Shown here piece by piece: positions 1 to 64,000 of a stretch of 64,000 nucleotides of DNA. Position 1 is the stretch's first letter; every line of letters begins with the position of its first letter. The translations under genes and the position numbers were made by a program. The notes below the pieces were generated by a model, which saw nothing but the letters and a program-made list of their open reading frames with translations, was not told where the DNA came from and made no database searches. Origin of the DNA: Botryllus schlosseri (lineage: Eukaryota); contig CM119371.1 of the NCBI GenBank assembly GCA_051294905.1, positions 14,200,001 through 14,264,000 on the forward strand, read 5' to 3'.

Positions 1-1604
1 TCCAGGCATTTTCATATTCTTATACTAATGTGTCAGTCTGAAATATGGAAGTTGGTAGATCATCAAACTCATAATTTAGACGAACAGGAGGCTTACTTAG
101 GTTGTTACGAGGCACCCCATACAATAAACATATTACATTGCAGCTCATGCTATCGCTCGGCGGAGAAATCACGCAATCAGGGGAGATAAGTAGGCCTATA
201 ATGCATAAAGTTTGTGAAATAATAATCGAGCGGGAAATGACTAGGCTCTGGCAAGCGGTGGTGCATTTTTGTAAGTATCAAAGGGCTGTCGATACATTGT
301 GGAGGACCTGATACGGCATAATATCTATATACTGCGATCGTTTTTACCAGATTTAAAACACATTTGATTGACTTGAACACCAGATGATGTGAATGCCTGA
401 AAAGTTCTGGTTCGTGTGAACACAAACTTAAACTAATACATAGCTTTGCATATTAGCTGCCTACACGCACATAACTGCTACACTTCTATTGTTTTTATCC
501 ACATTTGAATTATACAGGATGTGATTATTTTAAATGATTCATACATATTGAAGTATTCGTGGCTTGTCTACGTTACGAAAACGTTATGTACGAAACAAGG
601 AAGGATCGGGCTCCGGAAGGATATTTCGAAATGAATACAGCCATGCTAATTGCACAGTGAGGATTTCGAGTAGCGATATAATAAAACAATTTACCCAGCC
701 ATCACGATTGATATGTGTTCCTACGATTCATGGTTACATGGAAACCATTTAACCCTTACTGTGGCCTATGATTTTCGAAGTCAATTTGTAGTACTGTTGG
801 AGTCGGTGGTAAAGTGTACCGACTCAGCAGCCGTGATCAAAACGGCTTAATCCAAAATCTGGATAATTTCCATTGAGCTTGCCAACGCTCCCTCACTACA
901 TTCATATCTGTTCGTTTGTGAACGTGAACCTCTAAGTTTCGGAGGCTCACGCACAGAACGCGAACGTGAACCCAGTGGTGTAGGAGTATATGGTGCCGCT
1001 CGTGGCTATCGTTGAAAATGCTGCCCAAATTTTTAAATAGTTTCAATCTTTTCAATTATATTTACTGGAAATATTGTTGTGCTCACTAAATAAGGTCATC
1101 ACCCCACATTTCGCTGCCCCGAGCAGCCTGCCGCCTTGGCGCAGAGCCATAAGTGCCAAGTGGTTGATACGCCACTGCGTGAATGATCACACAATCGCTA
1201 GTAAGTTCCTCGTTGTCGCTTTAAATAGGTAGGCTAGAGACACATCCTCATTCTATGCAAAGAATGCGGCACCGAAGAAACCGCAGAGCACTATCTGCTT
1301 TCTTTTCACGGCAATCGTGATAATAAGTTCTTACGATAGTGATATTAACTTTACATTCAAGGACTTATGGTCAATGATGACGAGATTACCGGAACTTCAT
1401 TTCAGTCTACTGAAAGCTTCAAATTATAAAACTCTACCAATTTTCGTTTGCGCATAGCGAACGCGAACCGAATGTTCGCACCATCCTTGGATATATGGAA
1501 CTCTATGGAACTCTATGGAACTCCTTACCAATGGCATATCACAACCAATGATTTATTTTACAGAGAATAGAATAACGCTACTATAGTATGTGTAGTTTTC
1601 AGCG

Positions 1605-4600
1605 ATGATTGCACTTCACGTTCTTGCAGCATTGGCATCTATGTTTGGTAGGTGAACTTGAAGATTTCATACTACCACAAAATAAAGTGTTATAACAGCG
1701 TTTGTATAGTTCTAGGTTTCTTAAACTCTTTTTACCGCGGACCACACATTTTAGGTCTGGTTTCCGTGAACCCTCCTATCTGTCACCTATTCCGAGAAAA
1801 TGTTTCTGATTGTGCATCACTAAGCGTTCGAGGTTCCAAGATGAGACTTCGTTCGCATTTTCAATAGGGCCTACCGACCAACTGCTGTTCATATGGTGCC
1901 CTTCTCCACTTCGACATTAAAAACCCTCATATGGATATTTGCTATTGCCATCGCCAACAAGGGCGACTCATCTGGCCCTTACGAGCGAGCTGGCGCACGC
2001 AAGTACCGCGTTGGTGACCTACGGTATAAAGTGATTTTGTCACGGATTGGCCGTGCATCAATGATTTATTTACTGTACAAAAATATTTTCATAGGCCTTT
2101 CATTGATCCCTTAAGACTGGTTCGCGAACCCCCAAAGGATTCACAGAATCCAGATTAAGATTCCTTGGTATAGTAGTTTGGAAAATAATTTAATTAGCTG
2201 CGTTCCGATACCCTTTAAAAGGCAGGGTGTGGAAATGCTTAGATTAATTACTCGTTTGTACTTGGCATGACAAAAATCGTCTTCTCAGTAGAAGCTTTCA
2301 AATAACTGTACAAGCCCAATTGCCGATTGACTATGTCCAATCAATGCACCTACTTCATATCTACAACGTAGGCTAACATAGTATCGTATTGTAGTTATGT
2401 AGCCATTGTGTGAGATTCGTGTGCGCCAAATAATTCAAAGATATAGGCAGCGATTGGAAAAACGAATGAACATCCAATTTGTGGCTATCAGATTGCAACT
2501 TGGTTTTCAGAAGATCAGTATATTCTCTTCCGCTCTAAATACATATTATTTTTTTCTGCACAGGAATTATCGGAATCGGATCGGATCAGGTTAGTCCCAT
2601 TTTGCGAGAACATCTTCTTGTTTATTGATTTCAGAAAGTTGAACTACTGCTAAGCGTGATCTGACGATATATGACGCATCAGAAAACACTCGCCACTTGC
2701 AATAAGTTGAAAATACTTCAGTTTGTAACATTGATGCACGTTTAACGTTACCTGCAGTTCCGTTAATTCGCATGGCCCGTAATTGCTGTAGTCATGTCGA
2801 ACCAGAATAAGATTCCTATGAGCCTCATGTATTTATACAGAATGGTGTTGATGGGTTACGCATAGGGTTGCATTTAAAACAAACGGTGTTTTGAAACACT
2901 TTGTTTAAAACAAACCTTGTCTAATTATGCCATAATTGTGTGAATACGTCTGAAAAACATGTAGTGTGAGGCTGCGGAGTCACTGGCGTAGCAGCATGTG
3001 CTGCCGCCACTTGCTCTCGCTTAAAATGCCGCCCCCCTAAGTAGGCCGCAGCAAATTTCGACATAGATTCATGTTCAAACAATCTTGTCAATAAAAATAA
3101 TTACATATAATATGCCGTGTCTCAGCCTCGCCGCCTCAACGTTAATAAGGCCAAAAATAATAAAGACAAGAAATAGCGAACGAATGTATTGTGAAAATAG
3201 AAAATCAATTGCCGCCTCAAAGCAAAATCAGCGATAATATCCTCAAATTCAAGTTTTTGAAAGTATAGTCTCTTTCTATATAGGCAGAATGCATAGAGCG
3301 GATAGCTGATCATCATTCCTGGTAGAACGTAAATAAGATTTAATCAGTTTAAGCTTTGAAAAGCTCCTCACACAGCTCGCAATTGAAACACCAATGGTCA
3401 GATAAAGTTTCAGACACGAGCATAAATATGGTGTCGAATCAAGTAGCTTTGCATTAACTAACCACTGTGTCGCGGGTGGCGAGATAGCGCAGTGGTATAA
3501 TCCGCGCGGCTGCAACACCAATGGGTGCGGGTTCGAGTCCGACCGAGGTCGACTTCCGAATTCCGATATCTAAGTGTTGGGAGGTTTACCTAGGCTCCTC
3601 CTCGCCACCTCATCCGAGTCAGCGGTGTCTTACAAAAGCCTAGAGGTGGGCCGTGCTATAAGTCGGCAGTTACGAAAAATAATGAGAATATCGGCCTGGT
3701 GTAAATGACCATAGTAGTCGACAAACACCATGAATACCCCCCCCCCAAAAAAAAAACACTGTGTTCACTCTCGCCTAGACGCGCCAAGCGCGAAAAATTT
3801 CAAGAATTCATGATTGAATCGGTCAGTATCATCGGGGATTGCATATACATTGCTATCAATTTTTCCCCCTATCTGCTGACGTAATCAGATTTAACGGTAG
3901 AGCTGAGTGAGATGTATTTGAAAAGGTAGGACCCCTCAATAATAATTAAACATCTTCGGGCGCATACCCGTTGACAGGAACGAAACAGCACTTCGTCAGG
4001 TCCCCAAAAACTTGGGTCTTGGGCTCCCATAGGGTGATAGACCGACTCCCCCCATCGTATTGATCGCTTTTTCCACGAAATTAGCCGTGCTGTTTAGTGA
4101 GCCAGCGCTACGCGCAAAAATATTCCATAATTAATGATAAAATCGGTCAATCAGATCGGGAATCGCATATATATTGCTATCATTTTCTTGTCCTCTCTAT
4201 GCTCACTTTATCAGATTTACTGGTAGAGCTGAGTGAGGTGTTGTAGTTGACTCTGTCAACGTGAATTGGACTTAGAGTATTATTAGAACTATCATGTGTG
4301 GCCAACATACATTGTATCGTATACTTCTTGTAACTAGTCAAAGCCAGAATCGTTTTTGTGTATTGCGCAAGTTTTAGAAAGATATATCTGCCCTTTTCGT
4401 ACCGCGACTATTTCGCGATCCGTATTCCTATTGGCTAAATTTCACAAACTGTGTTACGTAAAACTAAAGTTCTAGAAAGATATCTCTGCCTTTGTCGTAC
4501 CGCGACTTTTTCGTGATCCGTATTCCTATTGGCCAGGGGCGGGCAACATACGGCCCGCGGACTGTTTTACGTCTTACATGATAATGTGGCCCGCGGCCTC

Positions 4601-7600
4601 AGTCTGCCGATATTCCCCACAACTTGCTTACTAGGTCCAATTTCAGTGACTGTATGTTATTATATACGTGTATGCGCACTGCGCAGTGTGCGAGAGTGGA
4701 GCTTACGAGTAAGTTCGTCGAAGCGAGAAGACTTGCATCATCGGCATTTACAATGTACTCAACCCTAATGTCGTTTGTGGTAATCATGGTGTTTGTCGAC
4801 TACACTGGTCATTAACACCAGGCTGATATTTCTTATTTTTGATTCCGTAACTGCCGACATGTACCACGGCACACTTCTAGGCTTTTGTAAGACACCGCTT
4901 ATGCCAGTGGTTGCCAACTCAAAACGGGTCGCGGGACACTATTCAAATTTCGTTGAGGACGCAGGCCACGTGAATTCAATATCGAGATTAATTAGGCCAT
5001 ACTGTTGAACAACGACGCTACCTCGTCACCTACTCAACCCTAGTGAATTGATATCTTTGTAAATTTGGGGTACTGGACTTATCGAACTCCTTAAAATCCT
5101 AATTAAGGTTTGCACCGTGTGTTGATTGATCAGAGAGAACCAGACATGGTGGCGCCTGTATGACAACGTGTTTCTCAAATCCACATTGTCTTCGTCATTA
5201 TCGGCGAGAAATGGCAGTGAAGTGACGTTGCTGTCGTTAAAATACATTCATCAAGTACGATTTATTCCTCGTATATGTGGATAAATGGGCGAATAAATCG
5301 ATTCAGCAATCCGACCCGCCAAGTACTATCCTATATCCGGCCCGCCAACTGGAGAAGTTGCCCGCCCCTGCTATTGGCTAAACTTCACCACCTCTGTTAC
5401 GTAAAACTAAAGTTTTACATAGATATCGCTGCCTTTTTCGTACCGCGACTATTTCGCGCTCCTTATTTTTATTGGCTAAATAGGCTACTACACAAATCCA
5501 TTTTTTCGTCCTGCGACTTTTCCGCAATTCGTTTCCCTCATTGGCTAAACTTTACAACCATTGTTTCGTACTGCTGTAGTATAAACTCGATCGTTTTCTC
5601 GAATAATGTGAGACTCATATAACCGCTACTAGGACGAACGTCTTTCCTTGTCGTTTCCACGCAAATACATTCGTGTCGAAGAACTCGCTGTGAATTGAAG
5701 AGCTTGCAACAGTATACAGGACAACCAAGACCTTCACTACTGCTGCAGTATCTTGGAAACTGTAGGGCCCGTAAATAATAATTAAACATCTTCGGCGGGC
5801 GGACCCGTTGGTACGACTTCATTACATGATGTTATTTCGTGACCTCCTGTCTGCTACATCAAAAAATATAGAATCGGGCAAGCGTACTTAACTAAAAGAC
5901 GCACACGATTTCAAATTGATTTTTCTTCACTGGCGTATAATTTTTCCCTACGGGATGGAATTCGTCTTCTGAGGTTCAGATTGCCAAGACAGGAACATTC
6001 GGCGCCAGTCATTTAGGCGCCTAGGCTGTGGGCAATTAAAGCTATATGTATTTGTATATATGATGAAGTTTTCGGTCAGCGTAAGGGCAGTCCTTTTCGG
6101 TCAAGGTTTTTACGCTATGCCGATCGTTCTGCAGAGGTGGTCAGTAACGAAGTACTTCTACTTTTTCGAAGTACTCAAGTAGTTTTCCTCTACTTCTGGT
6201 ACTTACTCAAGTATATCTGATTTTCGCTACTTGTACTTCTACTTCGTAATATTTTGCGATCTACTTACTTACTTTTCGCTATTTTCAGTTTGTCAAGTAG
6301 AAGTAGTTTAATCCACCAATCAGGAAGATAGCCGGAGGAATTTCGGGGCTGTTTTCACGGAATTTCAACATTTAATTTTCATATAAGTTGCGTAAAGCCC
6401 AGAATTTTCGTCGCGCTTCGCGCTCAGGGGATACGGAGTAACCGTTATGATTTCACGAAAGTGTAGGTGAGTATAATTTAGGGAGCGGCTTGACGTGGTC
6501 CAGTTCACATCCGATTGTTGCTCTTCGCCCATAGGAAATATTTCATCACAGTATATATGGCTCATCATAACGTTTGAAACCGATGTTTCGCAATCTAGCA
6601 TTTACTTATCATATCGTAATCTAGCAGTCCAGGGCGTGTCCTAATCTGGAAAAGTGGATCTGACTTTTTTTTAGTTTTAGAGCTGTTTCAGCATACCACT
6701 TTTGAAACTTTCTGGACTAAACACATGAAATACATTTCCGCTTTTACAAGTAGTATTTATATTTCACTCTCAATTCCCCGTATCATATGCTTTGAGTTCC
6801 AATTAATATCAGTTTTTTTGTCTGGATAACATGCATGTTTAAGTATGAAAGCAAGTGTAGTAATGCTTTTAATTTCCGGAAATAAAGTTACACAATATGG
6901 CCTTTTTACGATACACCGTATCCTATACAACTTCTCCGTATCGCTCTTCGGCTAGACTACCGGCCTTATATAATATGGGGGAGTTCGCCATACCATGATA
7001 TTTTCTAAAACATGCTGTTCGAATAAACAGAGGATTAGTATCGCATTTCCATATCAATACTATCATTTTCATCCCATGATGCGGACGAATGCTTATGCTG
7101 TCGAAAGTTGAATACCTCCTGGTATCCATCAATATGAATCAAGCTCGGTACCTCTCGCATAGCTCAATTTGCACCTTTTTACAATCCATGCGAACGAATT
7201 ACGATCGTTTTCACAACTACTTACTTACTTGAGTAGATTGAAAGTCCGTCAATTCTACTTCTACTTCAAGTAGTTTTAGACTGCTTATGGAAGAAGTACT
7301 TCTATTCGTACTTGAGTAGATTTTTCCGTCGCTACTTCTACTTCTACTTGAGTAGCTTTCTAGACTACTTTGACCACTTCTGTCGTTCTGGCACACTTCT
7401 TGGAGTCGCATGTAATATGTCCTAAATCGTTATTCGTTATATGTCTTGGTGCGTCGTGTTGCGGTATTGGCCAACGCCAATATGTCCATTTCTAAAAATC
7501 TTGCGTGCTCTTTTCTTGGGGGAAGAGTACCAAATAATCATGATATTTGACATATTGAAATCGCACGTAGCGCGAAAATTTTTTGAAAAGTTGCAAAAGT

Positions 7601-10600
7601 TTTCAAAAAAATACTCTATAATTTATGCTAATTCACTGAATAATTTTGGACCCTCTTCGAGCTCGCCCCCTCCAATAGGGGGGTTTGGGGTGCGGCAGTT
7701 ACAGTCCTGCGTATCGCATCTCCGCCGTCAAAGCATCTCGATGGTGCAGGCGAAAAAGAATACCATATCTCTCTCTCCCACTGTGCAGCCTCATTTGCCG
7801 CCCCCTTGGAGCCTGCCGCCCCTGGCGCAGAGCCAGAACCGCCAAGTGGCTGCTACGCCACTGTGCGGAGTACGGACGATTTGCACCCAAAATAGTCGAC
7901 GTATACGATGTGAGGTAGATGTAACCCTCGAAATTATCGTCGGTTCAACAGTTTTTGCGCGTAGATATAGATCATTGGTAGGGAATGGGTGTTCTGATGA
8001 TTGATGACCACCGGCCGTAAAAATGCTGCGTAACGACGTAGTCATGGTTTAAGATATTTTGGGTCTGTTTATGACAGTGATCGGAAGCCCTTTTCGTCGA
8101 AGGAGCCATATTTGCCCTATATTTTCAATTCTCGATGTCAATCCATTGTGACTTCACAATTAAATATTGGTGACGTCATGGCTGAAAAAATCAATTAAAA
8201 ACGTGTTTTAAACAAGGGCCTGGCTTAAACATTCTTGTTTTAAATTTATTTTTGTTTAAATACAACCCTAGGTATGCTGAAATGTGCTTGAAATCATTCA
8301 TACATCTGCATTATACGAGACGATAAACGCCATTTCACCCGCAAAAGTGATTTAATCCCGACGGAAGTGCCTTCTCTGTGAATATACGACTCGAGTCTAT
8401 TGACTCTCGATTTTCTTCCTAACTCAACCCAACCCAAGTCACGATTATATACCGCGACAAACAGAAAGTGCCGTTTGGAATCTTGGACTAATGTGTACTG
8501 TATATAATTTTAGACCCGATTAATAGCTTGATATTCCAACTTGTACTTGTTGTATAACACCGTCCACTTGCCCACGCGTGATACATTCTCAGCGAAATAA
8601 GTGTGTCTTCACACCCTAAAGGTGTGACCGTGTAGAGCCAACTGTACCTGTTTGATGCGAGTGTGATCAGACTAGTGGACGACGGTCGTATCGATCATTG
8701 CTATCTGATACCGAATAGTGTGCAGGCGCATTTTCTGTACCACCACTATTGCTGTCTGTTTGTTATGTATCGAGCAAGATAGTGTAATGATGACGCGTCC
8801 GGCTTCTTGATCGGTAGGTCGTGGGTTCGCTCCCCCGTCGAGTAGGACCAAAGACCCGAAAGCTGCTATCCCAAGCTATCCTGCTTGACACTCATCAATC
8901 AGCATCCAGCATGGCGGAGAAAAAAAACGGGGGTGCTTGCTAGATGACCTAACGGTCGCATCGCATCTCCATCGTCCAACGTGTCTCGATGGTGCAGGCG
9001 AAAACGAATACCTCTTCTCTCTCTCTCGCGGAAAGAACCGATGCAAAATTCAGAGACCCCGTTCTCGGGAATCAAATACTTATCTGGACGTATTAAAGAC
9101 TGGACAGTATTTCCTTATCAACGAGTGTCAAATTAAGAGCCAATTCGAGGGAATTATTATTATTATTCGGCGTTTTTCTTTCTTTGTAAATCGCTAGTTT
9201 AGTGCATTTGGGTATTTCCCGGAATCGACGGTTGTGATTTATTCATGGTTTAAAACAGTGGTCGGCAACCTTAACTTATACTGGGGTCGCCATAACTCAT
9301 CACTCGGGCGATTTGTTTTAGCTGATAAATGGAAGATTTTGACCTAAAAATCAAAATTTTGACACATTTTGACCTTAAAAAACCTAGTTTTGACCCAATT
9401 TTATCCTAACGTATGCAAATTAGGTGTTTTCCCGCATAATGTTGGAATTGTACAACTTATTTTCACTTCTGGTTGGAACTGTTTGTCCTTACGAAGTAGT
9501 TTGGCCTGAAAAACCTTTTTTGACTCAAAAACTGACAAATTTTTACATGAAAAACTTTATTTTAACGTAATGTGGCCCTATGAAGAATTCCAACATACAT
9601 CACGTATTATATGGTAGAAAAAATTAATATTTGTTGTAGTACAACGAAAGATACTTTCCTACATTATCGGGTAGAAAGTTTCTGTCCTTATTAAGTAGCT
9701 TGCCAAGAATGGAAAAAGAACATTCAATAGCAACAGTTGTTGGCTGGCAACACTGAAGTTGTGCGTACACTGCTGGAGGCACACCGTGTCGCTTCATTCT
9801 GACGACGGTGTTTACATCACAATGTTTCATCATGCGCTACTTGTTATAAGAACCATGCAATGCCCATGCACGCACCACGCAGTCATGCATCAGTTGGAAT
9901 ATTGCGGTACGTTGAGCATAACAACGTGACCACCTATTTGTTTCATTTGATTGTTTATGATTCACAATGAGCAGACAATGGGCCGTCTACAACGCTAGGC
10001 CTATTAAGTATGCTACAAGCTGTAAAAGGTCAAATGATAAGTTAACCGACAGTGCAAAATCTACGGTGCAAACGCAATGCAGGTTGTAAAAATATTTTGA
10101 CTTAGTAAACAATTTTGACATTTTTCGACCTAACGCTACGAATTTGACAAAATCTGACCGTTTTGACAAAAAAATCGCCCTACTCACCATATTCGATTCA
10201 TTACCATTCCAATTTAATACTGAAACTGGCTGATAATTTTTTGTGTTACTTCGCCACCTTTGAAGTACAGACCTTGTGTCCCAATTAATCATCGTGCTGC
10301 AATGGCGACTCGACAAGACCAATGATATAAATACAATGATTGGAAACTACCGTGAGCTCTGCATTTCAGCGTGTTCCTAGTCACGCTTCATCGCATACAC
10401 AGTTGTGCTGTAAACAAGCTTCCTCAGCAATACTTCTTTGACGAACTAGCAATGATATATGATTCATTGGGTATATTTATCAGTGGCAATTAGTGTTAGC
10501 GTGTTGAATAGTTTTCGAAGCGCATTTCTCTCTCGCGTCTGGGATTTTTTTTCAGATTATGCTAGCGGTCAAGTGCCATATCAACGCGGATTCACGTACA

Positions 10601-13600
10601 CCCAGTTCACAAGTTAAATTTCGCGCGTCATGCACGTATCGCAAATACAATTCACACATTGACGACTCGCGAATATACGCAATCCCCGTGCTGTAGCCTT
10701 GTGACGACCAACGAAGCTTATGTTCACACAGTCGCGGACGTTCAACCGCTGTTGCAAGTGACACAACCTTCATTCCAACTTGAGGTGCCGCTTTTCCATC
10801 ATTTTGATGCATCAATATCATCATCATTGGTTTATTAGCAATTTTTATCAGTTCCATACACCACAAAAATGCGATACAATGAAAGGACAAGAAGGTGTCG
10901 AAGCGACTTGGAGTAGTCTATGGAATCAGACATCCACCTTGAGACAGAGGAGGCATGCACACTGAATGAAATGTAAAGAAGATAGTATATAAGAAAGCGC
11001 TCGAAAATGGGGCGGCATGTCATGTAAAGCGGGATAGGTCAGTCGTGGTCCGGTAATCTTGAGGATGAACTGTATTTATAACATTATATATATTTAGATA
11101 AATATCAAGCAGAGGTTGTTTTAGAGACGTAATTCTAGTTATTTTGAGTACTCGAGAGTAGGTTTGTCTACTTCCTCGGGTGATTGTGTTTTCATACTAC
11201 TCACCAAACAAGAACATCACAACTTAGTTTTTGCCAGGGATATCTGTTTTTTAAAATAGCACTCACATATTCATAGGTCAATGGTCATTTTGTGGTAGTT
11301 ACTAAGCTTCACCCTGGAATTTCAAAAGTGACTATTTCCAACTGACTGCGAGCGAACAACCAAATCTACTTTTAGTACTTTACAGATTTATATTTTCGCT
11401 GCTTCTATTTGAACCTGGGAATATCATTGTAGCAATACTTCCACTGCTTCAGTAGCAACGCTGCATACATCAATCACCTTTGACAAAAAGTCACCTATCG
11501 ATGATCATTCCACAAAATCTCGATGGCTTACAAAACAGAATTGAATTTTCAGGATCCCATCATGTTATGTAAAGAAATGAGGAATGATGAAACAAGATAG
11601 ATACATTTCACAGATGCAACATTTACGAACACATCATTTAATCCTCAAATCCCTAATCCATGTGTATAGAAACGAAATAATGATGCATGCATTTGAAAAA
11701 AGTAACATTAATATGCAACTTTACAGAAATAGATTGATGCAAAAATAACTATGTGGAAAACAAAAACAGTTTATGCGTGATTTTTTATGCAATAACAGTG
11801 CTAGATAGCAATTTTTGTCATATTTAACTTGGGAAAAGTATTTGGATGATGTCCTTAAAAATGCAGCAGTACACTCGCATTCGTTGGCTCAAAAGTAGTT
11901 AGGAAAGGAAAGGACGTAGTTTATTTTTGTCCTTGATGTTTTTGCGGAATCTACACCGACTCATGATACACATACGACCCGAATGATGCCGTATCTACTC
12001 TTTATGAAATCTGCCTGGTTTAGATGTTTGTCCATCTTTGCTTGCTCTTGGTAGGATGGGGAACATCATTTTTCCGTAATTTCATATGATATCAAGGTGG
12101 AACCAAATTCATTAATATCTGTAGTGCAGAATAAGGATTTTGGCCGTTTGACCGTATCTGTCCAGGGGTTAATAAATGCATTAATGGTTATCGAGACTCA
12201 TGAATTTTTTGGTTTACTCAGTCATAAGAATCTTTCCATCTTCGCATTTGAGGCAAGAAATCTTTTTCCAGCCAGTCCAAGCCTGAATCGTCTGGACTGC
12301 AATATGGCTTCAAGTCGTCATTGTAGCTGAACTTGGTTGATGTATTCATAATGTCGAACCACTTGTTGAAAATACCAGCACACCATGCAGAAGCTCCATA
12401 TCCCATCGCTCGTATAATACGCGCAACACTATTAGACAGAAGCTGAGCAACCCGGATCTTTGCAAAGCTTTGCATACAAAAGTGTGCATGCGTCAATTTG
12501 CAGAATATCAATTCCGTCGTTTCGAACAGTTCGGGAACAGCCGGAAAATGCGGCCATCGAATAAATTTATCATCCTTGTTGGGAAGTTTCGTACCATCAG
12601 CGCGTCTGGCGTAGAGGTTGTTGTGTACGGTTTTTAACAAATGGGGAGGGTCGAAAACCAAAAATATTTCATGCCGGGGCTTGAATATATTTTTGCATTT
12701 GTAAGGATACTTTAAGTTCAAGTTGTCCAGCTCTTGGAACATCTTGCGATTTGCACTGAGTCCAATAGCAACAAACACAGCTACCCGAAATCCACAATCC
12801 TTCGAGATGTCGACACATTTCCATAATATACTCGAAAGTTGAAATGAAGCCACTGACTTTGTTGCGTAGTATGCCAAGGGTGTAGAAAATGACGTTACCA
12901 GGCCCCTGGCATAAATTTGGAGAGGTTGTGTAGCTGGTTCACCATCATCTAAAGGTCGCCTCGCCTCGCCAAGATCAACGAATCCTACGAGTCGGTCTTT
13001 CTTTGTACTGAATACAATATTCTCTTCCCATAATAATGCAAAAATCAGAAGTAGAAACATGAAACATCACATCGAACAGCATTGCTGAAATATTTGCAAT
13101 GAAGTTTTCGATACAGCTATAAAGTCATGAGAATAAAATAGCCAATTTACAGGCAAATATATGGTTTTAATTGCTCCAACTTTCAAATTGAACGATTTGT
13201 GTCCTGTCCGCAAAAGCAAATGCATTAGGCATTAAAACGAAACTCGTTTTTGTCAGTTTTACCAGTCAACTAACATTGGAATCAAAATATATAGTCAATG
13301 TAGCCCACCACTCTGTAGCGTTTATGCAATGATGAAGGGTTTGTTTGTTTTTGGGGTATTCATGGTGTTTTTCGACTACTATGGTCATTTACACAGGCCG
13401 ATATCATACTTATTTTTCCGTAACTGCCGACTTATAGCACGGCCCACCTCTAGGCTTTTGTAAGACACCGCTGTCGCGGATGAGGTGACGAGGAGGAGCC
13501 TAGGTAAACCTCCAGCACTTAGGTATCGGAATTCAGAAGTCCTCCTCGGTCGGACTCGAACCCGCACCCATTGGTGTTGCAGCCGCGCATTATACCACTG

Positions 13601-16600
13601 CGCTATCTCGCCACGGCAATGATGAAGGTTACAGTATAGAATCATTTCCTCACCTTTAAACAAATCAGATGACGCGAAATGAAGTTAGCAAATCCTTATT
13701 TCGTCTTTTTTTGTACAATTGATCCAGCCACGGATCTTTACGCAAGCTCCTTATAAATTTCTCAAGGTTTTCCGCCCATTTATAGTTGGCGCCAGTGCAA
13801 AAACGTTTTGCTGGAACTTTTATGATAATTATTCTAATCTGAATATAATAAAAAACGAATGACGTTCGACCGTTGTCGCAGTACAGCTTACACTTCTCTT
13901 ATCGTAATTTCCAAGACCATAAGGAGTTTTAAAATCGTAGCTATTCGCGGTCGCATTTCGATTACTTATGTAGCCTACGGCCGCATTCCAGTGCATAAGC
14001 GTAACGAACTAACGGGGGCCAAATACCTTTGGTAAACTGTCCAATGTCCATGTTCATTTCCGATGAACTCCTGACTAATCTACTTTGTCATAGCGGCTTA
14101 CTATGCGCACCGAAATCGCGAGTTGCCATGTGTTGGAATAATTACTGGGACACGTCATGGTCGCGCCAAGCGCGAAATTTTTTTGAGATTCACAAATGAA
14201 TTTCGTCATTATTATTAGTAGATTTACATATTACCATCAAATATTGATCTTTTATAAGCACATGTGATCGGATTCATTGCTGGAGTGGATGGAGGTACTG
14301 TCTTCGAAAATTCAGGGCAGGTTACACACAATGATGCATCTTAGGGTGGACTCGTTGATATTAGTCATTTTGTTGCATGCAGTTATCATGGATCAGGACT
14401 GTCGGTGGGCTGAAGTAGAAATAAATTGGAATCGCCTAAACGTACGAGAAAAGAAACAAATTTCTTTCTTTCATGATTCCAAGTTGGCATGCCTATACGG
14501 GGTGCATCATTTTTTTTGCTGTTCACATCTGTAGGTCAACTGTGAGGCATGGATTGGGAAGGGCGCTACTATATTGAAATCGAAATATGAAGTATAGCAT
14601 TGAATTGCGCCTAGCGCGGAGAAAATTTTAAGATTAAATAAAATCTCTCAAAAATCCGGAAGTCAATTTTTAAATTCAATTTGCCAGTCGACGGCCACCA
14701 ACACATACTAATTAGATTACGTGTCAGGGTAGCACAAATTTCCTTCTACAGCCGCAGGTTGTTCTTCCCTGAGTTACATGAATATTAATATCAATTTGTT
14801 GAACTTGGAAGTTATTTCCTGCGCTTTGCTCGCATGATCATCACGCAACATCTATTTGACTTGATCGAGCATCATTGTAATTCAAAATAGGTAGCTTATT
14901 GTCTCTGCCGGTTTCCATCATGAATTGTAACATTAATAATCTGCTGATCATCTCTGACAAAAGAATGGAAAGTGAACACCCGGATGTTGGCTAATGAAGC
15001 TAATCAGAATGACCCACACATTGGTGGAGGAATCGGACATTTGATCCACCGTCGCAAAACCCCTAATGATTGCAGCCACTTGAATTTGTATTCTAAGATT
15101 GGGAAAATACCTTTGATTTATGTAATTTTGTAGATGATATCTCCGTATTACTGCTTACAGTACTTTGCCACACTATAGCTTGACATGTCATGATCTTTTG
15201 TTGTGGCTTGTGATTCTCCAATAATCCCGCATATTGTTTTATTAGCGCCTTCGTTGATTAGGCATAACATACATCGCTAACATGTGACACAAAGAAATTG
15301 GGTTGGAATCGGTGCATCTAAAATAATTAGAATATAAAATTTCCACATATCAAAAATAGAGCATTATCTGAGACGTTAGGCAGGTGCGAAAGTATGGAAA
15401 AAGTATCAAATATGGTATGGAAAATTGTAACTATGTTATGAAACGACTGAGACGGATATGGAGTATGGAAATTTTCCATTCCATACCATCCTACCATGCC
15501 CTAATTGTACATAACGTTGTACGTACGAATTTGATGGTTCCTGGCTCTCTGGCGTCATTAATATTTGCATTTTAGTAATCGGTGCAACAATAGCCCGCAA
15601 TTGATACTCGTTATCTAAAATTCTGATCTCGGGTCGTGTCCAGGCTTCCATCTAAAACAGAAATCAATTTAATAAAACCATGTTTAAAACATGTCACGCT
15701 CGAAATATCAGGATGCATAGATTTTGAATCAATTACGGGAAGATCTTACAAATCGTACTTTACAGGGAAAAGATTATAAAATCCAGTATAGACCTGGCGA
15801 TGTTCTTATTGTGGGACTGGTCCCCGTGCATAATGGCGAAAATGAGGATTGCTCAACCATACAGGAAGAGGGGATTCAAGCTGTAGAGACGATGAACATG
15901 ATAATCGACCAGGTATGAGTTTTCACCTCTCTAAAATTGATTGTCTGAATATTTATGCTATTCCGAAGTAGACGTGGTCATAAATAGGGTCGCATTTAAA
16001 ACGCAAATCGATTTAAAGGGGCACTGCCCTCTAAAATTAATGCGGTCTCAAATTGAAGGGCACAACGAAAAAAAATTTTGGCCGCAGCTGTTTTCTTCAG
16101 AACGCCACCGAAATGGAGCTGCAATTTATTGAAATTTCCACAAGAACTTCACGCTCCAACAGTCACGCAGAGATCGAACTTTATATAGTTATCAGCCGAT
16201 GTTATGAAAGAAAGGCTCCAGGCGTCTGTCACAAACAGACCAAAAATATGTTTAACCGGGACTACATCGCTATGCAGCATTTTTACGGTCGGCGGTCATC
16301 ATCATCAGAACATCCAACGTTCCAATGATCTATAACTACGTGCCATCACCGTTGAACCGACGACGATTTCAAGGGTTCCAATCACCCTACAGGCCTACAT
16401 TGAATACGTCGGATATATTTGGTGCAAACGCCCGCAGGCTGATACTACACACGTTTTTTTCGAAAGTAGTTACACAGTTATGGCGTAATTATACATCGTT
16501 TAAAAAAAAACAATTTTTTAAAAGGCATTTTTTAAAACAAATTTTAAAACATGTTTTAAACAAAGGGTTTTAAAACACCATTTGTTTTAAATGCAACTCT

Positions 16601-19600
16601 AGTCGTAAACCGGGATAATCCACACAAATATAGGTTCGTGTGATAGCAGTAACAAGTGAGAGGAAGGGTCTCGGATGAAGATCTTAAAAGTACTCAAGTA
16701 CTGCTATCAAGTAATTGAAGGTGATCGCTTTAAAATTGTAAGGTACATGTATCTCCGCAACCATCATTTGGAAGTGTATCATCGAAGTATCCTGACAAAT
16801 TTCTAAATATTACCGACCCAGGCGTACTGCCAATCCTCCCAAACGCACCGATGATTGCAGAATGCAGACCCACGATACGATTGAATTGTAACAGAATGTG
16901 CATTATGCCAGATCAACTCAGATACGGACATTCTGCCTGGAATCCAGCTGGGAAGCATTATAATCGATACCTGCTATTCTGACGCTGAAGCTGCGAGAAG
17001 GGTGAGACATAGCAGTGCATGCAACAGCTGTTGTGACGACTCGTGATTTTAAGAATCAGTTAGCAATCCAGCTGCTTTTATCTGTCTTTCGCTTGTCTAA
17101 TCTAGTATTTTTAATCTACACTTCTAATCGCCCAATTGTGTTTGATTTGATTCTTTAATTACTGTTTTCCTTGTTGTCTTATCTTGAGATATGTATCGTT
17201 CTCTTGAATCTCTACTCATTCTTCGACCATCGTAAGTTCAAGGAATATTCCGAATCTCGCTCTAGCATTTTCGTAGTTATATCAACCAAATCCCAAGTCT
17301 ACATTCTACTTCAATTCGGATTGTTTGGTATTAATAATTCGAATACAAGACAGATACCCAACGCATCCCTAGTACAAAAGGAAGTTTCAGCTCAGCAGAC
17401 GGGATGCGACGCCTGGAAAATCGGCATTCATTAGCCTTAGAGTGCCGCTTCGAAACAACAGCATTGGCATCAATCTATCGGAAGGGATTATGCACGAGAT
17501 ATTTGCACAAATCAGATAGAATTGAGCTCCCTATACCAGTGTTTTAGATATAATTTGTATCAATACAGTATAACTCTTCTAATCGCGAATCAGATCCAAT
17601 ATATAATTTCTGCAGGAAGCATAAGATTTCGCTATAGCGAATAGTATATTCATAAAACTTTTACATTGAATAATACATCGTACGTATTATTTCGTTTTTC
17701 TATAATCGATGGGCATTAATATTTGTGCATTATTTCTTTGTTTTCAATTTATAATTAAGAAACTGGAATTAACAAAGAGAACTGGTTTCTGTCAATGTGC
17801 CCATGTCCAACCTCTTGTGATATCAACTTCGCTACCGGCTCTGACAGCTATGTAGTACATAAAACATGTAATTGGATATCGACTCTGTAAGCGATATCTT
17901 TACGGATTACTACTATTCGACATGGATAAAATAACGCAGAATGATCTCTTCCGCTAATTTCGATTCTCAGTGAACGCGGTCTCGGATTGGAAGAGCTTGG
18001 AAATTAGCTTTCTACTGTCGATTCATAGAATTCGGCTTAGATGTCAAATCCGGAATATAAATTGCATTTGAAAAGATCCGATATACATTCGATAATTCGT
18101 ATACCAGGGCTCGGCAACTTCTCGTATGCAACGTGTCAAAATACTACAATCGAGAAATTCTGTTGCACTCAAAACGCGCAAAGTGCGAAGAAAAATTTTC
18201 AACATAATGAAAATCTATCTAAAAAAAACTCTACTTTATGTTGATTTACGAATAAGTTTGGGTCACTTTCGAGCTTTTCCAATTATGAAAACTTCTGTTT
18301 CAGTTTTAGCTATTTCACGTACCCGGGGTTGCCGACCACGTCGTATAGCATATGCATGGGCAACAGAATCAGTAAATATACGCTACATTTTATGATGATC
18401 AAGTGATATGTGAAACAATGTCACTAAGACGAAAACTAATCCAATTAAAATTCACTATATTTGTGCATTGCCAGCTAAAAATATTATGTCTCTTTGATCA
18501 CAGGTAATTTTGGATATTTTACCATTATTCTCGGACTGTGGTGCACGATATCCGAATCTGCAGACTGGTAAATCATCCCCGACTCTCGTTGCAGGTACTT
18601 GATACTCACGTATTGTTGTACAATTCGGCTTACCATTTGGCTTGTGAAATAGGGTGATGATATTATTATGTTATTACAGGACTACAGTCCGATTACTTGA
18701 ACCAAGGCCGTTAAGAGCTGTTCTTTTTTACCATCGACTACTACTTTAAAACTTTAAACACACTCTATCTCCCTGAGCGAGCTACGACTCCAATTCCAAC
18801 CAGTTCTGGAAAACAACTGCACTCCGACTAATATACCAAGGCCGCAATTGCAACGCCCTGAAGTCGGGTTTCAGCCAATTCCAAGGATTTGTTGAAATAT
18901 ATTATCGACTGAAGTGGTCGTTAAAACGGTTCACGGTTCACGGTTAACGTTTATAAAAATTCCTCGCTTGTTGTTTATGATACCAAAGATTCATTTCCGT
19001 GAATTATGTGGAATACCAGTTTAGATGAATGAATGCACTCACATCTAGGGCGAACGCCCACCATTTATCCACGCCTGCAACATCAATGGGTTGCGGGCTC
19101 AAGTCTGACCGAGGTCGACTCCAGAATTCCTATCTAAGTGTCGGATGTTTATCTGCACTCCTCCTCGCCATCTGAGCCGCGCAAGCGGTGTCTTAAAAAG
19201 CCAAGAAGTGGGTCGTACTACAAGTCGGAAGATATGGAATCAGAATAATGACAATCAGCCTGGTATAAATGAACATTGTAGTCGACAAACACCATGAATA
19301 GCACAAACATACAAACAAAAAAACAAACGCCCACCATTTACCAGTGTTGGGATCAAGTCACTACCTTCGAGTCACGAGTCATCTCGAGTCATTGCAGATT
19401 TTGACTCGAGTCAAGTCAAGTCAATCGATTTTCGAAAGTGACTCGAGTCAAGTCAAGTCACTCGATTTTTGGAGGTGACTGGAGTCAAGTCGAGTCAAGT
19501 CAAGTCAAGTCACGAGTCAAGTCACAATTCAAGTAAAATTGAATTTTCGAAGTAAGAGTGATGATTCAAAGTCATAACATTTTGCCAGCAGTGAGAAAGA

Positions 19601-22600
19601 CGATTAATTAGCCATTTATCTTGAATAAAATAACGAATATAAAGTTAAATATACATGCAAAATTGCATTGTATCGCACACGCACACGTAGAACAACTAAT
19701 AAAATACGTGAGTAACTGTATAGCTACATGCTACAGTATGTTATTAATGTTATTATCAGCCAAAATAGAGATTCGAATACGAAGCCTCGAGAAGTTCAAA
19801 CAAATTGATGTGGTACAATACACTACCAGCTATACATCCGTGAGAATATAAATGCATGAACTATATTCATTCTATTTAAATCATACAATATGGTTGGTAA
19901 AGGTGACCACTGCGCAATGTAAGCACTGAGCCGTTTACTACTTACTACTATACGGCAACGTAAGCTGTGATCATTTCGTCTGCGGCCAAGATATTTGTGA
20001 TGTACCAATGGAGGACCAGTGAAACGTACAATAATTGAATGACTGGTTGCTCTCACAAGTGCCACCGGCGTATCACTAATAATCCGACTATACACATGAT
20101 ACAGGGATTTGGTCGAGACTGTTTACTTATTGATGACTTGAAATTGACTCGTAAATTTTGCTCCGAGTCACGAGTCAATCCGCATTTCTGAAGCGCCGAG
20201 TCAAGTCAAGTCAAGTCATTTTTGCAAAGTGACTCGAGTCAAGTCAAGTCATACGAAAAAGTTGACTCGAGTCTGACTCGAGTCATCCCAACACTGCCAT
20301 TTACTCAAATAATGAACCACGACATGAATGTTTCAGCAACATACTCACTGTTTCAGGAGTTGTCGGTGCTGGAGCCAGTAGGGTATCAATTCAGGTGGCA
20401 AAAATTCTAAATGCTGTTTCAGTTCCTCAGGTAGGTAATATTCATTTTTCCGAGTCGACGTTTTCAGATTTGAACGTTACAAGAATCAGGCACCGGGGTT
20501 GGATTCGGAATATGTAATTTTAGTGGGTGCAACCGTCATGTGAAGATTTCTGATCAATTCGGATTAATTTAGTGTTTCAGCTGCGCACAGCGCCTTCGTA
20601 TCATACTAAAGAACAAATGCCTATTATGTTCTAAAAATGAACCAAGCTTGCTGGTAATCCAGAACGCGGGTGATTAGTCTCTAAATTTGTACATGAACTT
20701 TTAGATCCGGATTTCAAATCTTGATACGAAAACGGATCTGAATTTGATCGGGTTTCGAAATCGTCCGAACCCAATGGGTTTTCAGATCTCGCAAAAATAG
20801 TGCTCCATGCATATCTATCATAGCAATGCGGAATGGAGAACTCCAAATATGTCCGAATCGCCGTGGCAGACGCAACAAATAGTCAGTCACATTTATTGAT
20901 ATCGGCTACAGGAACTGAAACAAAACGATCTGAGTGTACAATGCATTTGATAAAAGTCATTATCTTTGTTATTACATTGTTATAAATATATTTTAGAAGT
21001 AAACGAATACCAGATCGGACGTTCGAAAAATCGATCCCTAATATAGAGCTATTTTGATGTATCTTGGACCTTAAGATGATAAATCTGATTTCAGGTCAGT
21101 TATTGGTCAAGTAGTCCGGAATTGAGCAACAAGCGCCTGTACAAGTACTTTTTCAGAGTTGTGCCTCCGGATGATAAGCAGGTGAACAATAACTATATTT
21201 CCGAACTAAACATCTATGTTCGAACGAAATCAATACTGCACAATCACCCCATGACTTTTACCCTTTTACGGTCGCGCATTCAGTACCTATTTCTCACATC
21301 AATGTGGGAGAAGAGTAGAACTGGGCAAAACCGAGTACCTGAGTGATCCGATTATGAATCACTTGTTATGCTCCGAGTTGATTATTCGAGTATCACTCAA
21401 TATGAAATCATTGCAGAATGTAATATATCAAAGTTCAAATATGTACCTTTTATGTCACCACAAAGACTATAATGCCTGTCATCTATGGTATTAAAGATTC
21501 TTTGGTATTTTTTCGACCATACCGATTTCATTGCAGTTTGCGACAAATTTGTGGGATGATCATGACTGTGAATGTTTTAATTTCCAGTTACGTTCGTAGC
21601 TTTGTATTATATGTTTCGTATGCTGCGCAGCGGTGGTCAAAGTAGTCAAGACAGCTACTCAAGTAGAAGTAGAAGTAGAGACGAAAAAATCTACTCAAAT
21701 ACTAGAAGTACTTCTTCCATAAGCCACCTAAAACTACTTGAAGTAGAAGTAGAATTGACTGACTTCAAATGTACTCAAGTAAGTTAGTAGTTTTGAAAAC
21801 AGTCTTAATTCGTTCGCATGGACTGTCAAAAGCCGCAAATTTAGCTATGCGAAGGTGCAGAGAGCTTGATTCGTATTGATACATCCCAGGAGGTATCAAT
21901 TTTCGACAGAATAAGCATTCTTCCGCATCATGGGATGCAAATTATAGTATTGATATGAAAATACGATACTAGCCTTTTGTTTACTAGACGACCCCGTTTT
22001 CGAGAATATCATGGCATGGCGCCCTACCCCATTTTATAAGGCCCCAAGTATAGGCGAAGAATAATACGGAGAAGTTGTATCGGATACGGTTTCAACACTT
22101 TGCGCGATTATTATACGTTAATAACAAATATTGTGGATCGTAAAATTTATATCAAGTGTAACTTCAATTTCAGAAAATAGAGGTATTACTACACTTGCTT
22201 TTATGCTTCAACATGTAGGCTATGTTCTGCAGACAAAAGAATTGAAAGTAATTAGAACTCAAAGTATGATACTCGGAATTGGAAGTGAAATACAAATACC
22301 ACGTCTAAAAAGCAGTAAATATATTTCATGTCTTTTGCCCATAAAGCTTCAAAGGTGATCTGCTAAAATAGGTGCAACGTTCAAAAAAGCCGGATTTTCC
22401 AGATTAGTAGGACACGTCATGGGCTGCTAGATTGCGAAACGGTAGTTTCAAACGTTATGGTGGGTCATATTTAGTGTGATGAAATATTTGATATGGGCGA
22501 CAATGCGGTATGAGCGGAACCAAGCAATCCGGTACCTAAATTATATTCACTGATACTTTATTCTCACTCCATAACTACTGTGCGCGGAGTGCAACAAAAT

Positions 22601-25600
22601 TTCTGGGCTTTACTTGACTTTTAGGAAAATTAAATGACGATACTCCGTTAAAAAAGTCCCGGAATTCCTCAGGCTATCTTTCGTATTGGGGGATTGAACT
22701 ACTTCTACTTGACAAACTGAAAATAGCGAGAAGTAAGTAGATCACAAAATATTACGAAGTAGAAGTAGAAGTAGAGAAAATCAGATCTACTTGAGTAAGT
22801 ACCAGAAGTAGAGGAAAACTACTTGAGTACTTTCAAAAAGTAGAAGTACTTCGTTAATGATCACCTCTGATGCTGCGATACGGCCAATCAAGGTTTCAAG
22901 GCTCTCACAGGGGAAGTAGTATCGTAACTATAATTCTCGTTGATAAATTGACCTTCAGTGGCGATGAGCGTATACTTTCAGTACTCGTAAAAATCCTATT
23001 TTACTCTCGACTCGAATGATCAAAATTAATACTCGATTAGGATTCGAGTATACTCGAATCATTGTGCCCAGCCCACAGACGAGGAGTTGTTGAAGTGGAT
23101 AATTGCCAACAATGGAAACGATGATGCAGTCGGTTTTATTGATACAAAATTTACACACAAATTGGTTTTCTTGATTAAGTTGACTGATTTGTGTTAGGCA
23201 GCAATTTGATTTCATATTATAATTCTACCTTTATGGGTGCTGTAAGATGTATGGTAACATTAATCTAGGAACAGTAACGCACCCACATTGCTTCGCGATA
23301 TAATGAGAAATATTTTTTTTTCATCAGGTGGAAGCAATTATTGCACTCACGAAACAACGCGGATGGAGCTATATATCAATAGTGTATGATGACGATTCGT
23401 ATGGCTTGAATGGCTTGCATGGTAAGCAATTGAGATATGAAATCAATTAGAGCTCCCGCTACTATAACTATAGGCTACTATCGATATCCATATACCCTAT
23501 AATTTGGATATAGCCTACCTTTACTCAAGACACGCATAGTAGTGCGGAGCTGATCGACAAATTATCTGGTCCTACTTCGATCCTGTTTTTATAGCTCTGG
23601 TCCGACTCCTATGCTGGATTTTAGTAATGAACATGATCCGGTCCGGAAAACTCCGATAATAATTATCTACATACAGGAATGTATTGAATATTGATTAAAA
23701 CAACGCACGCCGGACATTAAAAACTCAAGAATCAAACCCAACACTTATCTGAATTAATTATGCCAATTTGGACTTGACATGTAATTTATTTCCATGAACG
23801 TTTCACTTGAAGTATTGATTCGAGGGTAGAAGAGGGTAAGACTGTGATATTATTAGTAAAGAGTACTGAACGACTCCCGGCCGTATCAGAAACAGAACTG
23901 ATCCGGCTCCTGAGAAAATACCGCCGGATATCCACTCCGGCTCCGGACCATGCTCCGCCCTAACGCAGAGGCCAATTTACGCATACAAAATCATGTCCTA
24001 CGAAAGGCTTTAATGTGGAAAGAGTCACTATCTTTTCTTCTATTTTAAAGAATAATGATGATGATATATTAAAACTGGTGTATTCCTGTAAAATTCGATT
24101 AAATCAATGAATTTAAATATGATTCTATATAATAAGGTCTCTGAATAACGTTTTCTAGTGGTGCATCATTTCCAGCAACCGAACCAACTGATACCTATGT
24201 TATAACACCTATGAAGGTGGCCGAGGCGTGCTTGTAAATTCCCAAATCGTTTTTGCAAATACGAGGAACAACCGGTAAATCATAGGGATGGTGTGAACGT
24301 GAGGTTCACGTTCGCGTTCTGTGTGTGAACCTCAGAAATTCAGAGGTTCACGTTCACAAACGAACCTTGGTAGGTTCTGCACTGTGAACCTTTTTCATGT
24401 ATGACAACTTTCACTTCATTATAACACCCTTGGTTGAAATTTACTGCATTTCAACTGCAGGTCACTCCATGCATGGCGCTTGCAGAATAAAAAATCAACA
24501 CTAAACGAGCATGTAGCTTGACAATCTCATTAGTTTTACTTGCTTCGTTACAAAAGTTTGCTCGAAATATCCAGTTATCCGTTTGTGAATATTTAGTGAC
24601 TCTCTGCTGTCAGTTTGACCAGCTATTACATAACATCAAGAGCGAAATACACCATATGTACCATGGTGAGCGAATGATGCTTATTCAACCATTCACTGAA
24701 ATTGATATCGTTGTCTGATGTAAAAAAAATCTAGCAGGCGTACGGGGTCAATCTTGACTTCATATGTTTATTGTATCATAAAAACCAAATCCATGCGATT
24801 GGGGTGTCGGCTAGTGCTGTATAACTTGGTAATGGGATAATATAGGTAGCAAGATTAAAAACCCATTTTACACTCTGCTCGATATCAACGTGGCAATACT
24901 CAGTCGCGCGGTCCATTTCTGGTCCGCGGTCCCGTTAAGGCGTAAGCATATATTCCCTTGCAAGTCCTCGTCGGAATTGTGGGCAAAGCGAAGGAAGATA
25001 TTGATTTTATGGAATTATTGTATCATTTGATTACCCCAGTTGATACATTTATTAATATAGCGTTTGATTGCCCCAGTTGAAAGATTTGGAGGCGTTTAAT
25101 ATACGTCAATATGTACTTCAGCATTGTGGCATTTTGTGGGCCGAGTCGTCGCTAGGTATCGTGTACCCTGTACACATTAATATAGGCTATCACTTCACTG
25201 AAATATAGGGTAGGAATTAGCAATATGACGTCACATGACGCCAAGAGGTTCACGTTCGCGTTCACACAGAACCTTTCAAAAAGGTTCGCGTTCACGCGAA
25301 CATGAACCTTTCAGAGGTTCACACCAACCCTAGTTAAATCATTTGCTGTGCAAATTCAGAATTACAAGTCCAAGCGGAAGACGAAGGAATCTGCATTGGC
25401 ACGTTTCAGCCGGTTCCACGTACAGCAGCCGATCAGGATTTCCGAAATATTGTTGAAAGTTTACTGACAGAAAAATCAAAAGGTGCATGCTGCATTAAAA
25501 CCGTTATAAGAGCGCTACAAGAAACATAATGTCTCTATTTCCCTTTTGCCTCTACATTTCGTTCTCTATATTGGCGATGAGCAACGTAGGTCAGGACAAT

Positions 25601-27597
25601 TTCAGTACAACTATGATTGGACTGACACCCTTTGTGAATCGGAGTATAGCGGCAAGACCGGAAACTGTCTGTGGGCCGCTCAAAATCCCGTCGCGGGCCG
25701 TATGTTGCCCGCCCCTGGACTAAAATTTGTGTTTGATCGATACCGCAATACAATTCTGATGAAGGTTTTGTTTTCGTGTATCACCTTCAGGACGTGAATA
25801 CACATTAGGGCTCTTCAAAAATGACTTTTTTTCTCAAATCGTACTGGCTACTTGATAAAATTGTTAGGTTACCTAATTTAAGCCTACACACAAAATGTGG
25901 TTCAATTCCAGCCAGTAACCGCTTTGCTACAGGAGAAGAAAGTTTCTATTTATTATATAAAAATAAATAATAAAAATTTTGAAAATTTTCTGTTCACCCC
26001 ATGAAAGTGTTAGGCTGTCTATAGAAACGATCCTCACAAAATTTGGTTCAATTCCAACCGGTGAAAGCGGAGTTATTGCACTCGAAAAATTTTGATTTGA
26101 ATAAAATGGTATTTACGGTGAGCACAACTATCATACATAAACAAAGAATCGGTCATCGTAAATAATATTTTATTCAAATCCAAATTTTTCGACGGTAATA
26201 ACTCCGCTTCCACTGGTTGGAATTGAACCAAATTTGGTGAGCATCGTTTCTATAGACAGCCTAACACTTTCATGGGGTGAACAGAAAATTTTCAAATTTT
26301 TATTATTTATTTATATATAATAAGTAGAAACTTTCTTCTCCTGTAGCAAAGCGGTTACTGGCTGGAAGTGAACCAAATTTTGTGTGTAGGCTTAAATTAG
26401 GTAACCTAACAATTTTATCAAGTAGCCAGTACGATTTGAAAAAAAAGTCATTTTTGAAGAGTCCTAATACACATACTATTCGCTTAAACTGCAATACGTT
26501 GCTATCTTTGCCACGATAATTACAATATGCATAATTGTTCGTGTAACAGTCGTGGTGATGTTCACAAGTAGCTTGTCGGCGTCCAGGCTGATGAAGGCGT
26601 CGGCAAAATACATGGAGAAAGCGACAGACCTCTTGTGGGTTGGTAGCGATGCCTGGACCAATACAATTCCTCTTTCAAACTACCATTTCGATGATAGACC
26701 TATGCATGGTATTTTGCATCCGTTGGGTTTTCCGTTACACCATGTATTCGCACAATCTTGTGTTGCAGGCGCGGTGGGATTCCAACCTGCGGCACAAGAG
26801 CTGAAATCATTTCGACCATACTTACTCAATTTAACCCTGGAGGAAAGTCTGAACACGTCCAGAAATCCATGGTTTTCGGAGTATCTGGAGCACGTAAACT
26901 TGTGTACCGTAGGTGCGAAATGTAAAACCTGACTTACCAAAAGCTGTAGAGACCAGCGTGTAGCCTTCCGCCATCTGCAGTGTCGCACAAACTGCTCTCG
27001 TATGTAGCCTATTTCTAGACGTCATCTCATGCCACATAATTCATCTGTATTTCAAATTATTTCGAAAACGTTATTTCTTTATCTGCATTTAGCATCAACG
27101 TCAACATTCATCCCCGTGGCTAAAATTTATCATCTCAAACTATACACCACCCCGGGAGCACATATCCGATATTAATCTCCTATATTCAGAATTTAAAGTG
27201 AGATATTAGATCGTAAATATTTGTTTACCTTGGTGATAGTGAATAATTCCGGTGGTGAAGCGTACGTGGTGGCATCGCACATGAGTTTGGCGGGTGAGGG
27301 TCTTACCCAAGCGGCACGGCACTGAGCGTTATAGAGAAATTTATAAACCGCCTTGAAGTACAAATTACGTAGCGTACACTGACGAATTGAGATCACGTTG
27401 GAGACATGCAATACGGCTTATTGAGTAAAGGACTACACCAGTGGTTCCCAACGTGGGCGATATCGCCCCCCAGGGGGCGATTTGGCGATCTAGGGGGGCG
27501 AAAATGACGAAGGGGGCGATAGGGGGGCGAAAATGGACAAAGGGGGCGACGGGGGGCGAAAATAGCGAAGGGGGCGATGACGCGTCAAAACGGCTGA

Positions 27598-27631
<34 letters not shown>

Positions 27632-30600
27632 TCATCCACCTAGCAATTCGGAGAGAAAAAACGTTATTTGCAGCTCTGAGCGGAGAAAGATGACCTTTTT
27701 TTTTTTTTCTTAGTCAACCCGCCGGTGATTACAGTCTGTATGCCCAATTATCGGTGCACAAAATTTTGGGGGGCGATGATCGGTGTTGGCCTTGAAAAGG
27801 GGGCGATGGGTCGAAAAAGGTTGGGAACCACTGGACTACACTGATAGTATTCAAATCACGACACTGCTCGGGATTTGAGATTGAAATTTTAGTCCAAATC
27901 CATATCTAGAACTCTCTCAAGTCCAAATCCGGCCGCTTGAAAATCCCACAGCATTGGAAATTGCATGTCCAAGTCCGAATCCAAAACACCGTCAAAACAA
28001 TAATAAATCCTGATCCAAATGTGCCCAGTTTTTCAAAACCGTCATTACAAGTCCAAATCCAACACCGTGCTCTTCTCTGCTGTTCTCTCATTGATGGGGC
28101 TTACTTGTTGAAATAACACCAGCGGTTTCACACCTATTAACGCAATAATGCATAATGACGGGATAAAAACTCTGCCTTGTACACCCACAGGAGACAATGG
28201 TTCAGGAAGGAAGTGCGATCCCAATGAGAAATTGGATCCAAATTCGTTTGAAAAGAGACCAACTTTAGAGGTATAATATGTATGATTCGATTTGGTTATT
28301 TCAGCAGAGATTGTGGCCCTGGAAGATCCACGAGTATAGTTGTCGATCTAAAGCAAGTGCCTCACCTTCTCGCGACCGGAAAATGTACTAAGGGAGATCG
28401 TAGCGAAAGACGACATGTTCAAAACTTTCGGCGATAATTGAAAAAATAATTTTCACACTAAGCCGGTGTTGGCATCATTTGTATTCCACGTTCTCGGTAT
28501 GACCGGGAAATGGAGATCGTGTTGCTAATCCCGGTACGCGTGGGTTTTGTGTTGACTTCCGATCATGGTCAATGTAATGGATATACAGCTTGTCAAGGAC
28601 CAAGGAGTCATGCCACTTAGACAGGTTTAATGGATAAAATAACTTGTGACGGCTGTGACGGAATGCAGTTCACACGAACAATGCGGTGCAGTGAAGAAGT
28701 ATTGGACTATGCATTGTATTCCTTGTCGACAAAGTTGTACTTAGCATTAATTGCATTCGGTAAGGCAAATAGTTAAAGTGACACTGTATGGCAATGTTTC
28801 TTGAACGCATGGGTAATTACCCCCGTAGGGGCAATATAGCAGGAATTTGGAGTGATGCAGTGGCGCTCTAATTGTGACCCTGCTTTACCAACGGTAGTTC
28901 TGGTGCGGGTTCGGATCTTGGTCACTACAGCTGTGATATTCTGCTTGCGCAATGCTTGTTGCAACTAGCTTTTGCTGGTAATTGCCCTTCCCATTAGCCT
29001 GTGTTTCGCTGTGGAAGCACTCCAGTCTTATGCCTATTTATTAAAGAATTTTACCTCCAGTTAATCGTATGCATTCCGTTGTAGCATGTTGGAAATGCTA
29101 TGCTTGCGATTATACACGCACTGAGACAGTTCCACGCTTCCGAATGCAATGGGATTCCGGGATTGTGTCCAGCCATATCGATGCATAATGGAACAAACCA
29201 TCTGGCCACAAAGCTGATTCCCATATTGAAGCGGATTAACTTCACAAGTGAGCTGGTCAACGTACACTCGTACAGTAATGTATTGCGGGGCAAAGGAATT
29301 TGGACATGGCGAAATGTCTATAATCATTTAGTACGTAACAAATGCATCGTAAATCGCTTGAAAGTTTAGCTGATCATTCCACAGATTGAGTTATCATCTG
29401 TTCGAACTATAGAAAACTCGGATCGGGGCCCCACTCGCAGTCATTTTGAAGTATAATGACACGTGTGTCCTTTGCGCAATAAAATAAATAGCGAATTGCA
29501 AGAAATCGTCATCACCTAATCAATTTACGCTACCTGTATGGACAGATGCCAATGGAAAGCATGTGTATTTCGACTCGAACCAAAATGGATTGGCAAGCTT
29601 CTATGTATTTCGTTACGACGCCGGTAAAGAAGTTACAACCGGAACACTCAGACAAAGATGGGAAATAGTAGGAGACTACGATAACAAGGGTATAGTATTT
29701 TGTTTCATCTAGTTTTAAGGTTCATCATACCAACTACTGACAACCATTATACTATAATAATGCGCACTGTACCGATCTTTGACCTCTGGGGTGCGCTGTG
29801 TTTCCGCAATTGGGACTGTTAAGGCATGTCCCGCCGCTTCTAATTTTAGGAATCGTGTCCAACTCATACGACAATGTCTTGGAATGACTTAGAAACGGCA
29901 CGGAACCCTAAAAGGTTCGCGTTTGAATTGACAATTCATTGACCTGGAAACTATACATTTGATTTGCTCCGATTGTACATATGTAGGGTTGCGGGTTGAC
30001 CTTCCATAAGCACGTTTGCCGATGACCGTGGAAGCTCTGACGTTTTAACGAAGCTAGAAATAGAACTAGAGCTACTTACGTTTAAAAACTAGAACTATAG
30101 AACAGGAATTTACGCCCTTTAAAAATCCGAAAATGGTCTCACTAAAACGCACTAGCTAATAACATACAATACGAATTACTGAATGCAACTGAACGAAGAA
30201 ATATTGGGGATAAAATCAGCATCTAAAAAGGACGGGGTTTCGTGTTTGAAATGAGAGCGGTTTCGACTATTAAAAGTTACCTCTTGACCACTGCTAGTAG
30301 TGATGACTCTGACCTAGCAATTGCTGCAAGAACATTATACAACAAAACAACGTCATCATGAGTCACCCTAAATGTCAACACGTGTTTTCTACAATTGTTC
30401 TACAACTAAATGCATTTTTAAATGCGCAATTAGAAGTACTCACTTTTCAAAATTAGCATCTAGAACTACTAAAACGGTAGTTAGTTGTCCGTTAACTACG
30501 TAGATTGTAAGTTTGTACAAGTTTGGTTCCAGTTCACACTTCGCTATGCTTTCTGTAAACAGCCATAAGAGTAAAGACTGCGCCGAATTCGAAACTGAAT

Positions 30601-33600
30601 ACCACGGAATCAGTATGCAGTAAGCCATGCGGCTACGGGGAGGCTACAGTCCAACAAGATAAGGTCCGGGCGTGAATATCATGCGAGAGAAAACTATTCT
30701 GAATTTTTCCACCCCGTGTTTGCATTCAGATATGCTGCTGGCATTGCGAGCGATGTGCGTACGATGAGTTTGTGTCGGAAAACGACACAATGTGTACCCG
30801 CTGCCCGCCTGGTGAAAAACCCAACTCCGAGAAAACTGGCTGCGATCTGATTACGATCACGTATGCTACTGCATGAGTGTCACAAATTATGGCCTAATGA
30901 ACCGTAATGTAAAACAACATTTTCAACCAAAGATGTTATAATGACGTTAAAAAATTGTGGTATATGAAAAAGGTCCACAGTGCAGGCCTACCACGGATCA
31001 TTTGCTAACGCGAACCTTCAAATTTCGGAAGTTCACACACCGAAAGCGAACGTGAACCAGACGTTCACATTATCCCTACCATCTGCTCTACGAGAATTAG
31101 AGGTGGTCAAAGTAGTCAAGAAAGCTACTCAAGTAGAAGTAGTGACGCGAAAATCTACTCAAGTGCTAGTAGAAGTACTTTTTTCATAAGGAACCTGAAA
31201 CTACTTGAAGTAGAAGTAGAATTGACTGACTTTAAATCTACTCAAGTAAGTAAGTAGTTGTGAAAACGATCGTAATTCGTTCGCATGGACTGTCAAAAGC
31301 TCTAAATTGGGGTATGGGGAAAGTGTAGAAAGCTTGATTCATATTGATGCATCCCACTTGGTATCAATTTGTGACAGAATAAGCAGTCGTCCACAGCATG
31401 TGATGTAAATGATAGAGTATTGATATGGAATGCGATACTAATTCTTTGTTTACTCGAACACCCCGTTTTAGAGAATATCATGTCATGGCACCCTCCCCCA
31501 TATTGTAAGACCCCTAGTTCAGTCGAAGAGCAATACGGAGCAGTTGTGTCGAATACGGCTTCAATACTTTGCACGATAAGAATACGTTAATTAAAAATAT
31601 GGCAGATCGTAAAAATGCCATATAGTAAATAGCTTTATTTTTGGAAAATATAATGCATTGCTACACTTGCTTTTATACTGAAACATGTATGTTTTCCTGA
31701 CAAAAAAAAACAGAAATTATAATTAAAATTCAACGTATAATACTCGCAATTGAAAGAAAAATACAAATACCACTTCTAAAAAGAGGAAATATATTTTATG
31801 TCCTTTTTCCAGAAAGTTTCAACGGTGGTCCGCTAAAACAGGTCTAGCGTTAAAAGTCTAAGTACACTTTTCCAGATTAGGACACGTCATGGGCTACTAG
31901 GTAAAATAGGTTATTGCTAGATTGCGAAACGATAGTTTCAAACGTTATGGGGGACCATACTTACTGTGATGAAATATTTGTTATAGGCGCAACCATGCAA
32001 GCCGGTATCTAAATTAGGCTATATTCAGCGATACTTTCGTTAAAACATACTTGTCACTCCATATCTAGTTATCTACTGTACGCGAAGTGCAACAAAAATT
32101 CTGGGTATTACATGACTTTTTTGAAAAATAAAAGTCGGTAATACGTGAAAATAGCCCCGAAATTCCTTCGGTCATCTTTCTTATTGGGGGATTAAACTAC
32201 TTCTACTTGACAAACTGAAAATAGCGAAAAGTAAGTAAGTAGTTCACAAAATATTACGAAGCAGAAGTAGGAGTAGCGAAAAAAGATCTACTTGAGTAAG
32301 TACCAGAAGTAGAGGACAACTACTTGAGTACTTCGAAAAAGTAGAAGTACTTCGTTACTGACCACCTCTGACAAGAATTGGCTGAGAGTCGAATGAGACT
32401 TACGCTGTGTGCTCTGCAAGATTCAACCACGAAAAAAAGATTCAATTGCGAAGAAGCGGTGTCAACAATCTCAGTGATACGTTCTGTATACTATATATGA
32501 TATGAATGCATTCACGTGAAAGTCGTTTGGTTAAGTTTTCATGTGAAGTCGGAAGGGGTGCGTAATACAAAATATCGTTACCCAAGTGAAACGGGGAGTG
32601 ATAGGTTGGGAGCCACTGTTTTCGAGGTACTGTACGAGCGGGGATTTTACTGAAAAACATGTATTTCTGAAAATAGGTTTATTCAGAGCCATCATAACTA
32701 GCATGACAAGTATGAATTTCGTGACCGAGCGAAATTGCTTAGCGTGTCATTGTGTATGCCTGTGAATTGGATGTCACTTCTGCGCACAATTATAATTCAA
32801 TAATAATTTGCGAACGTTAAGACGGCACTTCAATCGCATTAACATCTATTAGAAGTAATTTACTTTCAGTATTTCTTTCTAGAGAGATATCTTATGAATC
32901 TGAATACGGCATTGCATGCGCGTGGCTGGGTTGCCTTGGACTGCTTCTAACATCAATTGTGACGGTGACATATATCGTTCATCGAAAAACGATCATGGTC
33001 AAGTCTTCCGGGAATGTAAGTATAGTATATTAGCGTGTATTATACGTCGTAAATGATAATGCAATGTTATTCGTATACAATGCAATATCAAGACGAATAT
33101 AATATACTTTATCGATAAGGGCAAATTGGGACGTAAATAGCTACTAAGTATCCATTGACTCAAATAGTGAATTCGTCTCTTCAGAAAGCTCTTATCTGAA
33201 TATGTCTATCAATTATAGCTGGAAACGGACCTGACCACGTATTTTGAATACTTATGTGCCCCACGGCCGCATTCCAGGACATAGTCCCAATGCACTAACT
33301 GGACACCAAATACCCATGTTAAACTGTACATGTTCATTTCCGGTGAACTCCGGTCTAATCTACTTTTTCACATCGTCTTACTATACGCATCGAAATCTCT
33401 AGTGGTCATGTATTGAATAGTTGCAGGGTGTTGTTATGGTCGCGCAATGCGCGAAAAAATTTTCAGATTCACGAATGAATTTCGTCATCAATATTAGTAG
33501 TTTTAGATATTACTATCAAATATTTATCCTTTCTCAGCCCATGTGATCAAAGTCAGCGATAGAGTTTATGGAGGGAGTGTTTTCAAAAGTTTAGGGCAAG

Positions 33601-36600
33601 TTATAAATGATGATGCATATTAGAGTGGGCCAATTGCTATTAGTCACTATGCTGCACGCTGTTATTTCTTGACCTCTCATCAAGATTGTCGGTATAGTGG
33701 TAAGATATTGGAATCTCCCAAACGTACCAGAAACAAATTTCCTTCGTGAGGAGCGCACGTTTCCAAGTTGGCGTTTCTATATCATGCATCATTTTCTCCC
33801 GCTGTTCGCATCTGTTCTGCACTCTGGGGCTCTGATTGCAAAAAGGGGTACTACATTAAAATCGAAAAATGAAGGTGCAATGAATCGCGATGAGCGCGAA
33901 GACAATTTCAATAGCAATTAAATTTCTCAAATATTAATTACTGACTCAAAAATTCGGGAGTCAATTCGTACATTCAATTTTCATCTCGACGGTCGCCAAC
34001 GCATACTAGTTTAATTACGTGTCCACGGTAGCACAAATTTCCTTCTACGACCGCAGGTTTCCTACCTCTGGCTTAGTTCTTTTAACACTCTGTTTATTGA
34101 GAGGTCATTTTGCGCACCTGCAATCTATAGCGATGTAGTAGATGTGTATTGTGGTGAATTTTTGTTTTTATGACTTATGGAAAATTTGGGGTTCCGCGAA
34201 GGCTTGAAGATTAGCGTAAGTGTCCGCCGGTTATTAAAGATGGAGAACCGCTGTTGAAAACCTTGCCAAAAACTGCTGCCAAAACTTGAGCAGGCCCTAC
34301 GTAAAAACACCTCATCAGAAATATGTCGGCGCTTACCGTGTTTGACAACATGCGGAGTCCCAATCCGACTCAATATCAGTTCAGCAGTGGTCTTCATGCT
34401 CGTGTAACTCAACACCTCAATATTTTTTAATGAAAATAGTTTAAAACTCCAAACACACGACTTTATTCCAGGAGCTCAGTTTCTTCATTCTCTTCGGAAT
34501 AACTGTGAGTTTCCTCAACTTTCTCGCCATGACTGCATCTCCCACTCTCGCATCGTGTGTCACGGCAAGGATCATTCTTGGCGTAGGACCAGCGTGTATA
34601 TACGCCGGTTTGCTAACGAAGACCGTGCGAGTCGTCATCATTTTCAGGTCAAGATCATCTCTATCCAGACAGGTATCGTTCTATTTATTGATTAATTCCT
34701 GCTATATTTTGAACGCAAGGTATTCGATATCACTTAAGCAAGGATGTAAAAAGTGGGTTGAGCATGACTTGGACTTGAAACATGCGTCTCTTCAGCATAT
34801 AATTTTATAACCCAAATCGAAACATAGCCCTGAAATTAACCCTTATATCTATCCTAACCCCAAGCCTAACCATAACCCAACCATAAATCCACCTATTACC
34901 AACCCATAACCCGTTATTTGACCAAGATGTTCATGTTTCGGAAGCCCAATTGTGTAGGGTTACCATATTTTGGAATCGGTAAAGGAGGACACTATTTCAA
35001 AATTTTCAAACTTGGAATCCCGGAGGAAAATCTTTAAAAAATGGCAAATTTTTCCCACTTCATGGTCGGTTGAATGAAAAAAGGTCAAATTCCTCGCTCA
35101 GTGCCCAAAATACAGTTTTTTCATATTATCAGGTGACTGACAAAAAAAGGTCAACTTTCCTGCTCAGCTCCCGAAATAGCCGCCGGAGCTTTACTTTAGT
35201 GCTGATTTACTGTATTTCGATCGATTTCACCCTACATTTAACAAGAATTCTAAAAATAGAGGACAGAATCTCAAAAAATAGGACATTTAAGCGTCCTTGG
35301 AGGACATTTTCAATAACCTGAAAAAAAAAGAGGACAAATCCTCCTAAAGGAGGACGTATGGTAACCCTAAAATTGTCGCATGCTGAAGTGTCGCATGCTA
35401 AAATGTCTCATGCTCATACGTGCACAGACCGTTCCATAGCGATGACGATCATAACATTGGACACAGTATGTATTAACGGTGCTATCCAACACTGTTCCAA
35501 GTTTCCTAGGGTTACCATACGTCCTCTTTTAAGAGGATTTGTCCTCTTTTCTGAAAGTGTCCTCGGAGGTCGCCCTTTTGTCCTCCTTTTTGAGATTTTG
35601 TCCTCTTTTTTGAAAAGTTAGGTCACATTTAGAGCAAAATGATGCGAGTGATGTGCCGTAAATTAGCACAGAAGTGACGCTGCGGCGGGTATTTCGGAGT
35701 GACAAACGGTGATTTGAACTCTGAGCTAAAAGTTGACCTTTTTTTTTAGTCAACCACCTAGCAATGTGTAGAGAAAAACGGTATTTTGAGCTCTGAGCGG
35801 TAAGTTGACCTTTCTTGTAGTCAACCGATCACAAAGTGGGAAAAATTCACCGATTTTTGAGAATTCTTCTCCGGTTTTGCAAGTCTCTAAATTTCTGAAA
35901 AAGTGTCCTGTTTTTAGATTTCCGAAATATGGTAAGCCTAAAGTTTCCAAGATTGACACTTAAACATAACGGTAGTAATTCAGTCATCAAAGTCGAATAT
36001 GTTGATATGTGTGCCGATCTAGCCCCTTTCAATCCCTATATTCCACGGTATGTGTCGATTTTGACGGTGAGATTTCGGATGGTATATCTCGATGATGTCT
36101 TCTAATAGTGTGGTACGTTTAACGATTGGAATGCAAATATATATTAGTTACTTTTATGTTTTCGAATGTCGATTTCGCCACAAAATTACAGAATGTTACA
36201 GATTAGGTGCATTAATTACATTATACTTTATGTTTTACTATTCTACATATATAAATTCTCTATAGATGAAGTTGTTTCTGCAACCGAGCTATCAAATCGC
36301 CCTGACGTCAGCACTTGTTATGGTACAAGTTATCGTGGCGGTGCTGTGGCTCATTCTTAGCCCGGTCGCCATCACCATGCATTACCCAACACTCGAAGTG
36401 GTATACCAAGGCTGTGCTCATCTGGTCGACCTCCAGGTTCTTCTGGCAATGACATATCCGCTTTTGTTAATCACCGTATGCACTGTGCTGGCCACTCTCA
36501 ATAGAAAGATTCCAACTGAATTCAACGAAACGAAGTACATCGGTGAGTTGGGATAATTTTGTAACGGTTTTTTGTTTTATTCAGCAAGATCTCTCAATTT

Positions 36601-36880
36601 CTAGGATTCTCCATGTACTCGACTTGTATTATCTGGTTGGCATTTCTGTCTATATTCATCACAAATACCGAAGATCTCAGTCAACGGGTATAAGATTTAC
36701 TGAGTACGGAGTTTTCCGAATAAATCGACCTGGTTTCGTTACGTTAAGGTTCTGACAACGTCGATTTGTGTGAGTCTCAGCGCAACTACTGTGTTGATAT
36801 GTTTTTTTGGACCAAAGTGCTTTAAAATCATATTTCGCCCTTCGTTGAACAACATGAACTCAGTGCTGTCGCCGAAGTGA
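1605..36880 (+). CDS. Class C GPCR, metabotropic glutamate receptor-like, 21 coding exons, about 840 aa (C-terminus possibly longer by splicing)
   Basis: Manual GT-AG, phase-consistent exons: 1605-1647, 2564-2589, 15766-15912, 16912-17001, 18504-18594, 20357-20430, 21095-21181, 23328-23421, 25360-25482, 26550-26708, 26769-26912, 28191-28270, 29085-29247, 29546-29689, 30563-30663, 30730-30860, 32883-33015, 34472-34672, 36266-36542, 36605-36687, 36749-36880. Motifs: signal peptide MIALHVLAALASMFGIIGIGS; PGDVLIVGLVPVH; ILPGIQLG..IIDTC; GVVGAGAS; PQVSY..SPELS; YFFRVVPPD; WVGSDAW; RNPWF; nine-Cys domain ESVCSKPC..CCWHCERC..CTRC..GC; LLTKT; FNETKYIGFSMYSTCIIWLAF; FGPKC. The first two exons and the stop are less certain than the core. 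Confidence 0.92.
3471..3756 (+). mobile_element. tRNA-derived SINE, full length
   Basis: Head with A box TAGCGCAGTGG and B box GTTCGAGTC; body shared with six other copies; C/A-rich tail; TSD CACTGTGT. Confidence 0.85.
4369..5560. repeat. About 98-bp degenerate tandem repeat (3-4 units) interrupted by a MITE
   Basis: Unit AAGTTTTAGAAAGATAT..TTTCGTACCGCGACT..CTATTGGCTAAA..GTTACGTAAAACT recurs at about 4370, 4467 and 5410. Confidence 0.7.
4534..5370. mobile_element. hAT-like MITE carrying an internal SINE fragment (about 4786-4900, minus)
   Basis: TIR CAGGGGCGGGCAAC / GTTGCCCGCCCCTG; perfect TSD CTATTGGC. A solo terminus of this family is at about 25670-25717. Confidence 0.85.
6132..7382 (-). 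mobile_element. 1.25-kb hAT-like non-autonomous element, AGTA-rich family, copy A
   Basis: TIR CAGAGGTGGTCA / TGACCACTTCTG; perfect TSD TCGTTCTG; subterminal GTAGAAGTA and TACTTGAGTA arrays; homologous to copies B-D. Confidence 0.9.
8778..8900 (+). mobile_element. Degenerate fragment of a second tRNA-headed SINE family
   Basis: TAGTGTAATGA (A-box-like) ... GTCGTGGGTTCGCTCCC (B-box-like) followed by a non-tRNA body; single copy in the window. Confidence 0.4.
9624..9833 (-). pseudogene. hAT-type transposase C-terminal (dimerisation) remnant
   Basis: QPTTVAIECSFSILGKLLNKDRNF resembles the hAT C-terminal PTSxxxERSFS motif; no intact upstream frame. Confidence 0.65.
12218..13060 (-). pseudogene. 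Decayed P-element/THAP9-like transposase core
   Basis: 280-aa ORF with P-transposase-like motifs LVGFVDLG, ARGL...PLAYY, FDPPHLLKTVHNNL, KLT.AH, AQLLSNSVA, FNKWFDIMN. Truncated at both ends; lies antisense in intron 2 of the class C GPCR. Confidence 0.85.
13339..13615 (-). mobile_element. tRNA-derived SINE, full length
   Basis: Near-identical to 3471-3756; (CAAA)n tail; 13-bp TSD GCAATGATGAAGG. Confidence 0.9.
13655..13825 (-). pseudogene. Probable THAP zinc-finger remnant of the same P-like element
   Basis: Minus strand reads IKVP..W.. then, after a frameshift, IRIC*LHFASSDLFK (THAP-type CxxHF with a stop), followed by a GTGAG donor; it is upstream of the transposase core. Confidence 0.5.
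13960..14770. repeat. About 0.8-kb interspersed repeat, copy 1
   Basis: Collinear with 33245-34070 (ACGGCCGCATTCCAG ... AGCACAAATTTCCTTCTAC); termini not resolved. Confidence 0.7.
15985..16601. mobile_element. TAGGGT-ended MITE
   Basis: Ends TAGGGTCGCATTTAAAAC / GTTTTAAATGCAACTCTA; TSD GTCATAAA/GTCGTAAA. Confidence 0.75.
19068..19325 (+). mobile_element. tRNA-derived SINE, 5'-truncated and diverged
   Basis: Body matches the family; 15-bp TSD AACGCCCACCATTTA. Confidence 0.85.
19342..20296. mobile_element. hAT-like MITE with (AAGTC)n / GACTCGAGTC subterminal arrays
   Basis: TIR CAGTGTTGGGAT / ATCCCAACACTG; perfect TSD CCATTTAC. Confidence 0.9.
21628..22869 (+). mobile_element. AGTA-rich hAT-like element, copy B
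   Basis: CAGCGGTGGTCA ... TGATCACCTCTG; perfect TSD ATGCTGCG. Confidence 0.9.
23540..23962. mobile_element. MITE with TCCGG subterminal motifs
   Basis: TAGTGCGGAGC / GCTCCGCCCTA; TSD ACGCATAG/ACGCAGAG. Confidence 0.65.
24283..25332. mobile_element. MITE with GTTCAC/GTGAAC subterminal arrays
   Basis: TAGGGATGGTGTGAAC / GTTCACACCAACCCTA; near-duplicated flanks GGTAAATCA/GTTAAATCA; related fragments near 900-975, 1445-1490, 31005-31080 and 51330-51600. Confidence 0.8.
25806..26466. mobile_element. Palindromic (fold-back) MITE, 661 bp
   Basis: TAGGGCTCTTCAAAAATGAC ... GTCATTTTTGAAGAGTCCTA with inverted arms of about 300 bp; perfect TSD ATACACAT. Confidence 0.9.
27439..27833. mobile_element. 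hAT-like MITE with GGGGGCGA repeats and poly-T
   Basis: TIR CAGTGGTTCCCAAC / GTTGGGAACCACTG; perfect TSD GACTACAC. Confidence 0.9.
30040..30490. repeat. Degenerate CTAGAA-rich element
   Basis: Antiparallel similarity to about 46830-47550 (GACGGGGTTTCG, GTGATGACTCTGA, AACTAGAACT arrays). Confidence 0.55.
31098..32370 (+). mobile_element. AGTA-rich hAT-like element, copy C
   Basis: TAGAGGTGGTCA ... TGACCACCTCTG; TSD ACGAGAAT/ACAAGAAT. Confidence 0.9.
33245..34070. repeat. About 0.8-kb interspersed repeat, copy 2
   Basis: Collinear with 13960-14770. Confidence 0.7.
34955..35369. mobile_element. TAGGGTTACCATA MITE
   Basis: TIR TAGGGTTACCATA / TATGGTAACCCTA; GAGGAC motifs; TSD degenerate. Confidence 0.8.
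35507..35940. mobile_element. TAGGGTTACCATA MITE, inverted relative to its neighbour
   Basis: TAGGGTTACCATA ... TATGGTAAGCCTA; perfect TSD AAGTTTCC. Confidence 0.85.
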
Positions 36881-37021
36881 GTATATTTTGAGTGTACTTG
36901 TACGCAGCTCACGCTATACAGCGTATTTATACGCAAGCTTTTATTTAACAACGGGACGACAACAAATACAATCCCGGAAACAGTGAATGTAGTTATTTTT
37001 GCACTAGAACAGAGTTAGAGG

Positions 37022-37517
37022 TAGGTTTTCATTTAAAACAAAAATTGATTTGAAACAAACGTCCTTCGAACATGGCGCATTTAAAAAAAAGTTTTTAATT
37101 TTTTTTTCTATTTTCATCTTGAACTATGACGTCAAGGTTAATTGGCATAGATAATTGAAGATATAGGCTAATTATGGCTTCTTCGACGAATAGGGTTTCT
37201 GACCACTGTCATAAAATGACCAAAATATCTTTACCGAGGACTACATCGTTATGCAGCATTCTTACGGTCGGGCGTCTAATCATTATCAAAACACCCATTC
37301 CGTATCAATCTGCTCTGCTGTAACTGTCGAATCAACGACGATTTTGAGGGTTCCAGCCACTCCGTATCGTACACGTTGACTATAATGGTTGCAAATTGTC
37401 CGTAGGCTCATGCTCCATGTTTTCCAAAGTTTTGTACGATCATGGCATATTTTGTTTTTTGATAAAAGGCATCTTTTTAAACATTTTAAAATACCGGTTG
37501 TCTTAAGTACAACCCTG
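37022..37517. mobile_element. TAGGGT-ended MITE, diverged copy
   Basis: Internal similarity to 15985-16601 and 7872-8270 (GGACTACATCG.TATGCAGCATT..TACGGTCGG). Confidence 0.6.
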
Positions 37518-38171
37518 TTTAGAGGAGTTACCGTAACTGTGTTGGATGTGTAATATATATTAGATTTTTGTTATGTTAATCGGCTAACATTTGGAGTTCC
37601 CCGAAGCCTTGTATATCATCGTGGGATATATCCGGGTCAGGCTGAAGAACCACTAGCGTGCCAGACTGCACTAATCCCACACGAGTTAGAAAAAGTAGAA
37701 GTTATTCACTACTGACAGCTTCAGAGCATAACTATGAAAAAAGAGGAAACGTCCAGTCGCGAACCATCTTTCTACGTCGTGTGTGTATGTATATAGGTAT
37801 CGTGATATGAAACACTCGTGAGCTTCGTAGCGCTTTTAGTGCTTTGCGATCACATGTCCGTATTGACTAACGCTAAGGACTAAACGAAATTATTTAGTTC
37901 GGTAGAAAAGGATTGGAATTGGTAAGGCTAAAAGAAGGCCTAGATCCACGTATAAACGGCATCAAGAATCTATTTCTCTGCATTCGCAATAAACTATGGG
38001 ACGAATTACTCCTCGATAGTGAATCCAAATCCCTTGGAACTGACACTACATATAGGCCTGCGGCGGAGTTGACGATTTTAAAACTATATATTGTTCTATA
38101 CAACTTGGAGATACCATATCTTCTGTATGTAAATACTGTTTTGCGTATTCATCATTCAAATGTTGATTACC

Positions 38172-38307
<136 letters not shown>

Positions 38308-41170
38308 CCTTACAGGAGTAGGTCATACAATCGGTCAGCAACCGCATCGACTTCGCCGACGCAAACAGCTATATGACGAACTGCAGGTGAGTATTTTCCT
38401 GCGTTTCAGTATCATCAGTCCCTTTAGTTTTAATCTTCTCGTGATTGCAATAAACTCCTACCAGTCTTTCACTCGCCGAGCCGCCCCGACTAATGTAACA
38501 AACTTTTTACCTCATTATGTGCAATGAAAGTAGCCTACAGTTCACGAATGAAGCCAAATATATTCTAAATGAAGTTTGAAAAGTCAACTCAATGGGAGAT
38601 AGATCATTCTCCTTGCAACTGTTATCCCACCATTCAGAACAATCATTGGAGCATTTTCTGTTGAAGGTTCGGCCTTGTTCATTCCGAAGATACTAAATCA
38701 AGTCTGGCACAAGCAACGACTGAACGTCTTTTTGTCACGCCATCACGTGTTTTAAGCTGTGCTTGAATTTGTGTGCGTAGTCTATACAATATACATACAT
38801 GCTGATTGCTGTTACTAACTCGCGTTCAAATAGGTAGTATTGAAATAGCAAGGTATTTATTATAGCTAGTCCCATATCTGTTCAAATGATAATTTTCGTG
38901 ATTGAGACATTATCAAATTGTTCTATGTATCCTACAGTGCATGCCTCGTGTTCCATGACGACTCATTTTGGCGCGTTCTATTTTTCAGTATGGTTGAGTA
39001 AATAAACGGTGATGAGCAAACGACGTATTTGAGTCTCATGCAAGCTGTCGCCTTACGAGGGGGACGATTTTGCAAATCCCTCCATGGCGAAGGACAACCT
39101 ATTTATATATGACATTGACGAGAATGCTGTGTCAAAAGGTCAAACAGTTGTTGCTCGCTATATGCAACGCAGCCTGCCGTGGACTCCTCTTAGCGACTTT
39201 GTCACGTGAAAATATTTGTTGAATAATGGAATCACCATCGAGCATCCCATGCCGTTCACTGGCGCGAACCGCTGTATTTCAATTTCAAGTGTTATTTATC
39301 GTCCCTAGTCATAGGCCATGTTTAAACATAATTGACTTTACTTGGGTTACCATATTTTGAAAATCGGAAAAGAGGAGACTTTTTCAAAATCCTAACATTT
39401 CGTTAACAAAGAAAAATCAAAACAGCTGATGTTGGAAGTCATGTGCTGTTACCCAGATCTGCTGTAAAAGCATATACAGGAGTATATATATACATTAGTC
39501 GGTGCATGGCACAGCGTACTTGTTGATCGCGTTTACATTGTGATGCAGGTTGCTTTCGTGGGTGTAATTTCGCTTTTTGTATTGAAACAGGAAAAGAAAA
39601 AGATAAGTGTCGGTTAGTTCATAAAGTGTAAGAATTATGCGAACCATGAATAATGACACTTCACACTGCAATTATTGGCGCAATTTTTAAGAATATATTC
39701 AGTTGCCGTGATGTAAGACTGTTTAAACAAGTTATGATAACATTAGGCTACTCATAAAAAAGATGCAAACATCTTCAAAATTATACTTTCTACTTTACAA
39801 AGTGATGTATCAGTAAGTAGTTATGTCTAAAAAATAACCACATGAGAAAGTTAACAAAACGTACTTGAGTATTCAGAAAAAGTAGAAATACTTCGTTACG
39901 TACCAGAGACCAATTTCGATGTATGTTAGTCTTCCAATACTCACAGCAACTCTATGTGCTATATCTTTCTTGGAACTGCTTCCTGTAGAAGTTTCATAAT
40001 TCTCTCGTTTTGTGCTATCATCATTTTCGAAGCATGAACACAACATACTACGCATTTTTTTATTAAAAATAACAAGTAAATACTTGAACAATAAGACGAA
40101 AAGTAGTTACAAAAATAGGTTACATAGGCAAAAGTTTCCACACAGCGGATAATTTCTTTGCGCGATCCGCGCAATCACATAATGCAGTACGAAATATGCG
40201 CTTACTTAAAGCGAAACAGAGATATTAAATCCATGGTCGCGTCGATATGACCACAAGTCAGCGGTACACTGCGTAAATCAACTAGGTGGGTTTTCCGGGT
40301 GCAAATAAATTAATGTTTCGACATTTTACGCTTTTCCTGGGATACGCGTAAACGGGACTCACCTCACCTTATACATAGGCATGGATTGGATTACTGTCGA
40401 AAACCGGATATGCATCCACGCACGATTTTCGTTTATAGTGTAAGACATGCGGAGGCAGTTATGGTCAAAGCAGTCGTCGTTAGTTAGGGTTACCATATTT
40501 CGACATCCGAAAAAGATGACACGTTAAAAAAGTTACAATATGTATAATAGCGGACGAGGAAACGGGAAATGTAAACTTTTTAAGGGAAATAATTGATTGA
40601 AAACAAAGGTCATTTTTCCAAATCGACTCCCAAATGACCCGCATCCACGTTACAAAACCCAACATGTAAAATGTCAGTAGTTTAGCCGAATTACATGTTA
40701 CGAATAACTGCAAGAATCCCAAAAACACAACCGTTGAAGCAACTAGGGCAATATATGCACAATCTACTCGAGTATTGCCGAAAACGTAAATTACATCGTT
40801 GCAGGCCACCTCCGTGTACAACACAGTACTACAATGCTTTCCGATGATGAAAACACTATGGAGTCACCGTCATAAAAAGCGATATTAGAGTGGCAAGAGT
40901 GTCTCTAGTCCCAGGCAGAGTTGCACAATTGGAAATTTCTCATTTTTTACAAATGCGATTAGAATCATAATTGTAGCTACATAGTTTTCCAAATTCCACC
41001 AGAATTAAAATTACCGAATTCCCAAACACTTGGAAATTGAATTAAATTCCGAATTGTAATGACACGCAACAGTAATCATAATCGAGTTCAGTTTATACCA
41101 AGTCAGGGCTCATTTTCATAAGCACAACAATGGCTGATGTATGTATACATGCACATTGTACAGTGTACAC

Positions 41171-41687
41171 TAGGGCTCTTCAAAAATGACTTTTTTTCTC
41201 AAATCCTACTGGCTACTTAATAAAATTGTCAGGTTACCTAATTTAAGCCTGTACACAAAATTTGGTTCAATTCCAGCCAGTAACCGCGTTGATACGGGAG
41301 AAGAAAGTTTCTATTTATTATATAAAAACAAATATTAAAAAACACTAAACATTTCTGTTCACCCCATGAAAGTGTTAGGCTGTCTATAGAAACGATGGTC
41401 ACCAAATTTGGTTCAATTCCAACCAGTGGAAGCGGAGTTATTGCCGTCGAAAAATTTGGATTTGAATAAAATAGTATTTACGATGAGCACCGCTACAATA
41501 AATAATTGAAGAATTGTCCACCGTAAATACTATTTCAGTCAAATCCAAATTTTTAACGAAAATAACTCCGCTTTGACTGGTTGGAATTGAGCCAAATTGG
41601 GTGAGCATCGTTTCTATAGACAACCTAATAATTTTATCAAGTAGCCAGTACAATTTGAGAAAAAAATGTCAGTTTTGAACACTCCTA
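41171..41687. mobile_element. Fold-back MITE, second copy (internally rearranged relative to 25806-26466)
   Basis: Same TAGGGCTCTTCAAAAATGAC terminus and arm sequence; a third degenerate piece is at about 43720-43919. Confidence 0.85.
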
Positions 41688-41910
41688 CTGTACCCGTGTG
41701 CACTGTGCAGCTAGCTTGGCTCGTTTCGCGCTATACAGTTCTCCTGTAGAATTTTCAGGAAATCAGAAATTAGATTAGAATTAGAGTACGGAAACACTTC
41801 ACAAATTAGACAAGGATTCGGTTACAGGCATATCGCTCGAATTGGTTTAATGAGAAAGCAATAGAATTATCCGGTTATTCATGCGCGATCTCAGGGTTCA
41901 CGCGCACGCT

Positions 41911-44900
41911 TCAAGCTTCCCCGCAGCTAGTAAACGTAGTGGCAGTGCTTGTCGTAGACTGCGATTTCGGTCTGTGCCGCCTTGGCAAAGTAGACCTGTC
42001 GTCATGCACGGAATCCTTGGCCTTGCGCTCGCTGAAAAATCGGCGAAACCCGAATTTCGCGATGCACTCCGACAGCACGCTTTTCCCGTCTGCCGCAGCA
42101 CCCGTGCTACCTTCGGCACCCTCCGCGTCCCGATTATTTTGAACCTTTTCGTCCGACGCGATCAATTTTGAGGACGGTGTGCACGCGTTCTTGTTCTTAT
42201 CAATCTCTGACATTATGAGGCTCTTGTTTTCAGACGCCAGCCCGTCGCGGCTAGCCCTAGTCTCGTAAGTCGCGCTTGGAGTTTGCGCTTTTAAAACCAC
42301 GCCGGGAATACTGGAAGCGCGGGCTCGGTTTCCGGTATTTGGCTTTAGTTTCTGTTTCACGCTACTAGCGATGCGCTGTACAGTCCTACACACTACGTTG
42401 GAATACAGGAACGGGTTCAAGGCGCTGTTTATCGGGAGGAACACGATGGCTGATATCTGATACATCAGGGGCTGGACACGGTAGCCCGACAGCGACACCA
42501 TGGTCGTGATGCACATCGGCACCCAGCACAGGAAGTCGGTGACTATCAGCCGGCTTATGCGGCGCCATATGACACGGTCTTCTCGCGAGCGTACTTCGCT
42601 GGAGTTGAAGGCTGAGCTTCTGCTGTGTCCTGAACAGAATAGTTCAGGTTGACTGCGATGTAAATGCACTGGGGTAGAGAGATATTGACCAGAATTTACA
42701 TTTAGAGTTAAAAAAAAGGATTAGATAATTTGGCCGGATTTTTGAATAATTTAAAGCGCGATTTGGACTTGGACGTGGAATTTCGAATCATTTTCAATTA
42801 TCGCACTACTTTTAAACAAATTTCAACTATTACCGGACTTCAACACGGATTTGGATGCGATGACAAACTAAACATTAATTAGATACAGTCGACTTGGAAG
42901 TATTCTAACGCATGGCCACTTGACTTAAGTATGGTATCGATAGGCTGAATCGACTTGAGTAGGCTGCTCCAAGAAAATACTAGGAAAGCGTTGCTAACCA
43001 CTTCTGTTCAGAGGTGAACTAGGCCTTGCGCACCAACGAATCGTGTTCATATATATCTCAACTCAACTCAACTCAAACTTACCGCTGTTCCACGCGCTGA
43101 AACGTCTGACAGTGCATACGTACATCGTCGAATACGCGAACAGGATGTATATAAAAGCGACAAAGTCGAACAGTACCACACCGGCGGTATACCCCCAGCC
43201 GCTGTCTCCCACTTTGGGAAACAACCTGCAACATTCAATTGCATACTTTAATTAACCAGGGGTCTCAAACTTGGGTCCGCGAGACACTTTTTTAGGACCG
43301 CGAGGCGCCTTCCAATTTCACACGATCCCGAAATTTATGGAATCTTGGATTTTTGGAAAGTAAAAAATTATTTCGATACAATTTTATCAATTACAATTAA
43401 CCTGATGACACCTGACGAAGGAGCGGCGCTCCGAAGCTCGTGTAATAAATGTAATTATTACTTCGCAAGTGGACAACGACGTTAAATAAGGTGTGAAAGC
43501 AACGAAGATCTTAATATTATTATCTAAATTAATGTTACGTTTCGTACTGCTTCCACTTTTACTTGTACAGTTTTCTAGACAAAATTGCCTACTTAGCGAA
43601 TCCCGCAATTTCGACAGTAGCTAACACCGAGCAACTGCTAGAAATTTGTGACTCCACGATCGAAACTGCTTTTTTAAACTTTTAAATCTTTTTTCCTACA
43701 TCCACAAGTACTTTTGACACGTTTTGGAAATGCTACTTCTACTTGATAAAATTGTTAGATTACCTAAAAACGCTGCATATCAATTTTGGCTCAATTCCTC
43801 CTACTAGTTGGAATTGAGCCAAATTTCTTGTGCATCATTTTTCAGGCTACCTAACAATTTTATGGGGTAGCCATAAAAATTTGAAAATATTCAGTGAAAT
43901 TTGAAATTGATCGGCCCTAGCCTACATGGTATAGTATATAAACGTAATTCAATCATACCTCGGTAAGCATACGCTGTCCGCAGAGTAGTACCCGTACCAC
44001 TTGTTCACCAAGCCCGCTTCCCCGCGTTCACCGCACACTTCCGAAAACAACTCGCAAAAGTTCGCCACCAAACCGGGCCATCCAAACCCGCCAAAAGTGT
44101 CCGCAGTTCTATTAGCAGCGTTCCAAGCCTCGTACACAAAGCTCCCAAACTCATCTTTCTCGATGATAAAGGAAGTGAAATGACGTAGCTTCGCCATAGG
44201 CTGCATCGCAAATGCCATGCTGCTGGTGCGTAGCGGGAAGAAAGCCACGAAAAGAGGTGGCAGCCAGCACAGCACCAAGACTCCGGCCACGAGATATCTG
44301 GCTTTAACCCGTTCGGCTTTGAACGGGCTGCGGACGCTGTAGAAGCGGTACGATGTCATCATGACCATTATCATGACGGAGGCTTGGCTTGACAGCATCG
44401 CCAGGGCGCCGATGCCGGAGCATAGTGAACTGGACCTCCACTCTTGCCACTTGGCGCAGTAGATGCCTTTGTACTGAAAGTATAATAGTCCTTTGTTACT
44501 GTCTGGTGGCGAGTAGAAGTAGAAGCAATGTCGATAATCATTACTCGAGTTGAAGTGGGATGAGCGATCTACAAGCAAGTAAAAGAGTCAGTGTTCTAGG
44601 ACAGTGTTTCGCAACTTTTTTGACCTCGTGGACCGGTAAAACGCTAAAACGAATGTTGCGGACCGATGAACCATGAAAAATTAAAAAATGTACCCTAACT
44701 TTAATTACCAAAAATGTATACAACTCATATGTAAAGTTGGAACTTTAATTTATTGCTGCATTTTTGACGCTAAATTTTTTTACGCAGTTTTGATGAAATG
44801 TCAGCAAGGAGAGGCTTGCGAAGTACTGATAAAGACCACTGCCTTGATGGTGATGGTTCGGTTTTCTTTGAGAGAAAGGCGACTTCGCTGTTTGCTAGAA

Positions 44901-47900
44901 ACAATTTCGGACAACACTCTTGCATCATTGTGACGTATGCCAAAAGTAGACCATTACCTCTCTAATACGAAACCAATGCACAAAAGTAAGATCCTAATTT
45001 CTAAATCGATTATAAGTTTGATGTTTCATGTATTTAAATATTCGACAAGCGTGTAACTTGTTGCATTTTTTAAATTGATATATAAAAATCTGATATATTT
45101 GGCGGACCGGCGGTTGAGAACCACTGTTCTAGGCCTAATTTTGCCGAAAATTGTAAACTATGCAGAGGAAGTAGTCAAAACAGGCTAGAGTACTCCAAAA
45201 CAGTCGAATTACTCCGTTACTGATAAGCCTTGGTAGGCAAAAATATATAGACCGTAGAATTACGTACATTTCTCCTCAATTACAAGTAGAGGTACCGTTT
45301 CGAAAACATGCCAAAACTATTTCAGGTCGAAGTAGACAATGAAAGGTATTACATGTTCTCAAGTACCGTAAGTGGATTCAAAAAGTTAAGTTCTTTGAGG
45401 GGTCGCCTACTTTGAAAGATTATTCAAGGGTGACTGTTTACGAATGTTCAGGGTGCATCCTTGCCACTATATAACGGACTTTCGTTACTGACCACATGTG
45501 ATTATAAGCACGCTTGTGTTGGGTTACAACGTTTGATAGGCATAAAGAACAGATTGACACGTCACACCCGCTACTAATCGCTTCACATTCGCACTCACTT
45601 CGATGGCTTTGATTCCCAGTGTCAAAAGATAAATTCCCATGAGGAAATCCGCTATCGCCAGATTTAGGACCAGGATCTTGTTGCAAATGCCGACCCTCGC
45701 GCGGTTTGTTGTTATCGTGCCGCGCTGATAGGCGATATGCAGTTCCATCGAGCACGCGCGTATCACCATCGCGTTTCCCATAATGGCCAGCAACGCTAAC
45801 ACCCACGTACAGGTAAGGAAAATCGGATTCTTCATCATGTTCTGACCTGTTGAATGGGTATGGTATTAGCGTACGCAATCGAAATATCAAGCATTTAAGA
45901 TAAGTGCAGGCATTTAGGCATTTAAGTCGAAAAGTAAACTACGTAGTTATGAAGAATTGAGCTGGTAGTATTATATTCAGAGATGTTCAGTAACGATGTA
46001 ATTTTTTGGGCTATTCAAGTATGTTTTTTCTACGTGCATTTATCATTGAAATGGCTTATGTTTTTACACTACCTCTATAGTCTATACTGCTACTTCAATG
46101 TCTTAGGTTAACCTACTTGTAAAGTACAAAGTAGATGGTGTTTGTCGACTACAATGGTCATTTACACCAAGCCGATATTCGTTATTTTTGAATCCGCAAC
46201 TGCCGACTTGTAGCAAGGCCCCACTTCAAGGCTTTTCAAGACACCGCTTACACGGATGAGATGGCGAGGGGGAGCCTAGATAAACCTCCAACACTTGGGT
46301 AGGAATTCTGGAGTCGACCTCAGTCGGACTCGAACCCACAACCCATTGGTGTTGTAGCTGTGGATTATACCACTACGTTATCTCGCCACCAACATCCCTC
46401 TTATGAGAGGAAGTGTCGTACTAACTGGTCGAAATGGCGCCGGTATCATAATACACATATTTGTACTGTCCTTGGTTGTTTTGCGTTTGTCGTGAAGATC
46501 TCCGCTATCATTCCGAAGTAATCACATCTGATTAATTGCTAAAAGTATGTGACCATCGAATCTACTTTCTGAGAGTTCTCACTTGGCTACTTTTAAATCA
46601 CTGACTTTCTACTTCCACTTGAAGAAGTTTGGAATGTCTTGGAAATCGCTATACTTGTACTTGTAATTGAGTAGAAATTTGCGTTTTTGCGTCTACTTCT
46701 ACTTGAGTACGAACGCTGACAACTTTAATCACCCCATACCCTGATTATAACACTGGGCAGCAATTTTGAACGAAAAATTTATTGACTTCGATTCTGCACT
46801 AATTTTGGCGGTCAACTAACTAACGTTTTTTAGTAGTTCTACTTATAGTAGCAGTATTTCAAAATTGAGCAGTTCTAGTTCCAGTTCTAGCTCCAGTTGC
46901 GGATTTTGAGAAGTGGGTAGTTCCAGTTCTAGTTGCAGAGTTTGAAAATTTACTAGTTCTAGTTCTAGTTTCAGATTTGAAAAATAAACATTAGTTGACG
47001 AACAACTAGAAAGCACATGTATATTCGTTTTACGTCAATCGAGACAGCGGTGTTCTGTTGAATGATGTTTGTGCACTGTGTGTGTACTCTGTGCAGCCAT
47101 TACTAGCTCAGAGTCATCACGACTAACAGCGGCGTATAGCCAGCGCATGGTGGAATTTTGGGGTCGAAATCTGTCCCGTTTCTAACTCGAAACCCCGTCC
47201 TTCGGAAATGTCCATTCTATGTCAAATATTTCCGATAAATTGAAAATTCAGTGCGGTTATTAACATCTAATTACTTCGGAACCCCTACACCAGAGATGGG
47301 CAATTATTTTTCTGAGAATGAGAAGCTGGAACTACGTTGGCGGGCCAAGTCAACGGTTTGCATTATATTCTGCTGTGTATTAATTTTCAAATGTCGCTAG
47401 TTCCGGTTTCGGTTCAAGTTGCGGGTTTTGAAAAGTGAGTAGTTCAGGTTCTAGTCTTAGTGGCAGATTTTGAAAAGCTGGTAGTTCTAGTTCTAGTTGC
47501 TAGTTTTAAGAATTGAATAGTCCTAGTTCTAGTTGCGCCTATTGAGAATCCAGTAGTTTGTATCAGTGTGATGAGTCATCGCTGAATCCACACATCAACC
47601 CTCGGGAAGTACTGAATGACTACTACGAACCATATTTTAGCTGCCGACATTACAATGGCATTGGTCACGGAAAATAATCTCAATTGAAACGTGTTACCAT
47701 TATTGGGATACTCTGAATCCTGGCATGTGTATCAGATTCATTAGTGCGTACCGCTAAAAACCCACGTGCCATAAGCAAAGAAATTACTGAATCTGGTCTT
47801 GATCGAAAGCTACTGTTGCACCGATTCCGAAAATATAAATTAAAATAATGATCAGGCACTGATCCACCTAGAATCCGTCCTCCAAGTCTGACATATCGGC

Positions 47901-50900
47901 ATTGTTCGAACAATCGGAGAGTCGCAACGGGTCATTGTTATGGCCATTGTGTTGCGGCTACCCGATTGTTCTGAACAATGCCGATATTTCAGACTTGGAG
48001 GACAGATTCTAGGTGGATCAGTACCTGATCAATATTTTAATTTATATTTTCGGAATCGGTGCAACAGTAGCTTTCGATCAAGACCAGATTCAGTAATTTC
48101 TTTGCTCGGGAAGATAGCTTTTGGATTGCCAGAAATCCTACAGTCGCTTACGCAAAACAATTCTCCACTCCAGCCTCAGCGAAGCGGAACGAAGCTGCAA
48201 GATCGGTCGTTGCCGTTCCATGTTTAATTGCTAGTGGAATTAATCTGTCAGGGATATAAATGAATGTAGACGTTTTCAGGTGATTTTGATACGGGTTTAT
48301 TTACAATAAGAGCGCCTTCTAGCATTAGTTACACTTCCTTAAAACACTTTCGACAGCATCGTAATTTCATTACACAACCTACTAGAGTAGCCTACATGGT
48401 TATTGACGATATTCGTTATTAACATATTAAAATATTACTGCTTGGGCCGTTACGTCGACTACTCACCGCTGGAGAAACTGTCTTCGCTGTAATCACACTC
48501 GTCCTCGCCGAATTGGCAATCCAACTTGCCGTCTCCGAATTTCTCCGGAAGCAGCCCGGGTAGCTTGTGGTCGCTACAGTAACGCCGGCCGGGACAACCG
48601 ACTTCGTCAGCGCCGTTATCGCAGTCTAGCACCATGTTGCACCTGGTATAATATCTCCAGGTCAAGTTTTACATTAACGTTGAGGTATAACGCATTTGGA
48701 CATTAAACATGTGAACTACACACTGTGAATGAAAAAACGTGTATTTCACGTATAAATGTAGGTGAAATTCTAATAATGTCAACTAAGCATGTAGCAGGGA
48801 GCAGTTGTTTGTTTGTTTTGGGGTATTCATGGTGTTTGTCGACTACTATGGTCATTTACACCAGGCCGATATTCTTCTTATTTTCCGTAACTGCCGACTT
48901 ATAGCACGGCCCACCTCTAGGCTTTTGTAAGACACCGCTGACGCGGATGAGCAGTTAAATCAGGGGTGTCAAACATACGGCCCTCGGGCCACATCCGGCC
49001 CGCCAGACGATTTCATCCGGCCCGCGAAGCAATTCTGAGTATATTGAAAAATTCCTATATTTTACAGTACATTTGTAATAAATGGCGAGATTTTTTGCAC
49101 GAAATACTTTCATGTCCATAGGGCCCATTGCAACCACCCGACCACGACGGTGTGGTTTCACTCTGTAGTTACCACTAGTAAGAAGTTGGTGAAATTGACA
49201 ACCAATTTCAAGAAGGCAAGAAGTGTTATGGAACAATTGCCAAAAAAGTAGTTATGCACAGAAGCGAAAACGCCGATGCGGAACCGTTATATATGCAGTT
49301 TCAATGGAATTTATATTAGTTGCACAAATATATAATCAAAATATCTATGGTCGCACTGCTGTGTCTCTTTCGACCCAATAGATACCCAGATATAAGAGAA
49401 ACCCGACCCGCGGTCCAATAATAATAAACCAGATTCCAACGTCCGCGTTTCCAATTAAATATCTTGTATTCCTCGCAACGCATGTGCAGGGCTAACGCCA
49501 GATTACGAATAAATCAAAGGGAGCATAGAATATGCCAACTTATATCGTTCCCAACGCCGCTGTTTCAGCGGTTCTTACTTCTCAAGTGTATATTCAACCG
49601 GACAATCATCGTATTTTTGCCAATTCATTTGTTAGCGAATAAAGGTGTTGCGACTTGCTACTTAAAAAACCCCATCCATGGTCCTTGTATTATCTATATC
49701 TATATGCTTTCAAGGTATTCAAGTGAAAAGCAAGAGCATGAGGTAATATATTATAATCCGTTGAGTCGTCCGGCCCGCGGGCGATTCGAAGGCTTGAATC
49801 CGGCCCGCGACGCACTTTGAGTTTGACACCCCTGAGTTAAATGAATCTAGACACTCACCTCTCCAGTTTATCATACGTGGAGTTAGAGGAATCGTTTCCG
49901 CACGCGATCCTATCGCATCCGACCTCGTCTGTGGCATTAATACAATCCACCAACCCATCGCATATGTAGAAATTGTTGGATTCGTCGTCTATCTTCGCGC
50001 GTGCTGCTTCGTCGATGGGCATGCAGTTATGTGTGCCAAGCAAAATATGTCTACAGAATTCCGGCGTTTCTTCACATTCCGCCCCGCATTCATCATCCAA
50101 ATACAAGCCACATCTTGGACGTTTATCGCATTTAGTCACTTCGATGTCATTCAATCCATTAGGAGCACACGTAAAAAGACTTTCTCGTTCAGAAGTTGTG
50201 TTTATGCATTTCGGACAGTCTTTCAAAATAAGGCCATTGATATCTGTGAATTCGGACTTGGCAAGGCAACTGTATCCAACCGTACTGTTACCCCAAGAAA
50301 TTTGATCACTGTTGCAGTTGCGTTGGCTCTCGCAGAAGGCGACGGTCTCGTTAGATTTGTGACGACACAGGCATTCGTCACTCAAATCCAGACAGTCCAA
50401 TATGCCGTCACAGACCTGCTTGATGTTGATGATCAGCCCGTCTAAGCACTGGAAACATTTTTCGATGTCTAGCGTGCCGTTATGCTTAAAACATATGTCG
50501 CGTTGATCGGGACAAGTGGAATAGACAGTCAAAGTCGGATCATTAGCATGACGCCATCGGTCAATCAGTTCACGTGGCAGCGTGCATCGCTGTCCGTTTA
50601 CCTCTGGTGTTTTGTAGAACGTTTGTAACGGACACTTGAACCCTACTTGTTGCCTAGGCTCGTCTTCGCCACCGGCACACGAGCGGGCACCGTCGCAGAA
50701 ATCGGAGAAATCTTTATCGCGGTTTTCATGCTCTCTGCACTTGCCACCGATGTACACGGTCGTGTTGTCGCATTTCATAACGCTCTGGAATCTGACGTCC
50801 CGCGAACAGTTGAATTCGTCGTCGTTCAGGTCGATAGTGCAATCGCAGGGCTGAACGAGTCATAAGGCGTTGAATGAAGGAAATATGCATCAGTAAAAAA

Positions 50901-53900
50901 TATGTAGGCTCAATAGACTCACCAGAAAAGATAGAAACTAGAATTGAATGAGAAATTTGCTACTTCCTTTTATATATATATTACATGTTACACGTTATTT
51001 AGTTGCAGTTTATGCATGATGAAGTCTCAGTAAAACCACCTACTTGATTTTGAGAGTTGGGTATCTCTTGCTTGTTATATGTACTGTTATTAGACTGTCT
51101 GGAGTCGCTAAATTGTACTGTCTAATTTAATTAACTACTGTTTTCTTGGATATCACATCAAACCGCTACAAGCGAGTAGTATAGGCAACTTTTAAACAGA
51201 CATAACATTTTCGGCATCGTGACGTAAAGTAAGTCCGAAGCAGACCCTGAAATCTCCACACTACGTCACCATTCTGCTACCCAAGTTCAGGACTTCTATC
51301 GTCAGTCTGCGAACCCCGAAATGTCCTGGTTCGTGTGAACGCGAATGGGGACATATGACGTCACGTTACGTCATATTGCTAATTCCAAACTTTAGATATA
51401 ATAATGTACAATGTACATTGTTCATGATACCTAGCGACGACTGATGCCACAATGCCGAAGTACATGCTGACTTTTTAAACGCCACCTAATGCATCAGCTG
51501 GAACAATAAAATGCTATATATTTTCAAAAAATCGCTTTGCCAATAATTTCGACGAGGAATCGGCTAGACCGGACAGATGTATTTTCAAGAGTTAAACACC
51601 GGTTTACTTGCGCCAGATATCATCCTACAAACAAGTTATATAGTAGCCAACACCAACAACCCAATCGGACGGATTTGGTTTTTATGATGCAATAAGGATA
51701 TCAAATAAAGATAGATTCCGCACGCCTGATGATTTTTTACGTGAGACATCGATGAATTCTTCATATCAATTTCGTTGATGTAAATAACTGATTGGATGAC
51801 TAAGCACAATTCACTTAATTCCTGCATGTAGTGTGTATCGTTCTTGCTGTTGTGTGATAGCGTGCAAAGCTCAGAGAGTCGCTAAAGTTTCACAAACAGA
51901 AAGCTGAATATTCCGAGCAAACTTTCGAGCAAATAATTTTTAAAATTGGCAAAGGTGGATGCCCGTTTAGTGCTGAATTTCTTTTCATGCTGCCAGCGCC
52001 ATGCGGAGAGTGGTCGGAAGTTGAAATGCATGAAAGCCATATATGTTGCGATCACACTCAAAGGCGTCGTTGGAAACGTTATGTGTCTTCGCCATCACCT
52101 TTCTTTGTGGAAATGGATTTTCGGCACTCGTTCATATCAAATCGACAGCACAGATTTTCAAGACATGGCCGCGTATTTCAAGAAAGGCAGCTACAGAATT
52201 CGCTTTGAAATGAGCAGAGCTGGTCAAAGTAGTCAGGAAAGCTACTCAAGTAAAAGTAGAAGTAGCGACAAAAAATCTACTCAAGTACGAGTAGAAGTAC
52301 TTGTTTCATAAGCAACATAAGACTACTTGAAGTAGAAGTAGAATTGACTGACTTTAAATCTACTCAAGTAAGTAAGTAGTTGTGAAAACGACTGTAATTC
52401 GTTCGCATGGACTGTCAAAAGCTGCAAATTTAGCTATGCGAAAGGTGCAGACTGCAGAGCTTGATTCATAATTATGCATACCAGGAGATATCCAATTTTC
52501 GACAGCATAAGCATTCGGCCGCATCATGGGATGAAAATGATAGTATTGATATGGAAATGCGATACTAATCCTCTGTTTACTCGAACAACCCGTTTTAGAA
52601 AATGTCATGGTATGACGCTCTCCCCCATAATTATAATGCCCGTAGTTTAGTCGAAGAACAATACGGAGAAGTTGTATTGGATACGGTGTAAGCATTTTGC
52701 GCGATTAGTAAACGTTAATAAAAAATATGATGGATCGTAAAAATGCCATGTGTTGCTTTATTTCCGGAAATTAAAAGCATTACTACACTTGCTTGTATTC
52801 CTCAGCATGTATGTTCTCCAGACAAAAGAACTGAAACTAATGCGAACTCAAAGTATGATAATGGGAATTGAAAGAGAAATACAAATACCACTTCTAAAAA
52901 CCGGAAATATATTTCATGTCTTTTTTTCCATAAAGCTTCAAAGGTGGTCTGCTAAAACAGGTGTAACATTCAAGAAAGCCGGATACTCCAAATTAGTAGG
53001 ACACGTCATGGGCTGCTAGATTACGATATGATTTAGGTAATTGCCAGATTGCGAAACGGTAGTTTCAAACGTTATGGTGGGCGATATTTACTCTGATGAA
53101 ATATTTGATATGGGTGACAATGCGGTGTGAGGGCAACCATGCGATCCGGTATCTAAATTATATTCACTGATACTTTCGTGAAAACATATTTGTCACTCCA
53201 TAACTACTTTGTGCGAAGCGCAACAAAGGTTCCGGGCATTATTTCTTATTGGGGGATTAAACTACTTCTACTTGACAAACTGAAAATAGCGAAAAGTAAG
53301 TAAGTAGATCAAAAAATATTACGAAGTAGAAGTAGAAGTAGAAGTAGAGAAAATCAGATCTACTTGAGTAAGTACCAGAAGTAGAGGAAAACTACTTGAG
53401 TACTTCCAAAAAGTAGAAGTACTTCGTTACTGACCATGACCACCTCTTGATATGAGACAGGTGGCCGAGAGCTAAATTTGAACTAAAACTGTGTGCGTGT
53501 GTGTGTGGGGGGAGGGGTCCGCGTGGGTCCGTGACTGTTCAACAGGCGTCCGCGAAGACAAAAGGTTGAGAACCACTGATGTAGTGCGAAGCTACACAAG
53601 TTGGTAGAAATGAGATGTATGCAAATTCGTGATCAAACCGCAGCATTGAGACAGGGTGCAGTGAAATAAATTAATTCGAAAAAATACTAAATATGATCTA
53701 ATCGTGATGTAGAACAGGCATTAGATTCTTTGGGGGTCGCATAAAAGGTACGAATTTAGCATTCCACGTCATTCATAGATACTTTTGTGACGTCATCATG
53801 AGTGATTCTCGAATACTCGAAACATATAATAATATAGCATAATATACTCGATTCAATATCGAATCCAGTGACTCTCAAACATTTTCAGACACGCCTCCCC

Positions 53901-56900
53901 TTTGATAATGGTGAATATTTTCGCGCCCACCTTATCGTATCACCAAAAAATGTTTAAAATAGAATCCAGAATGTTCGCAATCCCAAGACAAAGTTTGATA
54001 GCATGGAATGTTATCACAATTGAGAGACCTCTCCAATATGAAATCTGGACTATACATAGAGCAATATTTATGAGGTAGAAGCAAATCGCGTGTTACGCGA
54101 AAAAAAAACCTTCAGTTGGATGTATCATGTGCAACGGTAGCACGTAACAAATACATATTTTGGCGATTTTGGTGTCTAATCCCTTCTATTTTCTGACTTG
54201 GGCATGGCTCAAACGTATCTGACCATAAGCAAAACCGCAATATAATTAGGATTATTGCCATTGGCTGAAACTTGGAAGTTTCAGCACAAATTAAACTCAT
54301 TCCGAGTTCATAAACTTCATTTCCCTCCGGCTACTTCGCGCCCCCTTTCACATGCTTTCACTCCCACAGTATGAGAAACACTGACTAAGTAACTCGAGTT
54401 TGCCTTGTCCAAGAGGTGGATCAATTTATAATGAGATCCGAGTATATACATACCGTGTGTTGGATTATGCAGTTCAATAGATGAAATATTGAGCAATAAA
54501 ATATGAATACAGAATTAACATCCGGTACTTCACCTTATAAAATCCTGCGTAATTGTAAGATGACGTTGTTTCTTCATAATCGTATTCATACGCACTTCCA
54601 TTCTCGGGGAGCCAATCGTCGGTTGCGGTCGAGTCATAATACTGTTCCGGTAAATATGCAGCTGAGTTGTTTTCATCTAGTTCTCCCGAACTTTGCGCAC
54701 TCACACACCAGGTTGTCAGATCTGTAGTAATTACCAGGTGAGTCCATATTTTTATGCGGCTTTCATGTGCTAGAAACCAACTGCAACGACCTTTCTCCTC
54801 ATAGCAGGACTTCACCCGTCATAAGCAGGTGATATTTTTTTATCGAGCTGTAGGGATCGGGTGAAGTACCACGAATAGGCAGGGTCTACTGCTCTGAGCC
54901 AGTCTAATTGTCATAACACGAATAGCAAGCAGCGTTCGATTTTCGTCTGGAGGACACCAATAATGTACATCGCAATATGTATAGACTTAACAATCCCCGT
55001 ATATAGAAGCCATTAGAAGTTCATAGCGTATCACAACAAACAATATGTTCATAATGCCAAAGTTCTTCCACTTGTAGTTTTCGACAGAGTTTCATCAGAA
55101 GTGAAGACCTATAATAACTGCGGTTAACCAACCTCGACATAATAATGTCAAGCATCCATAATCGCGAACGACATATTACCGCATTTATTGACGTTCGCGC
55201 CTGATGAGAGTCAGTCGAAAAGCATTGAGAGGAATAAATTGTACAATATGAACATATTGGTTGCTCGAACATCAATATATATACATTATACAAATTTCAT
55301 GATAGCAATGTTTAGTCGTGAGTGTGACCGGTAAGTTGATGCGTTCATTTACTGTGAATGATTGAAATCTTGGGAAACCAGTAATATTTCCAAAGTCAAT
55401 TTGCAGCATTATATACCATGAAAGTGTGGTATATATCGATATTACTGTTTGTGTTGGATTGTGTCGATTTGTTATTTAGTCTAGGATTCGCAAAATACCC
55501 TATCAGAAACTCATTCTTACAGAAACGGAGTGATTATATAATATGAGGTGGTAATTCTAGATTTAAGTCTGACTGACGGTGATGGTATTCAAAACCGCAA
55601 TGTACGAGTATCATAACGGTCTAACAACAGCTGGAATTTGCGGTTCAATAGTAACATGTGGTATCAATGCAGTTTTATTGACATTGAATTTGAGTAGGCC
55701 TTACTGCAGACCTGGGCAATGTGCGGCCCGCGAAGCAATTCTGTGCGGCCCGCGAAAGGTTGCTTGGAATTCAAAACATAATACTTGCTTTTTGAATGAC
55801 TAAAACCATAGGCTGTGTCAACTGAACAGGAAATTCGTTTACTCTGAAGCATGTTCATTGTTCTTTAATATGCCACGATTACGCTGGTTACGTATACCTC
55901 GCATGCATAATCCAGATTCAAAATACAGGTAATGTGACAAAGTATGAATAGCAATTAAAGTCACAAGAAATCACCCATTCCATATAGTCTTCAAGCCTTC
56001 TTTGTTGCCATTGTCACATTACGCAATGTACGGCATGTGTTTCAAATTGTTACGTGATACGTTTCCAAATCCCTAATTCTAAGTTAATCAGAGCTCGCGA
56101 TTACTATATGACTCACCAAATCTATCCCCCACAAAGGAATAACGGCCTGTCAGAAAAAAGAAAGCCGAAAATTGAATTCAAAAAACGTTTATACCAGTGG
56201 TTCCCAACCTTTTTGTCGTCATTCCCCCCTATAGATTTATTCCAAGTCTTCATTCCCACTACCCAAAACTCCTGTATACCCTTTAAAATAGGGTTACACT
56301 ATTTTGAGATCATAAAAAGAGGACAATTTTTGTAAATTCTGAAATCTCCAAGAAAGACTGATGATTTTGGAAATTTTTCGATATTATTGTATTGACTAAA
56401 AAAAGGACATCATTTTGACTCGGCTCCCGATTTTTTACGAAACTCTGACGTTCGCTGCGTGGTGGGATTTAAATCCTTTTCATAGAAAAATAGGATCAAT
56501 TTCCCCAAAAAAGAGGTCATATAGGCGTCATCCGAGGACACTTTTAATTTGTATATTTCGAAACATACGTTCCAGAGCAGTTAACTGGTAACGGTAATCG
56601 CTCATGTATCGCCGTAAATATGTAGACAATCCTGTATATAATGTTTAACGAATGCGTCTATTCCACGTCAGAAACCATTAGTTGGAAATCACTGGTTTAG
56701 ACTTTGAAGCACTAAACTTTTGTATACTGTAGTCAGGGGTAAACCCTTCCTAATAGTGTTTGCCCAGCATGTCGCCGAGATTAAGGATTTTGATTAAAGT
56801 CGTTCTTATGAAGAAAAAAAAACGAAACACTCGGTCAAGGGAGGGCGAAGGTCAGAAAACTACAAGCTTCGCTCAACTTCAAGGCTATTTAAGCTGCACA

Positions 56901-57859
56901 CTGTTCGGAAGGCAGCTACTATGAAAATGTGCTTTGTACCATTGCATCTACATTTCTGTGCAGTAGTTCTCAAATTGGAGGCGTGAAAGCTTCAGAAGGG
57001 AGCGATTTTTTTCGCGCTTCGCGTGATTTACCCCTAGCTTATAGTTGTTGCTCTGTGTATTGTCAGACTTTGATATTTCAGAATTCACTCATCAACAGAG
57101 AGTTAAAATGTATCATGTTAAACATTGTTTCGAATCATGACGGCAAATAGATATTTTCTAATTTACCGTCACTTTCTCATTACCTAACATCTACACATTC
57201 ACTGAGCTGCATTTATTAACAATCTAATTTAGAAATAAAATTGAAATACGCAGGAGAATATTGCTGAAAATTTCACTCGGCCCGCCAACGTAGTTTCTAC
57301 TACTCATTTGGCCCGCGGAGGAAATTAATTGCCCACCCTTGCCTTACTGTGATTGTGGCATCACATTGATACCATGCCATATACGTAGCCCCTTTTACAT
57401 CAAGATGACTTTCTCAGTACATAATGCTTATTTTACGTTATGAATTACGCAGTTACGCGGATGTTTTAGGCATAGGCGAGCTACTTTCGCTACAAATAAC
57501 TCAAACTTCGTAGGCAATTGTTATCACTGAGCGGTATTAACAATGATCTGGGTATTAGAAATTTTCGTGAACGGCGGTGCGTCAAATAATCATTGCTCCT
57601 TTAATCGCCATTTTCTTTGCACTCGCTCAGTGCTTCACCCGACGCGAGGTAAAACGCCTCGAGCAATTGTAAAATAACAAATAGTCTGATAAGACTTAAT
57701 GTGCATTGTACCCATGTAAGGTGAAAATTATTCGCGATCATAATAATTAATCAGTGCTCGATTTGCTAGGATGTTATGATGAAGCAACAATACGCGAACA
57801 TTTACCGGAGATATATACTTACAAATCATGAAGCCTGTCAACAGAGCAGATCCATTCAT
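41911..57859 (-). CDS. LDLa-repeat class A GPCR (RXFP/GRL101-like 7TM, no LRRs), 8 coding exons, 1005 aa
   Basis: Minus-strand exons 57859-57823, 54721-54534, 50850-49859, 48642-48467, 45846-45599, 44473-43959, 43225-43083, 42629-41911 total 3018 nt, in frame. Signal peptide MNGSALLTGFMIYLTTWCVSA; LDLa signatures CDGARSCAGGEDE, CDGILDCLDLSDEC, CDGLVDCINATDEVGC, CNMVLDCDNGADEVGC, DGKLDCQFGEDEC; RXFP-type 7TM motifs GNAMV, NLAIADFLMGIYLL, W..S.LC, VCLP, VTDFLCWVP, FLPINSALNPFLY. Confidence 0.92.
44602..45126. mobile_element. hAT-like MITE
   Basis: CAGTGTTTCGCAAC / GTTGAGAACCACTG; TSD TTCTAGGA/TTCTAGGC. Confidence 0.75.
46136..46390 (-). mobile_element. tRNA-derived SINE, diverged
   Basis: Matches the family from head to tail; sits inside an old AGTA-type element (about 45978-46740). 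Confidence 0.85.
46830..47550. repeat. AGTTCT-rich degenerate element
   Basis: Arrays of AGTTCTAGTT at both ends; related to 30040-30490. Confidence 0.6.
47774..48106. repeat. Long inverted repeat, arms of about 155 bp with a 22-bp spacer
   Basis: 47774-47928 is the near-perfect reverse complement of 47951-48106. Confidence 0.92.
48807..48948 (-). mobile_element. tRNA-derived SINE, 5'-truncated
   Basis: 3' half of the family with (CAAA)n tail; TSD GAGCAGTT. Confidence 0.85.
48961..49834. mobile_element. hAT-like MITE with GGCCCG subterminal motifs
   Basis: TIR CAGGGGTGTCAAAC / GTTTGACACCCCTG; perfect TSD AGTTAAAT. Confidence 0.9.
52215..53448 (+). mobile_element. AGTA-rich hAT-like element, copy D
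   Basis: CAGAGCTGGTCA ... TGACCACCTCTT; TSD GAAATGAG/GATATGAG. Confidence 0.88.
55707..57341. mobile_element. hAT-like element containing a nested MITE
   Basis: CAGACCTGGGCAA / TTGCCCACCCTTG; perfect TSD CCTTACTG. Confidence 0.75.
56195..56694. mobile_element. Nested hAT-like MITE
   Basis: CAGTGGTTCCCAAC / GTTGGAAATCACTG; TSD GTTTATAC/GTTTAGAC. Confidence 0.7.
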
Positions 57860-60800
57860 GTTTACTAGATCTGTCGTGTATGGAAGCAATTGTAATATCG
57901 GTTTCTATTACGATGTCGACATATGTATCACTGCAACAGAAACACCAAATATATTATCAGATTGGACCTTATGGATCTGTAACCTAAATCATACCACGTA
58001 TGAGTAACACTGTTCAGATACTATATCGCGAAAGTTCACATTACTAAAATAGACAGGCAACATGTCCAAAATAACTACTTATTCCAAATCCGGACCAGAC
58101 CCATGTCCGCGAAAGCCGTAGACACGATATGACAAAACATTGCTCGCAAAACCGCCACACACTTATAAATATATATACCAATCTAGATTTATTACCGTTT
58201 TTAGTATAGCCAACCATAAGTCTGTGTTCGCTTAACACTGCACATTTTATTAAATGTGAACCGGTTAGTCATAGTCGGTCAACAGTGCACTGAACATTAC
58301 GCGCTCGATGTCATCAAGAACGATTTTCCATACTATTTTTGTTCACGAGTACTGATTAACCGCACGATTATTATGGTAATCAAATTGACAGACCGAATGT
58401 GCTTGTACGGCAATGTGAAATTCATGTTACAGTGCAACGTGAACAATCATCCAGTAACGCAATTTTAATTCGAGTTACGCGACTACTGGGAGACTTGATG
58501 CTGCGCACACGACAGATAAGGGGGATATAATTGAGTCTAAAAATATATGCTACATGCATGATGACTCATTATGAGACGAGGTTTATATAGCTAAATAGCA
58601 CCATGTCAGCAGACAAACCGCATTCGAGAATGTACAATTGAACATGGCGAGAATGAACGATTGAACATGGCCAGTACAAACACTTAGAGGATCGGTCTCA
58701 GTAAATGATTCAATTATTTGCCTATAACGCACGAATCTAAATAATAAGCCGACCAAGTTTTCCTGAAACCCAGATTTAAGTATTTGAAATATAGTCAAAT
58801 GACTACAATAACTCTCTGATAATGAATTGTGACTAACTGGGAGTTACTTACATCTTTATTCTTTAATGCCATTGCGCCGATTGCTCATAAATAAAAGCAA
58901 AAATATACAAAATGTATCCCATGTATTCAATAGATATGCGCTATGCAGTCGATTGGTACACTTACCATGGATTAGCAACGTAGGGGTCACGTTACTCATT
59001 TCGGGGAACGGAAACGGTATATTTATTCCACACGAATTGATCCACATCTTACTATTAAAAGGTTCAACTCAAACACTTAGCATACCAGCAGGTTAATTAC
59101 AATAATATGCGATGCAATCATACGCCGGACGTTTAGATTTATGATAAAAAGATATAAATCCTTTGACAAATGGTACGTTTCTTGGTGTCAGCGGACTTAT
59201 CGCTGATACACTGCCCATAGCAAGTTTACGCTGACCTGGTGCTATAACCAAATTCATTCATCCCCTCAATTCACTACTGCATGGCATCCGCGCGACATGG
59301 CTTGAGCGAACGTCGGCATCGAACATAATATGGTCGGGACAGTGGGCAGATATACCACGTCGAAAAAGTAGGCCTATTCTATAGCGGATCACCATTTAAG
59401 AAGTAAAACTAATCGATCGTATCAATGAAAAGTTGATGGGTTATAAAAACGAGCAATAAAGGTGGTAAACCTACTGCAGAAGACATTGAAACAGCGGGCG
59501 AGACAAATTATTTATTGGTTTGGAATAGACCGAGTTCATTGAGACAAGCGATCCTAGTGATATCTATATCTAAAAGACAACTTAACTCTTAGAGCAAACA
59601 TTTTTACCAAAAAAGCTTCCCTGTCTGCTCAAAAGACAATGAATACTTTACTCTGTGAAACCGTAAACAGTGTAAACTGGATATTCATTTGACTTGCAAT
59701 AAAAGTTTAGCAAGTGAGAATGCCAGTGGAATGGAAACCTTCACAACTATATGACTCTCATTGCGCCAAGGCTGTGGTGTATATTTACTATCCCGATCTT
59801 GTTATCAATATAATTTTAACCGGGAGGTATCGCGTACAATTTTAAATAAATTTAAGAGCCAGTAAAAGGGTTTGTGAAGCCCTGCTCTATTCCACCGTAT
59901 CCGCTCTCTCGTAGTTTTGGATATGTGAACAAATTCTCGATCCTCGAAAATTCTACTCGTTTTCACCTGTCAGTCAGTGCCATTCAAGGATGAGTAAGTA
60001 GCTAAATATCACCGAAGAAATCCCCAACACAGGAAACAATATGACCATTCGCATAATTTTACAATAGCTCTAGTTTAAAAATATTTCTAACTAAGTAGGT
60101 GAATTCGCCTGTCGGCAGTAACTGAATCGGCAACAAAACGTATAGACGTGGCGTAATTAACCAATTACCAGTCAACTATCGCTCTTGAACACTAGACGCG
60201 AAACAACAACAACGATTCCCGACGTGATCGAATTGATTCGAAAACGCGTACTGTATATAGAAATAGCCAACACGGCATCGGAGTTTCCCTCACGTTCCCG
60301 TTGCTTTGCTGCGAAAATATAACTTCCTCAACCTTGTATAACTTCTAGGCAAACCTTGGAAAACTAGGCACGGCCGCAATATCGGCAAACTCTTTGCATG
60401 ATATTCTTATCTCTAACAATATTCCCAGTGACTACTACAACTAGTTCAACGTTTGTAGGATGCTACGCATATTGGTGAATTACACCTTGTAGAATTGCCC
60501 GATTAAATGTCAATTCGTAAAGAAATGAGCTATCGACTCAACAATAGCGAATGACATCGATATGCCTTACGAATTGACCGCCAAGTCCAATAATAAGATG
60601 ATTTTTGGATTGTTACTCAAAAGGAAGTTGTACAAATGTATTGAGCAAACAAGGGAACATTCGTTCTGCAGGTGAACTTGCAAAGATTCAGTCCTGTTGT
60701 CGTCATTTCATATGCTAGGGATTGCCATCGTAGTTACTATATTCTAGGGGGCACGTCCGTAAGCTATCGATAGGCGACGTACACCGAATTTGGGTAGCTT

Positions 60801-62892
60801 GACCAGACCAGTCATTGCGCAGCACGTGACTTTCAATGATATGCCCGATACAGTAACCCCAAAACAATTATATGTCGGAGTGTAAACCGGAAAGTTGAAC
60901 CTCCGAGTTAAATTGTGATTTAATGTAATTTACTATTTTATAACATACACGTCGATTATTACTTCCCGAAAGCATTCGGACAGAAAAAGAAAAAGCAGTG
61001 AGACACTTAGTTAGTCTTCTCCGGTCGTACAGAAGGCCGATAACACTCGTTCTCCAACTAGAATTTGTCATATCGATGTCTTTATCCTGCAACTGAGCAG
61101 AACAGAGTTTGATTACTTTATATACAGGTTTATGTTTACGATTCCAGAGAAAAAAGAGCCAGACTTGTCATAAGCTCCTAGCTCAAAAGACGACACATCA
61201 TGATAGCTCTGATTGCGCTCCAGTCCTAGAGAATCCTTCTAGTTTGGGCGCCATTCTGTGAGTCTATTTCTACCTTCGTCGCACCTTCGCCAGAGAACAC
61301 TTGAGTGCTGACCGTGCAACACCATATCTCGTAACAAACTAGAGGAGCTTTTCCTATGCATGTCACTAAATATACCTTCCAGAATACTTTGCGGCGCGGC
61401 AACATCCATTATCTCCCCGCGACAGCATCAATCTGAACAACAGATGCGCAATACTCTCGGTGCGACATTGGCGCGAAACTTGTCTTCTCTCCAACTGTAT
61501 TCTCTCGAGACCATCAGCGCTGCTACGCTCTCTAACCTAACGTGATGGATATTATGTGGATGTGGATCTCTGTGATTTCGTTTTGTTCTTGTGACATTGT
61601 GGGTGTCATGAATACTGCGGTTAGTCAGAGTCTGGTGTTTGTTACTAAATGTATGTGTTTTGACGACGGCGCAGTATCATCTTAACGTAGTCATAGTTTT
61701 CCGTATTACAACTTCTGGTTGGGATTTTACACTCCCGGAAAACTGCTTAACTCACACGAACTTTGTCGTACTGTGTCACTTGCTTCCTGGTAGGCTTTTC
61801 GATAACACCACCGCTTTGCGAAAGCCATGATCTCCCCTCCACGTTTTACTACACCATTCGCCTGTTCAGTACGCTATCAATCCGTAGTATTACATAGCAA
61901 TGTACAACGCACATTATGAATTATGAATAGTTGCATGCGACTCAACTTAAGTTAAGTGACTGTTAGTTTCTCAACAAATGCTATTCGTCGGTACAGAATG
62001 GGTGGGATTCAAGATGTCCAAAGAGAGGCATTGCTTAGAAGCTGCTATATATGCAGGATAAGCCTTCTTAAGATTGAAAAGGATGTCATTATCACTCAGC
62101 CAGACGACTCAGTATAACTGTATAAAATCCATCTCCATTAAAACGTAGATGGCAAGAAAATTCCTATAGGCTTGCGACGATGGTGTAGCCACGGCGAGGT
62201 TGATGAAAGAGAGATACAAAGTTCAGACGTCGTGTATTTGAAGTAATGCAGGTATAGTCAACTTCAAAATCTCCTCTCGTTCCTGGAATAAATCCAAGCG
62301 AGAATTGTAAATCAACCTAATACGCTACGCATCTTCTATTCCGAATGGTAATTAACCTGACGATACATCTCAACCTGGTATGTTGAACACTATTATATCA
62401 TGCTAGCATGCAGTTCGCTTAGTTAAATCCACTCACCATTCGAGTATTAACTGTTTTAGATTACGTAACCCAAACATGGTGGTGACTCGTTTGTAATCAT
62501 GTCAGTCGTATGACAGTTCATTAGGCCTGAAATCCTTATACAGTAAGTTTCTTCCATGACATTGCTCAAGTCTACAAAACAGATCCAATGCATCACGATT
62601 TTCGACTTGCATTATTTGCGTTGCGTAAACAACAAATGTTGTATGTATGGCTTGTTGCGCTAATTGAGATGCCTGCCGTTTTACATTATAATTCGCATTT
62701 ATTCTTTCTCGACTGTTGTACAAAATGGGAATTTTAGTAACATATATGTTACTTGGTTAGCGTCGCTATAAGACTATAGGGATGGTGTCTGTGTTATTGT
62801 GTCACATTATTACTGTGGTTAAGCCTGCTTAGAGTTGTGTCATCACCCAACATGGCTGAGTCGTAAAATCAAACACCTGAGTTAATATATTC

Positions 62893-63140
62893 TAGGGTTA
62901 CCATACGACCTCTTTTAAGAGGATTTGTCCAAATTCGACTAAGATACAACAAGTCAGCACTGTAGTAACGCTACGGCGGCTATTTCGGGAGTTGGGCCGG
63001 AAAATTGACCTTCTTTTTTAGTCAACCGATCATGAAGTGGAAAAAATTTAGTATATTTTCAGGTTTTGCCTCCGGTTTTGCAAATTTGCAAATTTTGAAA
63101 AAGCGTCCTTATTTCAGATTTCCATAGTATGGTAACCTTA
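62893..63140. mobile_element. TAGGGTTACCATA MITE, shortened copy
   Basis: TAGGGTTACCATACGACCTCTTTTAAGAGG ... TATGGTAACCTTA; matches 35507-35940. Confidence 0.75.
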
Positions 63141-63750
63141 TTATGTTCCTAAGCGAATTTAAAGATTCAAGTTGAATGGAGCATTCGCTTGTATCTCATT
63201 ACAACAGTAAGACGTCGTTGACAACTACCAATATATGCCTTTCAGGCAATAACGAGGTAAATACCGGCAATTATAGTGACCATGTTAGCCCACCCTAACA
63301 GAAATGTCGCTTCCTTGAACGTGCCCAGAAGCAGTGCTACCTGTTTTGAATGCCATGATAAAGGTTTCAAGGCATGCCGTAGCTCGCTTGAAGCATAGAC
63401 TTGGTTGTGGGGGGGGGGGGGGTCGCGTACGTTTAGTAGATAATTTTCGCGACTGACACAATCGGACTTACCAGGTTTTACACTACTAATAGGTGCCATT
63501 TTCGGAAATATGTTAAAATGTAAAGTTTTCGTGTTGCAGGGGCTGTTTCGATCAGTTTTTATAACAGTTTCACTCGGAAAAGTGATGCGAAGTTATACCA
63601 AAGGAGCTTTCTACTTTTCAAAATCAAAATAAAAAAGTATGTAACTTGTACTGAAAAACTGGAAGTAGTGTAAAAACACACCCATTTGAGTAAAGTGCAG
63701 TTGGACAAAACCTTATTGAGTACGGAGAAAAGTGTAAATAACTCGCTACT

Positions 63751-63940
63751 TCCGATACCTAAGCGTTGGAGGTTTACCTAGGCTCCTCCTCGCCACCTAA
63801 TCCGCGTCAGCGGTGTCTTACAAAAAACCTAGAGGTGGGCCATGCTATAAGTCGGCAGTTACGGAAAATAAGAAGAATATCGGCCTGGTGTAAATGACCA
63901 CAGTAGTCGACAAACACCATGAATACCCCCAAAACAAACA
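63751..63940 (+). mobile_element. tRNA-derived SINE, 5'-truncated
   Basis: Family body with (CAAA)n tail; 11-bp TSD AACTCGCTACT. Confidence 0.88.
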
Positions 63941-64000
63941 AACTCGCTACTGACAAGCTTAGAGTATTCATTGCTGATGATTGCACTCATAACTAGGGCC

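Follow-up and report, generated by a model that had tools for sequence, protein, structure and literature searches.

A class C receptor gene of the ascidian Botryllus schlosseri lacking both basic residues that grip the acidic tail of glutamate, with likely kinship to class IV (mXR) receptors

The window analysed here (the whole 64-kb stretch, positions 14,200,001 to 14,264,000 of contig CM119371.1 from Botryllus schlosseri assembly GCA_051294905.1) contains on its + strand a gene model of 20 exons with GT-AG introns, extending from position 15766 to 38376 (Table 1). The spliced model encodes one open 836-aa class C GPCR with the domain order Venus flytrap (VFT), nine-cysteine domain (CRD) and 7TM. 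The only stop among its 837 codons is the terminal one, which ends at 38376, and a pseudogene reading was therefore dropped. The original prediction, of an mGluR-like receptor whose pocket is rewired away from glutamate, placed the end of the gene at 29247, which is too short by about 9 kb; the six motifs it listed (GIQAVETM, GAGASRV, VSYWSSSPELS, DDDSYG, GSDAW and FEKRPTLEHV) do all lie in exons of the + strand (exons 1, 4, 5, 6 and 8 and the 28270/29085 splice junction, respectively).

Ten of the 16 single-exon queries match ANF_receptor, NCD3G or 7tm_3 with profile positions colinear with the exons, and a profile built from 14 relatives, run against the window translated in all six frames, recovered 17 of the 20 exons at E<0.03 and no other match below E 0.7; hence, the motifs are not due to chance. 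The profile search revealed no tandem paralogue of the receptor in the window, and a tblastn match at 60714-60890 (E 0.03), which contains stops and has no profile counterpart, was taken as chance. Word-indexed protein searches with single exons returned no matches, which is weak evidence. The relatives carry 33-50 extra residues ahead of the first exon of the model, and a search of the upstream part of the window for a signal-peptide exon gave no convincing candidate: neither 14331-14441, located within a repeat that recurs near 33.6 kb, nor a candidate near 10459 was accepted. Matches to read contigs were swamped by intronic repeats, and no exon-exon joint was found among the 15 listed of 312 matches; a few contigs from presumed RNA runs begin or end at predicted exon edges, which is compatible with splicing without proving it. 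Several exon bins had zero depth in the raw-read run, which does not bear on expression.

Table 1. Exons of the gene model in window coordinates; sites are given in mGluR1 numbers with codon positions in brackets, and "profile" denotes the profile of 14 relatives
Exon	Coordinates	Strand	Region and sites	Basis
1 (first found)	15766..15912	+	VFT start; Glu at Y74 (15868), Ala at R78 (15880)	AG/GT ends; PDB mGluR2, E 0.019; profile, E 1e-12
2	16912..17001	+	VFT lobe 1	ANF_receptor positions 13-40; profile
3	18504..18594	+	Variable loop; Cys (18537) that may form an inter-protomer bridge	Phase 0-to-1 link; aligns with Styela and Ciona; missed by profile
4	20357..20430	+	Ser at S165 (20377)	Splice ends; 38-protein alignment; profile
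5	21095..21181	+	Trp at S186 (21104), Ser at T188 (21110), Asp at D208 (21170)	PDB mGluR7, E 1e-4; ANF_receptor, E 5.9e-6
6	23328..23421	+	Tyr at Y236 (23400)	ANF_receptor, E 6.6e-5; alignment
7	25360..25482	+	VFT lobe 2	Splice ends; alignment to relatives; profile
8	26550..26708	+	Asp at D318 (26648)	PDB mGluR7/8; alignment
9	26769..26912	+	VFT	PDB mGluR7/8; run X8 contig fits 26768-26910 and continues at both ends
10	28191..28270	+	Arg at D407 (28256), Thr at K409 (28262)	Frame and phase; aligns with Ciona and Clavelina; weak taken singly
11	29085..29247	+	VFT helix after the K409 loop	Profile, E 3e-9; X8 and X9 contigs
12	29546..29689	+	VFT end; Trp (29659) common to class IV-type proteins	Profile; X9 contig fits 29546-29688 within a longer record
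13	30563..30663	+	CRD start; nine Cys together with exon 14	NCD3G positions 2-20, E 0.017
14	30730..30860	+	CRD	NCD3G, E 2.1e-6; X8 contig fits 30728-30860 in a 652-base record
15	32883..33015	+	TM1	7tm_3 positions 2-42
16	34472..34672	+	TM2-TM3	7tm_3, E 1.1e-10
17	36266..36542	+	TM4-TM5 and third inner loop; TM5 Pro (36458) common to class IV-type proteins	7tm_3, E 3e-14
18	36605..36687	+	TM6	7tm_3, E 0.0033
19	36749..36876	+	TM7	Profile, E 4.7e-12
20 (probable last coding exon)	38316..38376	+	Short tail, stop codon	Phase only; without homology or read support

In mGluR1, the residues S165, T188, Y236 and D318 hold the alpha-amino/carboxyl group of the ligand, while R78 and K409 hold the distal carboxylate. 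We assigned the pocket positions in these numbers from a 38-protein alignment, with mGluR3 (guinea-pig XP_005003700.1) and mGluR5a (fish XP_048851213.1) as references, and the by-eye assignments of the original prediction held throughout. The amino-acid clamp is retained at S165, Y236 and D318, with Ser for T188 (pairwise alignment with PDB mGluR7 and the 38-protein alignment), and D208 is kept as well. R78 is replaced by Ala (pairwise alignment with PDB mGluR2 and the 38-protein alignment), S186 by Trp (pairwise alignment with PDB mGluR7) and K409 by Thr, so that neither Arg nor Lys stands at 78 or 409. Thr409 is the weakest residue call: exon 10 alone matched no PDB chain and was missed by the profile, and the site is placed by three multiple alignments that are gap-free from it into the next helix. 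Two features had been overlooked, namely the Glu at the Y74 position and the Arg at the D407 position, two residues before 409; this Arg directly follows Lys 406. The nine cysteines of the CRD and the Pro-Lys of TM7 are also conserved.

The closest named proteins (38-40% identity) are 'mGluR4/7-like' receptors from Clavelina lepadiformis (XP_076817387.1), Styela clava (XP_077973472.1 and XP_039261395.2) and Ciona intestinalis (XP_078484401.1/UniRef100_F7BFE1), which share the domains, the retained clamp, the loss of R78 (A, A, T, L and S in the five ascidian proteins) and an aromatic residue at 186 (5/5). The B. schlosseri protein differs from the other four in Ser 188 (Thr in theirs), Arg 407, Thr 409 and Glu 74. 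The predicted fold of XP_077973472.1 (mean pLDDT 79.3) matches mGluR structures. Among the 33 mGluR-like rows of the alignment (one of them gapped at 78), an aromatic residue at 186 occurs in none of the 11 rows with Arg78 and in 14 of the 21 without it; it is also present in 4 of the 5 CaSR/V2R/T1R outgroup rows and may therefore be ancestral. K409 taken alone is not diagnostic, since the Ciona protein retains this Lys and four invertebrate group III-like proteins possess R78 and lack K409.

The loss of both gamma-carboxylate residues was described for the Sc-GRMs of Styela clava by Zhang, Dong and Yang in 2022, who likened them to DmXR (PMC9138782). The core idea, pocket loss with the inference of blindness to glutamate, is thus already in print, and because of this the surprise value attached to it in the original prediction was overrated. 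These authors found the ascidian GRMs to be an independent clade, and they report expression of the Styela genes in the anterior trunk of the larva as well as in siphon, endostyle and pharynx (PMC9138782). Styela has four such genes in tandem, unlike the B. schlosseri window with its single copy.

The original prediction stated that insect mXR receptors, such as DmXR (mangetout) of Drosophila, lost the same two basic residues, and this is indeed in print (PMC2695807, PMC6307864). DmXR is described as having kept the amino-acid contacts and lost those to the gamma-carboxylate, as not activated by glutamate, and as activated by canavanine with a requirement for the T188 equivalent (PMC2695807). 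R78 and K409 are given as absent from all class IV proteins, and tunicates are missing from the species in the published tree of that class (Ramos-Vicente et al. 2018, PMC6307864). The predicted protein resembles class IV in Ala 78, the lack of Lys 409, the aromatic 186, the clamp and the TM5 Pro, and differs in overall sequence (30-34% identity) and in the Thr188, Glu407 and Gln409 of the mX rows. With canonical mGluRs of classes I-III (likewise 30-34% identity) it shares the VFT-CRD-7TM layout, the clamp and the best single-exon PDB matches, whereas those proteins hold Arg78, have a small side chain at 186 and carry Asn/Asp where the TM5 Pro would be. CaSR-like/V2R/T1R sensors also combine a clamp with the lack of Arg78 and frequently have Phe at 186, but they are only 22-27% identical and carry Glu rather than Asp at 318.

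The phylogenetic analysis comprised a FastTree calculation on all 38 rows, a main tree with AU tests on 25 rows (13 long or redundant branches removed), a 7TM-only tree (23 rows kept, 15 removed) and a tree without the outgroup, rooted on a Nematostella mGluR (19 rows kept, 19 removed). Of the class IV-type rows, the insect ones alone are tied to published class IV, amphioxus and hemichordate class IV proteins being absent from the set, and the CaSR-like outgroup is without CaSR proper and GPRC6A. The predicted protein groups confidently with the Ciona, Styela and Clavelina GRM-like proteins (100/100 both with and without the outgroup; 7TM alone 100/99), the CaSR-like branch is separated from it (100/100), and in the main tree a 98/99 branch separates the ascidian clade from classes I-III. 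A grouping with group III, as implied by the database names, is rejected because of the AU test (p=4.7e-6). Grouping with classes I-III plus two ungrouped rows is weakly excluded (p=0.022, one of four AU tests on groups named after the first tree, a value that fails multiple-test correction), while grouping with all class IV-type rows (p=0.19) or with the mX subgroup (p=0.24) is compatible with the data.

The original prediction had left open whether the receptor is convergent with mXR or related to it. With the CaSR-like outgroup removed, a 100/99 branch sets the ascidian and class IV-type rows together apart from the rest, and the TM5 Pro is present in every ascidian (5/5) and every class IV-type row and in none of the 11 rows with Arg78; because of the AU tests, this branch and this Pro we consider it likelier, from the alignments, that the ascidian clade is kin to class IV than that it converged on it, although this depends on the rooting. 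With the outgroup present, the clade falls outside both I-III and IV (85/90; 7TM alone 84/93), which we tentatively read as long-branch pull, since the ascidian stem measures 0.83 changes per column and should be prone to it. Of the 22 columns that separate mX from I-III, 6 show the ascidians with the mX state, 4 with the I-III state and 12 with neither.

Our favoured explanation is thus an intact class C receptor of the ascidian 'GRM' clade, likely a fast-evolving class IV member, with a predicted L-amino acid ligand other than glutamate; we regard it as probable. Its domain layout, open frame and pocket residues are direct observations, as is its place within the ascidian clade. With both residues that grip the acidic tail missing, the receptor likely senses another amino acid. 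By analogy with solved mGluRs, it would work as a dimer in which the equivalents of S165/T188/D208/Y236/D318 hold the alpha-carboxyl and alpha-amino groups of the ligand, and closure of the flytrap would be relayed by the cysteine-rich domain to the 7TM and so activate a G protein. Trp 186 would occupy the room vacated by the Arg side chain and, together with the lack of Arg78 and Lys409, would make the distal pocket unsuited to a gamma-carboxylate; the best-fitting ligand may have a side chain that is neutral, or else basic and able to reach Glu 74. Coupling through Gi/o may be extrapolated from fly canavanine detection, for which it is reported in the title of PMC3646046, and a peripheral chemosensory role from the expression of the Styela relatives.

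An unlikely variant, which would leave the non-glutamate function unchanged, is that the clade represents a separate early-branching or tunicate-specific mGluR lineage in which the basic residues were lost independently of class IV. The outgroup trees and the independent clade of Zhang et al. (PMC9138782) agree with it, as do the varied residues at 409 (T, F, Y, I and K in ascidians vs Q in mX). However, the class IV grouping survives the AU tests and gains 100/99 once the distant outgroup is removed, the long stem favours a pull toward that outgroup, and both the TM5 Pro and the Trp at the VFT end, shared with class IV, lie outside the pocket.

Still less probable, in our estimation, is that Arg 407 with the preceding Lys 406 takes over from R78/K409 and that the receptor still responds to an acidic ligand (glutamate, aspartate, or a sulfonate, e.g. 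cysteate). Both residues are present, and position 407 is Asp/Glu in 8/11 Arg78 rows, as expected for a pocket-adjacent site; our literature search on pocket positions returned nothing on its role. Against this, none of the other four ascidian proteins is basic at 407, the B. schlosseri protein has no basic residue at positions 74, 110, 164, 292, 293 or 323, and Trp186 and Glu74 would oppose an anionic tail. Several class C subunits, e.g. GABA-B2, function without binding a ligand, and in the unnamed relative P0125 both Y236 and D318 are gone. Nonetheless, it seems very improbable that the B. schlosseri flytrap takes no small ligand, with the protein serving as a constitutively active subunit or as the silent member of a heterodimer: although identity to canonical mGluRs is only 30-34%, each of the five clamp positions is retained, with Ser for Thr at one of them.

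Taken as a single gene, this receptor adds one ascidian member to the pattern published in 2022, and its value lies in the placement of the family: what is new is that the ascidian receptors probably belong to class IV, the branch lost by vertebrates. A Ciona circuit study handles ascidian GRMs as glutamate receptors orthologous to the vertebrate ones (PMC11419600), and the names mGluR4-like and mGluR7-like imply the same; for the five ascidian proteins examined, the predicted pockets and the trees contradict this view. Should these proteins be class IV, the sister group of vertebrates has retained the class and would offer a chordate handle on an orphan class, for which the only ligand we found in print is a plant toxin. 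We tentatively propose, as a possibility we ourselves rate as rather doubtful, that tunicates retained class IV mGluRs alone and lost classes I-III, in a mirror image of vertebrates. Were this true, the ascidian 'mGluRs' would not be glutamate receptors but a small family of amino-acid chemoreceptors undergoing diversification, the distal pocket differing from one paralogue to the next, and the glutamatergic roles given to them in the Ciona connectome would have to be reconsidered. They would also be candidate receptors for larval settlement cues such as taurine; a study of taurine-driven ascidian settlement, which describes the receptor as unknown, proposes neurotransmitter receptors with a modified pocket (PMC12922724).

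The receptor gene is an intron-rich animal gene of 20 exons, and inspection of the splice sites revealed that all introns are GT-AG. The joined exons form one frame of 836 residues with the sole stop at the end. Of 16 single-exon queries, ten matched a Pfam domain (ANF_receptor, NCD3G or 7tm_3), and these matches are colinear; a profile built from 14 relatives found 17 of the 20 exons in the raw six-frame translation; exons 3, 10 and 20 are supported by phase, and exons 3 and 10 also by the alignment with ascidian relatives. The layout is intact, with conservation of nine cysteines of the cysteine-rich domain, the third inner loop and the Pro-Lys of TM7, while a signal-peptide exon, looked for upstream of the model, was not found. 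Two runs, presumably of RNA, have contigs that start or stop at predicted exon edges (26768-26910, 29247, 29546, 30728-30860), as segments within longer records, which fits splicing and demonstrates no exon-exon joint. The 60-base intron 26709-26768 is in frame and stop-free; its retention would insert 20 residues in lobe 2 of the flytrap, and one contig of run X17, which may be DNA, spans it unspliced. The predicted tail (38316-38376, an exon inferred from phase only) ends with Thr-Ala-Ile, which fits a class I PDZ-binding pattern.

Receptor gene, neighbouring gene and repeats in the window
Feature	Position	Strand	Remarks
mGluR-like receptor gene	15766-38376	+	20 exons
Converging neighbour gene	41911-54818	-	LDLa modules and rhodopsin-type 7TM exons
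LDLa modules of neighbour gene	49855-50859	-	
Rhodopsin-type 7TM exons of neighbour gene	43949-44587, 41911-42720, probably 45524-45865	-	
P-element-like transposase remnant	12218-13066	-	TNP-like RNase H and GTP-binding domains
Long inverted-repeat element	25808-26471		Intron before exon 8; high repeat depth

The converging neighbour encodes a GPCR with LDLa repeats, a type known from Ciona. The transposase remnant lies ~2.7 kb upstream of the first receptor exon found, and thus possibly within the receptor's first intron. Another copy of the inverted-repeat element is present near 41.2-41.7 kb.

Pocket residues are numbered as in mGluR1, with R78, K409, 165, 208 and 236 as used in PMC6307864. 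They were mapped in an alignment of 38 rows, with guinea-pig mGluR3 and fish mGluR5a as references, and for single exons via PDB chains. The clamp for the alpha-amino/carboxyl group is retained (Ser165, Ser in place of Thr188, Asp208, Tyr236, Asp318) and the distal site is altered (Arg78 to Ala, Lys409 to Thr, Ser186 to Trp, Glu at 74); the pattern of a kept clamp, both basic losses and Trp at 186 that the original prediction had drawn by eye was right. It had overlooked Arg407 and Lys406, which adjoin the lost Lys409 and could compensate for the lost basic residues, a minor alternative; however, position 407 is non-basic in all four other ascidian proteins, and the 38-row alignment places no basic residue at 110, 164, 292, 293 or 323 of the Botryllus protein. 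An aromatic residue at 186 occurs in none of the 11 rows with Arg78 vs. 14 of the 21 without it (a pattern rather than a statistic, the rows being related), which suggests that the ring fills the room left by the missing Arg side chain.

An exhaustive search with the TM4-TM5 exon gave 295 matches at E<=0.001. Among the best 150 of these 295 and the 32 matches of a profile search, the closest full-length proteins are "mGluR4/7-like" receptors of Clavelina, Styela (two) and Ciona, with 38-40% identity. Arg78 is absent from all five ascidian proteins, each of which has Trp or Phe at 186, and four lack Lys409, which Ciona retains. The Botryllus protein forms a loose group with the two Styela paralogues (support 85/69 and 88/83). 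Positions 74, 407 and 409 vary in every ascidian paralogue, which suggests that the paralogues may have different ligands. In a FastTree run, alignment row P0125 (869 aa) joined the ascidian clade with support 1.0 and on a very long branch; its pocket is more radically changed than that of the Botryllus protein, with Y236 and D318 lost, Asp at 78 and Arg at 186. Group III-like receptors of hemichordate, crab and nematode origin (P0150, P0193, P0121, P0073) retain Arg78 with Leu or Tyr at 409, hence loss of Lys409 is common among invertebrate mGluRs.

The ascidian clade probably descended from class IV, the class of Drosophila DmXR, and a separate origin is less likely. In the main tree (LG+C20, 25 of the 38 rows) the clade (100/100) is excluded from classes I-III by a 98/99 branch and is basal, adjoining the CaSR-like outgroup (85/90), as with the 7TM alone. 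In AU tests, grouping with group III was rejected (p=4.7e-6) and grouping with I-III weakly so (p=0.022, one of four tests on groups named after the first tree), whereas neither grouping with all class IV-type rows (p=0.19) nor grouping with the mX subgroup (p=0.24) was rejected. Without the distant outgroup (19 rows, Nematostella mGluR root), a 100/99 branch, dependent on this single cnidarian row being a true outgroup, unites ascidian and class IV-type rows. Beyond the pocket, all ascidian and class IV-type rows have a Pro in TM5 that occurs in none of 11 Arg78 rows and in none of 5 outgroup rows, and a Trp at the flytrap end splits the rows nearly identically. Of 22 diagnostic columns, ascidians match mX at only 6, I-III at 4 and neither at 12. 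Only the insect rows link the class IV labels used here to the class as published (fly mangetout segment; "mGluR B" names).

The predicted feature is real, its pocket reading is correct, and the finding is largely anticipated in print: according to Zhang, Dong and Yang 2022 (PMC9138782), Styela GRMs keep five backbone residues without the two gamma-carboxylate residues and may favour other molecules resembling amino acids, in which respect they are likened to DmXR. Class IV was defined with the same losses by Ramos-Vicente et al. 2018 (PMC6307864), whose mGluR tree, in the part available, is without tunicates. In the open-access literature we found no published statement placing tunicate GRMs in class IV. 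That tunicates kept class IV only and no glutamate-gated mGluR is a doubtful extension, based on five proteins from four species with the very divergent Ciona mGluR1/2/3 left out.

We infer that the receptor would be a dimer that grips an L-amino acid by its backbone, closes, and then signals via a G protein, probably of the Gi/o type. The ligand side chain would likely be neutral, or basic in case it extends to Glu74, rather than that of glutamate. DmXR, with the same pocket pattern, serves as the model: it ignores glutamate and responds to L-canavanine via the Thr188-equivalent (PMC2695807). As it is not activated by the 20 standard amino acids (same source), the Botryllus receptor may likewise have an uncommon ligand. 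Expression of the Styela relatives is reported from the anterior trunk of the larva and, in adults, is higher in siphon, endostyle and pharynx than it is in the ganglion (PMC9138782), which fits a predicted role in peripheral sensing.
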